DNA of 64,000 nt, from the NCBI GenBank assembly GCA_000091205.1, contig AP006496.2. One strand, given 5' to 3'. A program made the position numbers and the translations under genes. Position 1 is the stretch's first letter, and each line of letters opens with the position of its first letter. Below the pieces are notes generated by a model. The model was not told the origin of the DNA. It did not search any database and was given only the letters and a program-made list of their open reading frames with translations. This document shows positions 1 through 64,000 of this stretch, piece by piece. Origin of the DNA: Cyanidioschyzon merolae. Lineage: Eukaryota.

Positions 1-812
1 CAGCTTGTTCGTGTGGTCCTGAAATCACTGGGATACCGTCGCAGAAAAGTCCGACTTCACCCACGACCAACTTCCACCGAACTCGCAACAACAGCGTCTC
101 TGGAAAGTCGCTATCGATATGAAGCCGAGTGACGCTGGTGTGTTTTCTCAGTCGATAAGACTTGCTTCGGGTGAAACGGGCGGCGCGTATACGGGTATGC
201 GCGGAGCAGGGCGCTCGTTGTACGTCTGGTGAAGCTCGAAGAGAACGGAGATATCATCATCCGTTCTATCTGGAATGGATTCATTTGGCAGCCTCAGTTT
301 TGGCTCCTAGAGAAGACTTACAGAACAGCACCAACCATATTATCGAATCATTGAAGACTTTTCCCTGACGTCTGGTGATGTCCTTCTATCAGACAACGTG
401 GTATTTCACCATTCGCAATGTGTTCAAGCTTGTGCGGATGATATCTGGGAACAGAGTCGCTCTTCATTCCTTCGTACTGTACGTGTTTCGGCTTCATCAA
501 AAGAGAGTTTTCTATCGCGGAACGTTAGGATCGCACCACTCGGCGAATCGCTGAAGCGTTCTGCGCAAGGTGACACACCGGGGCACATAACCTCTTGCTT
601 CCACCAGTCCTTCGCGCTCCGGGAAGGTCGTCACCTCAGGCCATAAACCAGTGCCTTCATGTTCATAAATAAAAAATCTATGGGAAAGTTACGTGCATAA
701 AAGTCGAGGATGCTGGCGACCCGCTGGGTCCCGCGGCAACTCCTGCGTTCCTGCGAATTTGCGCTCTCGATGCAAGTCAGATAGGTTTTCCTTTGTAGGC
801 ACGTTCCAAAGA

Positions 813-2087
813 ATGCTTTGGTGTTCAAGTCCTGACCGATTGCGTTGCATACACAGACATTTTCTCTGGCACTTACTCACTTTAAGTCTGTCGATCATCC
901 AGGGTTTCGCGGTCTCAAGAGCGCTGTACGCAGACCATTCGCCTGTTGTCCGTCTCACAGACGACAACTTCCGACGACTGGTGTTGGACTCGTCAGAAAC
1001 CTGGCTGGTAGAGTTTTACGCACCCTGGTGTGGCCACTGTCGCAGTCTCGCACCAAACTGGGAAAAAGCGGCTCGAAGACTGAACGGTCTCGTGCGTGTC
1101 GGTGCAGTCGACTGCGAGCAAAACAGGGCGCTGGCCCAGGAGTACAATATTCAAGCGTTTCCAACGATCAAGCTTTTCACCGGACGCAAACGCACCACTG
1201 AGCGCCGCCAGCCTCTGGACTACCACGGAGGCCGCTCACTGAAAGATATTGTACGTTTCGCGCGTCGCTCGCTCGTCGGGTATGTCCACACAGTGGATCC
1301 CAGCGGTGTGGACGCTTTCCTCCGAGAGGAATCCTCAAAAGGCCACGTGCTTCTGGTGACCACGAACCAGCGCACGAGTGCGATTTATCGAGCGCTCTCT
1401 GAGCGCCATGTCGACCGTGCACTCTTCGGTGTTATGCGGCTTGCCGCGCATGATGAGGCCTCTATGAGCGCGCTCTTGAAGCGCCTGGGGGCGCAACCTC
1501 GTCTCCCCGCGGTCATCGGTGTTCCGGCTGGAGCAGACCTGGACTCAAATACGGTACTCGTCCTCAATGATAGAGAGAAAATGAGCATCCGGGCTCTCGA
1601 TGACCTGGTGAGGCAACTTGTCAACAAAACGAACCGCCAACCGACGACAAAGCCGACGGCGACGGCAAACATAGAGAAACGCTCCAGCACGACCGCGCAG
1701 GCGGCCGGAAACAGTTGGCACGATCTATTCGGAAATGAGTGCACCGCTCGGGATTCAGTCCGACTTTGCGTGATCTTAGCTCAACCAGAACTAGAGAAGC
1801 TTGTCGACGCACTGAATGAGAAATACGTACACGATGGCGTGCACGTAGCCATGAGAGAGGCACGTGTGTTACGCTCGCGACTCAAACTCGCCCCAAATAC
1901 CTTGGCGCTGGTGATTCGACCGCGTAAGCAGCGCATAGCTGTGCTAGAACACGACGTCGTTAACGCATTACCCGCAGCGGATGGGATCAGCGCTTTTATT
2001 GATCGCGCCTTGGGAGGTGATCTGCGATACCGACCGCTCAGCGACCTTTTAGAACCCTCGACGGATGCAACCAGAGATGAGTTATAA
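813..2087 (+). CDS. Protein disulfide isomerase-like thioredoxin-domain protein, ER-resident, with a probable signal peptide and C-terminal RDEL
   Basis: ORF 693..2087 carries a thioredoxin active-site block WLVEFYAPWCGHCRSLAPNWEKAA...FPTIKLF. The internal Met at 813 is followed by a hydrophobic signal-like segment, FLWHLLTLSLSIIQGFAVSRALYA. The C-terminal tetrapeptide RDEL is a KDEL-type ER retrieval motif. Confidence 0.8.
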   Translation: MLWCSSPDRLRCIHRHFLWHLLTLSLSIIQGFAVSRALYADHSPVVRLTDDNFRRLVLDSSETWLVEFYAPWCGHCRSLAPNWEKAARRLNGLVRVGAVDCEQNRALAQEYNIQAFPTIKLFTGRKRTTERRQPLDYHGGRSLKDIVRFARRSLVGYVHTVDPSGVDAFLREESSKGHVLLVTTNQRTSAIYRALSERHVDRALFGVMRLAAHDEASMSALLKRLGAQPRLPAVIGVPAGADLDSNTVLVLNDREKMSIRALDDLVRQLVNKTNRQPTTKPTATANIEKRSSTTAQAAGNSWHDLFGNECTARDSVRLCVILAQPELEKLVDALNEKYVHDGVHVAMREARVLRSRLKLAPNTLALVIRPRKQRIAVLEHDVVNALPAADGISAFIDRALGGDLRYRPLSDLLEPSTDATRDEL

Positions 2088-2945
2088 ACGATGAGCCTCG
2101 TTCGCGTACCGGCGTCTGCACCAGTGCGACTCCCTGAACGATTTGATGCTGTCGTTTTATGCTAGTGAGAGGCGCCATTCGGAACATCTTGCTAGGCAAA
2201 CTCACATTTGCTCGGAGTGATATTGGAGCAGCGGCCGCATAACCCTGATGGCCACGTCGCGGTACCACGAGTACCCTGCAGAGGTATCGCGGTTTATCGG
2301 AAGCGCGCGCTTCGTACCGCCCGGTCGCTACCGTCTCTCCGCGTGTTGTAGCGTCGCCGCTTGCGGAAACATGCCCGCTCTCGTGCCCTGAAGTTGTCCC
2401 GTTTTCACGCTATCTCGTATTGAGATTCCTGCCCATTGATGGGTCGCAACGGCCAGCGTCGTAGTTCGGAAGCGAGCGCGTGTGCCGTCGACGATTCGCG
2501 ACATGCGTCAATGAGAGACTCGAGAAACTCGGACGAGAACGAGTACTGCTCGCTTCCACTTTTTCCCACGAAATAGCCCTATGCAGCGCACGACCATGTT
2601 TACATGCGCGCTTATCATCGCATCGTCGTGGTATTCTGCGCCTCTGCAAGAGGCCCCAACACACTTACAGACGCACAGAGGATAGTGTCTTGAGTCGTTG
2701 CTCTGGCGACTCTGCTTCCGTACACGTTGCAAAGAGCTGCTCACTGCGCATGCAAAGCTATAACCGGTAGAGAAATTCGGGACGCTTTGGCTACAGATAC
2801 GACTATATGCACAAAGCGCTGTCGAGGCATAATGCGCGTACATGGTTCAGTGACTCGGTAACTGGCAACGTATCCGAGGCGGTATGGACGCGACCCAGTG
2901 TGAGGCGGCTGGGAAGCGTTCGCAATTGCTGCGTTTCTACGCTTA

Positions 2946-3431
2946 CTACCCTGAAGACGGGGGCCGCGGGTCGCGGGGTACCTCAGCTTCTTCAGCCAAC
3001 CTAACGTAGGCGTATTTAAAGTCTTGGTCTCGCCAGTCGTAGCGGCCGAGGTAGCGTCGCCGTTTCCCGTAAACGTTGAGGGTATTCACTCGCTCCACTG
3101 GAAGTCCATATAGCTTCTCCAAAATCTGTTTAATCTCCACTCGTGTCAAGCTGGGGACGGTTTTGAGTTTGATGAAGCGCGTGCGGAAAGTGTCCGCTGT
3201 GGACTTGGAGAGCTGTTTCTGCTCGGCACGCAGGGCCGGCTCAAAGCGAAGACGAAGGTTAAAGTTCGGGAAGTACAGACGGGGTGGCATCGGTAACTTT
3301 GCAACCAATGCCCTTGAAAATATGCGTTTCTTTTCCCGAACCGGTGCTAAAATCGTTATCCTTACCGTAAGACTGACCGTAGGTGCTCGCCCGCACTGCA
3401 AGCCACGCCGCAGCGACAACGTTGTGAGCAA
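2946..3431 (-). CDS. MRPL23: Mitochondrial ribosomal protein L23 (uL23m); the likely true start is the internal Met at 3290
   Basis: PRLYFPNFNLRLRF...FRTRFIKLKTVPSLTRVEIKQILEKLYGLPVERVNTLNVYGKRRR...DFKYAYVRLAEE aligns by eye with human MRPL23 (LRVFRTNFFIQLVRP...[31 protein letters not shown]...DYKVAYVQLA). The gene is convergent with the PDI-like gene. Confidence 0.7.
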   Translation of the reverse strand: MLTTLSLRRGLQCGRAPTVSLTVRITILAPVREKKRIFSRALVAKLPMPPRLYFPNFNLRLRFEPALRAEQKQLSKSTADTFRTRFIKLKTVPSLTRVEIKQILEKLYGLPVERVNTLNVYGKRRRYLGRYDWRDQDFKYAYVRLAEEAEVPRDPRPPSSG

Positions 3432-6400
3432 GGATTGTGTCCTTCTCGGCGAGACGGGTGTCGCATCGTTTCCGCTTCACCCGCGTCAGGTTCGAGCAGA
3501 ACACTGCACTGCTCGCTCCGTTCCCACATCTCGAACTTCTTCCGAACTTTTCTTCGATGAACAGCCTTGAAATTCCAGGTACAACTCTAACTGGTGACGT
3601 ATTCGTACGTGTTTTCAAGATCATCGGTCGTATTTTTCGGAGTGGCTCCTTTGAAACTTTGCCACGGGCATTCTTGACGTTACGGGAGTCAAGGCGATGC
3701 GTGACGCACTCGAACAGGATTTCAAAAAAAAGACCAATATCGTTCTTGAATATGTAGGAATAAACCTTGACGTTTCGTACCGTGTACGATATCCAAACCG
3801 CATACGCTTCAGGTTTTCTATTCTTATGTTTCATGGCATTTCATGTGTGCACAGCGACTGAAGCCGCTGGATTGGCGACGAAATATCCTCGGTGTCATTT
3901 CCTGAGGATTTGCCCGCAAGCTCATGCCAGCTCCTCACGAATCCCGGCACATCAAATAATCGATTCCGCTCGAAACACGAATGCTCCTCTCTTAATCGCC
4001 ACCGTGAAAATGGTATTCGACGCAGCACGATACCTCCGAAGGGGGAATGCTCGCAGGGGCTCCCGTCTGTTTTGTTTGCCCGGAAAAGAGTCCCTGACTC
4101 GGACTTGAATCATTTCAGTGATCTAGTCCAGTGAAGGATACGTCATCGCTTGGCACGAAGGGAGCATAGACGGTTGGACACTTCTCGATTCCCTTTCTAG
4201 ATCAGAACTTTATGTTGAATTCGTAATTCGTGATGGACAACATCGCGCCCCGCAGATTCATTCTCAAACGCAAAAGCGTGCATCCGCGTGTGCTGCGGAT
4301 AAAGGACTTGCCTTGGGGATCGCCCGGAAGCAGGCCGTGATCCTGGTACACCACATCGGGCACGGAAACGGATGAGAACATCCAGGAGATCTTTCCGTGT
4401 ATGTCTTGGGGATGCGCCAGCCATGTTCAGCATCTTGTAGCGTGACAGAGCGACACTCGCATGAAAAGCACTAGTAGACATATGTGACCATCTGGCTACG
4501 TTGAAGCGTCAACGCTGCGGACGGCGCATCGAGACGATCGAGAAAGATGATGAAAATTTTCACAAGCAGCATCGTTCGCCACTATCTTCCGTGCATCAAA
4601 TGCGTGAACAACTACCCGAAGCATTTTAGTCGGGAGTTTCACGCAGCCACGAACATCCCCCGACTGCTGCTAACGGCGCTGTAAGGACAGGAGACACCGG
4701 CGTATGTAACGCGGGATGTAAGCGCAAGGAAAAGAAAACAGTCGCCGAAAAAGCGCCCAAAGTGCGCTTTGAATGACACGGGGAAGAAACAAAAACTTTA
4801 GCGTGTACACACGAGTTGGCTAAGTGCGACCCGCACCATCCCAGTCTGACATGGATCTAAACTAGGCGGAAACGTCAAGTCGTGTGGTTGTGCATCTGGT
4901 CATTGCGTTTTCAGGGAGGATCCGATAAACTTTTGCCGTTATCGATGCGCGTTCTCGCGTTTCGGGGAAGCACGGGCTCGTGCGACATCCGAGTCAGCAA
5001 CGGTAGGATTCGTCGACACTGTTGTGTCCGGTTCCTTGAGGAGTTGAGCATCCGTCGCTGCCGCCGTGCGCGCTCCGAACAGGTCTGTAGTGATGGAGCG
5101 CTCCTCAAAGCATTCATTTAGTCTTGATAGTCTCTATCCCGCCGGCGTCTGAGAATAGGGCGCTGCTGATGTGCCTCGCGTGACGGGTATCAAAGTGCGA
5201 GCCCGGTGAGCAACTCGTGTGCGCCAATCGTCGCTCTGGTTTTTCTGGAACGCCATTCCGCACTCTGCCCCGTTCAAAGGGTATCGCACGCGCATCTGCT
5301 CTCGAAGCCTCCAATAAACACCAGCTTGTGTCCGCAAGAACTTGAAAAATTCCAAGGAACCGCGCTCAGATACCAGCAACAACTTCCCTTCATGACATAA
5401 AACGTGATGCATATGCGGAAAGCGCTCGCAATGTAAGCACCCCAAAGTGCGGCTCAAGTGTTTGTCGACTCGTTTTCGAACATTTCCTGGTCGGCCGAAA
5501 GCGCCACCCTCGACTTTCGTGACTTGCCGTCGATGGACTACGAGCACGATCCACGCACCTCATCAAAACTCGACTTGTATGGACATAGAGGACGATGGAA
5601 CCTCGCGCCAGTGCCGCTCGGTGCCGCTGGATTCCTCCTCATTTTTGGAAATTGACGCAACATTGTACGTTTTGTAACTGCAACTCCAGCGACGCTTCCA
5701 AGGACGAGTCCGCCACTAGGGAGCGCCCCGTGTACGGACGCATGACGAACCAGATTGAACCGCTGCTCTCTACGAGTAGCGGAACATAGGCACTGCTCCA
5801 GAGAACAGCTTCCGCGGTGCCTCAAATTGAAATGCACCGGGACGTAGATGAACATGCTCAGCTCCGTATGCACAGCGCACGCTTCATGAGCATCCCATGG
5901 CCATATCTGAGGATCAATGCGAACTCGCTTTCACTGTCGAGGTCTGTCGGGCAACGCCAGGAACGGTCTTATGGCTTCAGCACTCGCAGCAGCGAGGACT
6001 CATTCGGTGTTATAGCGGGTCAACGCGAATACCGTGGCCTCGATTCGTGCAGCACGCGGAAATGCCCAAAGAATTACGCATGATCAAGCAAACTGGGCTT
6101 GAATCGGGCGCTTGTTCACGGAAATCAAACCACTGACAATGACCAGACGTCGCCAACGCGCTACCTCTCCGAACAAGCTGCAGCGCAAGCAACATTGGAC
6201 TGCACGAAATGCGTCCCTAAATACAAAGCCATTCCAAACCGGGACCGCACTCGCCTCTGTCTGTGGAAGAATCCATGTTCGCCTGAGCGCATACGCGCCT
6301 TGGGGCTTGTTTTTGTGCAGGCGTGCGTTTGTATCCGTACGCTATCCCTCAGCGGCACGTGATCTCTAGCATATGCGCCGTACGCGCGCAAAGCACCACT

Positions 6401-6444
6401 GCCGATCACCGCATACAGCGGTGCAGGCGACTGGAAACACTCGT

Positions 6445-8772
6445 TCAACTCACATAGTGGTACAGGTTAGGGTCCCGCTCATCGCGGCCGATGTATTCAC
6501 GTTGGAGGAGCGATTCAACGCGCTGCTTCACATCCGAAACCGACGGTCCGAAGCAGAGCTCGGCGCCAAGCTGCTGCACGAGGTCTGCATGCGACAGACT
6601 CTTCTGTTTCTTCAGCAACCGCACGATGGCTGCATCGATTTGGTGCTGTCGATCAGGGCTCGCTACCGGGCCGCTCGGTACCTGCTCGGGCGGCCGCTCC
6701 AACAAGGCAATGTCCAAAAGTCGCAAACGACGACGACTTGTCTGCAGATCGGCGTTGAAACGATAGCGTGCAGGAGCGGTCACAGGCCCTGATGAGGCAG
6801 CTTCTGCACCACGCTCTCGAATCAGCACCGGACACTGCGATGAGGAGAGAGAATCCAGAATCCGTTCAAGCTCCGCAGAGTCCGCGATACCGGTCTGCTG
6901 CTGTAGTTCCGCAAGCGTCCAAGCATCCCGTTCGTTGAAGAGCAGCAGCACCACGGCCTGGCTCAGCGTAACGTGAAGCACTTTCTCGCCGTTAGCAAAC
7001 TGCACCCGTAGCTCTGCGGAACTCAGAGACGGCTCCCAGATAAGGCGCCTTCCAGAAAATCGTGCGTGATAAAAGCGATGAAAAGAGCGCTGCTGACTCT
7101 CCAGCCCCGGTGGTACCTGCAGCAAGAAAGATTCGCTACTGTTCCAGTATGCCTGTGTGATGACTTTGCAGGTGAACGACGGCAATCGAGATGAACCCGA
7201 TCCCGGACCCATTCGGTACTCCTGCAAAAGGTCCTGACTAAGATCCATATCTTTGAGCATATTGACGAGATGATTGACATAGACTGCGCCACATTCGGCG
7301 CGTAGCAGTTCCACCACGTACTGCTCGCAGGCCGTCGACGCAGTGAGATCGAATAGCAAGCGCTGTGCCAGATACTTTTTGTAAAAGGCCAGAAAACTAT
7401 CCTTGCCGCTAAGATAACGAAAGAGCTCCAAAAGCTTTCCGATTTTGCGCCGTATGTCCGGCTCCGGAATCGAGGTGCTGCTCACGCGCAGCAGGTCGTG
7501 AAAAGAGCGAGCCAAGCGCTCCGCCGGTGTAGGCTGGCGGGTGTTCAGCGCCGCCTCAAAAGCCGTCTGGGCTGCATTATGGAAACGAACGTCTGCCTGA
7601 AACGCTTCCCGTTCGGTTTGCTCGGCACGATCCAGCAACGCTAACAATCGCTCTATCATTTCGTGATCACGCGCCCGATCGTTCACGATCTGTGTCCCTC
7701 GAACACGAATATAATCACTGTAGCGCGGCACAAGACGCCACAATTCATCTATGGATCGCAACAGCACATAGAGACGACGCAAATCCGTTAGAGATACAGC
7801 GTCTAAGAGGCTCTCCAGGCCCCGATCCATCATCACACTCACACAGTGGCGACCGAGCACATCGTGCAGGATCGCGAACAGCGGTTTCTCCGTGCTCGGC
7901 TCGAGGTGGAGGCGGCAGCGCTCAGCCTCGGCCTGTGTACTGTGCTCAAAATAGGCCAAATAGTCCGATAGAGTTCCCTGTGTGACAAATTCGGTGCCTT
8001 TCGCCACATAAAATGCGCGCGTCTGCTGGAAGAAGAGCGGCTCGAAGTGGGTGCGATAGAAACCCAACGGTGCGAACATCTCCCTAAGAATAGCGCGTAA
8101 GTCTGAGCAATCTCCTCGCTGTTTGCCTTTGCGATCCAGCTCGATTTCCAGAAGCACTGCTCCGAGCGTCGGCAGGAGGACGCGTTGTTGTTCCGCGAGC
8201 ATGTGCTTCGCGAACAGCTCTAGCGCCATCTCCCACAGCGACGGCACCTGAGGACTTTCCGCCGCATAAGTCCGATCGAGGTAGAGAAAAATCGCCTGGA
8301 TATCCCGAAATCGCTCACAGAAAGCTCGCCACACATCGAGCACAGGAGCAAAAGCGGGCCGCTCCGTTGGTTCAACTGCCTGAGCGCTACCCTGTGCCAC
8401 GTGCAGCATAGCCGCTAGGACGGGATCGCTCAGCTGTTCCCGAAAAACGCGCTCGAGATACCCGTCCACCTCCCGCTGCAAGTCCGCGTACAGCTGCTTT
8501 GCGAGATGGTGCAGACACAAGTCCTCCACGCGGCGATAGTGCTCTTCGTACGAGAGCGGCCTCCGCGAAGAAGGCGAGAACACCTGGTCGAGTGCCCGTG
8601 CCAGGTGAGTCCAGCTCTCCTGATAGAACTCCTGGGGGAGTTTCGGCTCCCGCCGGAGCGGCCGAATAATGAGCTTTTTGGGTGCTCGCTGGTTTGATTC
8701 CATCTCCTCTGTGACTGAGCGGGTCCCAGGCGCTTCGCAACCAGCTCCAAACTCCTCGTTCGCAGCGTTCAC
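6445..8772 (-). CDS. CUL4: Cullin-4-like ubiquitin-ligase scaffold
   Basis: 775-aa ORF. The N-terminal KKLIIRPLRREPKLPQEFYQESWTHLARALDQVF resembles the CUL4 N-terminus. Cullin-homology and C-terminal winged-helix motifs are present (VNHLVNMLKDMDLS, IDAAIVRLLKKQKSLSHADLVQQL, ESLLQREYIGRDERDPNLYHYVS), including the neddylation-site region. Confidence 0.85.
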   Translation of the reverse strand: MNAANEEFGAGCEAPGTRSVTEEMESNQRAPKKLIIRPLRREPKLPQEFYQESWTHLARALDQVFSPSSRRPLSYEEHYRRVEDLCLHHLAKQLYADLQREVDGYLERVFREQLSDPVLAAMLHVAQGSAQAVEPTERPAFAPVLDVWRAFCERFRDIQAIFLYLDRTYAAESPQVPSLWEMALELFAKHMLAEQQRVLLPTLGAVLLEIELDRKGKQRGDCSDLRAILREMFAPLGFYRTHFEPLFFQQTRAFYVAKGTEFVTQGTLSDYLAYFEHSTQAEAERCRLHLEPSTEKPLFAILHDVLGRHCVSVMMDRGLESLLDAVSLTDLRRLYVLLRSIDELWRLVPRYSDYIRVRGTQIVNDRARDHEMIERLLALLDRAEQTEREAFQADVRFHNAAQTAFEAALNTRQPTPAERLARSFHDLLRVSSTSIPEPDIRRKIGKLLELFRYLSGKDSFLAFYKKYLAQRLLFDLTASTACEQYVVELLRAECGAVYVNHLVNMLKDMDLSQDLLQEYRMGPGSGSSRLPSFTCKVITQAYWNSSESFLLQVPPGLESQQRSFHRFYHARFSGRRLIWEPSLSSAELRVQFANGEKVLHVTLSQAVVLLLFNERDAWTLAELQQQTGIADSAELERILDSLSSSQCPVLIRERGAEAASSGPVTAPARYRFNADLQTSRRRLRLLDIALLERPPEQVPSGPVASPDRQHQIDAAIVRLLKKQKSLSHADLVQQLGAELCFGPSVSDVKQRVESLLQREYIGRDERDPNLYHYVS

Positions 8773-10039
8773 AAAACGAGCGCCTCTTGGAACGTACGCG
8801 AGCGCACCGCTGGCAGCGGTACGCTTGGCAACCGGTTAACCTAAAGCGGGTGTTGCAGCGGACACCATGAAAGACAGAAACCACTACCGGAGGGCAAGTG
8901 ACCCTGAAATCAAGAGTCATTGGTGAAATAGTGGCGATGGGGGCTGTTGTTAGCAATGCAGACTACCAGCGCTTGACTTTCGGTAACTGTTCTGGTCTAC
9001 TAAGGGTAGGGAGCTGGCTCGGAACGTTCCTGGGTGCCACAGGAAAACGACACCGCCACTTGGGACGCTGGCTGGTTGCTCACCAGAGCTTGTGAGCACT
9101 TGCTTGAGTTCGACATTCAGGGCTCATGTTTTCTGTAGAATGCACGTTTGCGCACTGTCTTGTTAAGTAGGGATGGAGCGTTCAGGGTTCTTGGTACTGG
9201 AAGCGCTGAACGTACGACACAGCCGAGCCAAGTGCCAGGGGAGCGGGAAGTGACTGGAGCGACGGTGTGATTAATTGACGACAACGAGGTCACTCACCGT
9301 AGTGTGCAGCTGGTAACGAGTATTCAGAGACGCTCGCGTGCAGCGTCCCGGGAATAAAACCAGGGGCAACTGAGACGCCCCGCAACGTTTCCGGGAAGCC
9401 ACACAGTTTCCATCGAGCCGGTTGGATCGCTTCAAAAGGAAGCCTTTCCCAGTATTTGACCTTGGTGGTTACTTTGTCTTCCACTGGGGCTTGCCCCTCG
9501 TTGCGAGTAGCGTGCATCACGCGAGACCTTCAACAGCGTATGTCACGGGATGCCCCGCCAGTTCTCGATCAGGAACAAAAGAGTACGGGACTTGCTGTTC
9601 TGGGCGTGCGGCAGTCGCCCCTAGTACGCATTCGTGAAACGTTTGTGGGCGCTTCTGGGCGTACGCTCTTGAAAGAGTTGCTGGCTCGAGTACAGTTTCA
9701 TGCGCGCTGGCAGTTGCTATCGTTACAGGCAAACGGAGGTTCCGCGCGGACCACGCAAGGATGCTTAGGCCGCAGACATCGGACTGGAGTCGGCTCTCAG
9801 CACAGAGCAGCTCCATCAATAAAGAGCGCGGAATGAACCGTAGGGAAATACCGCAGGCTCGTTCGTCGCTGGTATTTTCGGAATACGTCGTGCCGATTCT
9901 TCGCATAGGCACACTCACACGAGAATGAAACCGAACAGGTCTACGGACTCGGGCGTACACACGCCAAAGCCTGGCTCTCTTCCCAGTGGTACGAATAACA
10001 ACCCGTGCGGGCTTTTTCGGCGACTGCTTCTTTCTTGCT

Positions 10040-10600
10040 TTACTCTGTCTCGACCGCTCTGTTGTCAACAGTCGAGGGATACTCATGGCTGCGTTCAAGT
10101 CCCTGGGACGATGTTTCTGGCTGTTGTCGACACATTTCACGCACGATGTAAGTCGGGCGCTGCGCTTTGCTTGCCATATATTCACCTTGTTTATGTGCAG
10201 CCTTGATGCGCTCTTTGTAACAGTGACAATTGAGTGCGATCAGGTGTTCTTGTCTATCCATAACACGTCGTGCTGCGAGTTCCGCGCTGTGGCTCGTGAA
10301 CACCGGCTTCATCGCTCGGTTCGTGCACTTGCGCGGTACATGAGGCATATTCCGATGCACTCCTCCGTTTCCAAACCGGCTGCAGTACGCTACGATCACA
10401 TAGTTCTGCTGGATGATCGCCTCGATTACTTCGCTGTCCGCAGCACGCGCAAATGCAAACTGTTCCATTCGATGAAGGATTTGTGAAACGTGACGTTCAT
10501 GATCATGAAAAAAAGTACCGGAAGGAAAATCCAGGTTAGGGAGAAATTCGGGTAATCTAGATCCATTTGCGCTCTTTTCATGCAAACCAGTGACACAGTC
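10040..10600 (-). mobile_element. Copy A of a dispersed transposon-like repeat family; degenerate, with an ORF frame conserved in all three copies
   Basis: ORF 10040..10585 (FFHDHERHVSQILHRMEQ...YVIVAYCSRFGNGGV...EHLIALNCHCYKERIKAAH) is clearly homologous at protein and nucleotide level to 25243..25578(+) and 42908..43228(-). I could not assign it to a transposase superfamily. Confidence 0.45.
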
Positions 10601-11458
10601 CGTACTGGACGCGATTGCTGCGATGACTCTAGTCCGAATCCAAGACGCTTTTCATGCAGACGTAAGCAGTGCGGGCCTCTGGGAACAGATCCCGATGACA
10701 GGTATTGTTTTGCTGTTGAATGCGGTTTCGTCGATGGTCACGAAGCGATGGGGATTCTTCTTTAGCACGGAATCGACGATTTGTAGTGACAATCTCAGTG
10801 GACTTTCAGTGTGATCTTATGACTAATTCCTCAACAAACGCCATCGAGCACTTTTCGCTGTCAATGCAACCGCGTCAATAAATGCACCAACGAATCACCA
10901 TGAAACTTAACGATCGAAAACTTGAAGAATACGTGATTTGGGTTTCATACACGTAAGCATTCGAGAATCATGGAGGTTTCTACATACATATTGCATCGCG
11001 ATATCGGTTGTTCGACGAAACCCATCTTCGAGAGCGTCTCGAATCATCTTGATTCCGTTAACGAAACGTATTGCTGCGGCGAGAAGAACGAAGTCGAGAG
11101 AGCCACCCCATATAGACGATCGCGAGTCCCAAAACTACGTACGATGTCGATAGCCTTTATTGCTGTACTTCGAATATCAAGGATGTATATCAAAAAAGAC
11201 AGGAAAAATGGAAAAGGAGGAACAGAGCGAGCACGTCCCTGTTCCATTTTCGTCCACGACGGCTGGAGGACTGGGTATACGAACAGCGCTTTGCGATGAC
11301 GCGTCAGGTAGGTAACCCTGGAAAACAACTTGATGCGCCTACAACTTGCGTGAGCACTTGCTGAAAGCCATATTTTACTGAAGGCTGAATCAACGGACCC
11401 TGCAGATGAGTTTACGTCGACGTGACTGCGAGCCCGCGCAACCAGCACTAGCGGGCCG

Positions 11459-13621
11459 TCAGTGAGATGCATCCCGCTGGGCAGCCGCATTGCGAGCCCG
11501 TCCAGAGGACTCCTCGACTTCCGGCTGGATACCGCCCGGCTCCGAGTTCGCTTTCGACGGTTTCAGCAGCGCTCGTAATGGTGGCAAACGACTTTGAGGC
11601 ATCAGAAAGCGCAACAGCATGGCAGTCGCTCGACCAACCATCAGCATATTGAGGCCGTGCCAAACCTGTACCACAACGTGCTGTGCGCTCAGCGTCTTCC
11701 CACAAGTCAAGGCAGCAGCAAACTGCCGCCGGATAAACTCCAGCGCCAGAAGCGAGCTCGCACTAGCACAAAAAATCGCCTTCGCTATATACGCATAATC
11801 CATCGCTCCAATAGCAACACCATCCAGCGCCCAAGTAATGGCATTCAGCGGGGCCATTAAAGCGATCACCCGCGTGCCCTGACGCGTCGCCTCCCGCACG
11901 GCTGCATTCGGGGAGAATATATGTGGTATGAGCTGGTGACCCAGTGGCGACCACCAGAGCACCCCGAACAGGAGGCCCACGCGCAGACTCAATTGAACGA
12001 TTCGGTTTGCAGCCAAACGCGCTTGTATCCTCGCCACATCCGAAGGGTCCTGAACTTCAGCGTCAAGCGGAACACCCAACGCCACACAATCCTTCTCCGT
12101 GAGTAGCCGCGCACCGCCAAGAGCTGATGCTACCATGGACTGAGCTGCCACCGACAGCGAGTCGCATAGCATAGCGGTCATCACCCAGACCTGTCGGAGG
12201 ACCTCGAAAGCGGACGAGGCGACCGGCCCCCCGTAGTACGCTGTCGTGCTGGTTGCATAAGTAAGCGTTACTAGAATCGACACCGTGCGGATCGTCACCA
12301 GGCCGCCAGCGGATAGAAGCGGTCGAATTTGTGCCCAACTCGGAGGTCGACGCAGATCCCGACAGTCGAGTATACCCGCCGCGGGCGATTGTGCAAAGAG
12401 CCAGTGCTGGAAACGTTCCAGTGTACCGGTCCAGGAACGATGTACCAGGTACCGAGGCTGCGGTCCATGCGCTTGTGGGGGCACAGGCGCAGTTCCAGGT
12501 CGTCTTCGAGTTAGCACTAGGAACATGCAACAGAACGTGAGAATCTGTGCGAGAGCGGTTGCAGCTGCCGCCCCAATCACGTGCAGTCTCAGCGGAAATA
12601 TAAGCAGCGCATCACCGAAAAAGTTGAGCACGTTTGTAGCCAGTGAGATACGGAAGGGAGTCGCGGTATCGCGATACCCACGGAATGCCCCCGATAAGAC
12701 CATACTGCCGACGACAAAGGGCATTGCGAGCGTTCGGGTGCGGATATACGCGACGCCATATTGTAGGACACTGCCCGAGGCTCCGAGCTTCCCCAGTAAC
12801 CAGGGGCAACCCAGGAAAATCGTCACTGCGAGCACCAAACCGAGCGAGCACGCTAACCAGAGGCCCCGAGCTAGCGCTCGACTCGCCTCAGCGTGATTCC
12901 CAGCCGCGCCAGCCCGTGCAACGATGGGTGTCGTTGCAATGGCCAGTGCTTGGAAGAGAATGATGGAGAAGTTGAAAACCATGGTCGAGACACCAACGCC
13001 CGCTAATGGGGCTGGGTCCGGAGTCCACACTGTCGCTGTCCAGGAGCGTGGAATCCGCGCCACAAACAGCGTATCCACGAGCGTCATCAGCGGGTCGAGT
13101 GCTAGGGCACCCAAAGCCGGCAGTGCTAGTCGTGAAATTTCCTTATCCAATGGAGAGCTGCCTACGAGTTGCTGCAGCGTGCTCCGCAGGAAGCGCAATA
13201 CAACCGCGGTTTGAGCATGTGCACGCTCCCGGATGCTACTGGGCGAGTGAGAGGCTCGCCAGGGTCGACGCAACAGCCCGCTCTGGGCAAGTCCTGTCCA
13301 TGCACCTCTTCGCCGGCTAGGATTCCAGTTTAGGTCGCCGTGCTGTGCGCGGCCTAGTCGCTGCTGGTGCCCAGAGCGCGCAGGTGCCAGCCACTGGCTG
13401 CCCGAGCTGCAACCACGCAAGCAAGCCCAGCGTGAACAAGGGTGGAAACCGCAACGCAGGCCAGCGTAGCTGCTGCCCTGGGGCCTCTTCAAGTTCCCCT
13501 GTTGACAGCTGAGGTATGTGCGCGAAGCGCTTGCGAGCGTGCTGGTACAGGGGTCGCTACAGGAAGTCGCAAAGGCAGCGCGGAGCTTTCGCCCTCCGTA
13601 GAGGCTCGTGAAGAAACCCAT
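11459..13621 (-). CDS. MATE (multidrug and toxic compound extrusion) family transporter with a long N-terminal extension
   Basis: From about residue 170 onward the ORF has the typical MATE N-terminus (RLALPALGALALDPLMTLVDTLFVARI) and twelve-TM-like hydrophobic periodicity (LAGVGVSTMVFNFSIILF, AITWALDGVAIGAMDYAYIAKAIF). The first ~170 aa are Arg/Ser/Gly-rich, so either a targeting peptide or an over-extended ORF; the only other in-frame Met lies inside the first TM. Confidence 0.75.
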   Translation of the reverse strand: MGFFTSLYGGRKLRAAFATSCSDPCTSTLASASRTYLSCQQGNLKRPQGSSYAGLRCGFHPCSRWACLRGCSSGSQWLAPARSGHQQRLGRAQHGDLNWNPSRRRGAWTGLAQSGLLRRPWRASHSPSSIRERAHAQTAVVLRFLRSTLQQLVGSSPLDKEISRLALPALGALALDPLMTLVDTLFVARIPRSWTATVWTPDPAPLAGVGVSTMVFNFSIILFQALAIATTPIVARAGAAGNHAEASRALARGLWLACSLGLVLAVTIFLGCPWLLGKLGASGSVLQYGVAYIRTRTLAMPFVVGSMVLSGAFRGYRDTATPFRISLATNVLNFFGDALLIFPLRLHVIGAAAATALAQILTFCCMFLVLTRRRPGTAPVPPQAHGPQPRYLVHRSWTGTLERFQHWLFAQSPAAGILDCRDLRRPPSWAQIRPLLSAGGLVTIRTVSILVTLTYATSTTAYYGGPVASSAFEVLRQVWVMTAMLCDSLSVAAQSMVASALGGARLLTEKDCVALGVPLDAEVQDPSDVARIQARLAANRIVQLSLRVGLLFGVLWWSPLGHQLIPHIFSPNAAVREATRQGTRVIALMAPLNAITWALDGVAIGAMDYAYIAKAIFCASASSLLALEFIRRQFAAALTCGKTLSAQHVVVQVWHGLNMLMVGRATAMLLRFLMPQSRLPPLRALLKPSKANSEPGGIQPEVEESSGRARNAAAQRDASH

Positions 13622-14939
13622 GCCTCCTTCGTACTCAAACCTGAGAGGTCTCCGGCTTTACAGTTATTCGAACACGAGTATATTGTTAGTCGTTAGTTTC
13701 AGTTGAATCGGGCAGTCGCGCCCGCCTTGCTATTGTGAATAGAGTCCTTTCCAGAATGCAGTTCGAGAAAAGGCGCATGGCGGACACCGTTTGCGACGGT
13801 GGCGGTGTCATGACCGCTTTTCTGCAGGAACGCTTGACGCTAGACGTTCATTGGACCAGTTCCGAGCTGATTTACGTCTGAGGTATTTGTTGATTGTTTG
13901 GATGCTGAGATATCATTGAAGAAAGCACGCGTCTGCCTTGTTGACAAGCGAAATTTGCGGCAGCAGCACTGGAAGATTCCTCGGAAACGCCAGCAACGCT
14001 ACCGCTCCTAGCTGCCTCACGACCAATAAATCCTGAAAACACCGCTTGTCGTAAAAGTCTGTGGCTTATCTATTTCACTGAGAGGGTATCCGAGTGGTAC
14101 GCGTTCTGTGCTCGTTCTTCACCTGAGGGAGATTCCGCGAGCACGTAAAGATTGTTCAGGTTCAGGCGTTCAGTTTGAGCAGCAGCAACAGCAGCAGATA
14201 ACGCTTTTACGATAAATCCAGAGAAAGAGGACTCCCAAGTGCTGCCTCATCAGAGTCGGAGGCGGAACAAGGTACGTGCAGGTCGCTTACGAGGTGTCTG
14301 TTGTTTTCCCTTCTGACCACAGCCTGAATCCTGTATACACAGTTTCTCTCAGCGCGGTGGCAAAGTATGTCGCTTGGTTCATCGGTACTTCTCCTGGTTG
14401 TGCTAGACTAACGACAACTCATTCAAGCAGATCAAAGCTGTTGCGACTGCGAGAGACGGTGTGTGTCCTCCGGAACTGCCGCATCGGCGCATATCACAGA
14501 CTCGTTTGCTCTGCCAATTCTCTGGCCTCGGTTTTGAATAGAGGAAGCAAACAATTCGAAAGCTTTTTGATACAGCACGCTTCGTAGAAGCGTTTCCTCC
14601 CGAAGATTCCATTCATCATAGGAAACAGGTCACGGGAAGCCCTCCGTTTCTGAATATTCTTCCCTTATCATCTACGCGCAGCAGCGTGGTAGAAAAGAGT
14701 GGACTGCTCCAACACGCCATCTGACGCCTCATTGGAAGCCGCAGATACTCTCTAGTTCGTCGCAGTGGCACGCTTTCTGGGCGTTGTCTACGCCCCAGCT
14801 CCGAGAGATCGACACGTCCGCTGCCGCATCGTTGTAGTGGAGGCTGCAGAACGCAGCGACCGCTCCAGCTCTGGACCAAAGAAGCAGCGACCGCATGCCC
14901 GGTGCCTTTGACTTGGACCCAACTCGCAGCTGATGGGCA

Positions 14940-15839
14940 ATGTTCGCTTTGGAAGAGCTTCCACGGATACCCGACTTCACTGAGCGTGCAATTTGTGAGC
15001 TTTTCGAACTATACGCATCCATCGAGAGTGTACAGCTACCACCGCAATCATCCGACGCAACGAACAGCTCCAGCGCTACGGCACCTGGGAACATCTTCAG
15101 TGCTGAACGTGGCCCCAGGTACCTTGGCCCAAGAGCGCTGGTTCGTTTCTTTACTGAGCTTGGTGTAGACATGCGCTCGCTGGCTGCCTTAGCGTTTGCC
15201 TGGCTCGGACGTTGGCAGTACCCCTGTCATTGCAGAGAAGAGGGTTTTGCGCGAGGCGTGCGTTACGCGCTCTGGGCACTAGACCGGCGGCAGCACAATG
15301 AGCCCAGACGCTGGGAACAAGTCCAGGCGACATGCTCAACGCTTCTCGAAACCAGTATCTGGCCAAGGGAATCGACAGCACTGTTTGAACGGCTCCGATC
15401 GGCCTTTCCGGACGCCGTCCTGTCCTACACGCAGCGTTCTGCTGAAGCCGCTCTTGATTTTTACCTTTTCGCCTTTGACTTGAACCGCCAGAGCCCATAC
15501 CGGCGCTCGCTGTCGCTCACTGACGCCCGTTACCTCTGGAAACAGTTTCTCAGCGAATCGTGCTATCTCGCGACGCCTGCTTCCCCGGGAACGCCAGCGG
15601 GAGTCGCCAATCAGCCATGGCGATATCTCGAGCACTTTGACGCATACCTCGAGTCGCGCTGTGGAATGGCTGGCACCATCATCTCACGTGATACATGGTA
15701 CTGGGTGCTAATGTTTGCGCGCGAAACCCAGGTCGCAGGATCCAGCTTCTTTGCGAACTACAACCAGGGGGATGCCTGGCCTGTACTCCTAGACGGATTT
15801 GTGGAGTATCTGCGCGAAAACAAGCTTCTTAGCTCGTGA
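14940..15839 (+). CDS. DCN1: DCN1-like (defective in cullin neddylation) protein with a PONY domain
   Basis: The C-terminal block ISRDTWYWVLMFARETQVAGSSFFANYNQGDAWPVLLDGFVEYLREN matches the DCUN1 PONY-domain signature (IPRDTWNLLLDF...YDEEGAWPVLIDDFVEF). Upstream, RFFTELGVDMRSLAALAFAW matches the DCUN1 FFEDLGVDPEDIVVLVLAW block. Confidence 0.8.
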   Translation: MFALEELPRIPDFTERAICELFELYASIESVQLPPQSSDATNSSSATAPGNIFSAERGPRYLGPRALVRFFTELGVDMRSLAALAFAWLGRWQYPCHCREEGFARGVRYALWALDRRQHNEPRRWEQVQATCSTLLETSIWPRESTALFERLRSAFPDAVLSYTQRSAEAALDFYLFAFDLNRQSPYRRSLSLTDARYLWKQFLSESCYLATPASPGTPAGVANQPWRYLEHFDAYLESRCGMAGTIISRDTWYWVLMFARETQVAGSSFFANYNQGDAWPVLLDGFVEYLRENKLLSS

Positions 15840-16530
15840 ATGACAAGCACAGGAATGCCCGATCAGCACATTTGTATGCATTTGTGCAGTTTTACTGCGA
15901 AAAGCAGAGTCAGCGTCATGCCACATTGGAGCTGGCTCGTGAGCGAGCCCAGGAAACGACGGGAAACGCGGCACCAGTTGGCGACTACGAAACGGTGCCG
16001 GAGGCACTACGGAGGCGTCCCTGCAGTCCAGCTCGGCTGCAGTGTGCGATCCAAGGCACCGAGTCTGCGGTATCGAATGCACGTACGGCGGCTTCTCATG
16101 AACGCGTTCCTCTATAATCATTGACCTGGTCCATTGGAACGAATCTAGGAAGCAGGGAACGGCTCGAAAGGCGCATCGACGTAATTAGACGAGTCTATGT
16201 CAATGCCAGAGGCAGTGCGGGATCGACGTCGCGGTCCTTTACGGCGTACGAGGTACGCCCCTCACCGTGATGCATTGCATGGTACGCAACGGCATCCAGA
16301 GCCACACCTGGATGGCCGGATTGAGTCCAGTTCTGCGATGTACCGAAGGTTTACACGCAGGACATGCGGGCATCGCCCGTTCTAGACATTGTGTAGCCTT
16401 GCGGTGCCGCCAAAGGCTGACGCCGGCGATACGCGCTGCTTCTTTAGGGTCGTATGGATTGTTCGACATCCGCGCTGATGCTCCAGATGGAAGCTGTGCC
16501 AGACCTGGTGGTGAACCCTTAAACCATCGG

Positions 16531-16828
16531 AAGCGGCGCTTCGGTTGCTTGCCGGACAGACGGCAGCATTCACGTATTTGGAAGCGTTCATTGAAACGCA
16601 ATGATTCTTCACGCTAAAAAAGTATCAGAAGCGGCGCTGCGGTTGCTTGCCGGACAGACGGCAGCATTCACGTATTTGGGAGCGTTCATTGAAACGCAAT
16701 GATTCTTCACGCTAAAAAAGTATCAGAAGCGGCGCTGCGGTTGCTTGCCGGACAGACGGCAGCATTCACGTATTTGGGAGCGTTCATTGAAACGCAATGA
16801 TTCTTCACGCTAAAAAAGTATCAGAAGC
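16531..16828. repeat. 98-bp tandem repeat, 3 copies
   Basis: The unit aagcggcgct(t/g)cggttgcttgccggacagacggcagcattcacgtatttgg(a/g)agcgttcattgaaacgcaatgattcttcacgctaaaaaagtatcag begins at 16531, 16629 and 16727. Copies are near-identical; the third is truncated. Confidence 0.9.
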
Positions 16829-17894
16829 GCCTGTGGAGCCGTTGTCGGTGCCCTGGCATATCCAGTAATATCGGAGAAAGAAACAACCATATCTTTCGCC
16901 GATTGCTCAGAAGCATGGTATCCGACTCAAAAATAGAGCAATCCAATCGTGTTGGATGACGGAACCGCACTATACCAGCGCCTTGCCCCAGGCGAGAGTT
17001 CAACACCGGCTCTCCGGGCTGCTGATTTCCTTTTCATCGAAAGGCTGCAGCAATCCAACACCATGCCAACACTGAGTACTGACGATTACGTCGAAAGTTG
17101 AGGCGACATAGAGCCTTTGCAGGCACCACAGGAGACTCCGTTGCATCAATCCCTACATTTCTGAGCCAGCAAGATGAGACTACAACGCCCACAGCGTGTC
17201 CCTCATTAAGCGCTTTACAGTGCCTCGCACATGATGTGTTCGTTTGGCTGTATACGTACTGGGACCGACGCTGTAGCTGGTCAGATGGTCATTGGAAATG
17301 GCGACCCATCAATGTATCCCGTGAAACGTGTGTGCAAGGCGGTAATCCTACGATCCAGCCGCATCTCATCTACTGCATCGAGCATCAGTAGTGTTCCCGC
17401 ACGCAGGTTTGATTGAAAGATCCCAGAGGAATACGGATAGCGGACAACCATGCCTCCAGAACTTTTATGGAAAGTTGGCTGAAGCGGTGCGACATGGCGA
17501 GGGAGGCTCGTCGAGCCTCTTCCAAGTACGAAGCTGAGCGATCCCGAACGACATCCTGCATCGCGTTTTCGGGGGATGCTCGCCTTTCATATGCTTCCAT
17601 CGGAAGCCCGTGACAATAGCCTCATACTGGCCTGCCGGTTTCGAGTGTGCTTCTATTTTTATTGTACTCTTTTCGAGAGGATCTCCCACTTCTCTCACTG
17701 GTGGAATTGTGTCCTCCTCGTGCACCTTGCAGGGCGGCATGGATTTGGTCGCTATGCTCTTCGTCCGTGTTCTTCATCGAAATTCAAACGAATTCGGTGG
17801 ACGACGGGACCAGAATTCTACTGTTCTATGTATGTCTCTACGATTCCTCAGGCGGCTTTTCGTCATCTAACAGAGGCAAGAAACGCCTGGAGTT

Positions 17895-18065
17895 CGTGAA
17901 CTGAGACGTTAACGCCGCCGTCCATATCAGACGATGTGCGGTGCTGATGACGAGACCCGCGGAGCTGACGCAATCTAACCTTGTGGGGTAGTTTCTCTCG
18001 CTCGAAATATGCAAGGAAAAACTGAAGTCGATAGCAGGGGCCCGCCGAAAAAGACCAGGAGGCGT
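17895..18065 (+). repeat. 160-bp dispersed conserved element, copy 1 (copy 2 is at 37735..37905)
   Basis: About 75% nucleotide identity over ~160 bp with 37735..37905 in the same orientation (acgccgcc...gatgtgc.g.gctga..acgagacccgcggagctga.gc.atc.aac...gatagcagggg.ccg...aaaaa.ac..gg). Both copies are intergenic. Confidence 0.6.
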
Positions 18066-18199
18066 CCGCACGTCAGTGGGCAGACATAGAGCCTACGGCG
18101 GGCATAGCGCCGCTCGTCACCACTGTACACCGGCTGTATAGCGTTTGTCGCTTGAAAGGCGTGTCGCTCTTGCTGGTAGCGAATGCCTGCGTGGCTGCT

Positions 18200-20326
18200 T
18201 TATCCAGCGAACGCTATGACGTACATGGTATGACGGAAGGGTTTGGCGAAGCGTCCGTAGTTGGCTCCCTTCTCCCCAAGGTACACAATCGTTGTGGTGT
18301 AGAGCCCGAAGGACTTGAGGAAACCCTCTGGATCGTCTGTACCAAAAACAAGCGTCTGCCTCGTGTGACTGTTCTCACTCTGCTTGTGGTTGTTCGACGG
18401 TGTTGCACGCTTTCGGGAGCTGTGGGCTTCGAGCCCAGGCCTCTGGGGCAGTTCACCACTTTGGAGCGTCTCTTCGGTGGACTCCTCGCTCGTTCGTGGC
18501 GTTGAGGCTGTTCGGGCTTGTAGTTTGCGGACTAGGGCCTCCTGCACAAAACTCGCCCCTGTCCAGGATGCTCGACCTACCGGCATGAGGCTGCGCATGT
18601 CGCTGAAGAGCGCGCGACACAGAGACTCGGGGAGATAGTAGGTGAGGCCCTCGAGCAACCACACGGAGCTGTTGCCTGGATCGAAGCCAGCAGCTAGGAG
18701 ATCTTGCTTCCAGTCTTTGGTCAAGTCGCTGGGCACATATTTCACCAGAGATTTTGGTTTGTAGCTGGGAAAATCGTTCCGCAAGATCCGCAGTTTGTAT
18801 TCGAGCACGACGGGCATGTCGAGCTCGTAGACGACTGTATCCCGCGGTATATCCAGCCGGTAGGCTCGCATGTCGAGCCCAGCACCCAAGATGACGACCT
18901 GGCGTGGAGGTGGTTCGTTCGATGCCGAGCCCTGCTCCTTGCCGAACAGGCATCGCATTAAAAAGTCGTCAAAGTAGCGCGTTCGGACCGGTATTCGGGA
19001 TAGTTGATCGGTGGTGCTGGTGCGGGCGCGCTCCCTTTGGGCGGCCATAAAACGAGCGCCGGCTAGCTTTTCCGCAAAAATATCGCGAACAAGCGCTTGC
19101 TCGCCGTAGAGTTCCAGCTCCAATGCTCGCGCCGCCGCAAGTAGCTGCGAAGCACGTACCATGCTATACAGCGGATGGGCGCTCTGGATTCTCAGTTGTG
19201 GTCCAGATCGACTTTCCGTTGCGGACTGGGGCACCTGCGCCAGTGGAGGGCGTTCTCCTGCAGCCTTCGTGTTCGCGTCGGTGCTCGCGTTCGAGGCTCG
19301 TGATCCGTTGGATACCTCGGACTCGCCAGGGACGCTTCCTGTGGTCGCGTTCTCGTTTGTTGCTGCTGGACAGGACCGTGCATCCTCGGCAATGACTCCA
19401 GCAAGCTCCACTGTGGGCAAGCGCTCAGCGTCGCGAGCGACCGGTGCCGCTGCCGACTCGACAGCAGCGGCGGATGCGTTTTTCTCGGACACGGGAGTGG
19501 CGGTCTCCGCTCTGTCCGCAGCTTTCGTCGTCTTCGCGCGCTCGTTTTGTCGATGTGCTCGATTCGAAGCACCCCCTGTGACAATTCTCCCGAGCGATAG
19601 AAACGCCGAGACGACACCGGGATTGCGTTTCTCACTGTTTGTCACTGGTAGCCGCGCTTTGCTCGGGAGCTTGGGTTCTGGTGCCGGCGGTGCTGGCTGC
19701 GCACTCACGGGTGGCTCCTCATGTGATGACACGTGCAGCGCTGAGGCGTCAACGTCCTGTGCCGTTGCCTCGACCAACATCGAAAGCGGATCGCGCTGGG
19801 GCAGTTCTGGTAGCGACGGTGCCGTCACCGGCGCCGGCTCAACAACGGATATTTCGCCCTGGCTCGAGCGACGCCGTTCATGAGACCGCGCCTCTGCACC
19901 CTCTCGTCCGGCTCGCCGTCGCTGCCGTCTTCGAGAGCCCCACCGCCATAAACCTCGACTCGCAAAGAAGACCAAAACTGCCAGGCCAAGCGTGCCGGGG
20001 AGCAATCGCCGTTGTTTGCCCGAAACTGCTTCGGTCGCGCGGTCCTCGACCCCGAGCAAGCTCTTCTTGCGCTCACGGGTGGATTGCGGGCCGGTCTGCA
20101 CAGAGCCGTTGCTTTTAGGAGCAGGTAAACGTCGTTCAGACCACAGCCGTTGCCGTGGCTGCATCGCCTCTGCGTGGTGGCGCGCACGGCGTCGGTGGCC
20201 GCTCGCCGCACGCCCTGCATACAACGAAGCTGCAGCTCGGCTGGCCCCGAGGTCTGAACCCATGGAGCTGGTGCTGCAGCACCAAGATACTTCAGGTAGG
20301 GCAACTGCTCCGAGCAGCAACGCCAC
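18200..20326 (-). CDS. SAM-dependent methyltransferase of the LCM/TcmP-like family (PF04072-type) with a long low-complexity N-terminal region
   Basis: The C-terminal ~320 aa carry RYFDDFL...QVVILGAGLDMRAYRLDIPRDTVVYELDMPVVLEYK...DLTKDWKQDLLAAGFDPGNSSVWLLEGLTYYLPE, the diagnostic motifs of the leucine-carboxyl-methyltransferase superfamily. The N-terminal ~380 aa are A/S/E/P-rich and include a signal-anchor-like LLPGTLGLAVLVFFASRGLW followed by RRRQRRR. An alternative start is Met at 19162 (MVRASQLL...). Confidence 0.6.
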   Translation of the reverse strand: MALLLGAVALPEVSWCCSTSSMGSDLGASRAAASLYAGRAASGHRRRARHHAEAMQPRQRLWSERRLPAPKSNGSVQTGPQSTRERKKSLLGVEDRATEAVSGKQRRLLPGTLGLAVLVFFASRGLWRWGSRRRQRRRAGREGAEARSHERRRSSQGEISVVEPAPVTAPSLPELPQRDPLSMLVEATAQDVDASALHVSSHEEPPVSAQPAPPAPEPKLPSKARLPVTNSEKRNPGVVSAFLSLGRIVTGGASNRAHRQNERAKTTKAADRAETATPVSEKNASAAAVESAAAPVARDAERLPTVELAGVIAEDARSCPAATNENATTGSVPGESEVSNGSRASNASTDANTKAAGERPPLAQVPQSATESRSGPQLRIQSAHPLYSMVRASQLLAAARALELELYGEQALVRDIFAEKLAGARFMAAQRERARTSTTDQLSRIPVRTRYFDDFLMRCLFGKEQGSASNEPPPRQVVILGAGLDMRAYRLDIPRDTVVYELDMPVVLEYKLRILRNDFPSYKPKSLVKYVPSDLTKDWKQDLLAAGFDPGNSSVWLLEGLTYYLPESLCRALFSDMRSLMPVGRASWTGASFVQEALVRKLQARTASTPRTSEESTEETLQSGELPQRPGLEAHSSRKRATPSNNHKQSENSHTRQTLVFGTDDPEGFLKSFGLYTTTIVYLGEKGANYGRFAKPFRHTMYVIAFAG

Positions 20327-22127
20327 ACACGCGCTTCAACCGGGCAGCAAACGCGAGTCGAATGCACTGCAGCCACGGTACCCAGCGCCAGGTACAATGT
20401 TGCACTCGGCCAGTGTTGCTTGCGAGCGCGCACCATCGCACACAGAACGGGATATATCGGTATAAAAATGTATAAAACAAACGTTCTCCGTCTGGGCGTC
20501 GCGCATCGTCGCCACCCAGGGACACGTGTTTGTGGCGCACGAGCACCTGCCACAGGCTCGCGTGTGTGCCGCAGACACCGCAAGTGTCGGGCAGCGGTCG
20601 ATAGAGTTTACAGATGTCGGGGCCAGAGGACGGGCGGCAGACGATAGACGCCGTAGAGGCCAGCGAGGCAGTCTCGCGTACCGCAGTTACCTGGAAGCGA
20701 CATGTTTCCGGATGCGTTTCTATCGTTTATGGAGCTGGGGCGATTATGCAGGCTGGAACGGAATTCGTGATAGCAACAGTCCCGATTCGTGAAGAAAGGC
20801 GGCATGCACTTGGGCATAGTGACAAGCAGAGAGCAGGACGGCTCTTTGGTCTTGGGCAGCTCGCGCTGGTGGAGGTTGCGGTAGCGGCCCAAGTCAAGCA
20901 TCAGGTTTCTGGTATCTCTTGAACCATGGCGTCGATTTCGACAAAGACCTTGGGCTATGGTTAACAGGCAGTATACTCCGTGTGCAACATGGAACGGCTG
21001 ATCCGTCTTTGTCTCTGAAGCGCAGATGCAAGGCTTCAAGATGACTTGTTTCGGGATCGCGCAGCAACATGAGCGGATTCGGATATCGCTCGAGCGCTAC
21101 GAGCTTGAGGCGGCAGCGGTGGTGCTGGTACTGCCGCAGACGCGCCGCGGATGCATTGTATCCGTGAGCGCTGGGTAGCTCGTGGGGGGTTTCTCGGCTC
21201 GGATTTGTGTCTCGCAAGGTTCGATCAAGAAAATAGCTCTTGTGGAATGCCCAAGCCTCCACTTCCAGAGGCTATTTTGGAGGAAGAACGTTCCGCATGT
21301 CCGACGAAATCACGCGGGCACTGCGTTCTAGACCCACGCGGTGGCGAGTGCCTCAGCACCGTCTGCGCAGCTGGACCGCTCTCTCTCTGAGTCCAGCAAA
21401 GAGGCTGAGGAGCGTGCTCAGCGTCCACGCTGCCTCCAAGTCGACCACCTCCTCCAGCGTGTCGTTCTGTGTCCAGGCGATCGTCTTGGCCTCACCTCTC
21501 TCTCTCTCGCAGGTTCAAGACCTCGGGCTGACATCTACACAAGCGGCACTAGAGCACCGCAACGTCGTTCTGTCCCTGCTGGGTGTGCGCGGCAGCAACG
21601 TCTCATCCAGCGCCGCTGCGGGTGCCTGTGGAAGCCTCGGCACCCGAATCGTCACCGGATGCAGCGCGCGCCTTTTCTTGACGGCAAGGCTAGCCTGGTG
21701 TCAGTGGACCCTCGCCATCTTTCGAGAAAAACGGCATCCGTTACCCCATTGAGTCACCGTCACTGCGTACCCCAGCGATCATGTTGCGCTGAAACGCAAT
21801 CGCGAATACCGCTTTGCAGCAGGTGCTTCATCGGATGGACCCCACAACACGTGTCAATAAATGTCCCAATAGGCGCACACAGCCGGGCAACGGTGCAGCA
21901 CAGAACCTCGCTCGCGTACCGGTCAGTGCGCACGAGCACTCCATACGTTTCGCTTGCTCGTGCAGCTCCAGGTCTGTTTCGCCTGTACTCCCGCAACTGG
22001 GTGGAGCGTGCGCGGCATCGCACGCTAGTGCGTAGCGCTGACCTCGTTGTGCGCTCATCAGACCCTGTCTGGGTCCGCGAAACTAGTTTGTGGGCAGAGC
22101 TCGAGCCTCTGGTGCACCGCGTTTCCT

Positions 22128-22796
22128 ATGCAGCGGTTTCTCGATAGCATAAGTGCAGCGACGCAGGCAAAGTCTCCGGCGGAGCACGAGACACTGGTCG
22201 CCATGGCCGACCTCTACGCTATCATCACTTGCGTGGAGTACCTGGAGCGGGCGTGGCGCGCTAACGCCGTCTCCGATGAAGACTACACACGCAACTGCTC
22301 ACGATTGATCGCACAGTTTCGGGCAACGCGTCAGCTCGTCATGGACGATGTGCCGTCTGTGATATCCTTTCTTGAGGAGTACCACCTCGCTGCCCGAGCG
22401 GCGATGAATCGACTGCAGGTCGGTGTGCCTGCCACCGTCGAGCATGCAAACAGCAGCGATGAGACGCGAAGGCGTAACTTTACAGCGGCTGCAATACAGG
22501 CAACCGAGGCGTTCTTGACATTCCGTGACGCGTTGGAACTCGGCGAGCGTTCGGTCGACCGTTTGCTCCCGTATTTGCGAGAAATCCTGCTGGTCCTCGG
22601 CAGAATGGGCGCGGTTTTTGGGACAGCCGACGGTGACGCTACCGTCCAGAGAGAGCGCATTGTGCAGTGGGTTCGGCGTCTAGACGCAATGCACGCCTAT
22701 GAGCAGATCACTGAGGAAGACAAACGACAACTCGCGCACGACGTCGATACGCTGTACGATACCTTCCGACGCCGAGTAGGCGAGCTTGAAATGTAG
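22128..22796 (+). CDS. VPS28: ESCRT-I subunit VPS28
   Basis: AMADLYAIITCVEYLERAWRANAVSDEDYTRNCSRLIAQFRATR...SVISFLEEYHLAARAAMNRLQVGVPATVEH aligns with human VPS28 ([44 protein letters not shown]...[20 protein letters not shown]). The C-terminal four-helix domain is present. Start chosen at Met 22128 (MQRFLDS...) within ORF 22047..22796. Confidence 0.85.
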   Translation: MQRFLDSISAATQAKSPAEHETLVAMADLYAIITCVEYLERAWRANAVSDEDYTRNCSRLIAQFRATRQLVMDDVPSVISFLEEYHLAARAAMNRLQVGVPATVEHANSSDETRRRNFTAAAIQATEAFLTFRDALELGERSVDRLLPYLREILLVLGRMGAVFGTADGDATVQRERIVQWVRRLDAMHAYEQITEEDKRQLAHDVDTLYDTFRRRVGELEM

Positions 22797-23032
22797 GTCG
22801 TGCGGCACGGCGACGTCATATGGAAACGGAGACCCTAACGGGATACGGGCCTGATGCAGCACGCCTATCATCATTGATGATCCAGCGAAAAGTACCCAGA
22901 TGGGTTCAATCAAAGCGTACTACGTACTGCATGGACTGGTACCTGGTGCGAAAGGCAATCGAAATTGCGATAGCAGCAGCAGTAGTAGTAGTAGTAGCGC
23001 ATCCAAGCTTTATATTCGAGCCGCATGCTGCC

Positions 23033-24256
23033 TTACAAGGAGGCATCCTCTCGCGCGTGCTGTGAGGGCTTCGATTCACGCTGCTTCGCACTGGATTCCA
23101 GTGCATCTGCCCGAGAGATGCTCGACCGAAGAGGTCGCCTTGCCTTCCCCGGATGACGCCTGTGTCCCTTTTGGATGCGGCCCTGGATGCGCCCAGCAGC
23201 TCCTGCGGCAGAAAAACGCCGCTCTCGAGGCACCCGCTTTCGAGACTCCTCCGGATACGAACGACGACGTTGTTGCTTTCGGGGCTGCCTCACCGAACGA
23301 CTCCAGGCGCTCTGGGGGTTTGGGCGCTCCGGCCGCACGTCGACTACCGTCGCTCGGCGGATACGTAAAGGCAGCCAGGTATTATGCGATGACGGGAAGG
23401 GTCGTGCAGGTCGCCACCACAGCAGCGGATCAGCAGCAGGCATGAAAACCGAACCCGTCTCTGGCTTCAGGTTTGTTGCAGACGCCGGAGGAGCAGTCAA
23501 CGCGCCCTGTTTCGGGGAGTGCTCGTTGCTCGCTGACGCTGCGGCATCCTGCAGAGGTTGCTGCGGCTCTGTAGCGGCAAGCATGCTCGGTTGCTCCGCA
23601 TCGTCGTTCATCCGCGAAACAGGCGCCTCTACCTCCGCTGCGTCTTTCTTCAGCTCAGGATCATGCTGCGCAGTTTCTTCTCGGCGCTGATGCTCCGCCA
23701 TCGACGACTGCTGAATACCAAGCCAGCGCTCTTCCTCCGCACGCAGAACATCGGGTTCCATCGGAGGACCTATGCTGAGCCGAGCGAGCACCCAGTTCGC
23801 GGTATGCTCATCCGCAAAAACAGCGTTACACGAGGAGTCATTGATCCACTCTATCCAGCTCGGCTCGATGCACTCGTTCTCCACGAAATAACGTTTCAAG
23901 TCTCGCGTGGATAAACGATCCACTCCGTAGAGGTGCAACGCCTCAGGGCGCGGAGCCTCTCCCTCGGCAACGTGTCGAGGCTTCTCCAGCGTCTCAAACG
24001 GCACCAGTACGGCGCCCTCGGGGAGCAGAAACGGATCCACGTCCGTAAACCCATACGTTGTGGCGGGCTGGTCGAAGAGTTGCGCCCACAGAGGGCGTTC
24101 TCGCTGTTCTGCTTCACGCGAGAGGTCGAAACCGCTCACAAGAGCTCCAGTCTCCGCGAACAAGGGTGCAGGAGCCGCCCCGCTGCTTCCGGCCAGCGTC
24201 GAGACGAACGTTTTCGAATGCTCTCCGCCAAACGAATCCGCCGGAGCGGACGTCAT
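23033..24256 (-). CDS. NCBP3: NCBP3-like protein (nuclear cap-binding protein subunit 3, DUF2414-type RRM-like domain)
   Basis: LHLYGVDRLSTRDLKRYFVENECIEPSWIEWINDSSCNAVFADEHTANWVLARLS matches the conserved NCBP3 N-terminal block (GVD.LST..V..YF...P..IEW.DD.SCNVV..DE.TA..AL). The rest of the ORF is acidic then Arg-rich, typical of NCBP3. It is convergent with VPS28, with a 237-bp gap. Confidence 0.6.
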   Translation of the reverse strand: MTSAPADSFGGEHSKTFVSTLAGSSGAAPAPLFAETGALVSGFDLSREAEQRERPLWAQLFDQPATTYGFTDVDPFLLPEGAVLVPFETLEKPRHVAEGEAPRPEALHLYGVDRLSTRDLKRYFVENECIEPSWIEWINDSSCNAVFADEHTANWVLARLSIGPPMEPDVLRAEEERWLGIQQSSMAEHQRREETAQHDPELKKDAAEVEAPVSRMNDDAEQPSMLAATEPQQPLQDAAASASNEHSPKQGALTAPPASATNLKPETGSVFMPAADPLLWWRPARPFPSSHNTWLPLRIRRATVVDVRPERPNPQSAWSRSVRQPRKQQRRRSYPEESRKRVPRERRFSAAGAAGRIQGRIQKGHRRHPGKARRPLRSSISRADALESSAKQRESKPSQHAREDASL

Positions 24257-24825
24257 CCTCGTACGGTAGCTAGACGGAGCTCTTCCGTTCGACTATCGAG
24301 TAAAGAGCCGCTTTCTCGTTCTGAAACTGGTCGCCCACAGCGTCGAGCGTCGAGCGACAGCCTCAGCACTCGTTCGTGCCCTAAACTCGCGTTGAATAAA
24401 ACTGGAACACTGATGTGTACGCTCTGTTCTTGTCATTCGATAATTGTTTTAGATGTACAGTGTCGATATCCAAGTGCAGCTATCGGGACTGTCAAATTCA
24501 TGCGTACTTTTAGGATGCTCGGTTGTCTTTCCGGTGTGACGCCTTTGGCTCGTCGCAACTGGAACTCGCTGCACCACCGGAAAGATGATGATACGCGACA
24601 CCCTGGAACAGTGGCTCGCAGCATCATCGTTCGTTATCCAAGGCATGGGCAGAGGTCCCCAGTGTTCCCCATTTCCTTAGGTAGAGCATGCCCGAATCAG
24701 GTGTTCTTCAAGTTTTCGATGTTCCTGTTTCACGGCGGCTTGTGGGCGCAGCGATTCGCGCCGATGGATGAACCACGAGGACATACTCGACGTCGTTTCT
24801 CGATGACTCGTTCACAAGCTCGTGC

Positions 24826-25076
24826 CGGAACTTCACTCAACACGTCACTTCAAACCATCGATGTCGATCGAAAGTCGCGTCGTCATTTGTCTACGATCAT
24901 CGAGGAAACTGCATCCGATAACAGCATGATACTGCCTACGTGACTTGATCCCGGTTCACTCAACACGTCACTTCAAACCATCGATGTCGATCGAAAGTCG
25001 CGTCGTCATTTGTCTACGATCATCGAGGAAACTGCATCCGATAACAGCATGATACTGCCTACGTGCCTTGATCCCG
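24826..25076. repeat. ~125-bp tandem duplication (2 copies) immediately upstream of repeat-family copy B
   Basis: The unit ccgg..ttcactcaacacgtcacttcaaaccatcgatgtcgatcgaaagtcgcgtcgtcatttgtctacgatcatcgaggaaactgcatccgataacagcatgatactgcctacgtg.cttgatc is repeated head-to-tail with one mismatch. Confidence 0.9.
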
Positions 25077-25086
25077 GAGGCTTCCA

Positions 25087-25800
25087 TCATTCCTTTCTGG
25101 ATGGAAACGCTTTTTGGAGTCTGACTTGAGTCATCAAGTAGATCGCTTTAAGTAGAACGTGCCTCACTGATATGCATGAACGGAGCATAGATCGATCAAA
25201 AGTTCTCGACATGTTCTCGAGCATAGATTCTCCTTCCGGTGCTTGTTCCATCATGGACAGCATCGAGTTCCACAAATCGTCCATCGGATGGACCGGCATG
25301 CGCTTGCGTGTGCAACAGACAAAGAACTCTTCGAGGGCATCGACCAAAAGAAGCTCGTGATCGTGCGGTACGGCACCGGGTACGGAAACCGAGGACGGCA
25401 ACAACACGAGTCTCCCGTACCGGTCAACGGCATGGAGCAAGCGATGTCGTGCTGGTCACGCGTAACAGGGTCGACCTCGGGGACAGCGGTAGGCGTCGTG
25501 TACATCTGCGAACATCTGACTACATTCAGTTGTCACAGCTGCAAAGAGCGTACCGAGGCCGTGATGAAAAGTACGTAAACTGCAAGCGAAGCGTACCTGG
25601 CGACATACATCTGTGCATGAAATGCATGAGCAAAATTCGAGAGCAGCTGAGTTCGGACTTTTTCTGCTGTTATCAGCAGCGTTCGAATACTGACGACAGA
25701 GCTGGAGCAACAGCAGAGACCTGCATATGTAAAGCCGGACACACGCGAGAGATGAAGAGCGCGCAGTCACAGCGAACACCCGCACAACCCTGACACTGAC
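25087..25800 (+). mobile_element. Copy B of the dispersed transposon-like repeat family
   Basis: ORF 25243..25578(+) MFHHGQHRVPQIVHRMDRHALACATDKELFEGIDQKKLVIVRYGTGYGNRG...EHLTTFSCHSCKERTEAV is homologous to copies A and C. It is flanked on the left by the 125-bp tandem duplication. Confidence 0.45.
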
Positions 25801-27154
25801 CACAGTATAAACAAACCAAAACCTGAGCTCTTCCGACCCAGATTGGTAAATAAACCCGTTCGATTCCTCTGACATGGGTGTACCTCGTCAAGCCCTCAGG
25901 TGGTATGACGTTATGGGACACGCGGTTAGCCGACGAGACCTCTACCCGTTGCGTCTTGTCTGCGGACAGAATTCTCCGAATAACCTACCCGCTAGAGACA
26001 GGTGCATGCGCTCGTCCGAGGCGACCTAGTGGAACATCGAGAAACGCTGGTGAAACTCGAGTCTCATATCCTCAGACGGACGACGATTCTCCTGGACACG
26101 CTTGCCTGCACCTACTGTTGCTCGACAGGGCCTCGCTAGGTGACTAGAAGCGCTCGCCTGCCGGGAGGTCGTCTCCGTGCCTAGCCTGCGTCCAAGGTAC
26201 GAAATACCTTTCGCACCCGGTCCGGTACGTGGAACCACCAGGAGAAGCACAGGTCGTAGAAAACGGAAATAGACGGTGAACTCGAGTCATAGTTTAGCTT
26301 CGGTGTCGCCTACGTGTTCACCAGTTGCGGTACAAAGAAGAATACCCAAACTCTTGTGAACGGCTCCAGCGGAACGTATCTTTCAGACCAGCCAACAACG
26401 CTGCAATCATAGCCATCATACTATGTCGCTGAAGCTCGCTCACCTACCTCATAGGAGAGCCTTCTCAACCGTGCACCTTGACGTCGTCTGAGTGCCAAGG
26501 TGCGTCCACGAGTCCTCATTTGAGCGTCTGCGTATCAACAACAACAAAAACGATCCCTCTGGGAGCTCCGTATCAACGAACGTTGGCTTGGGCGTTCAGC
26601 TCGCGGTGCGAAACTGTCTGAGCAGGCACTTTGGGTCTTGGCCTGGTCTCTTTCTTTTGGCTAACGTTAGAAAAACTGCTTGAACGAGGTATCCTGGTCT
26701 TCGACGGAGACCTGCACGACACTGGCGATTGGTCTGTCCGCTAGGTTGCGAACAGCGCTTTTCAAGCGCTGCGTCGACGATACCGCTTCGTTCCTCGTCC
26801 GTTGAAGCGCTGGAAAACGAAAGCCTTTGGTCGTTCTACTGCTAGCCAAGAGCGCTCTTGGAGCGTAACGTCAACGTCATCGCGTAGTACCCAGCTTGCC
26901 GGGGCGTTGTTGTTGCTGTTGTTGTTGAACAGGACCGCATCCCGGTCAGCGACAACGTCTGTGATTCGTTTCGTTTGCGAACGACACTGCTACTTTGATA
27001 CGAGCGTCCGTAAAGTGACGGCCGCTTCTCGGTACCAGCTGAGCGAGCACGCTCCGAGTCCAAATCCTGGATGCGCTGCATGCTCGGAGAGTGCTTCGCT
27101 CGAGCTTACTGGTAAGCGAGTCGGTGAGCAAGCGCCAACACACAACATTGTGCC

Positions 27155-30100
27155 TTGGCAATGGGCGCTGCCGAAGCTCGTTCAGAAGAGCTTGAAGCAC
27201 TCCAAGCTATCTACGGGTCTGAGCTACGCATCCTAAGCGACGACGACGAACTCCACTTCGAGGTCGACGTCCATGTGGCGAGTGCAAACCAACCTGCCAA
27301 CGACGCTCTAGGCGTGCGACTACGCTTTCATCTACCGCAAGGCTATCCAAGTGGAGGCTGGCGAGCTCGAGCCCGTGTTGGTGTCTCCGCTGGTCCAGCA
27401 TCGACACAGAAATGGTCGTTATCGCCGAATGATCTGGAGGTACTGCGGAGAAAGATCCAGAGCCTCTGTGAGGAAGCCGCCAGAGCGCGAACATCTGTGG
27501 GCTACGAGGTGGTAGAGCTCGCGCGAACCTTTCTCCGCGAATACCTCGAGGCAAGCCATGATCTCGGCGAAGCAGGGACCATTGTTCGTCCACTCCACGA
27601 GGCCATGCTTGAGCGTGAACAGCGACAGTTTGAGGAACAAGAGCGTGCTGAACTGGAACGAACCGCCCAGCAGCGAGAGCGTCTCGAGAGGTTGCAGCAG
27701 CAGCGCGAGGAGGCCGAGCGGCTTCAGACGCTGGAGGCTCTCGCTGCCGAAGAGCGACTTGCGCGCAAACTCCAGTACCAGCGGATGGCGGAGTCATCGA
27801 CAGCAGTCGACGAAGACGGGCACTGCACAGCGGAAGGAGGCTCGGGCATTGCCACGAACGCACACCCCTGGGACGTTCCACCTTCGTGGACGATTCTGGA
27901 AGCGTTGCGGGAAACTCTGCAACAGCAGTCAGAGAGGCGTGTAGCGCGTGATTTGGATGATGTGTCGATATGGTCGGGGCACCAAGATGATCTCGATGCA
28001 GAACGTAGCGAGCATTCGGACGGTGATGCCACCGCACAGCCTGCTGCTGCGTATGAGAGGGTCTCGAGCGTAGCCGCCTGGGAAGCGGCATCGTACGGTG
28101 TCTCGCAGGGCATTCGCTCCTCTTGGTTATCGTTGGGGTCTCTGCGAACGTCATCATCATCGCCGTCGTCCAGTTTATCCCATAGTATGCGTAGTGCGTC
28201 TTCGGACGATAGCAGTATCGCCGTTGCCGAGTTCCCTCGTGCGCTCAGGAAAGGCAAGCACCCGAGTCAGTCCGCCAGCGTAAGCGGATCGCCGTCGACC
28301 TCGGAGAATACTGGCATCTTTGCCGACTGGTGTTGGACCCACTCGAAGCCACACAGGTCATCGGCATGCGGTACCTCCACAGACGCATCATCGGCGTCAA
28401 AGTCGGGCTGCAGTGCCTCTGCATCGACGAAGACTAGCCCTGCACAGCAGACGCTACCTGGAACCGCTGCTAAAAGCGGTTCTGAAAGAGCGCGACGCAG
28501 CCGCCGCCGCCGCAGCCGCCGCCACCACCACCACCACCACGACCGAGTTCCGTCGAGCACATATACCGTTCAACAAGAGCACCAACAACAGGTCTTGAAG
28601 TGGTTTCTCGAGAGCCTCTGCGCCCAGATGACACCAGATGAGGCTGCTGCGGCTTGTGCGCGATGGCATCGCAAACTCGGCATTGTACTGGAGCGCTCGG
28701 CAGCGGCGGCATCAGCGTCAGAAGACTGCGACGATGATCGTATCCAGGGCATTCCCAGTGCTCCACTAATGATCCAACTCAACGATGATCGCGACGTGGA
28801 TGGTAGCGTCACAAATCTGCTCTCGTTCGGGGAAGCCTTGACCCGCAAGGCACCTGATCGGCTAGAGGCGACGGTGAAACGGGTTCTGGGCAGCACTGCC
28901 TGGCATTATTGTCGCCAGTTTGTCCATGGAGAGCGGTTTCGCAAGACGTCACATGGACGTGCACAGCAGTCGTTGCAGTCAGGTCAGGAGAAAGAACGGA
29001 AAGCGCCCCTGTCGTTAACGTCGCACACACATGCACAGCACACGCTACAATTCGGCCATGGAGAAGAGCGGCGACATCGATCCCTGCTGCAGGGCAATGT
29101 GCCGCCTGCTGGCACTCGAAAACGTACTTCCCGCTTCGAAACAGACTTTGACATGTTGGAGCTGCTCGGTCGTGGTGGTTTTGGCGCTGTGGTCAAGGTC
29201 CGACAGCGACTTGACGGGCGCATCTACGCTGTCAAGATCGTGCCGCTGCACCGCAAGGACCTTGAAGATCCGCGGATCCTGCGAGAAACCACCACATTGA
29301 GCCGCTTAGCGCACCCACGTTGTGTACGCTACTATGGGTGCTGGGTGGAGCCTATCGATGTGCTGCGGTTCTCAGAGGCCCTTTCGAGTGCTCGCACTGG
29401 TGCCCAAGACTCGCAACGCGCCCTTGGTGCTGCGTCTGCAGCGAATACATCCGCTGCACAGTACCAAGCACAGCAGCAGCAGCAGCAGCCATCTTTATCC
29501 TTGGCATCGCTTGTGTTGCGGGAGCAGCTCTCGTATTCGATGCCTTCCAGCGATACAACTGGAGCAACGTCCGCTGGCCCCGAGTCATCGAGTGCCATCG
29601 TCGCTTTTCTCTTCATTCAGATGGAGTACTGTCCACGCACACTGCGCGCTTTTATCGATCAAGACTTGGACGCTGGTACCGATCTGTGGCAAGTCTTTCG
29701 ACAGATTGTCGAAGGTGTTGAGTACCTGCATTCGCTGATGCTCATCCATCGGGACTTGAAGCCAACCAATATTTTCGTTGGCGGGCCTCGTGTCTCGTCG
29801 TCTCCTTCTCAAGGTACGCTTGGTGATCGTTTGTCGCACACCTGGACGGAGACCGAGTCCATTTCGATCAAAATAGGAGACTTTGGGCTGGCGACCACGC
29901 TGAGTGTGGCGTCTCTCCGACGTGCCCCGGGCGCTGCCGAAGCGACGAATGCACGCGGAACTGCTGATGCTGCTAGTGCTGATGGTGCTGGTGAAACAAG
30001 TGCTGCCCTGGAGCTGACGCGCTCAGTTGGAACCGCCTTCTATCGAGCACCCGAATTATCCATGAGGCCAGCGAGCAACGAGCAGGATACCGAGCAGCCG

Positions 30101-33100
30101 ATATCGTCATCGCCCACCTACGACACCAAAGTCGATATCTACGCGCTCGGCGTCATCTTGTTCGAACTCTTCTACGGTCCCATGCAGCGTACTGCTGCCA
30201 CAGCCGCTCCTGGATGCAAGACCAGTGGAGATGGCTCCAGCTCCGTAACCGAACACGAACGTTTTGTGATACTGACGAATTTGCGCGAAAGGCTGCAAGT
30301 ACCTGCAGCGTTCGCGGAAAAGCTCCCGCGTCAAACCCGCTTGATCCGCCTCCTGATGGCAAAGAACCCCGACGAACGCCCCAGTGCAAAGCAGTTGTTG
30401 AAGATGCTTCCGGTGAAAGTCGAACACGAGTACTGGTCCGAGCTGCTACAGGCAGTTGCAGATCCAGTGTCCACTGTGGACCGGCGACTCCGAACACGCG
30501 TCATTGGGGCGCTTTTCGAGGGCGCCTTGCGTGGAGCGGCACCACTTGTGCGGAAGCGCGACATCCACCAGGCGCCGGGTGAATCCTCACATGCGTCGTC
30601 TGGTGCAGCGCATGGTATCGTCCACAGCTGCCTCGAGGCATCACCTGTAGCCTGGAACTGCCTCCACCAGGCTGTTGCCGTACTGCAGCGTCATCAGAGT
30701 GTTGCGTTCGTGCTCCAGCACCATGTGGACGCTTCTGTACTGGATTCGCGCATCGCAAACGGACTGCGTCGAGTGAACACCACGGAAGCGCACCGGACTC
30801 GCCACCAGCTGGGTAGCAACGGTACCGGTGGCGTCGAGAGTGCACAACGCCTTGTCAGAGCGGGTACCGAAGGTGTGGCGGGGTATTCGCAGGCCGCAGC
30901 AGCAGGTCGTCGAGCCGCCACGCCGGTGTTATTGCCCACTGGCGAATACGTTTGGTTGCCTGCGGAACGATTTCATGACTTTCTGGAGCAGTGGATGTCA
31001 TCCAGTGCAGCTGTGGAAGCGTTGACGCGAGCCAGCATTGCACCTCCCTTGCGCTTCCATCGAGTCGCCACGGTCTGGGGCTGGCGTTCACTGGATGCCC
31101 CCAGGAGCTTTGACGACCCGCTGGCGGGTTGTGCATACCTTGAGGCGCTTTTCGAGGCGCCTGGGCTCAGCAAAAGCGCTCCTGCAAACATCCGCAGCGG
31201 TGAGCGTCTCGTCCAGCGCCGTTCGGGTGCAATGTCTGCAGCGGCAAGCGTTCATGTGTCGTCGTCGTCGTCGTCGTCGTCGTTGGCATGCCGAGTGCGC
31301 TCGAACGAGAGCTCGATGCAGGCTTCGCGCTCCTCTTCGATGGGTACCGTCGCTAGCGACGAGCAGCTGCATGGCGCTGCGAGCGCTCTATGGTGGCACT
31401 CTACCTCAGCCGAGCGGCACGAGCTTTTCGCGACGACCCTGCTTGAGTTCGATGAGCTGCAGTTGAAGTTACGGCGGCGGCGGTGGCGGCGACGACGACG
31501 ACAACGACAACGACGAGGTCAAGAGACAACCAGCGCACTGCTCCTCGTCGATGCTGAGCTTCTCTTCATGGCGACGAGTTTGCTCTGGCCCTATTGTCCG
31601 TCTACAGGTCCAATGAAACTGGTTTCGACAGCGGAACAGCGAACGAGTGGTACGAGCACGTCGACTGGACGTCGCGGGAGCAAAGCGCGTCAGCGGCAGA
31701 ACCGCCGCGGCACACATTCAGCTTCCACTGGTGCTGCTTCTGCTTCTGCTTCTGCTGCTTCTGGTAGTGCGTCCGTGTCGACAACGAGTGTTGAAAAGGT
31801 GCTCATCCGCATCGGACATACGGGTCTGACGCGGGCACTCACCCGAGCGCTGCTCACAGGAAGTTCCAGCAGCAGCAGCAGCAGCAGCAGCTGCAGCAAT
31901 AGCAATGTGTATCGTGCGCTGGAGTATGAGGACGTCGGCGACCAGGCTGGAGCGCTTGCGCAGTTACGTGCCGCACTGCACCAGCACTTGCGACTGGGGT
32001 GGAACGGACTCTTACGGCTGTTGGCGACGGCAACGGAGCATCCGTGGAACAAGCCCAGTGCCCAAACTGCTCGTCGACATGCGGAGCAGTTGGTGCATGC
32101 TTGCCAGCAACTTGCACCGCTGTCGATGCTCCAGCAGTTGGCCACGAGCACGGCGGTGCTGGTTACCGGAGGTCAAGCGGCTTTCGTGCAGGCCGCCCTG
32201 GTTCAACTCGAACGCGTCCTCTGCCAGTGGGCGCTGCTGCTGGACCACGGCGAATGGTTAGCGCCTTTTGGGGTGTCTTTGGAAGCAGCAGCAACAACAA
32301 CAACAACAACAGCAACAGCAACAGTAGTAGTAGCGAGAGACGCAGCCGATACCCCAGGCATGTCGAAGGCGCCCGTCGCGCAGCCGTGGCCGCCCCAGGG
32401 ACCTGTGCGGGTACTGGTGGACCCATTTCTGTGGCCTGTTGGGGCAGCGAGTCTCGAGCGGTTTACAAGCTCGGATCAGGTGTGCTTTGAGGCGTCTTTA
32501 ATCACCACTGGAGAGACGGGCACGCGGCATGTACGTCCAGTGCTCTGGGGCGGTCACTGGCAACGCGGCTTTCGGGCGCCACAACCGGCACCCGCTTCTG
32601 CAGCCACTAAAGCATCCAAGGGGCTCTCGATGCCGGCACCACTGACGCTACCCGAGTTATACGGCTGTGGTTTCGTTGTGGATTTGAGTTTGCTGGCTGC
32701 CGTGGCCACGATGGGCCTGACGTCTTCGCTGGACTTGTCGAGCCGCTTGCTCGCCTCGGTGTACGTCGGGATGCTGCGCGAGTCCACAGCGACGACAGTC
32801 GCACGCGCAGCATCCGCCAGTGTGATGTATCTGGTGCTCCTGGGGCATCTCTGGCGTCAAGGCTGGTGCTGTATCCCCGACGACAACGATGACGACGACG
32901 ACAATCATGGTGATGAGGTTGATGATAACAATGTCGGTGATGAAGACGATCATCATGATGACGATGATGACGATGACGAGCACAGCGGCAACGACACCCA
33001 TGGTCTAGCGGGGCGAAGCCTTCACGAACACCTCCAGCGAGCAGGAGCGCGCTCATGTCGTTTTCTGGTGCTCATACGCGCTCACGATGCGTCTGTACTC

Positions 33101-33277
33101 GTACGGGAATGTTTGGTTGCCACCAGCGGCGCCGAAGGCGACTCACTTTCGGGTACAGGGCGCCTCGAGAAAGCACGGCAGGTTTGGTTTCCCCTGGAGC
33201 AAGCTGGGCAGTATACAAACGTGGCGCAACGGGTAGCGCAGACGTTACACGACTTGCTACAGCGCCAGGATCGTTAA
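27155..33277 (+). CDS. GCN2: GCN2-like eIF2-alpha kinase: N-terminal RWD domain, Ser/Thr protein kinase domain with a large insert, and a long low-complexity C-terminal region
   Basis: The RWD signature is at the N-terminus (EELEALQAIYGSELRIL...FEVDV...LRFHLPQGYP). The kinase domain spans about 29130..30420: ELLGRGGFGAVVKVRQRLDGRIYAVKIV, HRDLKPTNIFV, IKIGDFGLA, VGTAFYRAPE, with an eIF2AK-style insert between subdomains. The 2040-aa ORF is uninterrupted. I could not recognise a HisRS-like region by eye. Confidence 0.8.
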   Translation: MAMGAAEARSEELEALQAIYGSELRILSDDDELHFEVDVHVASANQPANDALGVRLRFHLPQGYPSGGWRARARVGVSAGPASTQKWSLSPNDLEVLRRKIQSLCEEAARARTSVGYEVVELARTFLREYLEASHDLGEAGTIVRPLHEAMLEREQRQFEEQERAELERTAQQRERLERLQQQREEAERLQTLEALAAEERLARKLQYQRMAESSTAVDEDGHCTAEGGSGIATNAHPWDVPPSWTILEALRETLQQQSERRVARDLDDVSIWSGHQDDLDAERSEHSDGDATAQPAAAYERVSSVAAWEAASYGVSQGIRSSWLSLGSLRTSSSSPSSSLSHSMRSASSDDSSIAVAEFPRALRKGKHPSQSASVSGSPSTSENTGIFADWCWTHSKPHRSSACGTSTDASSASKSGCSASASTKTSPAQQTLPGTAAKSGSERARRSRRRRSRRHHHHHHDRVPSSTYTVQQEHQQQVLKWFLESLCAQMTPDEAAAACARWHRKLGIVLERSAAAASASEDCDDDRIQGIPSAPLMIQLNDDRDVDGSVTNLLSFGEALTRKAPDRLEATVKRVLGSTAWHYCRQFVHGERFRKTSHGRAQQSLQSGQEKERKAPLSLTSHTHAQHTLQFGHGEERRHRSLLQGNVPPAGTRKRTSRFETDFDMLELLGRGGFGAVVKVRQRLDGRIYAVKIVPLHRKDLEDPRILRETTTLSRLAHPRCVRYYGCWVEPIDVLRFSEALSSARTGAQDSQRALGAASAANTSAAQYQAQQQQQQPSLSLASLVLREQLSYSMPSSDTTGATSAGPESSSAIVAFLFIQMEYCPRTLRAFIDQDLDAGTDLWQVFRQIVEGVEYLHSLMLIHRDLKPTNIFVGGPRVSSSPSQGTLGDRLSHTWTETESISIKIGDFGLATTLSVASLRRAPGAAEATNARGTADAASADGAGETSAALELTRSVGTAFYRAPELSMRPASNEQDTEQPISSSPTYDTKVDIYALGVILFELFYGPMQRTAATAAPGCKTSGDGSSSVTEHERFVILTNLRERLQVPAAFAEKLPRQTRLIRLLMAKNPDERPSAKQLLKMLPVKVEHEYWSELLQAVADPVSTVDRRLRTRVIGALFEGALRGAAPLVRKRDIHQAPGESSHASSGAAHGIVHSCLEASPVAWNCLHQAVAVLQRHQSVAFVLQHHVDASVLDSRIANGLRRVNTTEAHRTRHQLGSNGTGGVESAQRLVRAGTEGVAGYSQAAAAGRRAATPVLLPTGEYVWLPAERFHDFLEQWMSSSAAVEALTRASIAPPLRFHRVATVWGWRSLDAPRSFDDPLAGCAYLEALFEAPGLSKSAPANIRSGERLVQRRSGAMSAAASVHVSSSSSSSSLACRVRSNESSMQASRSSSMGTVASDEQLHGAASALWWHSTSAERHELFATTLLEFDELQLKLRRRRWRRRRRQRQRRGQETTSALLLVDAELLFMATSLLWPYCPSTGPMKLVSTAEQRTSGTSTSTGRRGSKARQRQNRRGTHSASTGAASASASAASGSASVSTTSVEKVLIRIGHTGLTRALTRALLTGSSSSSSSSSSCSNSNVYRALEYEDVGDQAGALAQLRAALHQHLRLGWNGLLRLLATATEHPWNKPSAQTARRHAEQLVHACQQLAPLSMLQQLATSTAVLVTGGQAAFVQAALVQLERVLCQWALLLDHGEWLAPFGVSLEAAATTTTTTATATVVVARDAADTPGMSKAPVAQPWPPQGPVRVLVDPFLWPVGAASLERFTSSDQVCFEASLITTGETGTRHVRPVLWGGHWQRGFRAPQPAPASAATKASKGLSMPAPLTLPELYGCGFVVDLSLLAAVATMGLTSSLDLSSRLLASVYVGMLRESTATTVARAASASVMYLVLLGHLWRQGWCCIPDDNDDDDDNHGDEVDDNNVGDEDDHHDDDDDDDEHSGNDTHGLAGRSLHEHLQRAGARSCRFLVLIRAHDASVLVRECLVATSGAEGDSLSGTGRLEKARQVWFPLEQAGQYTNVAQRVAQTLHDLLQRQDR

Positions 33278-33718
33278 GCGGTATCCGCACAGGGTGCTGA
33301 CGAGGCGGTGAAGCACTGCTGCTCGAGGTGCGGCTACGGGCGTTTGTCTGTGTGTGTGTGTGTGTGATCCACGTTTCTTCGCTGCCTGCTCAGTCATCGA
33401 GTCGTCGTCGTCCGTAGAGGCATCACCAAACGATGCTGTCTTCGCATGGCAATGATGGAAAACGCAGCTGCTGCTGCATCTCTGCATGGACATGAGCTCC
33501 AGGTCTCTGAGAAACACTGATATGGAGCTCGTGAAACCTCCAAGTGCTGGCAAGGTTCGCGAGCTTGCACCCCTGGTTACAGGCAACACCTGGTGTATCC
33601 GAGGCGATACTGCATTGTTCCGCAGAATCCGCTATATCAAAAGCAGGGTGCTGCTGCTGCTGCTGCTGCTGCTACGTCGCGTCGCGTCGCGTCACGAACG
33701 TTCACACTCCTATTGGTG

Positions 33719-35167
33719 TCAAGTTTGGCGTTGGCGTCGGACCCATGTCAATAGGTCCCGCTGGTTAATCAGTGGAAGTTGCGTAGAGGAACGGGAGGAG
33801 GTTTCAGGCAGCGCGGCATCACTGACGACTCGATAAAGCGCTCGTTTGGATCGAAAGTACTCGCGAAAATCGTTCAAATCCCAGTGCAGCTCGCGAACGG
33901 AGCGATTCGATACAACAGACCCTTTCGTTGCGCTCTGGTTTCCCGCGACTAGTAGGAAAAACAAATGGACTTGGTCACGGGCTTTGGCGTAGGTGTAGCC
34001 CATGTCGGAGCGACCATCGCGGTGTTGCTTCAAAAGTTGGACCAGAGCAGTGCGACGAGCTTGCGCGACGGCAGCCGGCTCGCGCTGTTGCTTTGTGATA
34101 AACGCAGGTTGGTTAGCGAACGACGACACCGATGCAACAGCAGACTGCCGCAGTCCAAAATGTGCACTCATCGATCGACACCAGTGTGGACGGGCAAGCG
34201 AATGCTGCGCATACGCATGATCCGCCAGTGCAGTTTCGTGGATCCAGTCATCCGGTGCGGCGGGGCTCGGGGCTTCTCGCGCGTCGCCGGCGCTATCCGC
34301 ACCACCGAGGAAACAACTTCGACAGACTGGGAAGCAGAGCGCGCGCTGCGCTGGACAGTCACGACAAGGTGGTGACGAGGTATCCGTCGCCATGGCGATG
34401 CACCATGCGTCCCAGATGTAGAAGAGGTCTGGCTCGCTCTGTCGAACGCCGCAGCAGTGACAAGGTTCGTGGTATCTCAACAAGCCGTCTTGGGCCAGCT
34501 TCGCTGGAGAGCGTCCAAGGCCAGCGCGGACCCGTGTTCCGCCGATCCGTGACCAGCTTCGCACCGTGTAGAGCGCCCGGCTGAGGGAGCATCCGAACAC
34601 TTGCGCGGCAAGTGTGGTCCAGAAACTGGACCATCGAGCATAGGGAAGCGTTTCGCAAGCCGCTGCACATGCGCCACGTTTCCCACAACTGCCTTGTCCG
34701 CGTTCCAGGACCTCTGCCCAGGTAGGATAGGCGCTCACCAGGGCGTACACGCTGCGCTGTGCCAGCCAGAGTCGCTCGGTTGCACGTCGACTTTCCACAG
34801 CGCTCGGAACTATACATTCAGACTGTGGGTGATTATCATCACAGTTAAAGCTATCGTCAACGTCAACGAACAGGTGGTAGAGAATGCGCAGCCGCAGTTC
34901 CACGGGCAACGTGGTGAAAGGGTCCTTCGCCGCAGTCTCGGGGGCAGCTTCTCCTGCAGCTGAGCGCTGCACCAGACTCCAACGCGGACGCCTTTTCGCA
35001 GACGATTCGAAAGGCACCTCAGCGCCATTGTTACTCGGTATTTCAATCAAATCTTGCAGAAGCAGATTCGTTCCACGTAGCTGGGGTAAGCGCCAGGGTA
35101 CGGTGCGCGACATGAGCGCTGCACAACTACCGCGTGCCTTCAAGTGCAGGAGTCGTACTGGGGACAA
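33719..35167 (-). CDS. F-box-like protein (hypothetical)
   Basis: DPFTTLPVELRLRILYHLF is an F-box consensus (LP.EL...I...L). The remaining 400 aa are Cys/Trp-containing with no recognised domain. It is convergent with the kinase gene across a (TG)n/(GCT)n microsatellite gap. Confidence 0.4.
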   Translation of the reverse strand: MSPVRLLHLKARGSCAALMSRTVPWRLPQLRGTNLLLQDLIEIPSNNGAEVPFESSAKRRPRWSLVQRSAAGEAAPETAAKDPFTTLPVELRLRILYHLFVDVDDSFNCDDNHPQSECIVPSAVESRRATERLWLAQRSVYALVSAYPTWAEVLERGQGSCGKRGACAAACETLPYARWSSFWTTLAAQVFGCSLSRALYTVRSWSRIGGTRVRAGLGRSPAKLAQDGLLRYHEPCHCCGVRQSEPDLFYIWDAWCIAMATDTSSPPCRDCPAQRALCFPVCRSCFLGGADSAGDAREAPSPAAPDDWIHETALADHAYAQHSLARPHWCRSMSAHFGLRQSAVASVSSFANQPAFITKQQREPAAVAQARRTALVQLLKQHRDGRSDMGYTYAKARDQVHLFFLLVAGNQSATKGSVVSNRSVRELHWDLNDFREYFRSKRALYRVVSDAALPETSSRSSTQLPLINQRDLLTWVRRQRQT

Positions 35168-35200
35168 GGAAATGCGCGCCGGATCGACGCGCCGGCTGGC

Positions 35201-35935
35201 GCTGCGGTTGCGATTTCAAAAATGGATCGTGGGATTTTCCTCAGTTTCATAGAATATATACGTAAATATACATCGATGTTCAAGACTGACAGTGCTGCGG
35301 TTGCGATCTCAAAAATGGATCGATGGGATTTTCCTCAGTTTCATACAATATATACGTCCATATACATAGGTGTTCAAGACTGATAGTGCTGCGGTTGCGA
35401 TCTCAAAAATGGATCGATGGGATTTTCGTTCGTTTCATAGAATATGTACGTAAATATACATCGATGTTCAAGACTGACAGTGCTGCGGTTGCGATCTCAA
35501 AAATGGATCGATGGGATTTTCCTCAGTTTCATACAATATATACGTCCATATACATAGGTGTTCAAGACTGATAGTGCTGCGGTTGCGATCTCAAAAATGG
35601 ATCGATGGGATTTTCCTCAGTTTCATACAATATATACGTCCATATACATAGGTGTTCAAGACTGATAGTGCTGCGGTTGCGATCTCAAAAATGGATCGAT
35701 GGGATTTTCCTCAGTTTCATAGAATATATACGTCCATATACATAGGTGTTCAAGACTGATAGTGCTGCGGTTGCGATCTCAAAAATGGATCGATGGGATT
35801 TTCCTCAGTTTCATAGAATATATACGTCCATATACATATGTGTTCAAGACTGACAGTGCTGCGGTTGCGATCTCAGAAATAGACTGATAAGATTTTCCTC
35901 AGTTTCATAGAATATATACGTACATACGTCACGTA
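35201..35935. repeat. 94-bp tandem satellite, ~8 copies, with two alternating sequence variants
   Basis: The unit gctgcggttgcgatctcaaaaatggatcgatgggattttcctcagtttcata.aatatatacgt..atatacat.g.tgttcaagactga.agt starts at 35201, 35294, 35388, 35482, 35576, 35670 and 35764, with a degenerate copy at 35858. Variant a (..gtaaatatacatcgatg..gacagt) and variant b (..gtccatatacataggtg..gatagt) follow the order a-b-a-b-b-b-b. ORFs 35144..35383 and 35323..35571 are artefacts of this array. Confidence 0.95.
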
Positions 35936-37734
35936 TACAGACCAGAGATCTCCGAAGGCGCGCTTGCTACCAACGAATGGAAAAGTATCCATTGTTCCAC
36001 ACGTTACTTCCAAGTACTGCTACCCATACGTTCAGTCGGAGGTATGTATCGATGGATGCAGCCAACGTGACGCTAGGATGTGTGTCGCGTAGCGCTTTGA
36101 GGCCTTCCAGCGAGGCTCGCTCCATATCCGTTTGCCTAATATCCTGCTGGGTACTTCGTTCGTTTGCTAATGCGCCTGCGAGCCTGCTTGCTGCTTCGCG
36201 CATCCGCCAGGCCGTTGTCTGCTGTTGCACGCCGTCTTCCACAGAGGGCCAGGTATGGTACGAATCGTTCTGCTGCGTCCATACGTCTCGTGACAAGTTC
36301 AGCATGAAACGCGAGCGAGCACATCTGGCTTTGCTTATCTATCCCAGTAAGTGTGTCGCATAGCAGGTGATATCCGATGGGGCGTCAATGAAAATAACGT
36401 TTGCTCCAGGCGGACGCAGGCGTTGTCGCAAGTACGCCCCATGCTGGATGTGGTACTTGATCGCGTGCATCGATCACAAGCATGAGCATTAGCGTGCGCC
36501 GCGGTCTCATTTCACTCGTGAACCCTCTACCAGACGAATGGAGCACGATCGGCACCTGGAGATTTACGAAGGCCGGCGTTTTCATTTGCATGGCTGAGCA
36601 GGGCCGCAGCCGGTGCCTCTTGGTTTCCGAGTCGCTGCGAAGACCTCGGAGCTACGTTCTGCTGCTGGGAGTATTCGAACGCCTCCAAGATGCGTGCGTG
36701 CGTGCGTGCGTTTTTTGCTCGACTGCTCGTGTTACCGGTGCCCGAGCCGCCGATGCTTGCGTCACCGTTGCTGACGCAATGACGTCGTTTTCCGAGCAAC
36801 GTCTCGAGGAATAACGGGCACAAGCGAACGTTATGACGCAAGCAAGTGCTGAAAGCTCCGGATTTTCGTTTCTGCTGCATCGCTCTCGGTTCCGTGAAGT
36901 GTCTGACGCTCCACAAACCGATGGGATTGCGAATAGATACGCGTTAGAGCGCTTCCATGATGCTAGTTTGCTCTGACGATATCGAGCGTAGGCGTTCGAG
37001 TCTAAAAGTGATATGCATCTCCTCGCATTGTATGGAAATGGTTCTTCTGCTCAGGCGCACCGAAAGCGCGCCACTGGTGCGGCATTCGGGAAAGAGTCTG
37101 TCGCGCCTGATCGCTGGTCCTCGCAGTCCGCGAGACCCGGGCGTCCGCACGGCGCCATAAGTGCCGCACAGGGCGTTCACGGGCGGCATTCGGCACCTGC
37201 AGGACCGCTTGAGGGCGCCAGAGTCTCCGAATCGACGAACCGATCATTGTGACCTGTGGATTTCAAGGTCTGACTCGGACCGATGGACGCACTCCCGGAT
37301 ACGGATAACCATTGGAACGCAGAGGATCCATGGTTCGTGGAAACGATCCTATAGTCTTTCACCTCATTGGTGTTCCATCTCCAGGTTGCTTGTCATCAAA
37401 TGCCGCTTCATTAGGTATACCAGAAGCTTTCAAAGTGCGTTCGTTTCCGAAAATACAAAATCCAAGGGATAGGTATGGAGATGCACGTCGGAGATCTTGG
37501 AGGACCGTCATCGCCGGGTGCCGGAGAAAAACACCGGGGGAAGATGCCTTCTCACTCACCATTGAGCGGAGAGGAGCAGCCAACGAGGAAGATGAAGGAG
37601 AAGCGGGGGAGAGATCGGCGAGAAAAAGAAGTTTATCGGACGGGACGATGACGAGTCTGTAATGACAATGAGGGTACGAGTTCTAGCAATGCTTCCACCT
37701 GTGCGTTCAACTATCGGCAATAAACGCATGAAGT

Positions 37735-37905
37735 TCGTGAACCTAGACTTTTACGCCGCCATCAGTATCAGGAGATGTGCAGAGCTGAACACGAGACCCG
37801 CGGAGCTGAGGCGATCCAACTTTCTGGGCCAGCTTTTGATGCTCGAACTGTGCAAGTAGAAATTGAGAGCGATAGCAGGGGGCCGGTCTAAAAACACTGG
37901 GAAAC
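37735..37905 (+). repeat. 160-bp dispersed conserved element, copy 2
   Basis: See 17895..18065; same orientation, about 75% identity. Confidence 0.6.
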
Positions 37906-38454
37906 TCCTGTGAATAAGCATGAATTTAGACTGTATGATCTTGGGATATATTTCGTTTCGCGGGTCGTCACACACCGAAAATCATACTGCCCCGACATAC
38001 TGTTCCAGGGCGAGCGCTGCCGCCTCCTCGATCCGGCGAGCGGCCAATAGGAGCAGAGCGCGCGACGCTGTCCCTAAATACCATATTCGTCCCATTATAT
38101 TCATTCAAGTACATTTATGAACAGATGCTCACGGGGTGCAGGCCGCGTCCCCAGGCGCTCGCCCTCTCCTCAATCCAGCCGCTGATCGATACGCCTACTG
38201 GCCAGGTTCTGCAGACTTTTGCTGGCGCTGCGCACCTTCAAAGTCAGGACGTCGAGAAGCACACTTTGTGCAGCAACTGCCACTGCCACGGCTGTTGCTT
38301 CGGGCACGACTTGTTGGGAAACTGCAATCTGTGAGCATCTTGGTTTCTGTCTACTTCATAACGCCTTTACCCCGGATAGGCGTTCTCAAGCGCGCGATAA
38401 CCCCCTGCTGCAACGCCATCGGAAGCACGGATCGCGTGACGCCCCACAGGTTCG

Positions 38455-38925
38455 ATGCGTCGACAGCTCCTCGTACAGTGTCCGAACGGACGTATAGTCT
38501 CCACGAATGTGTTGGCGACGGACTCCCTCGCGGTTGTCCTGTCGCGAGTCACCGGTCTTGACGCCGACGCCGTCTACGGCACCGTGGCTGGTGGCCGACC
38601 AGTAGCGACGCTACGCGACGCGCTGGTAAACTTCACGGATCCAGAGGCGCCCATCGTGATTCAAGCTCATGTGCGGGTGCTTGGCGGTGGAAAGAAACGG
38701 AAGAAGAAGACATACACTACGCCGAAGAAGATCAAACACAAGCACAAGAAAGTGAAACTCGCTACACTGAAATATTACGCAGTGGACGATGCGAACAAGG
38801 TGACCCGGCTGCGGAAAGAATGCCCAAACGAGAGCTGTGGGGCAGGCGTTTTTATGGCTCAACATCGGGACCGCATCTACTGTGGAAAATGCGGACTTAC
38901 CTACGTCCAGGAGGACAACGCGTAA
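38455..38925 (+). CDS. RPS27A: Ubiquitin-like / ribosomal protein eS31 (S27a) fusion with a strongly diverged ubiquitin moiety
   Basis: The C-terminal half, [71 protein letters not shown], is canonical eS31 including its zinc-ribbon cysteines. The N-terminal 79 aa ([19 protein letters not shown]...[13 protein letters not shown]) have beta-grasp-like periodicity and the GG cleavage site but only about 25% identity to ubiquitin. Confidence 0.85.
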
Positions 38926-39169
38926 GCACGGCGCTCTAGCCGCACTCGAAGGAAGAAGCATGTTACCACGTGCACGCCTATCGATCAGGTAAAACTGCAG
39001 ACTTTCGTTTAGAGAGACCGCCACTGACGCTGGCAGGTTTGCGTACGGTCACCCGCGGCAAGCTCCGACCGCAGCCACGCGGCAGGTGCAGCCACGCGCC
39101 CGCTGCCCGCTGCAGCTCACGAGGACCTCGTTAGCGTGCAGGCAGTGCATCGTATTGCACTCGCTGCCG

Positions 39170-39568
39170 CTATGCACGCCGCTCGCCTGGTGGCCGGCCC
39201 GCACCAGCCTCTGTGCGCGTTCCGAGAAGGATGCCCTCGACGTCGCGGTCGCCCCGCCGCGGCGCCCGGGGAATAGTCCGCACTCGACGCTCCTCCTTGG
39301 GCCGAACCCGAACTGTTCGCCGGTGCACTGCACAGGAGACACAGTAGCGTATCTTCATGTACTGTTTGGGCAGCACGTAGTTCTCTATGCATGACGCCTC
39401 CGCGAGATCTCTCAGCGCGCTCGCCTCAACGAGGTTCTTCACTACGAAGCGTTGAATGGCCTTATCTTTCCGAGGACGACCCCCGCAACCGTCACAAATA
39501 ACCGGCCTCGCTTTTCCTCTACCATGACAACCGCCTTTCCTACCGTGATTTCTCCTTTTCTTCACCAT
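39170..39568 (-). CDS. RPS26: 40S ribosomal protein eS26
   Basis: MVKKRRNHGRKGGCHGRGKARPVICDGCGGRPRKDKAIQRFVVKNLVEASALRDLAEASCIENYVLPKQYMKIRYCVSCAVHRRTVRVR matches eS26 ([87 protein letters not shown]). Confidence 0.9.
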   Translation of the reverse strand: MVKKRRNHGRKGGCHGRGKARPVICDGCGGRPRKDKAIQRFVVKNLVEASALRDLAEASCIENYVLPKQYMKIRYCVSCAVHRRTVRVRPKEERRVRTIPRAPRRGDRDVEGILLGTRTEAGAGRPPGERRA

Positions 39569-39825
39569 GTTCGAACGTTACAATGCCACAAATACGAACG
39601 AATAAAAGACTCCAGTTTGGCGAGCACTGCTGTCTGCGGATCGACCGGCGTTGCGGGGCGAAGGCGCGGCGCACCCCTGCAATGTCACGTGACATCCTGC
39701 ACGCATCGCACAACGCTTTCGCGCACGCTTCCAAGCGACGCTTTCGTAGAGCGCTTTGCACTGGAGCTCACCGGGTGCCCAGGTGTACTTGTCGTCGACC
39801 AGCACCGTATCTGTGACCGGGAGCT
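39569..39825. promoter_or_regulatory. Shared divergent promoter region between eS26 (-) and the ATP synthase delta gene (+)
   Basis: A 257-bp intergenic interval lies between two head-to-head start codons. No motif is assigned; this is inference from gene arrangement only. Confidence 0.3.
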
Positions 39826-40383
39826 ATGAACAAGTGGCTCCGTCCAGCGCTGAGAACGACTTTGCGGCTCTGGCGGCGCCAATGGAGCGCGGAAGCGACA
39901 AGCGGTGCGTCTGTGTCAACAGGGGCCAGTTCGCCGTCGAGTGAAGAGGCCGGACGCGTGACACTCAACTTCTTCTGCCCGCACCAGGTGATAGCGAAAA
40001 ATCGACAGGTGGTTTCCGTGATTGTTCCGGCTGCGTCTGGTTTGATGGGAATTCTGCCGAACCACGTTCCGACTGTGGCGCAGATGCGCCCCGGTGTGGT
40101 GACGATCATCGGCGACGGCGGCGCCGAGGAGCGATATTTCGTCAGTAGCGGCTTTACGTTTGTGCACCCGGATCGCACCGATATTTGTGCCGTGGAGGCT
40201 GTGCGAGTCTCAGATATTGATCCAGAGGAGGTATCCAAGGCGCTGGCGGACTGCGAGGCTAAACTGGCTTCGTCGTCGTCGTCGGCAGCAGCGGGCACTG
40301 CCGAGGCGCAGCGAGCTGCAGTCGCGCAAATCGGCGTTGACGTGTACCTGGCTATGCAGGGTGTGGTTTCCGGAACCCGCTAG
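39826..40383 (+). CDS. ATP5F1D: Mitochondrial ATP synthase F1 delta subunit (homologue of bacterial epsilon), nuclear-encoded with a presequence
   Basis: VTLNFFCPHQVIAKNRQVVSVIVPAASGLMGILPNHVPTVAQMRPGVVTIIGDGGAEERYFVSSGFTFVHPDRTDICAVEAVRVSDID matches the delta/epsilon beta-sandwich plus C-terminal helix. The N-terminal MNKWLRPALRTTLRLWRRQW is an amphipathic Arg-rich presequence. Confidence 0.8.
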   Translation: MNKWLRPALRTTLRLWRRQWSAEATSGASVSTGASSPSSEEAGRVTLNFFCPHQVIAKNRQVVSVIVPAASGLMGILPNHVPTVAQMRPGVVTIIGDGGAEERYFVSSGFTFVHPDRTDICAVEAVRVSDIDPEEVSKALADCEAKLASSSSSAAAGTAEAQRAAVAQIGVDVYLAMQGVVSGTR

Positions 40384-41461
40384 GCATGAGAGCGTTCAAT
40401 TTGAATGAAGATGTCCCGCTCGGTTCGTGCTGTTGAACGCGACGAGAGCATGGCGCCACGAACGGAACGTCCACGGCGGGATTCGTAGGCCCGCATGCGC
40501 TCGACTTTGCGCCTTCGCTTCAGGCAGTGATACGCGGTTCGGATTGGCGTTTTATTGTCGAGCTTGTGTCACGTTAGGCATTGGTGCATTGCGCATGCCT
40601 CGCGTCCAAGTCAAGAGGAAGCATGAGCCTCCGAGTAGGTTGTCCGGTCTGCGGTTGATGCTTCGGCGGTGAGCATGCAGCTAATGCAGCGCAGTTTACA
40701 GCGCTGGTGCAGTACGCGGTGCTTTGAACTCTGGGGATTCGCGCGGAGAACATCGCTGCTCGTGTGCGAGAGCGTCCACTCATATGGCAGGACCCTCGCC
40801 CGTTTGATCGGTACGATGGGCCGAAGAACGGCATTGATAGGCGGTGCAAATCAAGATTGCAGTTATCAACGGACGTATGCGGCGATCGCTCGAACGAGCG
40901 AGCTGCCGACATTTGCCAGTGGTACAACACGAAGCCCGAGAATACCGGTGCGGCCCACGTTCCAGCACTGTATTGATGGCTCGTACCGGGCTATGCACCC
41001 ATCACAGGAAATCTGCTCTGCAGCAGCAGCAGATGAATCCTTGGTGACGCCGCGCAACATACATCGAAGATAAAGCCGTGCAGCGAATACATGGAAAGCT
41101 TCTTTGTTGTCGCCACGACTTGCGCGCTTCGTAGTTCGACATGGTGGTCAGAGTCCAGGTGCATGGGTTTACCGGCATGACTTCGAGACGCTCACCGTCC
41201 CGAGCGCAGAGCAGACAGCGCGACTGGCCCTTAGTGCAGTGGATTCAAGCACAAAAATCTACGCGATTTCAGTATCGGTGCAGAAATCCCGCATACGAGC
41301 AGGACGACATCTCGACGCACTACTCGACACTGAACTTATCTGTGTGCGAGCTCCCACTGATCCTTTAACTCCAGAGCAAACCGAACCCAGATCACGCCCC
41401 GTTCGATATACGCGCATCATACTCTATGTTGATACCGTGGACTGGTCGCTGGCAACAGTAT

Positions 41462-42514
41462 TCAGGATGTGCGACGTTGGTACGAACCTCGAAAGCGCCA
41501 CAGCATCCACAGCGCTACGCAAAGGCCCACAAAGTGGCTTAAAAGCGCGTTGGTGTTCGCTTGCACCACGAAAATATCCAGCGCTTGAACGTAGCCGACA
41601 GTACCACCACCGGCCTGAATACTGCCGGTCGCGTAGAATGGTAGCGGCCCTGCCACGCCTTGGCTCAGCGCCTTGGCTAAAAGGACTCCACTGATGCTCT
41701 GCGCCCCGATAAGCGTCAGCGCCATCCCTAAAATATTGATGAAGACACCTATCCGCAGCGTGCGGAAGATGTTTTCGCTGCGTATGCCGTAGCCCATCTT
41801 GCCCGCGCGCATCAGACGCCGGGCAAGGCGGATGTACCCATAAGCCCAAAACACCGATATAAACGCAAAAACGAGGCCAATGCCGGCAAATATCAGGCCA
41901 GTGGATGCGGCAGTCGTCGTTGTTGTCCCAGCTCCGCGAGTTCCCTGCAGAATGGCCACCGCAAACAGGGTAATGCCTCCAGCAACTATCGAAAGCAGTA
42001 GTTGCGCCCACCAGGCCACCGCCCCGAGGCGATAGAGTGCAGCGCTCACACGAGTCACATCCAGACTATTAGGGGACTCCCCAGAGTCTCCAATATCTGG
42101 CGAAAAACTCTCGTCTATGTCCTCGTCGGGTTCACGGGCAGCGTGTGCAGGCCGGCTGGGGTCGGCGCCGCTCGCGCTCCTGCCCTGCAAACGCAGACTC
42201 CGCCACCAGCACGACGTGCGCCGTTCACGAACCCGCCGTACACTGGTGGTAATCAGGTGTCGTGGCAGTCGATCCCCGACAGCCTGTCGATGAAACGCCC
42301 TTGGCACTGCAGAAAATATCGTCGTGAACGCCAAATCCATTAGAGGAACGTTCTTGTAAGTAGCGAAGCGCTTTCCAGTGAGCGCTGCAGCATTGCTGCG
42401 CGTACGGAGATTGTGTGTGGCGGGACGCGCAGCGGCTGGCACTTGGCTGTTCTCCCATCCAGCGTCGATACTGCAAAGCCAGAAGAGCATAGCACGAGAC
42501 ACACTTTTATACAT
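41462..42514 (-). CDS. Multi-pass membrane protein (4-5 TM), function unknown
   Basis: The 350-aa ORF has several long hydrophobic Gly/Ala-rich helices (LLLSIVAGGITLFAVAIL, GLIFAGIGLVFAFISVFWAYGYI, IGVFINILGMALTLIGAQSI, LSHFVGLCVALWMLW) and a hydrophilic N-terminal region. It is possibly DUF3611-like, but I cannot confirm that. Confidence 0.45.
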   Translation of the reverse strand: MYKSVSRAMLFWLCSIDAGWENSQVPAAARPATHNLRTRSNAAALTGKRFATYKNVPLMDLAFTTIFSAVPRAFHRQAVGDRLPRHLITTSVRRVRERRTSCWWRSLRLQGRSASGADPSRPAHAAREPDEDIDESFSPDIGDSGESPNSLDVTRVSAALYRLGAVAWWAQLLLSIVAGGITLFAVAILQGTRGAGTTTTTAASTGLIFAGIGLVFAFISVFWAYGYIRLARRLMRAGKMGYGIRSENIFRTLRIGVFINILGMALTLIGAQSISGVLLAKALSQGVAGPLPFYATGSIQAGGGTVGYVQALDIFVVQANTNALLSHFVGLCVALWMLWRFRGSYQRRTS

Positions 42515-42560
42515 GGGGTGTACATACTAGCAATTGGGCTTCTTCCCAGTGTCATGAACG

Positions 42561-42805
42561 CCAGCGTGCTAGGGCTTTTCCCATGATTGCATCCTTTTTT
42601 TCTCTGTGATCCTAGGCTGTAACGACACCTGTCTCTCCTGTCTCTGTTGCTCCGTCGTCACCAGTCGAAGGACATTATAGATACCAGCGTGCTCGGGCTT
42701 TTCCCATGATTGCATCCTTGTTTTCTCTGTGATCCTAGGCTGTAACGACACCTGTCTCTCCTGTCTCTATTGCTCCGTTGTCACCAGTCGAAGGATATTG
42801 ATAGC
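42561..42805. repeat. ~124-bp tandem duplication (2 copies) adjacent to repeat-family copy C
   Basis: The unit ccagcgtgct.gggcttttcccatgattgcatcctt.ttttctctgtgatcctaggctgtaacgacacctgtctctcctgtctct.ttgctccgt.gtcaccagtcgaagga is repeated head-to-tail. Copy A has a related single segment, ctgttgtcaacagtcgagggata, at ~10057. Confidence 0.85.
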
Positions 42806-43440
42806 AGCATTCGAGTCCCAAGGACGCAGCTTCTGGTTAAGATCGACTCAGTTGGTACACGGGTAGCAATAGCAATCTATAGCTCGCTGGTTATTTTCAT
42901 TTTTTTCTTAGGGAGCCTCGGTGCGCCCTTCGCAGCGGTAACGCTCGACTGGTGTCAGGTGCTCCACAATGTCTAACACTGTTCCTCTTTCGAGGGTTGA
43001 CGCGTGCAGCGCGCAAGCTTGCTTCATCGCTCGATAAATGTCCTTGACCGATGGAGACGGCTTCTCTGCAGGCTCTCCTCTGTTTCCACGTCCAGAGTCG
43101 CGGCTTTTAGTAACGCTCTTGTTCTCGGTGATTCGTTCTGCGAGTGCGCTGTTCGCTGCAGGTACGAGCGCACGCTGTTCCATTCGATACAGGATTTGTG
43201 GAACGCGGTGTCGTCCATGATGAAACAAGTACGGGACAGAAAATCCGGTCTGGAGAACCTGTCCGGAGATTTCGATCTGTCTTTGTTCGCTTCATGCAAA
43301 GTCGTGAAGCACGCGCCACTGGAAGCGGTCTTGGCGAAGTCTAAAGTCCGAGTCCAAGGCCCTGTTGCATGCAAACAGGAGAGACGCGAATCTCTGAGAA
43401 CGTATTCCACGCGAGACATATCATGATGATGTCGGATTCC
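42806..43440 (-). mobile_element. Copy C of the dispersed transposon-like repeat family
   Basis: ORF 42908..43228(-) MFHHGRHRVPQILYRMEQRALVPAANSALAERI...GRGNRG...VEHLTPVERYRCEGRTEA is homologous to copies A and B. Confidence 0.45.
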
Positions 43441-45287
43441 GTTTCATCGATCGGGAAAAAAGAGCCGGATTTGGCTCTCGAACGAAATCGATGACTTAAT
43501 GTGACAAATTCAGGACATATTTTCCATGAACTTATGAACCATTCGTCAAGAGATGACGCCGAGGTTTTTCCTCGCCAATTCAGGGGCACGAATCGCTGCA
43601 CCCATGAGTTGCCCTGAAACAGAAGAGATCAAAAACTCGGGGAGTGTGTGATCTGAGCATGCTAGACCGAAGGAAATAAGATGCGTGGATGTTCGTATGT
43701 ATGAACTTGGTAAATGATATCAATGATTTAACGAATTCATGTTCGAAGGCGCTGCGAGCCATCTTGTTTCCCGCTCCGCCACGACTTCCATCGGCGAGGA
43801 TTCGAAAGCGCCATCTGGAACGTGCAGCCGAGAATCTCAGAAATAGGTTCCCATGCGTACGCCCTTCTTGTTGCACTTCGAATACCAGGGTACCGCATTT
43901 ACGAAATAGTTCGAGAAAGAAGTCGAGTAGCAGCAACAGAGCGATCAGCTCAGTATTCTATATCCATGGTACACGGGTTCTGATCGCGAGCACCATTCCA
44001 TGAAACAGGCGTTCCGCAAGCGCCTGCTAGACCGAGTTCGCTCCTGCTGGCATGCGGTGCATCACACGAGTACAACGTCCAGCGCAATGAATACACCAAT
44101 GGAAACCCATCCCGGTGATCGCGCATATCCATGCCCTGACTTGTTGCTGACACCACCGAGTATCGATATGTTTGCCGGGCGAGGTTCGGCTGGTGACGCA
44201 TTCATCGAACGATGAACGCACACAGGTTCGAGGCGTCGACGCACCAGGCTCAAGTGAGCCCGCCAAGGGCATCGCAAGCCCGTATTCGTGGTCTTTTTGA
44301 ATGGAGCAAGCCTCGGCGAGCGCGTCTGCCTCTATGGAATCATAGACGACGAATGCCCCGTGACGCGTACATCTCCCAGGTGTGCTGTGCCTGTGGCATG
44401 CGCATACCAATGTCAAGCGAGAACAACATTTTCCATAATGAGATTTCCGACGCACACAGCTCTGTACCGCGAGTTGCTTCCTGCTCTGGTCATAATAGGC
44501 GTAGTTCCAGGTGGCTGCGCCCCGACCGGAAACGCTTTCCCAAAAAAGTCATCACCAGAGGGTGAAAGCGATGAACGCATCCTCCCGAGCGATCTTGAAC
44601 GCGTCTTTTTCTGCATACCGCCATGAATGGAGAGCGCTCCACCAGAACACAACGGATATCCGAGTACGCATCACTGCAAAAGCTGGACGTCTCACGGCAG
44701 GTGGTACGCTCAGCGAGTCAGTCGCGGTGAGGCGTGCACGCTACACGTGCTCGGAAATGGACAACTCGCGTTTTGCACGGATTCCAAATTTTTCATCTTT
44801 CGCGTTTGCTCTGTCTCTGGCCCAGAATGCAAGAGCGTCACGAACAAGCCTTGCCCCGTAACGAAAGCAACGTACCAGATCGTTGCGGAGCAGTGGAAGC
44901 ACTGTACAGATTCGCGCTTTGGAAGCATCTGAAAAGCTACTTAGTACATATTTAAACAATAATGAACGTAATGTACATTCGTGCTTTGAAACGCTCCCGA
45001 AAGCAATCCTACCATCTACTTACACAATACCGAAAGCAATACACATTCGTGCTTTGAAACAATCCCGAATGCAATCTACCGCATCCTTCAATGATAGCGA
45101 AAGCAATCTCCATCAGCGTCCAACTGTATCCATAGAAAGAGCGCTGGTAGCGTCAGCCGCGCAGGTTAACCCAGCGGTACACGCCTTGCCCCAGGGGATG
45201 GTGCAGTTCGCCGCCGCCGTCGATATGCACTTGAGCCGGCGACGAGCATCGCGGAAGCAGTGGTATCGGGAGTGGCGATAGACGACC

Positions 45288-48200
45288 ATGGGCAACGTAC
45301 GCAGACTAGAGAACAGTTCAACCGAGCATAGACTATGGAGTGCGTTAGGATTCACTGCACCCATAAACGATCGCTTTAGGCTTCGGGTAGCGTCACCGCG
45401 GGACTCGTGTGGCTGGAAGCGCTCACCGTGGACGCCTGCTGTCTCTCTGACGCGCTCCCCAAGACGCCCTCGACGGGGAACACTGACGACGCTGTGTCCA
45501 GTAGCGACAGCCGCTGCAAACAAACGAGGACAGGCTTCGTCACCAAAGATGAATAATTTCGGAAAAGATGGGGGACGTAGCGCTGGTGCTTCTCTGGAAG
45601 GCACCGGTGCTTTTTCGCCGCTCGATCGCCACTATGGCGGTGTGCACTACCTTGTACACAAGTTTGGAGGGTCGTCTCTTGCGGACGCGCCATGCTTCGA
45701 ACAGGTTGTGAGCGTACTCGAGAAAGAACTGGCTGCGGAGACGGCTGCGCTTCGTCAGCTAGCAGAGGCCGCTGGTCGGGAAGCGCTTCCTTGCCGCCTC
45801 TTCGTGGTCGTTTCAGCGGTGAGCGGTGTCACCAACACGCTTGAGCACGCGCTGCAGTGTGCGATTGAGCGCAATAAGGACGAGCACTACCTGGAAGTAT
45901 TACAGAAGCTCCAGGAACGTCACGAAACGCTTGCGCATGCCCTCTTAGACAGCAACGAAGCGAAGCAGCCATTTTTTGCCATGCTATCGTCAACCATGCA
46001 AGACCTGAAGGACCTGCTGCGAGCTGCCTTTATTTCTAGATCGGCATCCAGTGCAGTGAAAGACCTTGTGCTGGGTTACGGGGAGTTGTGGTCGGCACAG
46101 CTTATGTGGGCACGCCTGCGGCAGCAACAGCGCCTGCATGTGGCTGCGGGTCAAAATACCCCAGGAAGTGTCGTGTGGCTCGACGCACGCAACGTTATCG
46201 CTGTGCGACGTATACCAACCATGCCGTCTGAGCGCAAGTCCGTGGACTGGGATATGACGCAAAAGCTATTCGACGAGTGGATGAGCCAACACGCGGGCTC
46301 AGGACTCGTTGTAGCAACCGGTTTCTTGGCTCTGGACGCAGACCGGAGAGTACCTACCACACTGGGTCGCAACGGCTCGGATTTCTCTGCAGCAATCTTC
46401 GCTCGGCTGGTACGCTCGCCCACATGCACGATATGGACTGACGTGGACGGCGTATTTTCGGCAGACCCGCGTTGCGTCCCGGATGCGATTATCATTCCAC
46501 AACTCAGTTTCAAAGAGGCAGCCGAACTGGCGTACTTTGGTGCCAAAGTACTCCATCCGGATACGCTGACACCGGTCGTCATCAGCGGAACACCCGTTCG
46601 CATTCGGAATACGTTCCGCCCGGATGCTGGTGGCACAGAGATCCTGCCGTCAGCGCGAATGCTTGCTGGTGAAGCGGCTCTCGATGCAGCGAACCAAGTG
46701 AACGGATCGATCGGGGTTGCACATTCTTTTGCATCGTTGGCAGCGAGGAAAGCGGCCATGGGTATCACTGCGGGCGTCAAAGGCTTCACTTCCGTTCGGG
46801 ATATTTCCATCGTGAACGTAGAGGGAGCGGGCATGATCGGCGTACCTGGTATTGCCAGCCGTGCATTCGCCGCACTCTACGCTGCGAATGTTTCCGTTGT
46901 TTTGATCGCACAAGCGTCCTCAGAGTTCTCCATCTGCGTTGCAGTGCCCGGTACAGACGGCACCACGGCTACCGAGGCGTTGCGGCGAGCGTTCCGTATC
47001 GAAATCGAAGACCAGATCATCAATTCTGTTGAACTGCTGGCAGACTGCTGTATTCTGGCCATGGTTGGTGAAAACATGCAGAACACACCCGGTGTCTCTT
47101 CGCGCCTGTTCACCGCATTGGCTAACGCCGGTGTCAATATCCGAGCGATCGCCCAGGGCAGCAGCGAACACAACATTTCAGTGGTGATCCAGGCTGGTGA
47201 TGAGGTGCGAGCACTTCGAGCAGCGCACGCTGCCTTCTACCTCGGCGACTACACCATTTCCGTGGGTATTATCGGGCGCGGACTTGTCGGCAGTACTCTG
47301 ATCGAGCAAATGCGTGAACAGAGAGCCAAGCTCCACGACCAGTACGGAGTCGACTTTCGCATTCGGGCCATTGCGTCCAGCAGTCGTATGTGGTTGCTCA
47401 GCAGTGGCGAAAATTTCGATGAGTTCAGTGCACCAGGTCGCAACTGGATGGACGATTTTGAAAAACGGGCGGAAACGCTCGATCTCGATCGCTTTGTAGG
47501 CCACGTGAACGACGGAACCCTACCACACGCGGTACTCGTCGACTGCACTGCTTCTGGCGAGATTGGTGCCAAGTATGCCTCTTGGTTGCGGGCTGGACTC
47601 CATTTGGTGACACCGAACAAAAAGGCAAACTCTGCTTCAATGGAGTACTATCGGGAGATTCGCGACGCAATGCGCGCACGGAACACACACTTCTTCTACG
47701 AAGCGAACGTCGGTGCTGGACTACCCATCATATCCACCGTCCGGGATCTGCTGCGTACTGGAGACTCGTTTCTCAGCATAGAAGGCATTTTCAGTGGCAC
47801 GCTCTCGTACATCTTTAACTGCTTCGACGGAAGTACCCCGTTCAGCCGCATCGTTCAGCAGGCCAAGGAACTTGGGTACACGGAACCGGATCCTCGGGAG
47901 GATCTCGCTGGTGCAGACGTTGCGCGAAAAGTCGTCATTCTTGGACGTGAAGTCGGGCTCGACATTGAGCTCGATCAGATTAGCGTCCAGAGTCTGGTAC
48001 CGGCCGCACTGGACGCCAGCCAGGGCGTATCAGTCGCCGAGTTTATGGAACGCTTGCCCGAGTTCGATGACGAACTCAACCGTCAAGTCCAGGAGGCAAG
48101 CTCCCGTGACCAAGTACTCCGCTATGTTGGCGTTGTCGATGTTCAGAACCGGCGGTGTGCTGTGGAACTGCGCGCGTATCCACGCAGTCATCCCTTTGGT

Positions 48201-48362
48201 GGCCTCGAAGGCAGCGATAATATCGTGTGTTTCCGAACTGTTCGCTATGATGCGCAGCCACTAGTTGTACGAGGACCGGGTGCTGGGGCTCAGGTCACCG
48301 CCGCTGGTGTCTTTGCGGACCTCCTGCGTCTAGCCGGACACTTTGGTGCACCAAGCGGTTAA
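45288..48362 (+). CDS. Bifunctional aspartokinase / homoserine dehydrogenase
   Basis: The aspartokinase N-terminus is VHKFGGSSLADAPCFEQV. ACT-domain regions follow (ISIVNVEGAGMIGVPGIASRAFAAL; ILAMVGENMQNTPGVSSRLFTALANAGVNIRAIAQGSSEHNIS), then the homoserine dehydrogenase NAD-binding motif ISVGIIGRGLVGSTLIEQ and the catalytic domain (EANVGAGLPIISTV). The first 87 aa are Arg/Ser/Thr-rich, suggesting a possible organellar transit peptide. An alternative start is Met 45549 (MNNFGKDGG). Confidence 0.85.
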   Translation: MGNVRRLENSSTEHRLWSALGFTAPINDRFRLRVASPRDSCGWKRSPWTPAVSLTRSPRRPRRGTLTTLCPVATAAANKRGQASSPKMNNFGKDGGRSAGASLEGTGAFSPLDRHYGGVHYLVHKFGGSSLADAPCFEQVVSVLEKELAAETAALRQLAEAAGREALPCRLFVVVSAVSGVTNTLEHALQCAIERNKDEHYLEVLQKLQERHETLAHALLDSNEAKQPFFAMLSSTMQDLKDLLRAAFISRSASSAVKDLVLGYGELWSAQLMWARLRQQQRLHVAAGQNTPGSVVWLDARNVIAVRRIPTMPSERKSVDWDMTQKLFDEWMSQHAGSGLVVATGFLALDADRRVPTTLGRNGSDFSAAIFARLVRSPTCTIWTDVDGVFSADPRCVPDAIIIPQLSFKEAAELAYFGAKVLHPDTLTPVVISGTPVRIRNTFRPDAGGTEILPSARMLAGEAALDAANQVNGSIGVAHSFASLAARKAAMGITAGVKGFTSVRDISIVNVEGAGMIGVPGIASRAFAALYAANVSVVLIAQASSEFSICVAVPGTDGTTATEALRRAFRIEIEDQIINSVELLADCCILAMVGENMQNTPGVSSRLFTALANAGVNIRAIAQGSSEHNISVVIQAGDEVRALRAAHAAFYLGDYTISVGIIGRGLVGSTLIEQMREQRAKLHDQYGVDFRIRAIASSSRMWLLSSGENFDEFSAPGRNWMDDFEKRAETLDLDRFVGHVNDGTLPHAVLVDCTASGEIGAKYASWLRAGLHLVTPNKKANSASMEYYREIRDAMRARNTHFFYEANVGAGLPIISTVRDLLRTGDSFLSIEGIFSGTLSYIFNCFDGSTPFSRIVQQAKELGYTEPDPREDLAGADVARKVVILGREVGLDIELDQISVQSLVPAALDASQGVSVAEFMERLPEFDDELNRQVQEASSRDQVLRYVGVVDVQNRRCAVELRAYPRSHPFGGLEGSDNIVCFRTVRYDAQPLVVRGPGAGAQVTAAGVFADLLRLAGHFGAPSG

Positions 48363-49056
48363 CGCAGATTCCCTACACTCGTTGAACGATGACTCTTCGT
48401 AAACAGTCTGTGGACCGGTCGATGACGTTCAAGCGACGGATGCTTGCTGGGTTGTACGGGAGTGCCCACTTTGCCACTCGCTGTGCTGATGGCGTTTCCG
48501 GGACCCGCAACTGCCACAGCGGCTTCGATAGACGCCTCCACGCCGGAGCTCATGATACCGTACGTTCTACCAGCGACGTGATAAACGACACCGACATGCA
48601 CGCGTGACCAACAGCGTAGAGCGTGCTTGTACCAGCAAGGCGCGCTCTGGGTACCGCCTCAAATCTGGTGAAGGCACCAGGGAGCGAGGTTTATCGTTCG
48701 TCATGGTATTCGGCGGTTTGTCAGCTGCGGGTACCATACACCCGGTCGATGCAGGACTCGTACCTGCGCGAGGTTTCCAGGTCGTGTCGCAGGGGTATCG
48801 CGCCCGGCACCAGCGGCTCCTTCTGAACACGACTGATCAACAGGTCTGCCGAAGCGTTGCACCCCAGGTGGCATGGTTACGAAGAGCGTGTCGCACAGCA
48901 CGAAAAAAAACGGTATCGTGCAGTTGTCTCGTCTACAGCGACGCGCTTGGTGTTTCAGGGATCGTTTTGCATGTCAAGCGTTTTGAATGCCAGGAACGTG
49001 CTCGTCTCCACTGGGAATCCAGGATGCGTAGGGTAACGATGGTATGGGGAGTTGCT

Positions 49057-52000
49057 TTACGCTCCAGAGTGCCACGTGGTCGTCGTGTATCCATCTTGTG
49101 CTCGTGGACGTGAAGCAGACGGCTGACAAGGATGATCATGAGGGCGATGACGTCGACTGCGACGCCAAGACCACCACTTGGATCGCTTTGCTTTTTCAGC
49201 GCTGGAGCCTTGTGTCTGCCACTGGGTCCCCGGTGCCGTGGCAGAGGCTTCAGCGGCATGTGCAGTGTACTCCGCGGTTCGCTCTGAAGGCCGCAACGTC
49301 GACAGAGACGCTGCCTCCCGCTGGAAACGCATCTCCGAGTGGTCTCCTGGCAGCGTATCATCCAGTTCAGCGAACGATACCTCGTCTGCAGCGTTACTTT
49401 CCGTATCCGAATCGAAAGCGTCGCGCCGTTGGACCAGCATCGTCGAAGGGATGGTACAACGGGTCTCCTCGGCATCACCACGAACATCCCGAATGCTGAC
49501 CTCGAGGTTGCCGTGCTCGTCAAGCGTGAACGCGAGCTCGACCCGAGCACCGCCAGCCCGATGTCGTACGGGACTCTTGAATCCATGGAACTCGACGATC
49601 TTCAGCAGACGATGGTGACGATGTGCGTCCTTTGCACCCAGCGGACGTAACCGGAGTCGTGATCCCTGATAAATGAAGAAGGCGATCGCATCCTGTCGAT
49701 CGACACATGTGGTTACCGTCACTGTCCGCTCGCAAGGAAAGCAGGTGCCGGCTTCGATCAGCGGTAGAAAGCGTCCACCGGCAACTTCGATGCCCAGTGC
49801 ATGAACTAGGGCTTTGGGCTGATCCTCGGTTTGGTTTGGGGCAACACCCACGAACTCTGTCCAGTCTGCGGAGCATGTCGATGCCGACGCAGCGTCTACG
49901 CTGGACTGGACTGCTGGACTGGTGTTTTCCGAAGCAGCGTGAGCGACGTCACCACCACCGCCACCAGCAACGGCAACAGCAGCACCAGCAGCAGTGGTGC
50001 CAGGGGCAAAGACCCCAGATAACGTGCGTCCCGCTTCCTCGCAGCCGCTCTCTCTATCGTGATAACCGCTGAGACTATCGCTGCTACCTGCCCGTGATGG
50101 AAATGCAGACGCGGATCCGCCCCAAGTGCCTCTAGTCGAGGGCAGTAGCGGTCGCGTCTGTGGCGCTGACCCGCTTCCGCGCTCTTCACTCGACAGATCC
50201 GAACTAGTCTCGATATCAATGAGCGGCAGCGCTGACTGCTGCACCATTGACCCATATGTCCGCGATACTGCCGCTTTTCCCGAGTATTGTTTGGCTACGG
50301 AGGCGGGTACCGAGCCCTCCGTGGACGACCTCAAGAGATGTAGATGCGCATCCTCGTCGAGACTGAGTTGACGGTCGTCCTCATCCTGCTCATACAGTTC
50401 CCGCTTCGACAGTCGACCGCGTTGGTCAGCGCCAAAGCGCATCTCGTCACGACGCCTGGAGTGTCGGTGTCTGTCGAACAGGGCGCCTTTTCGACGTGCC
50501 TCTGCGTTTCCGCTGGACACTTCATCGATCGTCGCTGCGTCACTGGTACCTGCTGTCGTTGCGCTTGTCGAGACGCCACGCGGCGGACGCTTGAGCGACG
50601 GTGCGTCGGTCTCCCCGAGCAGTGCGACATCCCGTGGAAGGATCGGTGGGAAGCTAAGGCCGCCGGTCTCGACCCCGAGCGCGGTAAGGATGCGCGGTAA
50701 TGCCTCCCGCAGTGAGCGATGACCCTCGAGTCCCAAGAGCGCCAGGTTGACGTTCTCGACGCGTTCACCGCATCCCCGAATGGGAGAGAGGCCAGCCACC
50801 CGGAACTGACCACTCGAACCGCGGTGAAATAGGGCCAAGGCCCAGTCGGTTCCACAATACGCATTCACGAGACGACCCGAGACTGCACGCGAAGCGCGCT
50901 GCCATCGTCGACTGTCGCCGGTACACGGGGCACCGACCAAGAAGGCATCGTCGACGACGCCGTAGACACCAGCGTCCGCGAGCGCTTCCAAACACTTGAA
51001 AACGACTCGAGCACCATGCGAGTAGCCAATGAGGGTGACAGGTCGCTGGCCCTGCTCTCGCAAAGCCAACAGGTCCGCTAAGGCATCACCAGCAGCGTTC
51101 GCTCTGTTCAAAAGTACAGACCAGGGGCCGTCCACGATATCTGCTGCCGAATAGACGAACAGAGGCCAAGCGATAGATGAGAGCAGCGTTCCCGCTGCAA
51201 ACGAGACCGCCTGAAGCACATGCGGTGCAGCCTGCTGCGCTGCCGTCGTGGCTGCTTTTGTTGTCCAAAACTTGAGAAACGCTCTCCCCATTTCGAAGAG
51301 CTGATCGGGTTCCCAACGCAGTGCATAGCGCTCTGCGTACGGCAAGAGCCTGCCATTCCCCAGCGCGCTGTAGAACTGCGAAGCACAGGCTCCTTCCTGG
51401 CGAGAACGCGTTAGCCAGCCGGGAACGAAAATCACCAGGTGAAGGCCTCGACTCCGCACCATACGAGTTGCCATGAGCGGGTGCTCCTGTTTGACAAGTT
51501 CTGCTGCGCCGTTGTCTTCAGTGCCGCTCTGGGTTTCATGGGTGCTCGACGGTACCGCAGCGGAGTCGATGTCATCTGCAGTTGCAGCATCCGTTGCAAT
51601 TGCGCGTGTGAGGCCCTGGTTGCCAGCACCACCAGCACCACCAGCACCACCATCGGATGCTGCGGACGTACCGGACGCTTTCTCGGTTGCCGCAGCATCG
51701 TCGCGGTGTGCTTCTGTCGTCGGATGCAGCGGCCTCAGCGTCCAAGTGCGCTCCGCAAGGCGCTTCTCCAGGATGCTTGCCGGTGTTGCGTGTCGGAATC
51801 CCTGACCTGACGCTGTTCGCAGTGATGTCGTCGATAGCGCGCCCACAGACTCACCGGAAAACCCAGTGGTATCCTCGTTGGACGCTGCTACGAGCGGTGC
51901 TGTCCCGCGTGTTGGCGGCTCGGGGAGCATTGGTGCAGGCGCCAACCCACCCGGATGTGAAGACGACTTGAGCGTTCGAATAGACGCAAACGGTAGCTGT

Positions 52001-54507
52001 GGTTGTTGCGGGGAAGGCTCTTCAGGTAGGCGCAAACGGTGACTTTTGTCGGCAAACAAAGTATTCCGCGCCAAGTCGCTGTCATCGATATGCTGCCGCT
52101 GCGTTTGCTGCCTCTCTTGGAACGTCACCGGGTCGGGCACCGGCACCGATGCATCATCAACCGTATCGATTGTTTCTTCCATCGCAGATTCAGGTACCTG
52201 CACGGTTGCACTTCGCTTCACGTCTAGCTTCTCTGCTGGAGCGTCTCTCGTGGCTTCGATGGCCCCTGACATCCTCGCCCCGAGTTCCGTTGTACTCTGT
52301 TGAATGCTGTGATGCAAGTGAGCACGCTGTTGTTGCACTGCGCTTTCCCGTGGTGAAGAAGAATTCGCTCTCGACAACGATGACGGTGATGATCGTGACG
52401 TCTCCAGCGACTCTACCTGCTCGCTCGTGTCTGCAGCTGGATATCGCGCTCCTCGCTGCGCAGCGCTTTCCATCGTGGATTCGCCCCAGTGCTCTGACGA
52501 CTTGCCATCGGCATCATCATCCAGTGCAGTCAACTGCAGTGTTTCGACGCCGTTCGCTGCATCGAACGAGACTGGTGTCGGGCGACACGGCGAAGACGAC
52601 CCCGAACCCGTGTACATGCCCGCTGTGAGGCGCACACGTTCACCATTATCCAGCGCACGAAGATGCTGATGTGGTAAAGCTCGCTGCTCCGATACCTGCA
52701 GGGATTCCCGGATAGCAGCGGCCAGTTGTTGTTCTGCCTCCGTCCAGCCTGGCCCGTGCGAAGCACTCTCGCCTTGCACGGGACTCGAGACGTGCGCTGC
52801 GCCAACTGCGATATCGTACCGAGGCGTCGAAGGGGGCGCTGCTGCTTCACCCGACAATGCCGTCGTTTTTGCTGCCTTTGTGTGTTGTTGATGCCAGCTG
52901 CGAGCTGCCTCCTCGATACCGAGCGGTTCGAGTTCAAACTCCGTTAAGCGCATCCGTGTCCGTTTGCGCGCTTTGTGGCCAACGTAACCTGCGCCAAGGC
53001 CACCGAAAAAGCTGCCCACTACTGCGCCAGATGCAACTGTGCCTGTAGCGGCAAGTGCGCTCGCACCAGTGATACCAATGCCAACTAGAGCCGGTAGAAG
53101 AAGCGGCGCTGCAAGCGCTCCAGCTAGTCCAAAGAGCGCCCCTCCGCCAATCGCCATAGCAGCTATTTTGAATGCTCTCCGCCGAGACTTGCGCTTGTAG
53201 CGCTTCTTGGCAAGCGTAGCGTATATCTGAGGGTCCACGTTCCCGCCGTTCAACTCGGGGCAAGTGGGTGCTCTGCTTTCCTCTGGCTGTCCGAGCGTCG
53301 ATGGACTCAGGATGGATGCAGCGTCGAGCGTGACGCCGCGGATGCGTTGCTGTTGCTGTTGCTGTTGCTGGAGAAGTGCGGCTATCGCATACTCGACCAG
53401 CGCCATTTTTCGCCATGGTATTTGGAGCTCGCGTGCAGCGTCCCGCAAGAACACGCGGCAACGGGCGTCGTATCCGCCAGGAGCGAGCGATAGCGTCAAC
53501 ATGGCCTGGAGCGCTGCAAAGCGAACCGCTGGAGCACCAACCAAAGCCGCCGTGGACGCAACCAAGGCACAGCGCTGCGCGGGAATGAGCTCACCTTCTA
53601 GACAGGCTCGCCACAGATACATGAGCGCTTCTCGTTGACTGCATGTGAGACCGAGGCCACTCAGCAGCAGTTGCACGTAGCGTTCCGCAAAGCTAGTGTC
53701 ATATGCGGGTAGGTTGCGGAGCGCTGGACGCCGTGAACTAGCGCTCTGACGCTCAGTGGATGCTGTCGAAGGTCTCTCGTGTGGCTCCGGTGCCGGAGAG
53801 TGCCCCTCGATTGACACTGGAGCGCGATCCCCAGCTCCTGGTCTATCCACTTCGATCGCATTGCTCGTTGGAAGATCACGCTCAAGTATCCGTTTCGAGG
53901 GCGAGGTCGCTGTACGGTGCTCCTGGGTAGCAGCAGCCGGTGCCTGATCGCCGTCCACGTCGCACTGCGGCGCGTCTGCAGACGTGACGACGCTGGGCAA
54001 AGTGCTCATGACAAGTCCGTCATCATGTCGCAGTTCTCGTTCCTTCTCCGCAATGAGGGTTACGAGAAACGCTCCCAGGCCGTAACGTTGCTCGAGGGTC
54101 AGCGTCTCGAGCCCTGGATGGACGGGCTGCTCATCGGTCGCAGGGAGGTCCTCTTGCAGCGCCGTGAAGCGCTCCAGAACTGCATCAGCATCCACGTGAA
54201 AGAGTTCTCGCTCCGTATCGTCCAAGGCGGTAACCAGGGCGCCAAACTCTTCGTCAACCTCGCATTCCTCCGTCTGCAGGAGGTCATACGTCGTTCCGAA
54301 CACTTCCGGGCCGTCAGCCGCTGGCGCTTCGAACACTGCTGGTTCTCCCTCCACGTGATACTGCTCCTTCTGAGGGAGGACCCGATCCAGATCCAGCGGC
54401 TGGTAGTCGCCGCCCACTGCTTCAGAGGCTGCACTCGTGAACCGCGGGAGCGCCTCGTCTGACGTTCGCACATCAAACTCCGTCGTTGAGGCTGCCTTAT
54501 ACGTCAT
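49057..54507 (-). CDS. Giant TMCO4/DUF726-family membrane protein with an additional C-terminal Hsp70 substrate-binding-domain-like beta-sandwich
   Basis: The 1816-aa ORF is uninterrupted. It has a TMCO4-like N-terminal helical region and glycine-zipper TM helices (~52975..53185: IAAMAIGGGALFGLAGALAAPLLLPALVGIGITGASALAATGTVASGAVVGSFFGGLGAGYVG). The DUF726 alpha/beta-hydrolase core lies at ~50640..51480 (RPVTLIGYSHGARVVFKCLEALADAGVYGVVDDAFLVGAPCTGDSRRWQRASRAVSGRLVNAYCGTDWALALFHRGSSGQFRVAGLSPI...VENVNL..LEGH). At ~49400..49830, LGIEVAGGRFLPLIEAGTCFPCERTVTVTTCVDRQDAIAFFIYQGSRLRLRPLGAKDAH...ELAFTLDEHGNLEVSIRDVRGD matches the Hsp70 SBD-beta pattern (LGIETAGGVMT.LI.RNTTIPTK..Q.FTTY.DNQ..V.I.VYEGER......NLLG.F.L.GIPPAPRG.PQIEVTF.IDANGIL.VSA.DK). 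Confidence 0.7.
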   Translation of the reverse strand: MTYKAASTTEFDVRTSDEALPRFTSAASEAVGGDYQPLDLDRVLPQKEQYHVEGEPAVFEAPAADGPEVFGTTYDLLQTEECEVDEEFGALVTALDDTERELFHVDADAVLERFTALQEDLPATDEQPVHPGLETLTLEQRYGLGAFLVTLIAEKERELRHDDGLVMSTLPSVVTSADAPQCDVDGDQAPAAATQEHRTATSPSKRILERDLPTSNAIEVDRPGAGDRAPVSIEGHSPAPEPHERPSTASTERQSASSRRPALRNLPAYDTSFAERYVQLLLSGLGLTCSQREALMYLWRACLEGELIPAQRCALVASTAALVGAPAVRFAALQAMLTLSLAPGGYDARCRVFLRDAARELQIPWRKMALVEYAIAALLQQQQQQQQRIRGVTLDAASILSPSTLGQPEESRAPTCPELNGGNVDPQIYATLAKKRYKRKSRRRAFKIAAMAIGGGALFGLAGALAAPLLLPALVGIGITGASALAATGTVASGAVVGSFFGGLGAGYVGHKARKRTRMRLTEFELEPLGIEEAARSWHQQHTKAAKTTALSGEAAAPPSTPRYDIAVGAAHVSSPVQGESASHGPGWTEAEQQLAAAIRESLQVSEQRALPHQHLRALDNGERVRLTAGMYTGSGSSSPCRPTPVSFDAANGVETLQLTALDDDADGKSSEHWGESTMESAAQRGARYPAADTSEQVESLETSRSSPSSLSRANSSSPRESAVQQQRAHLHHSIQQSTTELGARMSGAIEATRDAPAEKLDVKRSATVQVPESAMEETIDTVDDASVPVPDPVTFQERQQTQRQHIDDSDLARNTLFADKSHRLRLPEEPSPQQPQLPFASIRTLKSSSHPGGLAPAPMLPEPPTRGTAPLVAASNEDTTGFSGESVGALSTTSLRTASGQGFRHATPASILEKRLAERTWTLRPLHPTTEAHRDDAAATEKASGTSAASDGGAGGAGGAGNQGLTRAIATDAATADDIDSAAVPSSTHETQSGTEDNGAAELVKQEHPLMATRMVRSRGLHLVIFVPGWLTRSRQEGACASQFYSALGNGRLLPYAERYALRWEPDQLFEMGRAFLKFWTTKAATTAAQQAAPHVLQAVSFAAGTLLSSIAWPLFVYSAADIVDGPWSVLLNRANAAGDALADLLALREQGQRPVTLIGYSHGARVVFKCLEALADAGVYGVVDDAFLVGAPCTGDSRRWQRASRAVSGRLVNAYCGTDWALALFHRGSSGQFRVAGLSPIRGCGERVENVNLALLGLEGHRSLREALPRILTALGVETGGLSFPPILPRDVALLGETDAPSLKRPPRGVSTSATTAGTSDAATIDEVSSGNAEARRKGALFDRHRHSRRRDEMRFGADQRGRLSKRELYEQDEDDRQLSLDEDAHLHLLRSSTEGSVPASVAKQYSGKAAVSRTYGSMVQQSALPLIDIETSSDLSSEERGSGSAPQTRPLLPSTRGTWGGSASAFPSRAGSSDSLSGYHDRESGCEEAGRTLSGVFAPGTTAAGAAVAVAGGGGGDVAHAASENTSPAVQSSVDAASASTCSADWTEFVGVAPNQTEDQPKALVHALGIEVAGGRFLPLIEAGTCFPCERTVTVTTCVDRQDAIAFFIYQGSRLRLRPLGAKDAHRHHRLLKIVEFHGFKSPVRHRAGGARVELAFTLDEHGNLEVSIRDVRGDAEETRCTIPSTMLVQRRDAFDSDTESNAADEVSFAELDDTLPGDHSEMRFQREAASLSTLRPSERTAEYTAHAAEASATAPGTQWQTQGSSAEKAKRSKWWSWRRSRRHRPHDHPCQPSASRPRAQDGYTTTTWHSGA

Positions 54508-55279
54508 GAGCTACAAAATGGAGCCTTCGGAGTTCCCGTATTGCCGTTTCTGGTGTCTTTCGATGACCAGCTCTGTCGACAAGTCCCAGTGCTCGAAGAG
54601 AAGCTCAGCAGCTGCCGTCGTCAAGCAGTACAAACACAACTGTTATCGGGCTCCGTTCAGCGGTCAACGGTACGTTCCCCTGTAGTACCAGCTATTGTTG
54701 CAATAAGTTCTCAGTGCATTCGACCGTTCAGTTTTCCGGAACAGCGAATGTCTCTGAAATTCCTAAGCCTCTGACTGTGCTAAAGCGAAAACCCTGCAGA
54801 GAAAAACATCGCGACTTGGCTCGCAATTGCCTCTGGAGCATCGCCGTGGTGGCCTTAACGGAAAACGCTTCAAGTCGCCTGAAGCGCTACGCTCTGCTGC
54901 CGTGGTCGACTTGTGCACTGGAGGCTACCGAACTTCTAATCAAGGCCGCGACTTGAGTGGAACGGGAACCAAAGCAGACCTCCTAGGCTGCGGTGGTGGA
55001 CGTGCACTGGAGACTACTGAACGTCGAGTAGTCTCGGGTCGTGCTGCGACACTCGGACCGGTACGCAACGCACCAACTGGAGTCGTGTGCGTCAAACGAC
55101 TCGCGTGCTTCACGAGTCTACAGAGAAGGACTCGACTAGGACAAGTGCTTCACCAGCGTTTCCTCGTGCTCGACACCTTCGGAGCGGAACCCGACTCCAA
55201 CGCTTTCGCGTTATCGACTGTTCGCTTGCTGAAGGTCGGATACGTTGCGGCGCTTTCATCGACGCACTGGTCAGACGCC

Positions 55280-56668
55280 ATGTTCCAGGTGCTCGTCGTT
55301 GGCGCCAGTGTAGGTGGTCTCGCAACCGCCGCCCAACTGCAACGACGAGGCGTGACTAACTTTCAGGTTATTGAAGCAACGAACCGATCGGCACGAGCGA
55401 GTGCCAGTCGAGCTGTGGGCCTCTGGACGAACGCCTGGCAAGTTCTGGACGCTCTGGGGATCGCTGCTGCACTTCGCCAAGCGAGTCCGTGGAATACGAC
55501 AGAGTTCTGGGTCCAGGACCTGCCAACTGCAGACTTGACAGCGCATGCGTGCCTGCGTCGTTTTGCACTCCCCAGGGGTCACGAGTTCCGCCGAGTTCCG
55601 CTTCAAGCGCTGACAGACGCGCTGGCTGCGTCCCTGCCTGCGGAGCACCTGCACTATGGTATGGATATGGAGCAATGGCTCAGGCAGAGAGCGGCAGTCT
55701 CAGAGCCTGCTTCGACACCGGAGATGGATCGAGGTCGTGAGAAACTGGGGCTCTGGGAGTCACCAGCATTCCCTCCAGACCTCTTTCTTGTTGGAGCCGA
55801 TGGTGCTCGCTCCGTCGTTCGCCATCGACTAGTTGGAGACGACCGACCGCTACGCGATGCGGGCTACGTAGCCCACACAGGCGTTGCGCAGCTTCCGTTG
55901 CCTGGATGCAACGCTGAGGACCCTGGGAACGCGCTGGGGAGCGTCGAACTCACCAAACCGGGTCGTGTGCTTCTTCTGCTTGGCCGCGGGGACGGCACGC
56001 GCCTAGGCGTGCAAAGAATCAACGAACATCAAGTATTTTGGTTTTACTGTGAAAACTGCGGTGCGGCCTCAAATCAACCAGCAAACAAGTCAAAGGAGCT
56101 GCGCATGCTGCGCGGCTCCGAAACCAAGCAACGCGCCTGGGAACGTGTCTCACGCTCTGTAGCACGTCCACACGGGGTGCTTTGGAATGCACTTGAACAA
56201 CTGTTTCGAGAAACTCCAGCGGAAGCCGCGAATACATTCGCTTGTGCTGATCTCTTCCCGCCTGTCTATGACGGTACGCTGGGGTTCGATGACGTTCCTG
56301 TGGCGCTCGTTGGGGACGCAGCTCATCCGATCACTCCGAATCTCTCACAGGGCGCTGGTCTAGCGTTGGAAGATGGCTGGATGTTGGCCAATCTTTTGGC
56401 GGACGCCTACATTCGCAACGGCAACCGTGATGAGCAACAAGCGGAGCAGCGGCAGGAGCACTGGAGTGCTCGGGTTCGGCGAAAATACCGGCAGCGAAGA
56501 CGCTGGCGAGCTAGCGTACTCGCGCTCCGCTCCCGAGCTACTGGTGCGGTGTTGCAACTCCCGCTGCCGTCCTCAACCCTGGTGACGATTCGAAACCGCA
56601 TTTTGTTGCCACTGGCTCTACAACCTCATTGGTTCGTGAGCCATGCAAACTTTTCTGCTAGAGGCTGA
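55280..56668 (+). CDS. FAD-dependent aromatic-ring monooxygenase (PHBH fold; salicylate hydroxylase / zeaxanthin epoxidase-like)
   Basis: The GxGxxG FAD-binding motif is VLVVGASVGGLATAAQLQRRGV. The DG motif is LFLVGADGARSVVRHRL. The GDAAH motif is ALVGDAAHPITPNLSQGAGLALEDGWMLANLL. ORF 54827..56668; start chosen at Met 55280 immediately before the Rossmann strand. It is divergent from the TMCO4-like gene. Confidence 0.8.
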   Translation: MFQVLVVGASVGGLATAAQLQRRGVTNFQVIEATNRSARASASRAVGLWTNAWQVLDALGIAAALRQASPWNTTEFWVQDLPTADLTAHACLRRFALPRGHEFRRVPLQALTDALAASLPAEHLHYGMDMEQWLRQRAAVSEPASTPEMDRGREKLGLWESPAFPPDLFLVGADGARSVVRHRLVGDDRPLRDAGYVAHTGVAQLPLPGCNAEDPGNALGSVELTKPGRVLLLLGRGDGTRLGVQRINEHQVFWFYCENCGAASNQPANKSKELRMLRGSETKQRAWERVSRSVARPHGVLWNALEQLFRETPAEAANTFACADLFPPVYDGTLGFDDVPVALVGDAAHPITPNLSQGAGLALEDGWMLANLLADAYIRNGNRDEQQAEQRQEHWSARVRRKYRQRRRWRASVLALRSRATGAVLQLPLPSSTLVTIRNRILLPLALQPHWFVSHANFSARG

Positions 56669-59600
56669 ACGCACAGCGACAGCGGCAACGCAGTATATGC
56701 GCTCCTTTTGATTGTGCAGCGTCTACGACACGAAGCTGATGATATGCGCAGTGTCGGGAATTCACCAGGACTAGTATCCGACGAGCAAGTCTTCACGCTA
56801 CGCGATAAGCGAACTGGCTTGGTGACGGATTGTCATGCACCAAGTCTCGCCGTGTTCGTCCTCGTGGCTCGGGTGAACGCTTCCACTTGAGCGGAATCAC
56901 TGGCAGAGCGACATACCGCATCTTGCTCGATGGAGACTGCGACGTGTGTCACGTTATTCGTTGGATACCCCGCAACAGCACTTTGATAATCGTCTACGTG
57001 ATACAACGAGTGACGGTACCGTGGGTATCGTCACTGCATTCCAGACGGAAGCGAGCGAGCAGGTTGCTTCAAATGCTGCGGCGTTCTCCAATCGCGTATC
57101 TGAACGCAGAATCGAAACCCACGCGAGAAAAACGCTCACACTGCAGACGTCTGGACGACCATGTGCTGCCACTCTCTCGTGCGCACAGGTATCTATCTGG
57201 ATATCATACAGTGCGCTCTTTCTCAGAGCAGGACTTGAAAACGAGTACATGCCATCGACCAGTGCAGTACTCCGTGCATTGCTTCGCTGCTCGTTCGCTG
57301 CTGGCAGTCTCGACGCCGGGGTGTACTTTTCGCGAAGCGTTGATGCCCCCAGTGCGCTGGAGAAACCGTTGTCGCACGTCGCTACGTTGCCGTCCTTAAA
57401 GGAATATCAATCGACACCATCTTGCGTTGCAGCACGACTGGGGTAGACTGGGTCCCATCGAATCATGGAACACCAGTACCGCCTCACATATGCACACGCG
57501 AAAGCGTTCTCTGCGTATGGCTACGGCGCCTCTGCCCGGCAGCGTTGCTGAAGTTACCGTAAGAGTGCCTCGCCTGCAGGCGAGGCACTCGATGCCCTCT
57601 CTCTCCCCCGGACCTGATCGTTTTCCATCGCGAGTCTGCAGCGTTCTAGCACAACGCGTAGACGGCGTACTCAACGGCTCGCTCTGACATTCGCCCGACA
57701 TACAAAGCCGCTGGACGCTCCCGATAGACATGGTATTTCCAAATGTCGATCGAGGCGTTCCAAGGTCGATGGAGAGAAAAACCCGTACACATCGTTTCTG
57801 ACGGAATCACAGTGTGTCAAGCCTCTTTCTGTCGATTGTGTTACCATGGGGCCTCCAGTAACCATGCCGTGCATCATCTCGAGCGTCCAGCACTGTATCA
57901 TTCCTTTGTTCTTTATCTCTTTCGCTGTGCGCCCTTGCTGGTAAGGTGCCCATGTCGTCATGAACGCATCCATGGGAATTGTGCAGAATCCATGCCTCAA
58001 TTTTGAGGTCCTCGTCGAGCGAGCAGGAGCCCAGCTGCTGCGCGCAACAGCAAGTCCAAGGTCACAGACTACCACGAAACGACACGAGGAGTCCACGTTT
58101 CCCTCTCCGTGTCATCGAAAATTTTGGGAATGCACACTTTTCGCCTCCGTAACACCGAAACTACTGGCGGCCGCAGCACAGATTCGCACACCCCCATGCC
58201 AAACACTGTCCGCATCATCTACTTGGATGCTCACGTACGCTTTCTGAATGAAGAGAGCAAAAGCATCCACTTCTGCTCGATACGATGCTGCGGGCGTCGA
58301 AATCATCCCTGATGCCGTCATTCGTGGTGCTGGCCTGCCCCCAGGCGTTTACGATGACTGAATTCGGATGATACTGTGCCCTGGAAGCGTTGAGCAGATT
58401 CATTTGCTTGTCTTTCAGGTCTTTGGCTGCGTCGTTTTGATGTAGAGGTGTGACGACAACCCCGACGCCCTTGAACGCAGCATCCATGCCGGCCAAGAAA
58501 GCATCCGCGTCAGCCATTCTGGACAGACAGACCCTAGTCTCAACGCTCGAATCTGGCCTCGATATCACAGACTGCCTGCAGGGTGAAACTTCGTCGGTGT
58601 CCATCGTCACTGAGCACCTGACTCCATTCCCTGGCTGCAAACTGGGAACCCTGAGCGAGCTCCGTGCGTCCTATTCGCGTGATTGTTCAAATGATCCATG
58701 CTTGCCCGCAGAGACCAGCCTCAACACACTGATGTTGCGGTATCGTTCCCAAGTGACTACGGTGATTTCATGGGCCTTGATCGGACACATGGGACAAGAT
58801 TGAATGGATCATTGAGAAGGCAAGCGAGCTCGCATTCGAGATGAGCGTCTGATCTAATCAGAAAAGCTCAGTCCAGGAATACGTAGTAGCTCGAGATGAA
58901 AGGAATGCAGCGAAGGCGTTTCAACAATCGTTTGGCTACGACATTTGTCGGTCCGAGGCAGGAAGCGCTGCCTTGGACGATCTGAGGTGACGCTCGAGTT
59001 TGTCGCGACATCGCTTCCGCCACTGTCAGCTGGCCATTTGACTCTATCGACACCCGAAAACTCCCGTCCACCAGTGTACCCTGTCTGGGCTGGAAACACG
59101 AGGCTACAACGCTCGCAGTGCGTGCCTCGGGAATCGCTCGACAGTAGCCCCAACTCGGTCGTCTTGGTCTCCTAGGCTGCTTTTATACTTGTTGTCATCT
59201 GCTTTGTAGAAGCGTTAGTCTCGGATATGGCATGGCGACGTCCCCAGGTATTCCGAGCAGCATGGGTGCAAATCTCTGATCCCATGATCAGGCCGTAGTG
59301 CATCTTCTGTTCCGAGCATCAGCTGTGCAGCTCCCTAAAGGTCTGAATGGAGACTTTCAGAGAAATTTGGACAGCTTGCAGCCCTGCAACTCAAACCTCT
59401 ATGAGCAGTTTCTCGATGAGGTGCGTCACAAAGACAGACGCTAGGCGAGACTTCCATGCGTACAAACTTACGCAACCTCTATTGGCGTCCTGCATCTCGC
59501 TTTTTCGAAGCATATCTCTGTCGAAGCGTTTTCGAAGCGACGAGCTGAAAGCGCTTTTCCGAGTGATCTATCCGCCCGCCCCGACAGCTGTTCCTTCCTG

Positions 59601-60989
59601 TCCCTTCTCGGAGGCTTTTCGGGATGATCCTTGTCGTCATTGAATGGTGGCTTCTGCTACATCCTCAACTTTTCGTTCACTCGCTGAGTTGGCATTGGTG
59701 TGGTCCCTGTCCCGCATATCCGGTTTTTCCTTGGGATTCAGACGCATTGGATGGCCAGCGCGCCAGAATCTCGCCTATAATGTGCATGTATCTCCTATTC
59801 TCCGCATAACATTGCTTTATGGTGTCCGTCACGAGCATGCCTGCGGAACGAAGCGCGCCGTTGGGCTCCCTCCTGCTCTAGAACAGAGAAGCAACAGCGT
59901 ATTTGAGGGCTCGTGATGGAAGAGAGTGGCTTGTCGAAGAACAGTGCTACGCATGCGAACGACTTGTCTGCTGATCGACGGGCGTGGATATGGCGTTCGA
60001 TAACAGAAAAGACGACTTTGACTTGGTGCACCCATGTTGCATAGGCTGGCGCGAACAACAGCTCAACGACAGTCGCGGTTGCGTACTCCTCGAGCGCTTT
60101 TGCGTGACGGAAAGCTACGTCGTCACACATCGGGGCGGAAGAATTTGGGAGTTAGAAGCAGTGAAATGCGTCGACAAAGGCAGAGGTGTCGAACGATGCT
60201 GTCCGCTTGGCGATTCGTAGGCGAACACACGATTCAATCACTGGTAGGGCTGATTTGTCGTCATTCCTTTGGTCTTTTTTGACGAACAGCGGAATGCTGC
60301 TCTTTGAGTGCCCATATACGGGTCCACAATATCTCCTGAACAATGCCTGATGGTGTGAGGCGAACACATGTCGCTCCTGTAGACATGGTTCGCGTTTCAT
60401 CTGGGAACCGTTCGTGTAGTATCCGTGAACTGGTGGTCTCCTGTAGCAACGCGCTCGTTTCTCGGTCCAAACGTGTCGCCTCATGACCATTCGTATCACC
60501 GGTATGGATACCTCACATTGTGTACCATCTCTGGTGCTGTTTCCTAAAGAATCTGTGGAGTCGAATCGATGGACAGGGTGACAGTCGTGCAGACTGAGTT
60601 TCAGACGTTCTGTTTTGGCTACACGAAGCTCACGACAAGGACTCAAAGCAGGTGGATTCATCCTCCTGCTTATCTTAGAACGACTGCAATCTTAAGTCAG
60701 TCCTTTTTCGCAAGCCAGCAGTGGCAGAACCAGGCCTCCATACGAAAGTTCTCCGACCTACTGGAATCATTCCTTTTGTTGAACACATGCGAAAGAAGCA
60801 AACAACTAGAGGCGTACCGGCGCATGCAGTCCAGACTTCAGGGTTCTGGGTGGAACTCCCGAACCCATGAACGCAAATCACAACTTGTCACTCACTCAGA
60901 AATTCTACTGAGATAATTCCGTTCGAGCAAAATGTAGCGGGCATGCTGTAGCCGGAGACTGCGTCGCTTTCGAGTCTCCTCACTGGGTC

Positions 60990-61553
60990 TCAGTGTTCAC
61001 GCAACACATCATCGAGCGACTTCTGCAGAGTCGCGAGATCTCGCCAGCACTTGCGCTGCAGTTTGAGTTCCTCTTCGTCATCAGTATCCTCGATGAGCGG
61101 CAGGAATAGGACGCATGTTGGCCGCTTGAGTTGAGCCGCCTTGCCCAGCAACTCACGAGAAGGCACGAAGCAGTAAGGGATGCCCGTCTCCTCGCAGAGG
61201 ATCGGGACGTGAGCAATGACATCAACGGGCGCGACGTCCGCAGCCATCACACAGAAGCCACGAGCACCTTTCCGAATGCTCTTGACTACTTCTTTGACAC
61301 CGCGTCGGAGCTGCTTCTTACCCGCTAGTTTCTTCGCTAGCTTCAGGATCCGTTTCGTAAGTTTACGCCCCGCAAGCGGCTGCGCAATCACTGAGCACTG
61401 CAGTTTTTGACGCAGTTCCTCTGCAACCTCATCAGCTGTTTGATCCTGGTTGAAAACGTGCCCCTCTGTCACTGCAGCAGTCAGAGTGCAATCTGCGCCG
61501 ACGTCCTCGGTGTCGGAGCCCAGTGCCGAACGAGGACGCTTCTTGTCCGGCAT
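60990..61553 (-). CDS. NHP2: H/ACA snoRNP protein NHP2 (L7Ae/L30e family)
   Basis: KRILKLAKKLAGKKQLRRGVKEVVKSIRKGARGFCVMAADVAPVDVIAHVPILCEETGIPYCFVPSRELLGKAAQLKRPTCVLFL matches NHP2 (KKLLKLVKKA.K.K.LKRGVKEVVKALRKGEKGLVVIAGDISPIDVITHLPVLCEDKNVPYVFVPSKQDLG). Start chosen at Met 61553 (MPDKKRPRS...) within ORF 60990..61625. Confidence 0.8.
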   Translation of the reverse strand: MPDKKRPRSALGSDTEDVGADCTLTAAVTEGHVFNQDQTADEVAEELRQKLQCSVIAQPLAGRKLTKRILKLAKKLAGKKQLRRGVKEVVKSIRKGARGFCVMAADVAPVDVIAHVPILCEETGIPYCFVPSRELLGKAAQLKRPTCVLFLPLIEDTDDEEELKLQRKCWRDLATLQKSLDDVLREH

Positions 61554-63018
61554 AGAAAGTTCGGCAGCGATCTCCAGGGGATACCTGGGGGAAAACTTTT
61601 CAATGATATTTCTTTGCTTTTTCAAAGCAAAAACGTGCCCTGCCTCGAGCGTGAAAGCGTCGGAAAGGAAAGCGCTTTCCCTGCAGCCTCGTTAGACACA
61701 AGTTTTCCACCGTGCCGTGCCGTGCCGTGCCGTGCCGCAGCCGCAGCCGCAGCGAACGCCAGCGCACCATCGAGGCGCTCATTTCATACACCAAGCCGCT
61801 GCACTGGTTGGTGGCATCGAGGAGTGCTCTCGGCCGTACCGGGGTGGCGTTCGGAAAACCAGACAGACGTTCGGAACAAGTTCCAAAATCGTGTTGTATT
61901 ACATCTGTGAGCAGGCGGGGTTTCCTAGCCTTGAACAATTTGGTGAAAGTGTCCGAACTCTATCGAACGTTTCTGGGGTTGCTGGTTCAAACTGGGAGCC
62001 AAAGCTATAAAGTTAACGAAATGCATGCTTTATTGAGCTTCTGCACGGCGTTCTAGAAACAAAATCATTGAAAGGGGACGGAATTCCGTGTTCAAATGAG
62101 ACTCACTATTTCAACCGTTGACGAAAAGCGCGTGTGCCGCACGATACCCAGTATGAGCACACGGGGTCCTTCTGAAGACTGTTCGAGTCGTTCGTGTGGG
62201 CACGTGGAGGCTCGCCACGCAGATGAGGATACCTCGTCTGGCATACGTCACAAACGCTTCGTGTAGATCTCGTGGAGGATGCGGTGCCAGCAAGAGAGAC
62301 CGCTTCAGCGAGTCTCGTGAACCATCCGCTGCAGCGGAACGTCTCGTGTTCGGGCGCCATGACGCGTGACCCGGGCACCAGTGCCTACCGGTGCACCGGC
62401 ACGCATCGAGAAGCCTGCGAAAGGCCTGTAAGCCTCGAGTTACGGTAGTCCGAACGTGGTGAATGGTGACGGTCTGCTGCAGCAAGCCGTCTCGAACAGC
62501 TACGCATAGCGAAGCATTGCTTTCAAGGAGTTGCATTTTCCCGTACAGTGGAAGCGAGCACGCCCACTGCCGTGCATCTGAACTCAGGGTGGCTGTGCCT
62601 CAGGCAGGCAGAGGGCGCACCGCCTCATTTTATTCTGGGCATGTACATGCACCGCTGCGAAGGGATCACGGCGAAATCGAGTGCCTGTTTCTATACAAGC
62701 TGGTTGTTTCATCAGGTCTCGCTTACGCGAAATCGAGCACAGCATCCGCTGGCGATATGGATTCTACCAGTGTCGGCGGGCGAAATTTCTGTGTTTCAAG
62801 GGAGACTCGTTGAAGTCTCTGCGGAGCTGCAGACCTGTGCACGGAGCGCCAGGCACATATCGACGCACACTCGTGGTCTCCAAAAGCACCTAATGAAAGC
62901 GCTCCTCATCAAGATCCTTCTGTGGATTTGTCAAAATACCCGCCAGGCAGGGTATGCAAAAGCATCCGATGGGAGCGCTCCTCACCAAGATCTTTCTGGA
63001 GATTCCTTAACATACCCA

Positions 63019-63984
63019 CTACATTTCGTCTGATGAACTTGAAAGAATCGCATCAGTATCACCCAGCTCTGATCGTCCTGATGCGGATTCCGTCTTGTTA
63101 CGCCGTTTCTGAGCCTGCTCGTGAGCCCATTCTCTAAAGTCGGTTTGCACGAGAAACTCCAAGCGATCTGTATAGCGCTGCTCGCTCTTCTTATAGTGTT
63201 CTAGTTCCTCAGAGAGACCTTTCTCATTCTTGAAGCGCTCCCATTGCCGTTGCGTCAGGGCGAAGGTGCTTGGACGATGCATTCGCCCACGCTCGGCTGC
63301 TATTTTGGGGAGACGTTTCATCAGCGTCGAGGCGGGCGCAGAAAAGGTTTGAGGATCCTGTCGATTGGACACCACAGCGGCACGAACGCGCCTGTCACTT
63401 ACTTCAGGGTGACTTGTCGAGGCATCCGCACTTGAAGTGAGGCCCAGGAGCATGTCTAATTCGGCGCTATCCTTTGTTCTGGTTGCAGTATCTAAACCAG
63501 TGGCGTCCACTGGATGCTGACAGCGCCGCAACGCCTGCCAGCGTGTCTCACGTCGCATCAGCTGACTCGTGGATTTCCGACTTGGTTGCTTGAGCCGCTT
63601 CATTGAGCGCCATGCCCGTTCGAACGAATCGTTGGTAGTCTCCGAAGCCTCTCCCCGTCGCACCGCTCTGTCCAGCGACTTGTGCATAGAGCAAAGTTCA
63701 CTCCAGACGCGCTGCACGAGTTCTCGTTCTTGCTGCTCACCGTTCTGCACCGCTGCGCTCTTTGCGGTGTTTGGTGGCTCTTCGCTGCTCCACGCATCGG
63801 GCTTTGACGTAACGGTATTCGAGTTCTCGGCACAAAGTGGTTCCAGTACGTGTGCTAGCGACGTCTCGAGACCCTGCTTCTGCGCACTCACACTACTTGA
63901 CGGTGTCGCTACGCCTGAGTCGTTTTCTGTTTCAGTGAGAGCTGGTGCAGCCACGTCCGACACGTTAGGCAAGGAGGCGTCCAT
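63019..63984 (-). CDS. Hypothetical protein, acidic/Ser-rich N-terminus and basic C-terminus, no recognised domain; may extend beyond the window edge
   Basis: A 321-aa ORF with non-repetitive, compositionally protein-like sequence (…KNEKGLSEELEHYKKSEQRYTDRLEFLVQTDFREWAHEQAQKRR…). Its start codon is 16 nt from the window end. Confidence 0.3.
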   Translation of the reverse strand: MDASLPNVSDVAAPALTETENDSGVATPSSSVSAQKQGLETSLAHVLEPLCAENSNTVTSKPDAWSSEEPPNTAKSAAVQNGEQQERELVQRVWSELCSMHKSLDRAVRRGEASETTNDSFERAWRSMKRLKQPSRKSTSQLMRRETRWQALRRCQHPVDATGLDTATRTKDSAELDMLLGLTSSADASTSHPEVSDRRVRAAVVSNRQDPQTFSAPASTLMKRLPKIAAERGRMHRPSTFALTQRQWERFKNEKGLSEELEHYKKSEQRYTDRLEFLVQTDFREWAHEQAQKRRNKTESASGRSELGDTDAILSSSSDEM

Positions 63985-64000
63985 GCAGCTGGTACCACTG

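Follow-up and report, generated by a model that had tools for sequence, protein, structure and literature searches.

A decayed repeat family in a 64-kb Cyanidioschyzon window, a probable deletion derivative of a mariner-Fanzor1 transposon

What kind of element left the dispersed repeats that lie mostly between the genes of this DNA, and is any part of them still under constraint? The window, by which the whole analyzed stretch of 64,000 nucleotides is meant, is intron-poor, has a GC content of about 55% and contains long single-exon open reading frames (ORFs), among them those for thioredoxin, cullin, a MatE transporter, leucine carboxyl methyltransferase, NCBP3, a GCN2-type kinase, DUF3611, a bifunctional aspartokinase-homoserine dehydrogenase and DUF726. 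The aspartokinase-homoserine dehydrogenase ORF of 1024 amino acids had no exact database match, probably as a result of a different true start codon. Two of the window proteins are present in identical form on JGI and ENA metagenome contigs, which are about 99% identical to the window. The Cyanidioschyzon-like genome is usually described as very transposon-poor. A preliminary description of this DNA reported a three-copy dispersed repeat family with a frame-conserved ORF, which was considered to be a degenerate, unclassified and possibly novel transposon. The analysis presented here indicates, with a probability of roughly 90%, that the copies are the remains of an old, extinct and non-autonomous deletion derivative of a mariner-Fanzor1 transposon.

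A repeat family is indeed present at the three places first described, with blastn high-scoring segment pairs (HSPs) between the copies that are 64-69% identical and reach an E value of 1e-28. By a sensitive self-comparison and a family DNA profile, which found no others, four copies were located within the window, of which the first had been overlooked. The copy limits were set by aligning six left ends and six right ends of family members. The copies are each about 1.35-1.5 kb long, about twice the length previously given, with the homology extending well upstream:

3478-4857, plus strand: copy D, 1380 bp, whole element, missed in the preliminary description; nhmmer family-profile match over the full length
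9913-11265, minus strand: copy A, 1353 bp, whole element; the previously described 10040-10600 is its 3' part
24384-25880, plus strand: copy B, 1497 bp including a 123-bp internal duplication; the previously described 25087-25800 is its 3' half
42471-43979, minus strand: copy C, 1509 bp including a 123-bp internal duplication

The global pairwise identity over the whole length is 53-61%, compared with the nucleotide identity of about 65-75% given earlier. The family consensus is 72-76% identical to each window copy, and few indels separate the copies across 1.4 kb despite a divergence of about 40%. The pairwise distances among the copies are star-like. Copies A-D occur in both orientations, and their flanks are unrelated, beginning exactly at the terminal repeats. 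The earlier statement that all copies are intergenic is generally correct, with the exception of the right end of copy C, which overlaps the first ATG of the DUF3611 ORF (42514).

The coding content of the family was read from a consensus, taken as the majority of five and then of seven decayed copies, which is much more open than any single copy. Further members were reached via a protein database, L009 first and then L010-L015. This consensus reveals two coding remnants lying in different frames. The 5' 60% corresponds to a transposase of the Tc1/mariner-IS630 type that ends just past the second catalytic Asp, and in its own frame it reads MYSLDIRSAAIRAYEF...FGVAPSTLCRW...RKITD...FMAIDETAFDSSMILPTGYAPRGSRLF...VIAVIASSGG...GSIDGSKFLDLF...GTCFIMDNIAFHKS. 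The 5' part matches Pfam PF13358 (DDE_3) with an E value of 9.6e-9 and 35.7 bits (cut-off 28.6) over profile positions 4-100 of 146; both this and the other above-threshold domain call, PF07282, depend on a consensus of only five to seven decayed copies. Aligned with the intact transposase of a metagenome contig (L027), the transposase consensus shows 35% identity over 235 amino acids (residues 5-232 of the intact protein, E 1e-42), and the alignment stops directly past MDNIAFHKS. The consensus is also collinear with the 'Mariner' transposase of the Fanzor1 element PUl-1 (24% identity, E 4e-5). Traces of the same gene can be followed into the single copies. Residues 59-222 of the intact L027 transposase match copy A directly at 11014-10508 (tblastn, E 9e-11), and the frame-corrected copy A gives a sub-threshold match to DDE_3 (E 6e-4, 20 bits), apart from which Pfam searches of the single window copies returned nothing at E up to 1. 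Transposase pieces are also legible in single window ORFs, for example ...CFIMDDTAFHKSCIEWNS (copy C) and ...CSIMDSIEFHKS (copy B). The transposase remnants are located as follows:

3557-4262, plus strand: transposase remnant of copy D, from the HTH through the second catalytic Asp; mapped from the seven-copy consensus
10474-11190, minus strand: transposase remnant of copy A; tblastn match with the L027 transposase and sub-threshold DDE_3 match
24453-25282, plus strand: transposase remnant of copy B; the window ORF 25172-25360 reads ...SIDRSKVLDMFSSIDSPSGACSIMDSIEFHKS
43189-43898, minus strand: transposase remnant of copy C; the window ORF 43024-43419 (minus strand) reads ...TCFIMDDTAFHKSCIEWNS

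The remnant stops about 10 residues past the second Asp, and the third catalytic residue is missing from the family. As the catalytic triad is incomplete, without its third D/E, the family is non-autonomous. The same region explains why no Tc1/mariner signature was recognized in the preliminary description, as this signature lies upstream of the ORF described there and overlaps it only in part, in a different frame. The first motif of that ORF (FHHGQHRVPQILYRME; F(F/H)H(D/G)H.RHV.QIL.RME) results when the transposase motif with the second catalytic Asp, (C)FIMDN(I)AFHKS(F)IEWN, is translated out of frame. The stretch FMAIDETAF was considered as a Fanzor RuvC-I motif, apparently backed by the N-terminal part of an hhalign alignment. 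This was rejected because the stretch belongs to another frame, that of the transposase, in which it represents the first catalytic Asp.

The remainder of the previously described ORF, past its opening motif, is the decayed C-terminal core of Fanzor1, a TnpB-like protein. Fanzor1 is a eukaryotic homologue of TnpB and belongs to the RNA-guided RuvC nucleases. The 3' 40% of the consensus corresponds to the C-terminal third of this nuclease (TT-x-x-CxxC...CxxC...RDFNAA) and reads ...QRALACAADRELAEGIAQKKLVIVGYGTGCGNGGGHRGEPSVPVKGMYRAMK...VVDI.EHLTTFKCHRCKGRTEA...CMKCVDNNQKQRNRDFNAAMNIPRLL. The C-terminal signature of TnpB and Fanzor proteins has been defined as [TS][TS]-x-x-[C4 zinc finger]-x(5,50)-RD (Bao & Jurka 2013, PMC3627910), and it is found in the consensus as EHLTT-FK-CHRC...CMKC...RNRDFNAAMNI. 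The 3' part of the consensus matches Pfam PF07282 (Cas12f1-like TNB) with 32-34 bits (cut-off 26.3). With hhalign, a profile of the frame-corrected copies was matched to seven published Fanzor1 C-termini with a probability of 97% (E 3e-11), whereas the same procedure on the other five frames gave at most 0.3%. A third database search yielded the intact relatives P0010, P0011, P0012 and P0014, of which the intact Fanzor1 P0012 matches the consensus with a tblastn E value of 5e-48 and about 63% identity in the core. The same protein reaches copies A, B, C and D individually (E 5e-14, 1.5e-11, 2.6e-11 and 6e-5, respectively). These matches place the Fanzor1 remnants as follows:

4274-4799, plus strand: Fanzor1 C-terminal remnant of copy D, with GYGxG motif, zinc finger, RD motif and basic tail; P0012 tblastn match 4193-4414 (E 6e-5)
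9966-10462, minus strand: Fanzor1 C-terminal remnant of copy A; P0012 residues 301-395 match at 10513-10223 (tblastn, 38% identity, E 5e-14)
25294-25825, plus strand: Fanzor1 C-terminal remnant of copy B, the core of the previously described ORF; P0012 tblastn match 25276-25545 (E 1.5e-11)
42529-43177, minus strand: Fanzor1 C-terminal remnant of copy C with basic tail; P0012 tblastn matches 43231-42929 (E 2.6e-11) and 42868-42719 (RD-motif region)

In the 786-amino-acid Fanzor1 of L027, the Fanzor consensus aligns to residues 559-766 (40% identity, E 2e-25). The Fanzor-derived part thus represents the protein only from residue 559 of 786 onwards, and the GLDPGR motif is missing together with all that precedes it. 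In Fanzor1 proteins, the RuvC-I Asp sits 125-275 residues upstream of the TS motif. In the window family, this Asp and the N-terminal WED/REC part are absent, and the IDET found upstream belongs to the transposase frame. Without RuvC-I, the nuclease of the short family cannot have been active. P0012 and the L027 Fanzor, the intact proteins that come closest, carry the motifs IETDG and GYGxGxGNGG and are more than 700 amino acids long. Judged from these motifs and matches, the Fanzor remnant would be affiliated with the Fanzor1 clade and not with Fanzor2 or TnpB. The claim that the family is unclassified and possibly novel therefore does not hold, since DDE_3 (35.7 bits) and PF07282 (32-34 bits) both exceed their cut-offs in the consensus. 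Pfam searches of the three previously described ORFs gave no match, and sequence searches of NCBIfam and PDB gave nothing useful.

The two remnants are joined by a junction that can be compared with intact elements. A metagenome scan with the single transposase consensus recovered more short-family copies of the same architecture as well as four contigs (L025-L028) in which the transposase match is followed by a Fanzor-core match about 2 kb downstream. The 3.6-kb element of L027 consists, in order, of TA, a 27-nt terminal inverted repeat (TIR; TACAACCGTGAAAATTAAAATGGAACA), a 329-amino-acid transposase, a 786-amino-acid Fanzor1, the second TIR arm and TA. Its transposase has the full triad (IDET...MDN...NPIE), the TA is clear at both ends, and the same element is present in L028 at a different insertion site. 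From the collinear alignment to both proteins, it follows that the short family equals the full element minus about 2.1 kb. Relative to L027, the short family lacks the C-terminal end of the transposase, where the third catalytic residue lies, the spacer and approximately 560 N-terminal residues of Fanzor, including RuvC-I. The L027/L028 proteins are only 35-40% identical to the window family and come from an organism with a GC content of 50%. An insert of about 45 amino acids between the two zinc-finger halves is present in the intact relatives and missing from the window family, so the parent was not identical to L027. A full-length parent of the exact window family was not found in the same genome. 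The short family itself comprises at least 15 copies, four in the window and at least 11 in metagenomes of the same alga, including copies on unrelated contigs. Eleven distinct loci with DNA cover profile positions of about 20-1419 and thus have the same junction, and four further members are known from protein only. As the junction is common to all 11 loci with DNA, the deletion would have preceded the amplification.

The ends of the copies were examined as well. The search for terminal inverted repeats proposed in the preliminary description was successful at the copy ends, where the consensus left end CACCCGTGTCAGATGAAAATAGAAC pairs with the reverse-complemented right end CACCCATGTCAGAATGGAATCGAAC as an imperfect TIR of about 26 bp, matching at about 21 of 26 positions. 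The alignment score is 8 (null -7.4 +/- 3.7), a value not attained by any of 2500 internal 34-mers. The family ends resemble the 27-28-nt TIR of L027/L028. Two termini in the window illustrate this:

3478-3503, plus strand: left TIR of copy D, CACCCGCGTCAGGTTCGAGCAGAAC
25855-25880, minus strand: right TIR of copy B, the best-preserved terminus, with the reverse complement TA followed by CACCCATGTCAGAGGAATCGAAC

TA exactly adjoins four of the six right ends and lies within 1-2 nt at the other two, while it is kept at only one or two of the six left ends. Among the copies inspected, none has target-site duplications intact on both sides.

From these observations, the following origin is proposed. 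The parent would have been a Tc1/mariner-IS630-type element of about 3.6 kb with TIRs of about 27 bp that inserted at TA and carried the genes for a DDE transposase of about 330 amino acids and, behind it on the same strand, a Fanzor1 of about 790 amino acids. By analogy with Fanzor and TnpB proteins in general, this Fanzor1 would have served as an RNA-guided nuclease. About 2.1 kb would then have been lost in a single internal deletion, which took out the spacer together with the C-terminal third of the transposase before it and approximately 560 N-terminal residues of Fanzor1 behind it and fused the two remnants out of frame. A deletion cannot be formally separated from another recombination that united the two gene fragments. 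Because both terminal repeats are retained, transposase supplied in trans could mobilize the resulting element of about 1.4 kb, which was probably moved by cut and paste using the transposase of full-length elements. In this way the element would have reached the 15 or more sites at which it is now found, inserting at TA. Activity would have been lost afterwards, with neutral decay since.

The state of the copies bears on whether the elements, or the previously described ORF, still function as a small protein, a domesticated Fanzor fragment, a regulatory module or a structured RNA. The peptide pattern of that ORF is reproducible, as the three ORFs align at 35-36% amino-acid identity, but blastp scores are comparable among the translations of all six frames of the copies, so that there is no conservation beyond that of the nucleotides. 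In every frame, amino-acid identity is 0.21-0.42 and omega about 0.45-1.3, and no frame is favoured. In the ancestral frame, the mismatch rates at codon positions 1, 2 and 3 are 0.41, 0.43 and 0.45, respectively, and each copy contains 9-12 stops. Copy D has four stops in the previously described frame, and an open stretch of more than 250 amino acids is absent from every short-family copy examined. The SNP density of copies B and C (1.0% and 1.9%) is the same as that of neighbouring intergenic DNA (1.0-1.8%) and above that of most coding regions (0.1-0.3%). The absence of a preferred frame, the even changes over codon positions, the stops and the intergenic-like SNP density together demonstrate neutral decay of the copies. 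The 'conserved ORF' is no gene under constraint but a relic. In the preliminary description, a dN/dS near 1 had been named among the marks of a dead noncoding repeat, and such values were obtained; they mean that the copies are dead, which does not show that they were never mobile. A continuing function is very improbable on these grounds, even with the few indels over 1.4 kb of strongly diverged sequence and with the right end of copy C abutting a gene start. Guide RNAs of Fanzor and TnpB are normally encoded in the 3' tail next to the nuclease gene, and the 3' tail of the family is thus the expected place of a Fanzor guide RNA (omegaRNA). However, the consensus structure of this tail is weak (-5.2 kcal/mol), shuffled versions of the consensus tail fold just as well (z = +0.27), with the copies being too decayed for covariation, and scans with Rfam and for tRNAs gave no match.

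Two other readings concern the source of the copies. The presence of four copies inside 64 kb and the lack of any copy with an intact target-site duplication on both sides would fit segmental duplications, or a host gene family decayed to pseudogenes, rather than mobile elements. This explanation is extremely improbable, as each of the coding remnants stems from a transposon gene, the copies are found in either orientation between unrelated flanks that start exactly at the terminal repeats, more copies are found on unrelated contigs, the pairwise distances are star-like, and an intact relative is present at two different sites with TA duplications. The description of the family as a degenerate transposon was therefore correct, given the transposase and Fanzor1 remnants, the TIRs and the neutral decay. 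It could also be supposed that the copies are members of CMe-1A, the only Fanzor1 family so far described from C. merolae. CMe-1A has a 3169-bp consensus, to which its roughly 150 copies are each about 80% identical, and it encodes a 734-amino-acid Fanzor1 with a degenerate zinc finger (Bao & Jurka 2013, PMC3627910). The host is apparently the same, the level of decay is similar and both families are Fanzor1-derived. Nevertheless, the chance that the copies are CMe-1A is practically negligible. Between the consensus sequences of CMe-1A and of the family, blastn gave no significant DNA match (13-17 nt at best, E at least 0.17), and the CMe-1 protein gives only E > 3 in tblastn on the four copies. 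CMe-1A is also described without terminal inverted repeats and without a transposase (PMC3627910). Genuine CMe-1A fragments sit elsewhere in the window, at 17875-18161 and 37416-37902, where the CMe-1A consensus matches with 72-76% identity and its protein with 54%. These matches suggest that the host is C. merolae or a close relative. The intact relatives of the window family are 27% identical to the CMe-1 protein (E 5e-9). A solo-LTR had also been considered and was dropped on discovery of the coding remnants and the inverted termini.

The mariner-Fanzor1 derivative preferred here can be compared with several known systems. Fanzor1 genes travel in differing DNA transposons, and their presence within Mariner-type transposons was described in 2013, for example in PUl-1 and PUl-2 of Pythium ultimum (Bao & Jurka, Mobile DNA 4:12, PMC3627910). 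PUl-1 has a length of 3620 bp and TA duplications (PMC3627910), and the intact relative L027 is likewise about 3.6 kb long. Shared with PUl-1 and PUl-2 are the gene order, with a Tc1/mariner-IS630-like transposase followed by Fanzor1, the terminal repeats of about 24-33 bp and, as seen in L027, the target-site duplication TA. The window family differs from these elements in being shortened by an internal deletion to 1.4 kb, with neither gene complete, and in its host, a red alga, from which CMe-1A alone had been reported; its transposase is only 24% identical to that of PUl-1. Like CMe-1A, the window family is old, heavily decayed and Fanzor1-derived, probably in the same host lineage, but it differs in its terminal repeats, its DDE_3 remnant and its canonical CxxC...CxxC finger. 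On sequence comparison, the short family is thus separate from the published CMe-1A.

Deletion derivatives of Tc1/mariner elements generally have an internal deletion and retained TIRs, are mobilized by transposase in trans and subsequently decay neutrally. The window family has the internal deletion and the retained TIRs, and its mobilization in trans would follow the same course. Unlike typical MITEs, it is larger (1.4 kb) and has kept recognizable pieces of two genes. With bacterial TnpB (IS200-IS605, IS607) and Fanzor2, the family shares the C-terminal RuvC and zinc-finger (TNB) domain, PF07282. In contrast to TnpB and Fanzor2, the GYGxGxGNGG motif and the closest intact relatives (IETDG, more than 700 amino acids) are of the Fanzor1 type, and, unlike in IS200-IS605 and IS607, the mobility gene is a DDE transposase and not a TnpA tyrosine or serine recombinase. 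The short family is probably an uncatalogued deletion derivative, although it may already stand in Repbase or Dfam.

The window copies are dead and without evident function, ordinary genomic debris and not a new kind of element. About 6 kb of the 'intergenic' DNA of the window is hereby accounted for as transposon debris, and short ORFs called there in metagenomes, such as 184-amino-acid 'hypothetical proteins', are not genes. The Cyanidioschyzon-like genome carries, besides CMe-1A, a second and older Fanzor1-associated family that is tied to a mariner/IS630-type transposase. This short family fits the pattern of Fanzor1 in different DNA transposons (Bao & Jurka). The most useful by-product is the set of intact relatives, with their 329-amino-acid transposase and 786-amino-acid Fanzor1, which may be of interest to those mining for RNA-guided nucleases. 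In addition, a further contig (L016) holds an intact Fanzor1 with an open frame of 724 amino acids. A viral origin of L016 was considered but lacks support. The genes around this Fanzor1, for 'Swiss-army-knife' RNA repair and a Peptidase_S74 protein, are indecisive.

Two more speculative readings, which together are given only a small chance, concern the past of the short elements and the present of their relatives. As the short elements keep both terminal repeats and the 3' tail, they may have been 'guide-only' satellites, which would have used the full-length transposase to move and, via their own omegaRNA, its Fanzor1 for homing or retention. Separately, L027/L028 and the 724-amino-acid frame of L016 may represent a still-active mariner-Fanzor1 lineage. 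If this lineage is active, L027, L028 and L016 would be candidate new RNA-guided nucleases, which would be thermo-acid-tolerant only if they derive from hot-spring algae.

The tandem duplications in two of the copies belong to a more recent time. Duplications of about 125 bp had been described as flanking two copies; they exist in copies B and C, but are 123 bp long and internal to the elements:

24832-25077, plus strand: tandem duplication in copy B, two 123-bp units, 99% identical, inside the transposase remnant (repeat family D4)
42561-42799, minus strand: tandem duplication in copy C, 123 bp, 96% identical, inside the 3' tail (repeat family D5)

The 'related single segment' that was said to abut copy A is in fact the single-copy counterpart, within copy A, of the element part that is duplicated in copy B. 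The duplications in copies B and C are recent, with units that are 96-99% identical. That of copy B is represented by one unit in the metagenome strains L005-L008, and that of copy C by one unit in L001 and two units in L002. The single units in some metagenome strains show that the 123-bp duplications in both copies are polymorphic.

Beyond the short family of internally deleted mariner-Fanzor1 copies, the window contains a stretch that, judging from protein matches, looks like another, longer decayed relic of this type of transposon.

Window 58251-60151 (-): probable decayed mariner-Fanzor1 relic, longer than the short-family copies, with protein matches of the L027 transposase and the CMe-1 Fanzor1

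Residues 216-310 of the intact transposase encoded on metagenome contig L027 match 60151-59888 (-) in the window (E 4e-7), and directly downstream on the same strand, 59322-58251 (-) is matched by residues 125-509 of the CMe-1 Fanzor1 protein (23-28% identity, E 1e-7). The transposase and Fanzor1 parts matched here are exactly those that are absent from the short family, and the relic was not picked up by the DNA profile of that family.

The transposase used in this comparison belongs to a full-length relative that is found at two different insertion sites on contigs with a GC content of 50% (JGI Ga0102927, Ga0209937).

L027 23-3637 and L028 24-3633: mariner/IS630-type transposon of 3.6 kb, apparently intact, flanked by TA and ending in terminal repeats of 27-28 nt

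This transposon may be active, since its 329-aa transposase frame and its 786-aa Fanzor1 frame are both open. Another open Fanzor1 frame, closely related to the Fanzor remnant of the short family, is present on metagenome contig L016.

L016 5050-7224 (+): 724-aa open Fanzor1 frame, of which P0012 is the called product (551 aa)

No transposase was found next to this frame, which adjoins 'Swiss-army-knife' RNA-repair genes (PTP-SAK/kinase, RNA ligase and 2H-SAK) and a Peptidase_S74 protein.

On copies that have decayed, metagenome gene callers have annotated 'hypothetical proteins' of 90-500 aa, in many cases in a frame other than the ancestral one. It is almost certain that the entries below do not represent real proteins.

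L005-L008 8586-9140 and 9250-9804: such annotations on contigs of strains matching the window
P0001-P0009, P0013 and P0015: such database entries

At its right terminus (window 42471-42514), element C overlaps the first two ATGs, at 42514 and 42490, of an open reading frame.

Window 41462-42514 (-): DUF3611 ORF

Either the 5' end of the DUF3611 gene is supplied by the end of element C, or the real start codon lies downstream of both ATGs.

The published CMe-1A repeat, which is distinct from the short family, is represented by two fragments (repeat D3) that show 72-76% identity to its consensus and share 78% identity.

Window 17875-18161 (+): CMe-1A fragment covering the 3' end
Window 37416-37532 and 37661-37902 (+): CMe-1A fragment, internally deleted copy

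The remaining repeats are tandem arrays and short local direct repeats.

Window 16521-16829: intergenic tandem array, 98-bp unit, 3 copies
Window 35136-35999: intergenic tandem array, 94-bp unit, about 7-9 copies
Window 44949-45076: direct repeat, 60-nt units, 82% identity
Window 62875-63017: direct repeat, 67-nt units, 78% identity

Overlapping alignment blocks show that the metagenome strains carry other copy numbers of both arrays than the window does, and this variation, together with the two 123-bp duplications, suggests that tandem units of about 100 bp are often gained and lost in this genome.

Follow-up and report, generated by a model that had tools for sequence, protein, structure and literature searches.

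The gene at positions 38455..38925 of the plus strand in the 64,000-nucleotide stretch of DNA analysed here (the window) is the already annotated, single-copy RPS27A (S27a/eS31) orthologue of the red alga Cyanidioschyzon merolae, and it encodes a precursor in which ribosomal protein eS31 follows a leader no longer recognisable as ubiquitin from its sequence. We consider that this leader probably descends from ubiquitin and diverged in place, and that it would be cleaved off by a protease and serve as a folding and production aid for eS31, no longer as ubiquitin. The coding sequence is a single intron-free open reading frame (ORF) of 156 amino acids, TAA stop included in the coordinates, whose product matches C. 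merolae 10D BAM81237.1 / XP_005537273.1 with 100% identity; BAM81237.1 bears the record title "40S ribosomal protein S27A, ubiquitin fusion protein". The features of the locus are the following, the slash marking the junction wherever a motif spans it:

38437..38439, plus strand: upstream in-frame TGA, 18 nt 5' of the ATG (read from the sequence)
38455..38688, plus strand: ubiquitin-like leader, residues 1-78 (AlphaFold, Foldseek, hhalign and dN/dS, without a Pfam or BLASTP match)
38590..38604, plus strand: G46-G47-R48-P49-V50, beta3-beta4 turn and beta4 (invariant columns; register from MAFFT and hhalign)
38674..38688, plus strand: C-terminal tail of the leader, R74-V75-L76-G77-G78 (alignments of the Cyanidiales leaders and of 32 fusion proteins)
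Between 38686-38688 (G78) and 38689-38691 (G79), plus strand: predicted scissile bond (homology of the junction)
38689..38922, plus strand: ribosomal protein eS31 (S27a), residues 79-156 (Pfam PF01599 and identity to solved ribosomes)
38821..38892, plus strand: four-Cys zinc ribbon, C123, C128, C143 and C146 (all four Cys invariant in the 32-sequence alignment)
38923..38925, plus strand: TAA stop codon (sequence and ORF list), TGA in one environmental variant

According to the ORF list, the ORF starts at the first ATG downstream of the TGA at 38437-38439, which closes the frame and therefore leaves no room for an N-terminal extension or an upstream ubiquitin exon in frame. The only methionine codons are M1 and M134; M1 is thus the sole AUG ahead of the eS31 half, and eS31 is translated jointly with the leader. 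This half, with a net charge of +14, shows a Lys-rich N-terminal extension followed by a globular zinc-ribbon domain, and shares 68-79% identity with the eS31 chains of solved 40S and 80S structures. The Pfam scan of the protein reported Ribosomal_S27a (PF01599) alone, at residues 104-149 (E 5.7e-25; score 87.4 bits, cutoff 22.3). Both this family and the four-Cys zinc ribbon are present at the eS31 end of the fusion, as in the RPS27A/UBA80/Ubi3 orthologues. A preliminary description of the window had placed a ubiquitin-like/eS31 fusion gene at 38455-38925, with the ORF exactly as we find it, and had rightly called the S27a half canonical.

Canonical ubiquitin is normally more than 90% identical across eukaryotes. 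The first 79 residues of the C. merolae protein, searched alone, matched no Pfam family even at E≤1, PF00240 being absent, and a BLASTP comparison of the leader with human ubiquitin yielded no alignment at E≤100. When a profile of four Cyanidiales leaders was searched against PDB sequences with hmmsearch, the best match was a ubiquitin variant with an E value of 1.1. In contrast, hhalign aligned the leader with a ubiquitin/NEDD8/FUBI profile over 72 columns (residues 4-78 against 2-76) with a probability of 84.5% and an E value of 7e-6. Plain sequence methods thus fail here; the relationship is recovered only by profile-profile and structure comparison. Identity to ubiquitin is 18% in the profile alignment, 16-22% in structural alignments and 24% in a global pairwise alignment.

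None of the seven ubiquitin lysine positions (K6, K11, K27, K29, K33, K48, and K63) is kept in the leader, and residues 1-78 are devoid of lysine in all four Cyanidiales leaders. We rejected the lysine-free state as a sign of selection against ubiquitylation: lysine makes up just 2.3% of residues in the long ORFs of the 64-kb window, so that the probability of finding no lysine in 78 residues is 0.16 and the state is uninformative alone. Ubiquitin residues L8/I44/H68/V70 correspond to P10/V44/Q70/H72 of the leader according to MAFFT and hhalign, and further changes, in ubiquitin numbering, are R42>G, Q49>P and R74>L. The tail reads VRVLGG, versus LRLRGG in ubiquitin. Thus, the leader lacks PF00240, the lysines, the hydrophobic patch and the LRLRGG tail by which canonical ubiquitin is recognized.

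The leader is nevertheless, on the evidence of structure models, a true ubiquitin-fold (beta-grasp) domain that directly abuts eS31 in the same frame. Its secondary structure has strands at residues 3-8, 14-19, 40-44, 48-50 and 67-73, and helices at residues 25-33 and 53-58. AlphaFold modeling with a mixed alignment gave a pLDDT of 91-95 across residues 1-50, and modeling from the four Cyanidiales leaders, with no canonical ubiquitin in the alignment, gave a mean pLDDT of 88.1 and a pTM of 0.76. Foldseek matched the leader model to ubiquitin and ISG15 structures with TM scores of 0.66-0.76 and rmsd values of 2.1-3.0 Å, and its best 50 PDB matches were all ubiquitin, ISG15 or SUMO (TM 0.64-0.76). 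The beta-grasp fold proposed in the preliminary description is therefore borne out by AlphaFold, Foldseek and hhalign, and the loss of the I44 patch and of the ubiquitin lysine context is borne out by the alignments. Its identity figure of about 25% is at the upper end of the values measured (16-24%).

The junction between the two halves is highly conserved. G77 and G78 are invariant in 32 of 32 aligned fusion proteins, and the junction GG/[GA]KKRKKK is found in 116 of the 119 surveyed homologues, the exceptions being P0097 (VG/AK), P0195 and P0201. The Gly-Gly junction is thus retained, as first described, with G77-G78 before G79-K80; however, the leader is 78 residues long and not the 79 residues ending in VLGGG that had been assigned to it: by homology, the third glycine (G79) opens eS31, as it does in many homologues with GG/GKKRKKK. 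Conservation of R74, of the hydrophobic residue at position 75 and of G77-G78 suggests that the leader is cut proteolytically after G77-G78. In yeast, ubiquitin is described as a cis chaperone for eS31 whose cleavage is needed for a fully functional 40S subunit (Lacombe 2009, as cited in PMC8122580 and PMC11274626).

In the comparison with related species that had been suggested for this gene, orthologues with the same architecture were found in Cyanidiococcus yangmingshanensis (77% identity), one further relative (71%) and Cyanidium caldarium (57%). The orthologues are syntenic, with eS26 (on the opposite strand), ATP-synthase delta/epsilon and DUF3611 as conserved neighbours. Among Cyanidiales, identity is 30-60% in the leader and 81-100% in eS31, dN is 0.28-0.35 and 0-0.04, respectively, and the leader evolves about 10 times as fast as eS31. 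Since synonymous sites are saturated in most pairs, dN/dS could be used in the two least saturated species pairs, where values of 0.21-0.27 for the leader indicate purifying selection. Nineteen leader positions are invariant across the four Cyanidiales, including R74, G77 and G78, with a hydrophobic residue at position 75 (ubiquitin L73). The tails read RVLGG in C. merolae and Cyanidiococcus, RLLGG in Cyanidium and RVHGG in the further relative. G47-R48-P49-V50 is also invariant in the four leaders; G47 aligns with G47 of ubiquitin and P49 with ubiquitin Q49 (FUBI Pro47), a register found independently by MAFFT and hhalign and in agreement with the predicted strands. At the position of ubiquitin R42, three leaders have Gly and that of Cyanidium has Phe, non-polar in both cases but not Val.

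An artefact, whether a sequencing or assembly error, a missed intron, or a locus that is only a pseudogene or a paralogue alongside a canonical gene, has a negligible probability, and none of the scenarios that the preliminary description had named as able to refute it (assembly error, intron, pseudogene and paralogue) survived testing. A protein identical to this one is recorded on 62 contigs. The leader is also identical in five independent metagenome contigs, whose sequences vary only at silent nucleotides 57 and 87 and by a TAA>TGA change of the stop codon. The ORF is uninterrupted, the single-domain fold is confident, the eS31 half is complete with its zinc ribbon, the leader is under purifying selection, and the syntenic orthologues of the three other taxa share the architecture. 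Furthermore, a tblastn search of the complete 64-kb window with ubiquitin, NEDD8, FUBI and eL40 as queries gave chance matches only and none at the gene, from which we reject a hidden canonical ubiquitin exon or any other ubiquitin-like coding sequence in the window. A DCN1-like protein and a cullin that bears a neddylation domain are also encoded in the window, and ordinary machinery of the ubiquitin family is therefore present.

A metagenome scan with the leader revealed no new Cyanidiales diversity, the five contigs with the identical leader being consistent with C. merolae; one other match (L010, on a GC-rich contig of 354 kb) lies outside any real ORF and was attributed to chance. The four-sequence leader profile was also searched against 1.84 billion representative proteins and gave a single match, with an E value of 2e-4, and no credible relative. 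This match, a bacterial subtilisin of 789 residues with repeated GGWRVENHPR...VNGDG units, was judged spurious. The cluster of C. merolae itself was missed in this search, probably because another S27a protein represents its 50%-identity cluster.

Divergence of ubiquitin-S27a is a known pattern, published for nematodes, Apicomplexa, Giardia and other protists. It is reported for Caenorhabditis and 12 other species, including nine protists of six phyla (Jones and Candido 1993, Catic and Ploegh 2005, both as cited in PMC10457151), and for every mammalian Plasmodium species covered by Dalhuisen et al. 2023 (PMC10457151). The leader is diverged in most of the 119 homologues surveyed here, including essentially all Mucoromycota matches (41-55% identity), a trematode and an acoel, and across eukaryotes the leaders grade from 99 to 18% identity with ubiquitin. 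A residue other than Arg at ubiquitin position 74 recurs in this graded series; a general loss of R74 in diverged leaders is, however, derived from a sample biased toward LGGGKK-containing sequences, and a search with the eS31 half only returned fragments of at most 135 residues, whose tail statistics are unreliable. The literature and this sample contradict the initial premise that the ubiquitin fused to eS31 is canonical in almost all eukaryotes. Nor does the gene mark an unusual lineage, as had been suggested: the DNA comes from C. merolae 10D, a sequenced model red alga in which the gene is annotated as a ubiquitin fusion. In the literature searched, which covered Catic and Ploegh 2005 through later summaries, we found no paper on the Cyanidiales case.

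An analogy with FUBI-eS30 had been drawn at the outset, and it proved apt in the RxLGG motif, which is present in the tail of the C. merolae leader, and in the invariant Pro at the ubiquitin Q49 position. O'Dea et al. 2023 (PMC10611586) count an RxLGG tail and Pro47 in the small set of strictly conserved features by which cleavage of FUBI is limited to USP16/USP36. In an alignment-based comparison with FUBI Pro47 and Val40, which give FUBI a hydrophobic environment around the I44 patch, Pro49 is invariant and in register, and the R42 equivalent, at the Val40 position, is Gly or Phe. The resemblance is modest, two or three positions carrying it, and hhalign global scores gave no sign of a specific FUBI relationship, the values for FUBI (13.7), the ISG15 C-domain (14.0) and ubiquitin (11.7) being all weak and indistinguishable. 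That the Cyanidiales leader appears to carry these FUBI-type protease determinants is, to a modest degree, the new point of this analysis.

We propose that the leader, translated first and ahead of eS31, would fold as a stable beta-grasp domain and thereby help to produce and solubilise the very basic eS31; such a chaperone role is an extrapolation from yeast. Cleavage after G77-G78 would be the work of a USP- or UCH-type deubiquitinase, either ahead of the entry of eS31 into the pre-40S particle or during it, and the FUBI-like surface and tail suggest a restricted protease linked to ribosome biogenesis rather than deubiquitinases in general. The released leader would not work as ubiquitin, without chain lysines and with an altered L8/I44/V70 recognition patch, and it presumably escapes conjugation; it also seems to evolve too fast to serve many partners. 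Selection would maintain the hydrophobic core and the Gly-Gly, together with a surface that faces the protease (P10, G47-R48-P49-V50, H72, and R74). If the released leader is no longer ubiquitin, cellular ubiquitin must come from other genes, and C. merolae CMK296C has been taken as the rhodophyte cytoplasmic ubiquitin (PMC5487736).

Three other readings of the leader have to be weighed against this one. A leader that is never removed, and thus forms a lasting ubiquitin-like domain at the beak of the 40S subunit, would follow the example of Giardia lamblia, whose diverged S27a leader is reported to be uncleaved (Catic 2007, as cited in PMC8122580 and PMC11354881), and a loss of processing would lift the ubiquitin-type constraint, in keeping with rapid divergence. 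We regard it as unlikely in C. merolae. The lack of cleavage in Giardia has been put down to a disrupted di-glycine, through an extra alanine between the glycines according to PMC8122580 or a Gly75-to-Ala change according to PMC11354881, whereas the LGG/G junction of C. merolae is intact and invariant and cleavage is therefore expected. G77-G78 is accompanied in the four Cyanidiales by R74 and by a hydrophobic residue at the ubiquitin L73 position, and such conservation of the tail is expected only if a protease still reads it. Furthermore, uncleaved ubiquitin-eS31 in yeast is described as unstable and poorly assembled, and as perturbing initiation (PMC11274626). The chance that the released leader is a lineage-specific conjugatable modifier with targets of its own, and not merely a discarded chaperone, appears smaller still. 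Cleavage would expose a C-terminal Gly-Gly, and Arg is kept at the position of ubiquitin R72, an E1 specificity determinant. In addition, a few conjugates have been reported for the closest analogue, FUBI (PMC10611586). The rate of change that separates the leader (30-60% identity) from eS31 (81-100%) is, however, unfit for a protein read by E1, E2, E3, and reader proteins; the lysines are absent and the I44 patch is altered, and the profile search of the 1.84 billion representative proteins, with the bacterial subtilisin as its single match and no credible relative, gave no sign of a free-standing paralogue.

Least probable of the three, and to our mind very improbable, is a leader taken from another ubiquitin-like gene (FUBI-, ISG15- or NEDD8-like) that recombined onto eS31 and replaced the original. 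The RxLGG tail and the Pro at ubiquitin position 49 are features of FUBI/ISG15 type, and the hhalign scores of FUBI and ISG15 are marginally above that of ubiquitin, but the gaps between 11.7, 13.7 and 14.0 are within noise, and FUBI-eS30 is confined to Holozoa (PMC8354635). Divergence in place is the simpler account, because the leader matches ubiquitin-eS31 exactly in junction, length and position and because a graded series of leaders exists, from 99 down to 18% ubiquitin identity and with recurrent non-Arg residues at position 74.

A broader extension of the proposed leader that diverged in place and is cleaved off is put forward tentatively, and we think it more doubtful than not. Rather than simply decaying, highly diverged eS31 leaders such as that of C. 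merolae may have arrived by convergence at the solution of FUBI: a non-polar residue ahead of the Gly-Gly (RxLGG) and a Pro-containing, uncharged I44-patch environment would shield them from bulk deubiquitinases and leave their processing to one USP16/USP36-type USP linked to ribosome biogenesis, so that removal of the leader would be a spatially controlled checkpoint of 40S maturation. If so, the same logic would have arisen independently on eS30 in Holozoa and on eS31 in Cyanidiales, and perhaps in others, and many eS31 proteins that surveys based on Pfam list as unfused would in fact have a cryptic leader of ubiquitin fold.

As a finding of a genome scan the gene is of little weight: it was annotated, and papers of 1993 and 2005 had already described how ubiquitin linked to S27a escapes concerted evolution. 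The analysis adds Cyanidiales, with four taxa, to the lineages whose ubiquitin supply appears uncoupled from eS31 synthesis, and the genetic tractability of C. merolae makes it convenient for asking what role a leader plays once it is no longer ubiquitin. The conserved G-R-P-V, H72, R74 and Gly-Gly point to a protease interface and provide a testable hypothesis of restricted processing. Surveys of domain architecture call for caution, since Pfam shows the protein as eS31 only and such leaders are counted as absent.

Compared with yeast Ubi3 and human RPS27A (UBA80), the C. merolae precursor has the same fusion order, the GG/GKKRKKK junction and a zinc-ribbon eS31, and presumably the same logic, in which the leader aids eS31 production and must be removed; however, their leader is authentic ubiquitin that feeds the cellular pool. 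The C. merolae leader presumably cannot supply ubiquitin, and ubiquitin supply and eS31 synthesis would thereby be uncoupled. With the diverged UbS27a of protists and nematodes it shares gene and architecture, a highly conserved eS31, a ubiquitin moiety that escaped extreme conservation and, where examined, the ubiquitin fold, although at 18-24% identity it lies at the extreme end of the 119-homologue range. The Giardia leader is, to our knowledge, the one diverged S27a leader studied biochemically. Like that of C. merolae it is a very diverged eS31 leader with a tertiary structure that is still ubiquitin-like, and the two differ in the di-glycine, disrupted by alanine in Giardia and intact as LGG/G in C. 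merolae. This Giardia protein, GlUb(S27a), a "ribosomal ubiquitin variant", has been proposed to keep only the role of ribosomal-protein chaperone (Catic et al. 2007, as cited in PMC10457151). Finally, FUBI-eS30 (FAU) is also a fast-evolving, lysine-poor ubiquitin-like leader that ends in Gly-Gly on a small-subunit ribosomal protein, and in both leaders conservation is limited to few protease-facing features. The partner in Cyanidiales is eS31 (PF01599) and not eS30, the hosts are red algae and not Holozoa, and the equivalents of FUBI Val40 and Phe4 are Gly/Phe and Leu; processing of FUBI by USP36/USP16 is demonstrated, whereas for the Cyanidiales leader a comparable protease specificity is suggested by its conserved residues.

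The ubiquitin-like/eS31 (S27a) fusion gene and the window features considered with it are the following:

38455..38925, plus strand: S27a fusion ORF, a single frame of 156 codons which ends in TAA
38437-38439, plus strand: in-frame TGA, 18 nt 5' of the start
39170..39568, minus strand: eS26 gene (PF01283, E 5e-35), tail-to-tail with S27a, around 245 nt from the S27a stop
6448..8772, minus strand: cullin with a C-terminal neddylation domain
14940..15836, plus strand: DCN1-like Cullin_binding protein
45288..48359, plus strand: bifunctional aspartokinase / homoserine dehydrogenase (1024 aa, two ACT domains), an ordinary metabolic gene

The only Met codons of the S27a fusion ORF are M1 and M134; after M1, no further AUG occurs before the C-terminal half, which is therefore produced jointly with the N-terminal half. 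The encoded protein is 100% identical to P0121, the protein of C. merolae strain 10D (BAM81237.1 / XP_005537273.1), whose database name is "40S ribosomal protein S27A, ubiquitin fusion protein", and it is present on 62 contigs, the longest of 852,727 bp. The window shows 56% GC and genes without introns, consistent with the C. merolae genome. An identical leader (the ubiquitin-like N-terminal part) is encoded on five independent metagenome contigs, which excludes a sequencing or assembly error; these copies differ from the window only by silent changes at nt 57 and nt 87 and by their stop codon (TGA instead of TAA).

Pfam detects a single domain in the full protein, Ribosomal_S27a (PF01599; residues 104-149, E 5.7e-25). 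The first 79 residues scanned alone gave no Pfam match even at E<=1, BLASTP produced no alignment between the leader and human ubiquitin, and tblastn of ubiquitin, NEDD8, FUBI (the ubiquitin-like leader of eS30) and eL40 against all 64 kb found chance matches only, none at the S27a locus. No canonical ubiquitin exon is concealed near the S27a gene. The preliminary description of the gene was therefore correct, including its coordinates. The eS31 half of a full-length AlphaFold model corresponds to eS31 chains from solved ribosome structures (68-79% identity). The Lys-rich N-terminal extension of eS31 (38689..38790, aa 79-112) shows a mean pLDDT of around 45-56 over residues 81-110 and values <50 in residues 99-110. 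This extension is predicted to be disordered when off the ribosome, in agreement with a need for solubility help before assembly.

AlphaFold with a mixed alignment modeled residues 1-50 with pLDDT 91-95 and a beta-beta-alpha-beta-beta-alpha-beta topology. This alignment included canonical ubiquitins, therefore the prediction was rerun on the four Cyanidiales leaders alone, which gave a mean pLDDT of 88.1, a pTM of 0.76 and the same topology. With the Cyanidiales-only model, the top 50 Foldseek matches in PDB are all ubiquitin, ISG15 or SUMO chains (TM 0.64-0.76, rmsd 2.1-3.4 A, identity 16-22%). Furthermore, the four-leader profile aligns end to end with a small ubiquitin/NEDD8/FUBI profile (4-78 against 2-76; probability 84.5%, E 7e-6, 18% identity). 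The relationship is invisible to sequence-only searches: the best PDB match of the leader profile was only a ubiquitin variant (E 1.1), and among 1.84 billion representative proteins the single match was a spurious bacterial protein. Leader residues 15-49 had a 54% match at 1501..1602 of L010, a 354-kb GC-rich metagenome contig; it was attributed to chance, because it lies in no plausible ORF on its strand and the opposite strand carries a 601-aa ORF there.

Residue correspondences to ubiquitin were taken from MAFFT and hhalign registers, which agree. All seven ubiquitin lysines are replaced and the leader contains no Lys; however, with Lys at only 2.3% of residues across the long ORFs of the window, the probability of finding none in 78 residues is 0.16, so this absence alone does not point to selection. 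Other replacements are L8 to Pro, R42 to Gly, I44 to Val, Q49 to Pro, H68 to Gln and V70 to His, and the ubiquitin tail LRLRGG is VRVLGG in the leader. Nineteen positions are invariant in all four Cyanidiales leaders, including L6, V7, P10, G12, G47-R48-P49-V50, H72, R74 and G77-G78. A 79-aa leader ending in GGG had been proposed; the GG junction holds, but by homology the leader ends at G78 and the third glycine is part of eS31, as in many fusions with GG followed by GKKRKKK.

The closest homologs belong to Cyanidiococcus yangmingshanensis (77% identity), a third relative from JGI and Logan assemblies (71%) and Cyanidium caldarium (57%), and none of the three shows a Pfam ubiquitin match. The loci are syntenic: the window order S27a, eS26 (opposite strand), ATP-synthase delta/epsilon and DUF3611 is common to two orthologous loci, and in Cyanidium S27a has the ATP-synthase gene as its upstream neighbor. 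The pairing of the two 40S protein genes, eS26 and S27a, is also found at the locus of the third relative (L002/L003), and the Cyanidiococcus-like locus (L001) has an unannotated 177-aa minus-strand ORF at the position corresponding to eS26. Bacterial-style start rules skew gene calls in the public protein collection: P0001 (137 aa) was called from a TTG inside the gene, equivalent to L20 of the true protein, and P0003 (193 aa; L002 3001..3582) from a GTG 38 codons 5' of the true ATG, and such lengths should not be taken for biological variants. Among the four taxa, identity is 30-60% in the leader vs 81-100% in eS31, and Nei-Gojobori dN in the closer pairs is 0.28-0.35 and 0-0.04, respectively. 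Leader dN/dS was 0.21 and 0.27 in the two usable pairs, synonymous sites being saturated in most comparisons. These values indicate a genuine coding domain under selection, which changes roughly ten times faster than eS31. An artefact, an intron or a pseudogene is excluded.

The observation of a diverged leader was confirmed, and its preliminary interpretation proved right in part. The premise that eS31 carries canonical ubiquitin in nearly every eukaryote is contradicted by published divergent leaders. According to PMC10457151, highly divergent S27a leaders were described from Caenorhabditis in 1993 and from 12 more species in 2005, including nine protists of six phyla, and the Giardia leader still resembles ubiquitin in its tertiary structure although its sequence has diverged very far. 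A divergent leader also occurs in all mammalian Plasmodium species examined (PMC10457151; also PMC6332867). In 119 homologs with a recognizable junction, leader identity to ubiquitin varies continuously between 18% and 100%. Practically every Mucoromycota match has a leader 41-55% identical to ubiquitin with two or three lysines and an [E/D]LLGG tail, in which R72 and R74 are both gone, and a non-canonical eS31 leader appears to extend throughout this fungal phylum. They include Rhizopus, Mucor, Mortierella, Umbelopsis, Phycomyces and other genera (P0009, P0010, P0015, P0017, P0036, P0040, P0085, P0092 and others). Identity is 22% in the trematode Echinostoma, and 38 and 61% in the copies of an acoel. 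An apparently GC-rich lineage, found only in metagenome and Logan contigs, has MAPxQVFLRG...ARV[VL]GG leaders (18-33%; P0006, P0012, P0016, P0027, P0045, P0078, P0093), equally diverged but unrelated in sequence to the Cyanidiales leader; most of them lack Lys, and those starting MAPVQVFLRG are at 18-25%. In leaders <=29% identical to ubiquitin, lysine is nearly always absent and the C-terminus reads R-[VL]-x-G-G, a trend that is a lead only, since the sample is biased toward query-like junction sequences and leader-independent sampling yielded fragments only. As Pfam gives only PF01599 for the protein at 38455..38925, Pfam-architecture counts of unfused eS31 in algae, fungi, plants and animals (PMC8122580 Figure S3) would misclassify such proteins. 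The S27a fusion is an annotated gene with a documented evolutionary pattern; our literature search found no paper mentioning the Cyanidiales case.

In yeast, as described in PMC8122580 and PMC11274626, the ubiquitin of Ubi3 (the ubiquitin-eS31 precursor) gives cis-acting help in eS31 production and is cut off very rapidly, and uncleavable ubiquitin-eS31 is unstable, assembles poorly and disturbs initiation. In the most straightforward interpretation, the leader of C. merolae retains this role as a cis-acting production aid, for which a stably folded beta-grasp domain and a Gly-Gly that can be cleaved would suffice. The leader would have lost all requirements for working as ubiquitin, and cellular ubiquitin would have to be supplied by other genes; PMC5487736 cites CMK296C as the cytoplasmic ubiquitin of C. 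merolae. The cullin and DCN1-like genes, less than 8 kb apart, indicate that ordinary ubiquitin/NEDD8 ligase machinery exists, although the S27a leader could not supply ubiquitin.

The main alternative to a cleaved production aid is a leader that remains on eS31, as reported for Giardia in PMC8122580 and PMC11354881; however, the Giardia di-glycine is disrupted, whereas C. merolae has an intact di-glycine that, like R74, does not vary among the Cyanidiales leaders. The fast change of the leader and the absence of a free-standing relative make a new conjugatable modifier unlikely. Replacement by another ubiquitin-like gene would fit the two FUBI-type motifs, and nothing else supports it.

In a set of 156 FUBI sequences, strict conservation is limited to the Phe4 patch, the RxLGG tail, Pro47 (at ubiquitin Q49) and Val40 (at ubiquitin R42), and a non-polar residue before Gly-Gly with a hydrophobic I44 environment shields FUBI-eS30 from bulk deubiquitinases, leaving its processing to USP16 and USP36 (O'Dea et al. 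2023, PMC10611586). The tail of the Cyanidiales leader is RVLGG or RLLGG, with RVHGG in a single taxon; Pro is invariant where ubiquitin has Q49, and the R42 equivalent is non-polar (Gly in three leaders, Phe in Cyanidium). This pattern suggests restricted processing. These FUBI-type determinants are a small new point, testable in C. merolae. The hhalign scores of the leader with FUBI (13.7), ISG15 (14.0) and ubiquitin (11.7) are not distinguishable, and FUBI differs in fusion partner and in lineage, FUBI-eS30 being holozoan (PMC8354635). The likeness at two or three positions would represent, at most, functional convergence and not family membership.

Follow-up and report, generated by a model that had tools for sequence, protein, structure and literature searches.

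A fusion of a TMCO4/Mil1-family hydrolase with an Hsp70-type peptide-binding domain in red algae

To our knowledge, the peptide-binding domain of Hsp70 is almost always joined to an ATPase motor. Chlamydomonas FAP363 (PDB 6u42_5F), a microtubule inner protein that has been discussed for its Mn repeats (PMC10973386), also contains a part resembling the Hsp70 substrate-binding domain (SBD) without being a chaperone, and the metagenomic protein P0008 combines a kinase, DnaJ_C and an SBD. In comparison with the protein described here, both have unrelated partner domains and no link to a hydrolase, and P0008 has kept the helical lid (profile positions 390–598).

In the DUF726/TMCO4/Mil1 family, human TMCO4, an 'orphan lipase', is distributed diffusely in the absence of its recruitment to the ER by RAB18 (PMC10641524). 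Yeast Mil1 (Yfl034w) has an S759/D817/H858 triad, with S759 in a GxSxG motif, that is required for full function, and a lineage-specific motif through which it binds Apm2 of AP-1 (PMC4751606). Both are orphan Ser-Asp-His alpha/beta-hydrolases, and relatives in the family reach membranes via protein-protein contacts made through non-conserved regions (PMC10641524, PMC4751606). DeepTMHMM predicts zero transmembrane elements in human TMCO4 (PMC11878206), and a structure look-up returned no solved DUF726 structure. The partners of DUF726 given in a 2024 survey of alpha/beta-hydrolases are Gta3, the Pex14 N-terminal domain and, in Trichinella, TRAM, radical-SAM and fucosyltransferase fusions; an Hsp70 fusion is not among the architectures described there (PMC11878206). 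Full-text literature searches with DUF726, TMCO4, Mil1 and the accession numbers likewise returned no DUF726-Hsp70 fusion, in keeping with the original prediction made from this DNA, which had called the architecture unfamiliar. The information is nonetheless latent in databases, without interpretation so far, because automated pipelines register both domains: precomputed Pfam assignments already pair PF00012 and PF05277 for the orthologues P0004 and P0014, and JGI labels 395-aa fragments of the fusion protein 'molecular chaperone DnaK'.

The window, the whole 64,000-nucleotide stretch of DNA that was analyzed, contains one uninterrupted ORF of 1816 codons that starts with ATG (ORF listing of the window; Table 1). 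An in-frame TAG lies two codons 5' of this ATG, which makes this the longest reading possible. The translation matches exactly a protein of Cyanidioschyzon merolae 10D annotated as 'hypothetical protein, conserved' (BAM81242.1 / XP_005537278.1), which identifies the window as belonging to the nuclear genome of this red alga. The single 5.4-kb frame of the original prediction was thus recovered with no internal stop. UniProt has already given the C. merolae protein the name TMCO4. Neighboring ORFs encode a bifunctional aspartokinase/homoserine dehydrogenase, an FAD-binding oxidoreductase, a DUF3611 protein and a GCN2-like RWD-kinase, consistent with a eukaryotic alga. No tRNA was found in the window.

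Table 1. Features of the fusion gene, in window coordinates, and accessions of fusion proteins from other red algae. Identities are to orthologues P0002 / P0004 unless stated otherwise.
Feature	Location	Strand	Basis
Complete CDS, 1816 aa + stop, TMCO4/Mil1-like BAM81242.1	49057..54507	-	sequence identity; upstream in-frame stop
Conserved N-terminal helical region, aa 270-385 (FAERY...ALQAMLTLSL...YDAR...PW), then poly-Q	53353..53700	-	identity 83% / 53%; flanks ~20%
Basic stretch and Gly/Ala-rich hydrophobic block, aa 433-530	52918..53211	-	identity 94% / 89%
Variable low-complexity insert, aa 531-1015	51463..52917	-	identity 20% / 10%
DUF726 alpha/beta-hydrolase core, aa 1016-1293	50629..51462	-	identity 91% / 84%; Porphyra cluster 53%
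GYSHG nucleophile elbow (GxSxG), candidate catalytic Ser1163	51013..51027	-	G1161, S1163, G1165 invariant in alignment A3
Candidate catalytic Asp1221	50845..50847	-	invariant in A3; analogy with Mil1 D817 (PMC4751606)
Candidate catalytic His1263	50719..50721	-	G1262-H1263 invariant in A3; analogy with Mil1 H858 (PMC4751606)
Ser/Ala/Gly/Arg-rich disordered linker, aa 1294-1546	49870..50628	-	identity 22% / 20% (16-22% across orthologues); composition
Acidic W-x-x-F motif ADWTEFV, aa 1547-1553, immediately before SBD	49849..49869	-	orthologue alignment
Hsp70-type SBD-beta, aa 1567-1690, eight strands	49438..49809	-	identity 86% / 56%
Short helix after SBD, aa 1697-1715	49363..49419	-	AF2 helix, pLDDT ~42-52
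Basic/tryptophan motif KAKRSKWWSWRRSRRHRPH, aa 1772-1790, C-terminal tail	49138..49194	-	identity 63% / 32%
Cyanidiococcus yangmingshanensis fusion, 1618 aa	KAK4531541.1		
Cyanidium caldarium fusion, 1474 aa	KAK4538141.1		
Porphyra umbilicalis fusion	OSX78802.1		

Per-region identities from the orthologue alignment show conserved islands alternating with divergent low-complexity stretches, three of which, all poorly conserved, make up most of the extra length. The hydrolase portion is unambiguous in Pfam: DUF726 (PF05277) scores 248.5 bits where the cut-off is 22.6 (E=1.2e-73; best stretch aa 982-1279), in line with the family assignment made at the outset. We compared five diverse DUF726 members, including the non-fusion protein P0006, in one alignment (A3). 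Residues Y346, D347, A348 and R349 in the N-terminal helical region are invariant there and are thus also present in P0006. S1163, D1221 and H1263 form a candidate Ser-Asp-His triad, which was matched to S759/D817/H858 of Mil1 by motif and not by direct alignment. Like TMCO4 and Mil1, the C. merolae protein has a helical N-terminal region with YDAR, a Gly-rich hydrophobic block and a core with a GxSxG serine, an aspartate and a histidine. It differs from them in being ~1100 residues longer, with two long disordered inserts and the C-terminal Hsp70 SBD-beta. The first insert (aa 531-1015) consists to 79% of disorder-promoting or small polar residues. By all sequence features tested, the protein belongs to the DUF726/TMCO4/Mil1 family. 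Inspection of the translation by eye did not reveal the Apm2-binding WQEMP motif of Mil1.

The Gly-rich hydrophobic block (aa 445-510) precedes the hydrolase core and is 52% identical to its Porphyra counterpart. Its Kyte-Doolittle hydropathy peaks at 2.14 over aa 445-489, and a local 'tm' HMM matches every fusion protein, placing the block at residues ~433-538 in P0001, a near-identical protein. These features suggest that aa 433-530 are the N-terminal region through which DUF726 proteins associate with membranes. The published data on homologues argue against an integral membrane protein.

Beyond the hydrolase core the frame continues for ~520 residues, more than the ~400 given in the original prediction. 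The disordered linker is followed by the acidic W-x-x-F motif, which reads EWTAF in P0002 and EWTDF in P0004; P0021, P0029, P0037 and P0042 have FDWE... at this position, and P0019 has the following LQRRIWEEQERQ in common with them. The SBD-beta comes next, and the tail after it extends to aa 1816. The Pfam HSP70 profile (PF00012) gives 19.8 bits, below its cut-off of 20.6, for aa 1570-1715, corresponding to profile positions 393-527 in the SBD-beta part; of the two profile matches expected from the original prediction, that to DUF726 was therefore clear, and that to HSP70 fell short in the C. merolae protein itself, while orthologues exceed the cut-off on their own (20.8, 28.3, 45.3 and 26.9 bits). 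A phmmer search against all PDB sequences matched the segment to Hsp70 SBDs only (Kar2, DnaK; E=3e-7), and a profile built from four family members matched the Hsp70 SBD at E=1.4e-14, far beyond chance. An AF2 model computed on an 11-sequence family alignment (mean pLDDT 78.9) resolves the domain into exactly eight strands, with a weak helix after them. Each of the best 50 Foldseek matches of this sandwich in the PDB is an Hsp70/DnaK SBD (E ~1e-11). Together these profile and structure comparisons support the original domain-level interpretation of the ORF, including its C-terminal SBD-beta. The same family profile scores eukaryotic cytosolic/ER-type SBDs at 55-58 bits, DnaK at 50 and mitochondrial SBDs at 40-43; these differences are too small to place its origin among the cytosolic, ER, mitochondrial or bacterial Hsp70s.

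Comparison with the Hsp70/DnaK SBDs (PDB 1DKZ, 3N8E, 3H0X) shows the same eight-stranded sandwich, a start at LGIE and a hydrophobic pocket at 25-28% identity, with the equivalents of DnaK Pro419, Gln433 and Gly482 conserved. What the C. merolae protein lacks are the ATPase domain, the VLLL linker, the lid past a doubtful helix A and the EEVD tail. As originally stated, no Hsp70 ATPase domain was matched anywhere in the protein, the Pfam and NCBIfam matches covering profile positions ~373-527 only. No hydrophobic interdomain linker (VLLLD) was found before LGIE, and no Pfam HSP70 match extends beyond profile position 527 of 599. In the AF2 model the region of the helical lid (SBD-alpha) contains one short helix with a pLDDT below ~55, the other tail helices being of low confidence. 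The helix at aa 1697-1715 would be no more than a vestige of lid helix A, and the segment containing it (aa 1691-1771) is 26% identical to P0002 and 6% to P0004. On this sequence evidence, the C. merolae protein is not an Hsp70 but the carrier of a homologous SBD-beta.

To see which residues have been kept, eleven fusion sequences were aligned to E. coli DnaK, using positions that form the pocket, the arch and the ATPase interface in the DnaK structures. The pocket positions I401, F426, V436, I438 and I472 (DnaK numbering) are hydrophobic in all eleven sequences, with the exception of a serine at I472 in P0014; V436 and F426 were mapped to Ile1602 and Val1598 of the C. merolae protein. Q433 is invariant, as are the equivalents of the structural residues Pro419 and Gly482, and S427 is always threonine. 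In the arch, small residues, Ala/Thr plus Cys/Ala/Gly, stand in for M404/A429, loop L4,5 carries an 11-residue basic insertion relative to DnaK, and the lid-latch partner Arg467 is alanine in Cyanidiales. The ATPase-contact positions K414, N415 and D481 vary freely across the family. This is the pattern expected if peptide binding were retained and allostery gone. The SBD is also under strong purifying selection: it is 86% and 56% identical in two orthologues while the flanking linkers share 16-26%.

From this pattern we consider it somewhat more probable than not that the orphan SBD-beta grips an extended hydrophobic peptide as a clamp that needs no ATP, and so tethers the hydrolase to a protein that is its partner or its substrate. 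The red algal TMCO4/Mil1 family has gained the Hsp70 beta-sandwich SBD at its C-terminal end, and the protein would be held at the cytosolic side of an endomembrane by the Gly-rich hydrophobic block. The fast-exchanging SBD-beta would clamp a short extended hydrophobic segment, probably one with basic flanks, and so tether the hydrolase. Lidless Hsp70 fragments still bind peptides and exchange them faster; a lidless, motor-less SBD should therefore act as a simple recognition domain. With no nucleotide cycle there would be no chaperone-type folding or release of clients, and the SBD would thus serve as a recognition module, not as a chaperone. The red-algal SBD may fill the role played by lineage-specific features elsewhere, namely Apm2 (AP-1) binding in yeast and recruitment by RAB18 in human, so that red algae would solve a recruitment or substrate-selection problem differently, via an appended clamp. 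Against the proposal, the reduced arch residues may make groove binding different or weaker, the pocket residues belong partly to the core and their conservation could reflect folding alone, and the C. merolae protein scores just below the Pfam HSP70 cut-off.

If so, the Hsp70 clamp would have come loose from its motor in evolution and found a new use as a plain recognition module of an enzyme, a case of domain repurposing. That red algae have kept the fusion for so long, in groups as far apart as Cyanidiophyceae and Bangiophyceae, would suggest that the clamp is useful without ATP, and the fusion gives a starting point for work on TMCO4/Mil1, an 'orphan lipase' conserved among eukaryotes. Because C. 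merolae is open to genetic manipulation, the clamp idea is directly testable. The finding is lineage-restricted and so far purely computational, and the function is one that we infer; it is of interest mainly to specialists in chaperones and membrane trafficking and overturns nothing.

A different ligand for the groove is suggested by the C-terminal tail. Of the 12 distinct fusion proteins examined, 10 contain motifs resembling K..SK.W[FWL]..W. In Cyanidiales the motif follows the SBD; in Porphyra, Pyropia, P0014, P0021, P0037 and P0042 it lies between hydrolase and SBD. The SBD might bind this basic/Trp motif of its own protein (KRSKWWSW in C. merolae; peptide KAKRSKWWSWRRSRR). Binding in cis would make an autoinhibitory latch and binding in trans would make oligomers, and a competing client or membrane would release the motif. 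The character of the motif is kept while its position moves, as a tethered ligand could do, and a hydrophobic core with basic flanks is reportedly the classic DnaK-binding pattern described by Rudiger et al. in 1997. The motif was also not found in the non-fusion DUF726 proteins, although very few were sampled. Against self-binding, a basic/Trp patch is just as typical of segments that bind at a membrane interface, and no match was found in P0019 and the fragment P0029 among the 12 proteins. The AF2 model of aa 1548-1816 places the motif in a detached helix (pLDDT ~42-46) and not in a groove strand, which is weak evidence given the shallow alignment and comes without coordinates or PAE. Confident docking of the motif in the groove was not shown by AF2 of SBD plus tail. 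We regard a self-ligand of this kind as possible and as clearly less probable than a clamp for another protein.

Of similarly low probability is a degenerate sandwich that no longer binds peptides and is retained as a structural, dimerization or spacer domain only. The shrunken arch, the lost lid, the basic insertion in L4,5 and the weak Pfam HSP70 score would all fit such a relic. Strong purifying selection on the domain argues against it, as does the specific retention of the pocket, Q433 and the threonine at S427 across very distant red algae while the ATPase-interface positions drift.

The clamp might alternatively serve catalysis directly. The hydrolase would then act on proteins, not on free lipids: the clamp would present an exposed hydrophobic segment, for example one beside a lipidated cysteine, a tail anchor or part of a misfolded membrane protein, to the candidate Ser-Asp-His site, and the basic/Trp motif would be a built-in pseudo-substrate in the groove, displaceable by a client. 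We hold this to be rather improbable. If true, it would make the protein an ATP-independent 'chaperone-guided hydrolase' and would hint that the substrates of animal and fungal TMCO4/Mil1 are protein-linked.

Docking of the orphan SBD-beta on the ATPase domain of a canonical Hsp70, by which the chaperone would be recruited or modulated at the membrane, appears very unlikely. ATP-bound Hsp70 packs its SBD-beta against the ATPase domain, so a suitable surface exists in the ancestor, but the fusion family has not kept the K414, N415 and D481 contacts, and there is no hydrophobic interdomain linker.

The clamp and its rivals alike presuppose that the two domains belong to one protein. When the SBD profile was run with HMMER exhaustively against 1.84 billion representatives, 43 proteins scored at E<=1e-10, and a local DUF726-core HMM found both domains in P0001, P0002, P0004, P0005, P0007, P0014, P0019, P0021, P0029, P0037 and P0042. 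The taxonomic survey, which combined the representative search with cluster look-ups, gave five named carriers (from the look-ups): C. merolae, Cyanidiococcus yangmingshanensis, Cyanidium caldarium, Porphyra umbilicalis and Pyropia yezoensis. Six further carriers lie on eukaryotic contigs, where they adjoin RB-like and nicastrin genes, and have C-terminal motifs in common with the Porphyra and Pyropia proteins; we infer that they are additional red algae. The same fusion, which the original prediction had suggested looking for in related genomes, is thus present in related red algae and on six further contigs. No poly(A) was found on the P0014 contig, which is therefore not counted as a transcript. 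A Cyanidium-like contig from the Rio Tinto acid-mat metagenome (ERZ1300892; PMC11052175) has a single ORF at the syntenic locus. This contig and the window share the order FAD-oxidoreductase / fusion gene / AK-HSDH / DUF3611. An artifact in which a neighboring DUF726 gene and an Hsp70 fragment are read as one could draw on the ~250 poorly conserved residues between the domains, but in practice it is excluded: both domains persist although the linkers are completely different from one lineage to the next, and the frame runs for 5.4 kb without a stop in an intron-poor genome and is continuous in the independent assemblies of Cyanidiococcus, Cyanidium, Porphyra, Pyropia and the six contigs, as well as at the syntenic Rio Tinto locus. 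These comparisons indicate a real fusion, conserved across red-algal lineages. A word-indexed protein search with the hydrolase core gave 12 matches, mostly fragments, and one with the SBD alignment A5 gave none, probably owing to an excess of low-complexity words. The 1174-aa Cyanidiococcus model is an older one and is merely truncated.

Comparison of window positions 41462-56668 with positions 8387-18955 of L003, a Cyanidium-like contig from the Rio Tinto acid-mat metagenome, revealed a gene order common to both genomes: FAD-binding oxidoreductase, the gene joining DUF726 to the Hsp70 substrate-binding beta-sandwich (SBD), aspartokinase-homoserine dehydrogenase and DUF3611.

Cyanidiococcus yangmingshanensis is represented by two gene models. 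The older (KAF6002770.1, 1174 aa) lacks the SBD and departs from all relatives C-terminal to the hydrolase core, while the SBD is present in the newer (KAK4531541.1, 1618 aa). The older model probably contains a frameshift or is truncated. In the Cyanidiales orthologues P0002 and P0004, the glutamine run of the C. merolae protein is shorter or broken up.

Acidic W-x-x-F motifs occur repeatedly in the fusion family, in C. merolae, P0014, P0037 and further carriers. Those of P0014 and P0037, fusion proteins from other eukaryotic contigs, are EDEWGDF and DGDWGEF, close to the N-termini; among the fusion carriers on such contigs the motif FDWELQRRIWEEQERQ lies ahead of the SBD. These motifs resemble those that bind clathrin-adaptor ears; such a role would agree with the connection between AP-1 and the yeast DUF726 relative Mil1.

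Coordinates of sequence features (aa numbering of BAM81242.1 for C. merolae)
Feature	Location	Strand	Remark
GCN2-like ORF, 2040 aa	window 27155-33277	+	N-terminal RWD domain and protein kinase domain
Nine-glutamine run (QQQQQQQRI region)	window 53338-53364, aa 382-390	-	C-terminal to N-terminal helical domain
ADWTEFV (acidic W-x-x-F), C. merolae	window 49849-49869, aa 1547-1553	-	immediately N-terminal to SBD
Acidic W-x-x-F, P0014	aa ~44-52		
Acidic W-x-x-F, P0037	aa ~17-26		
Acidic W-x-x-F, P0021 (fusion protein)	aa ~35-45		

A second kind of protein, P0008 (755 aa), also carries an Hsp70 SBD without the ATPase domain. Found on ENA and JGI metagenome contigs of ~3.5 kb, it combines a protein kinase, a DnaJ C-terminal domain and an SBD that retains the lid (HSP70 profile 390-598). 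One member of its cluster is labelled Bud32 by JGI.
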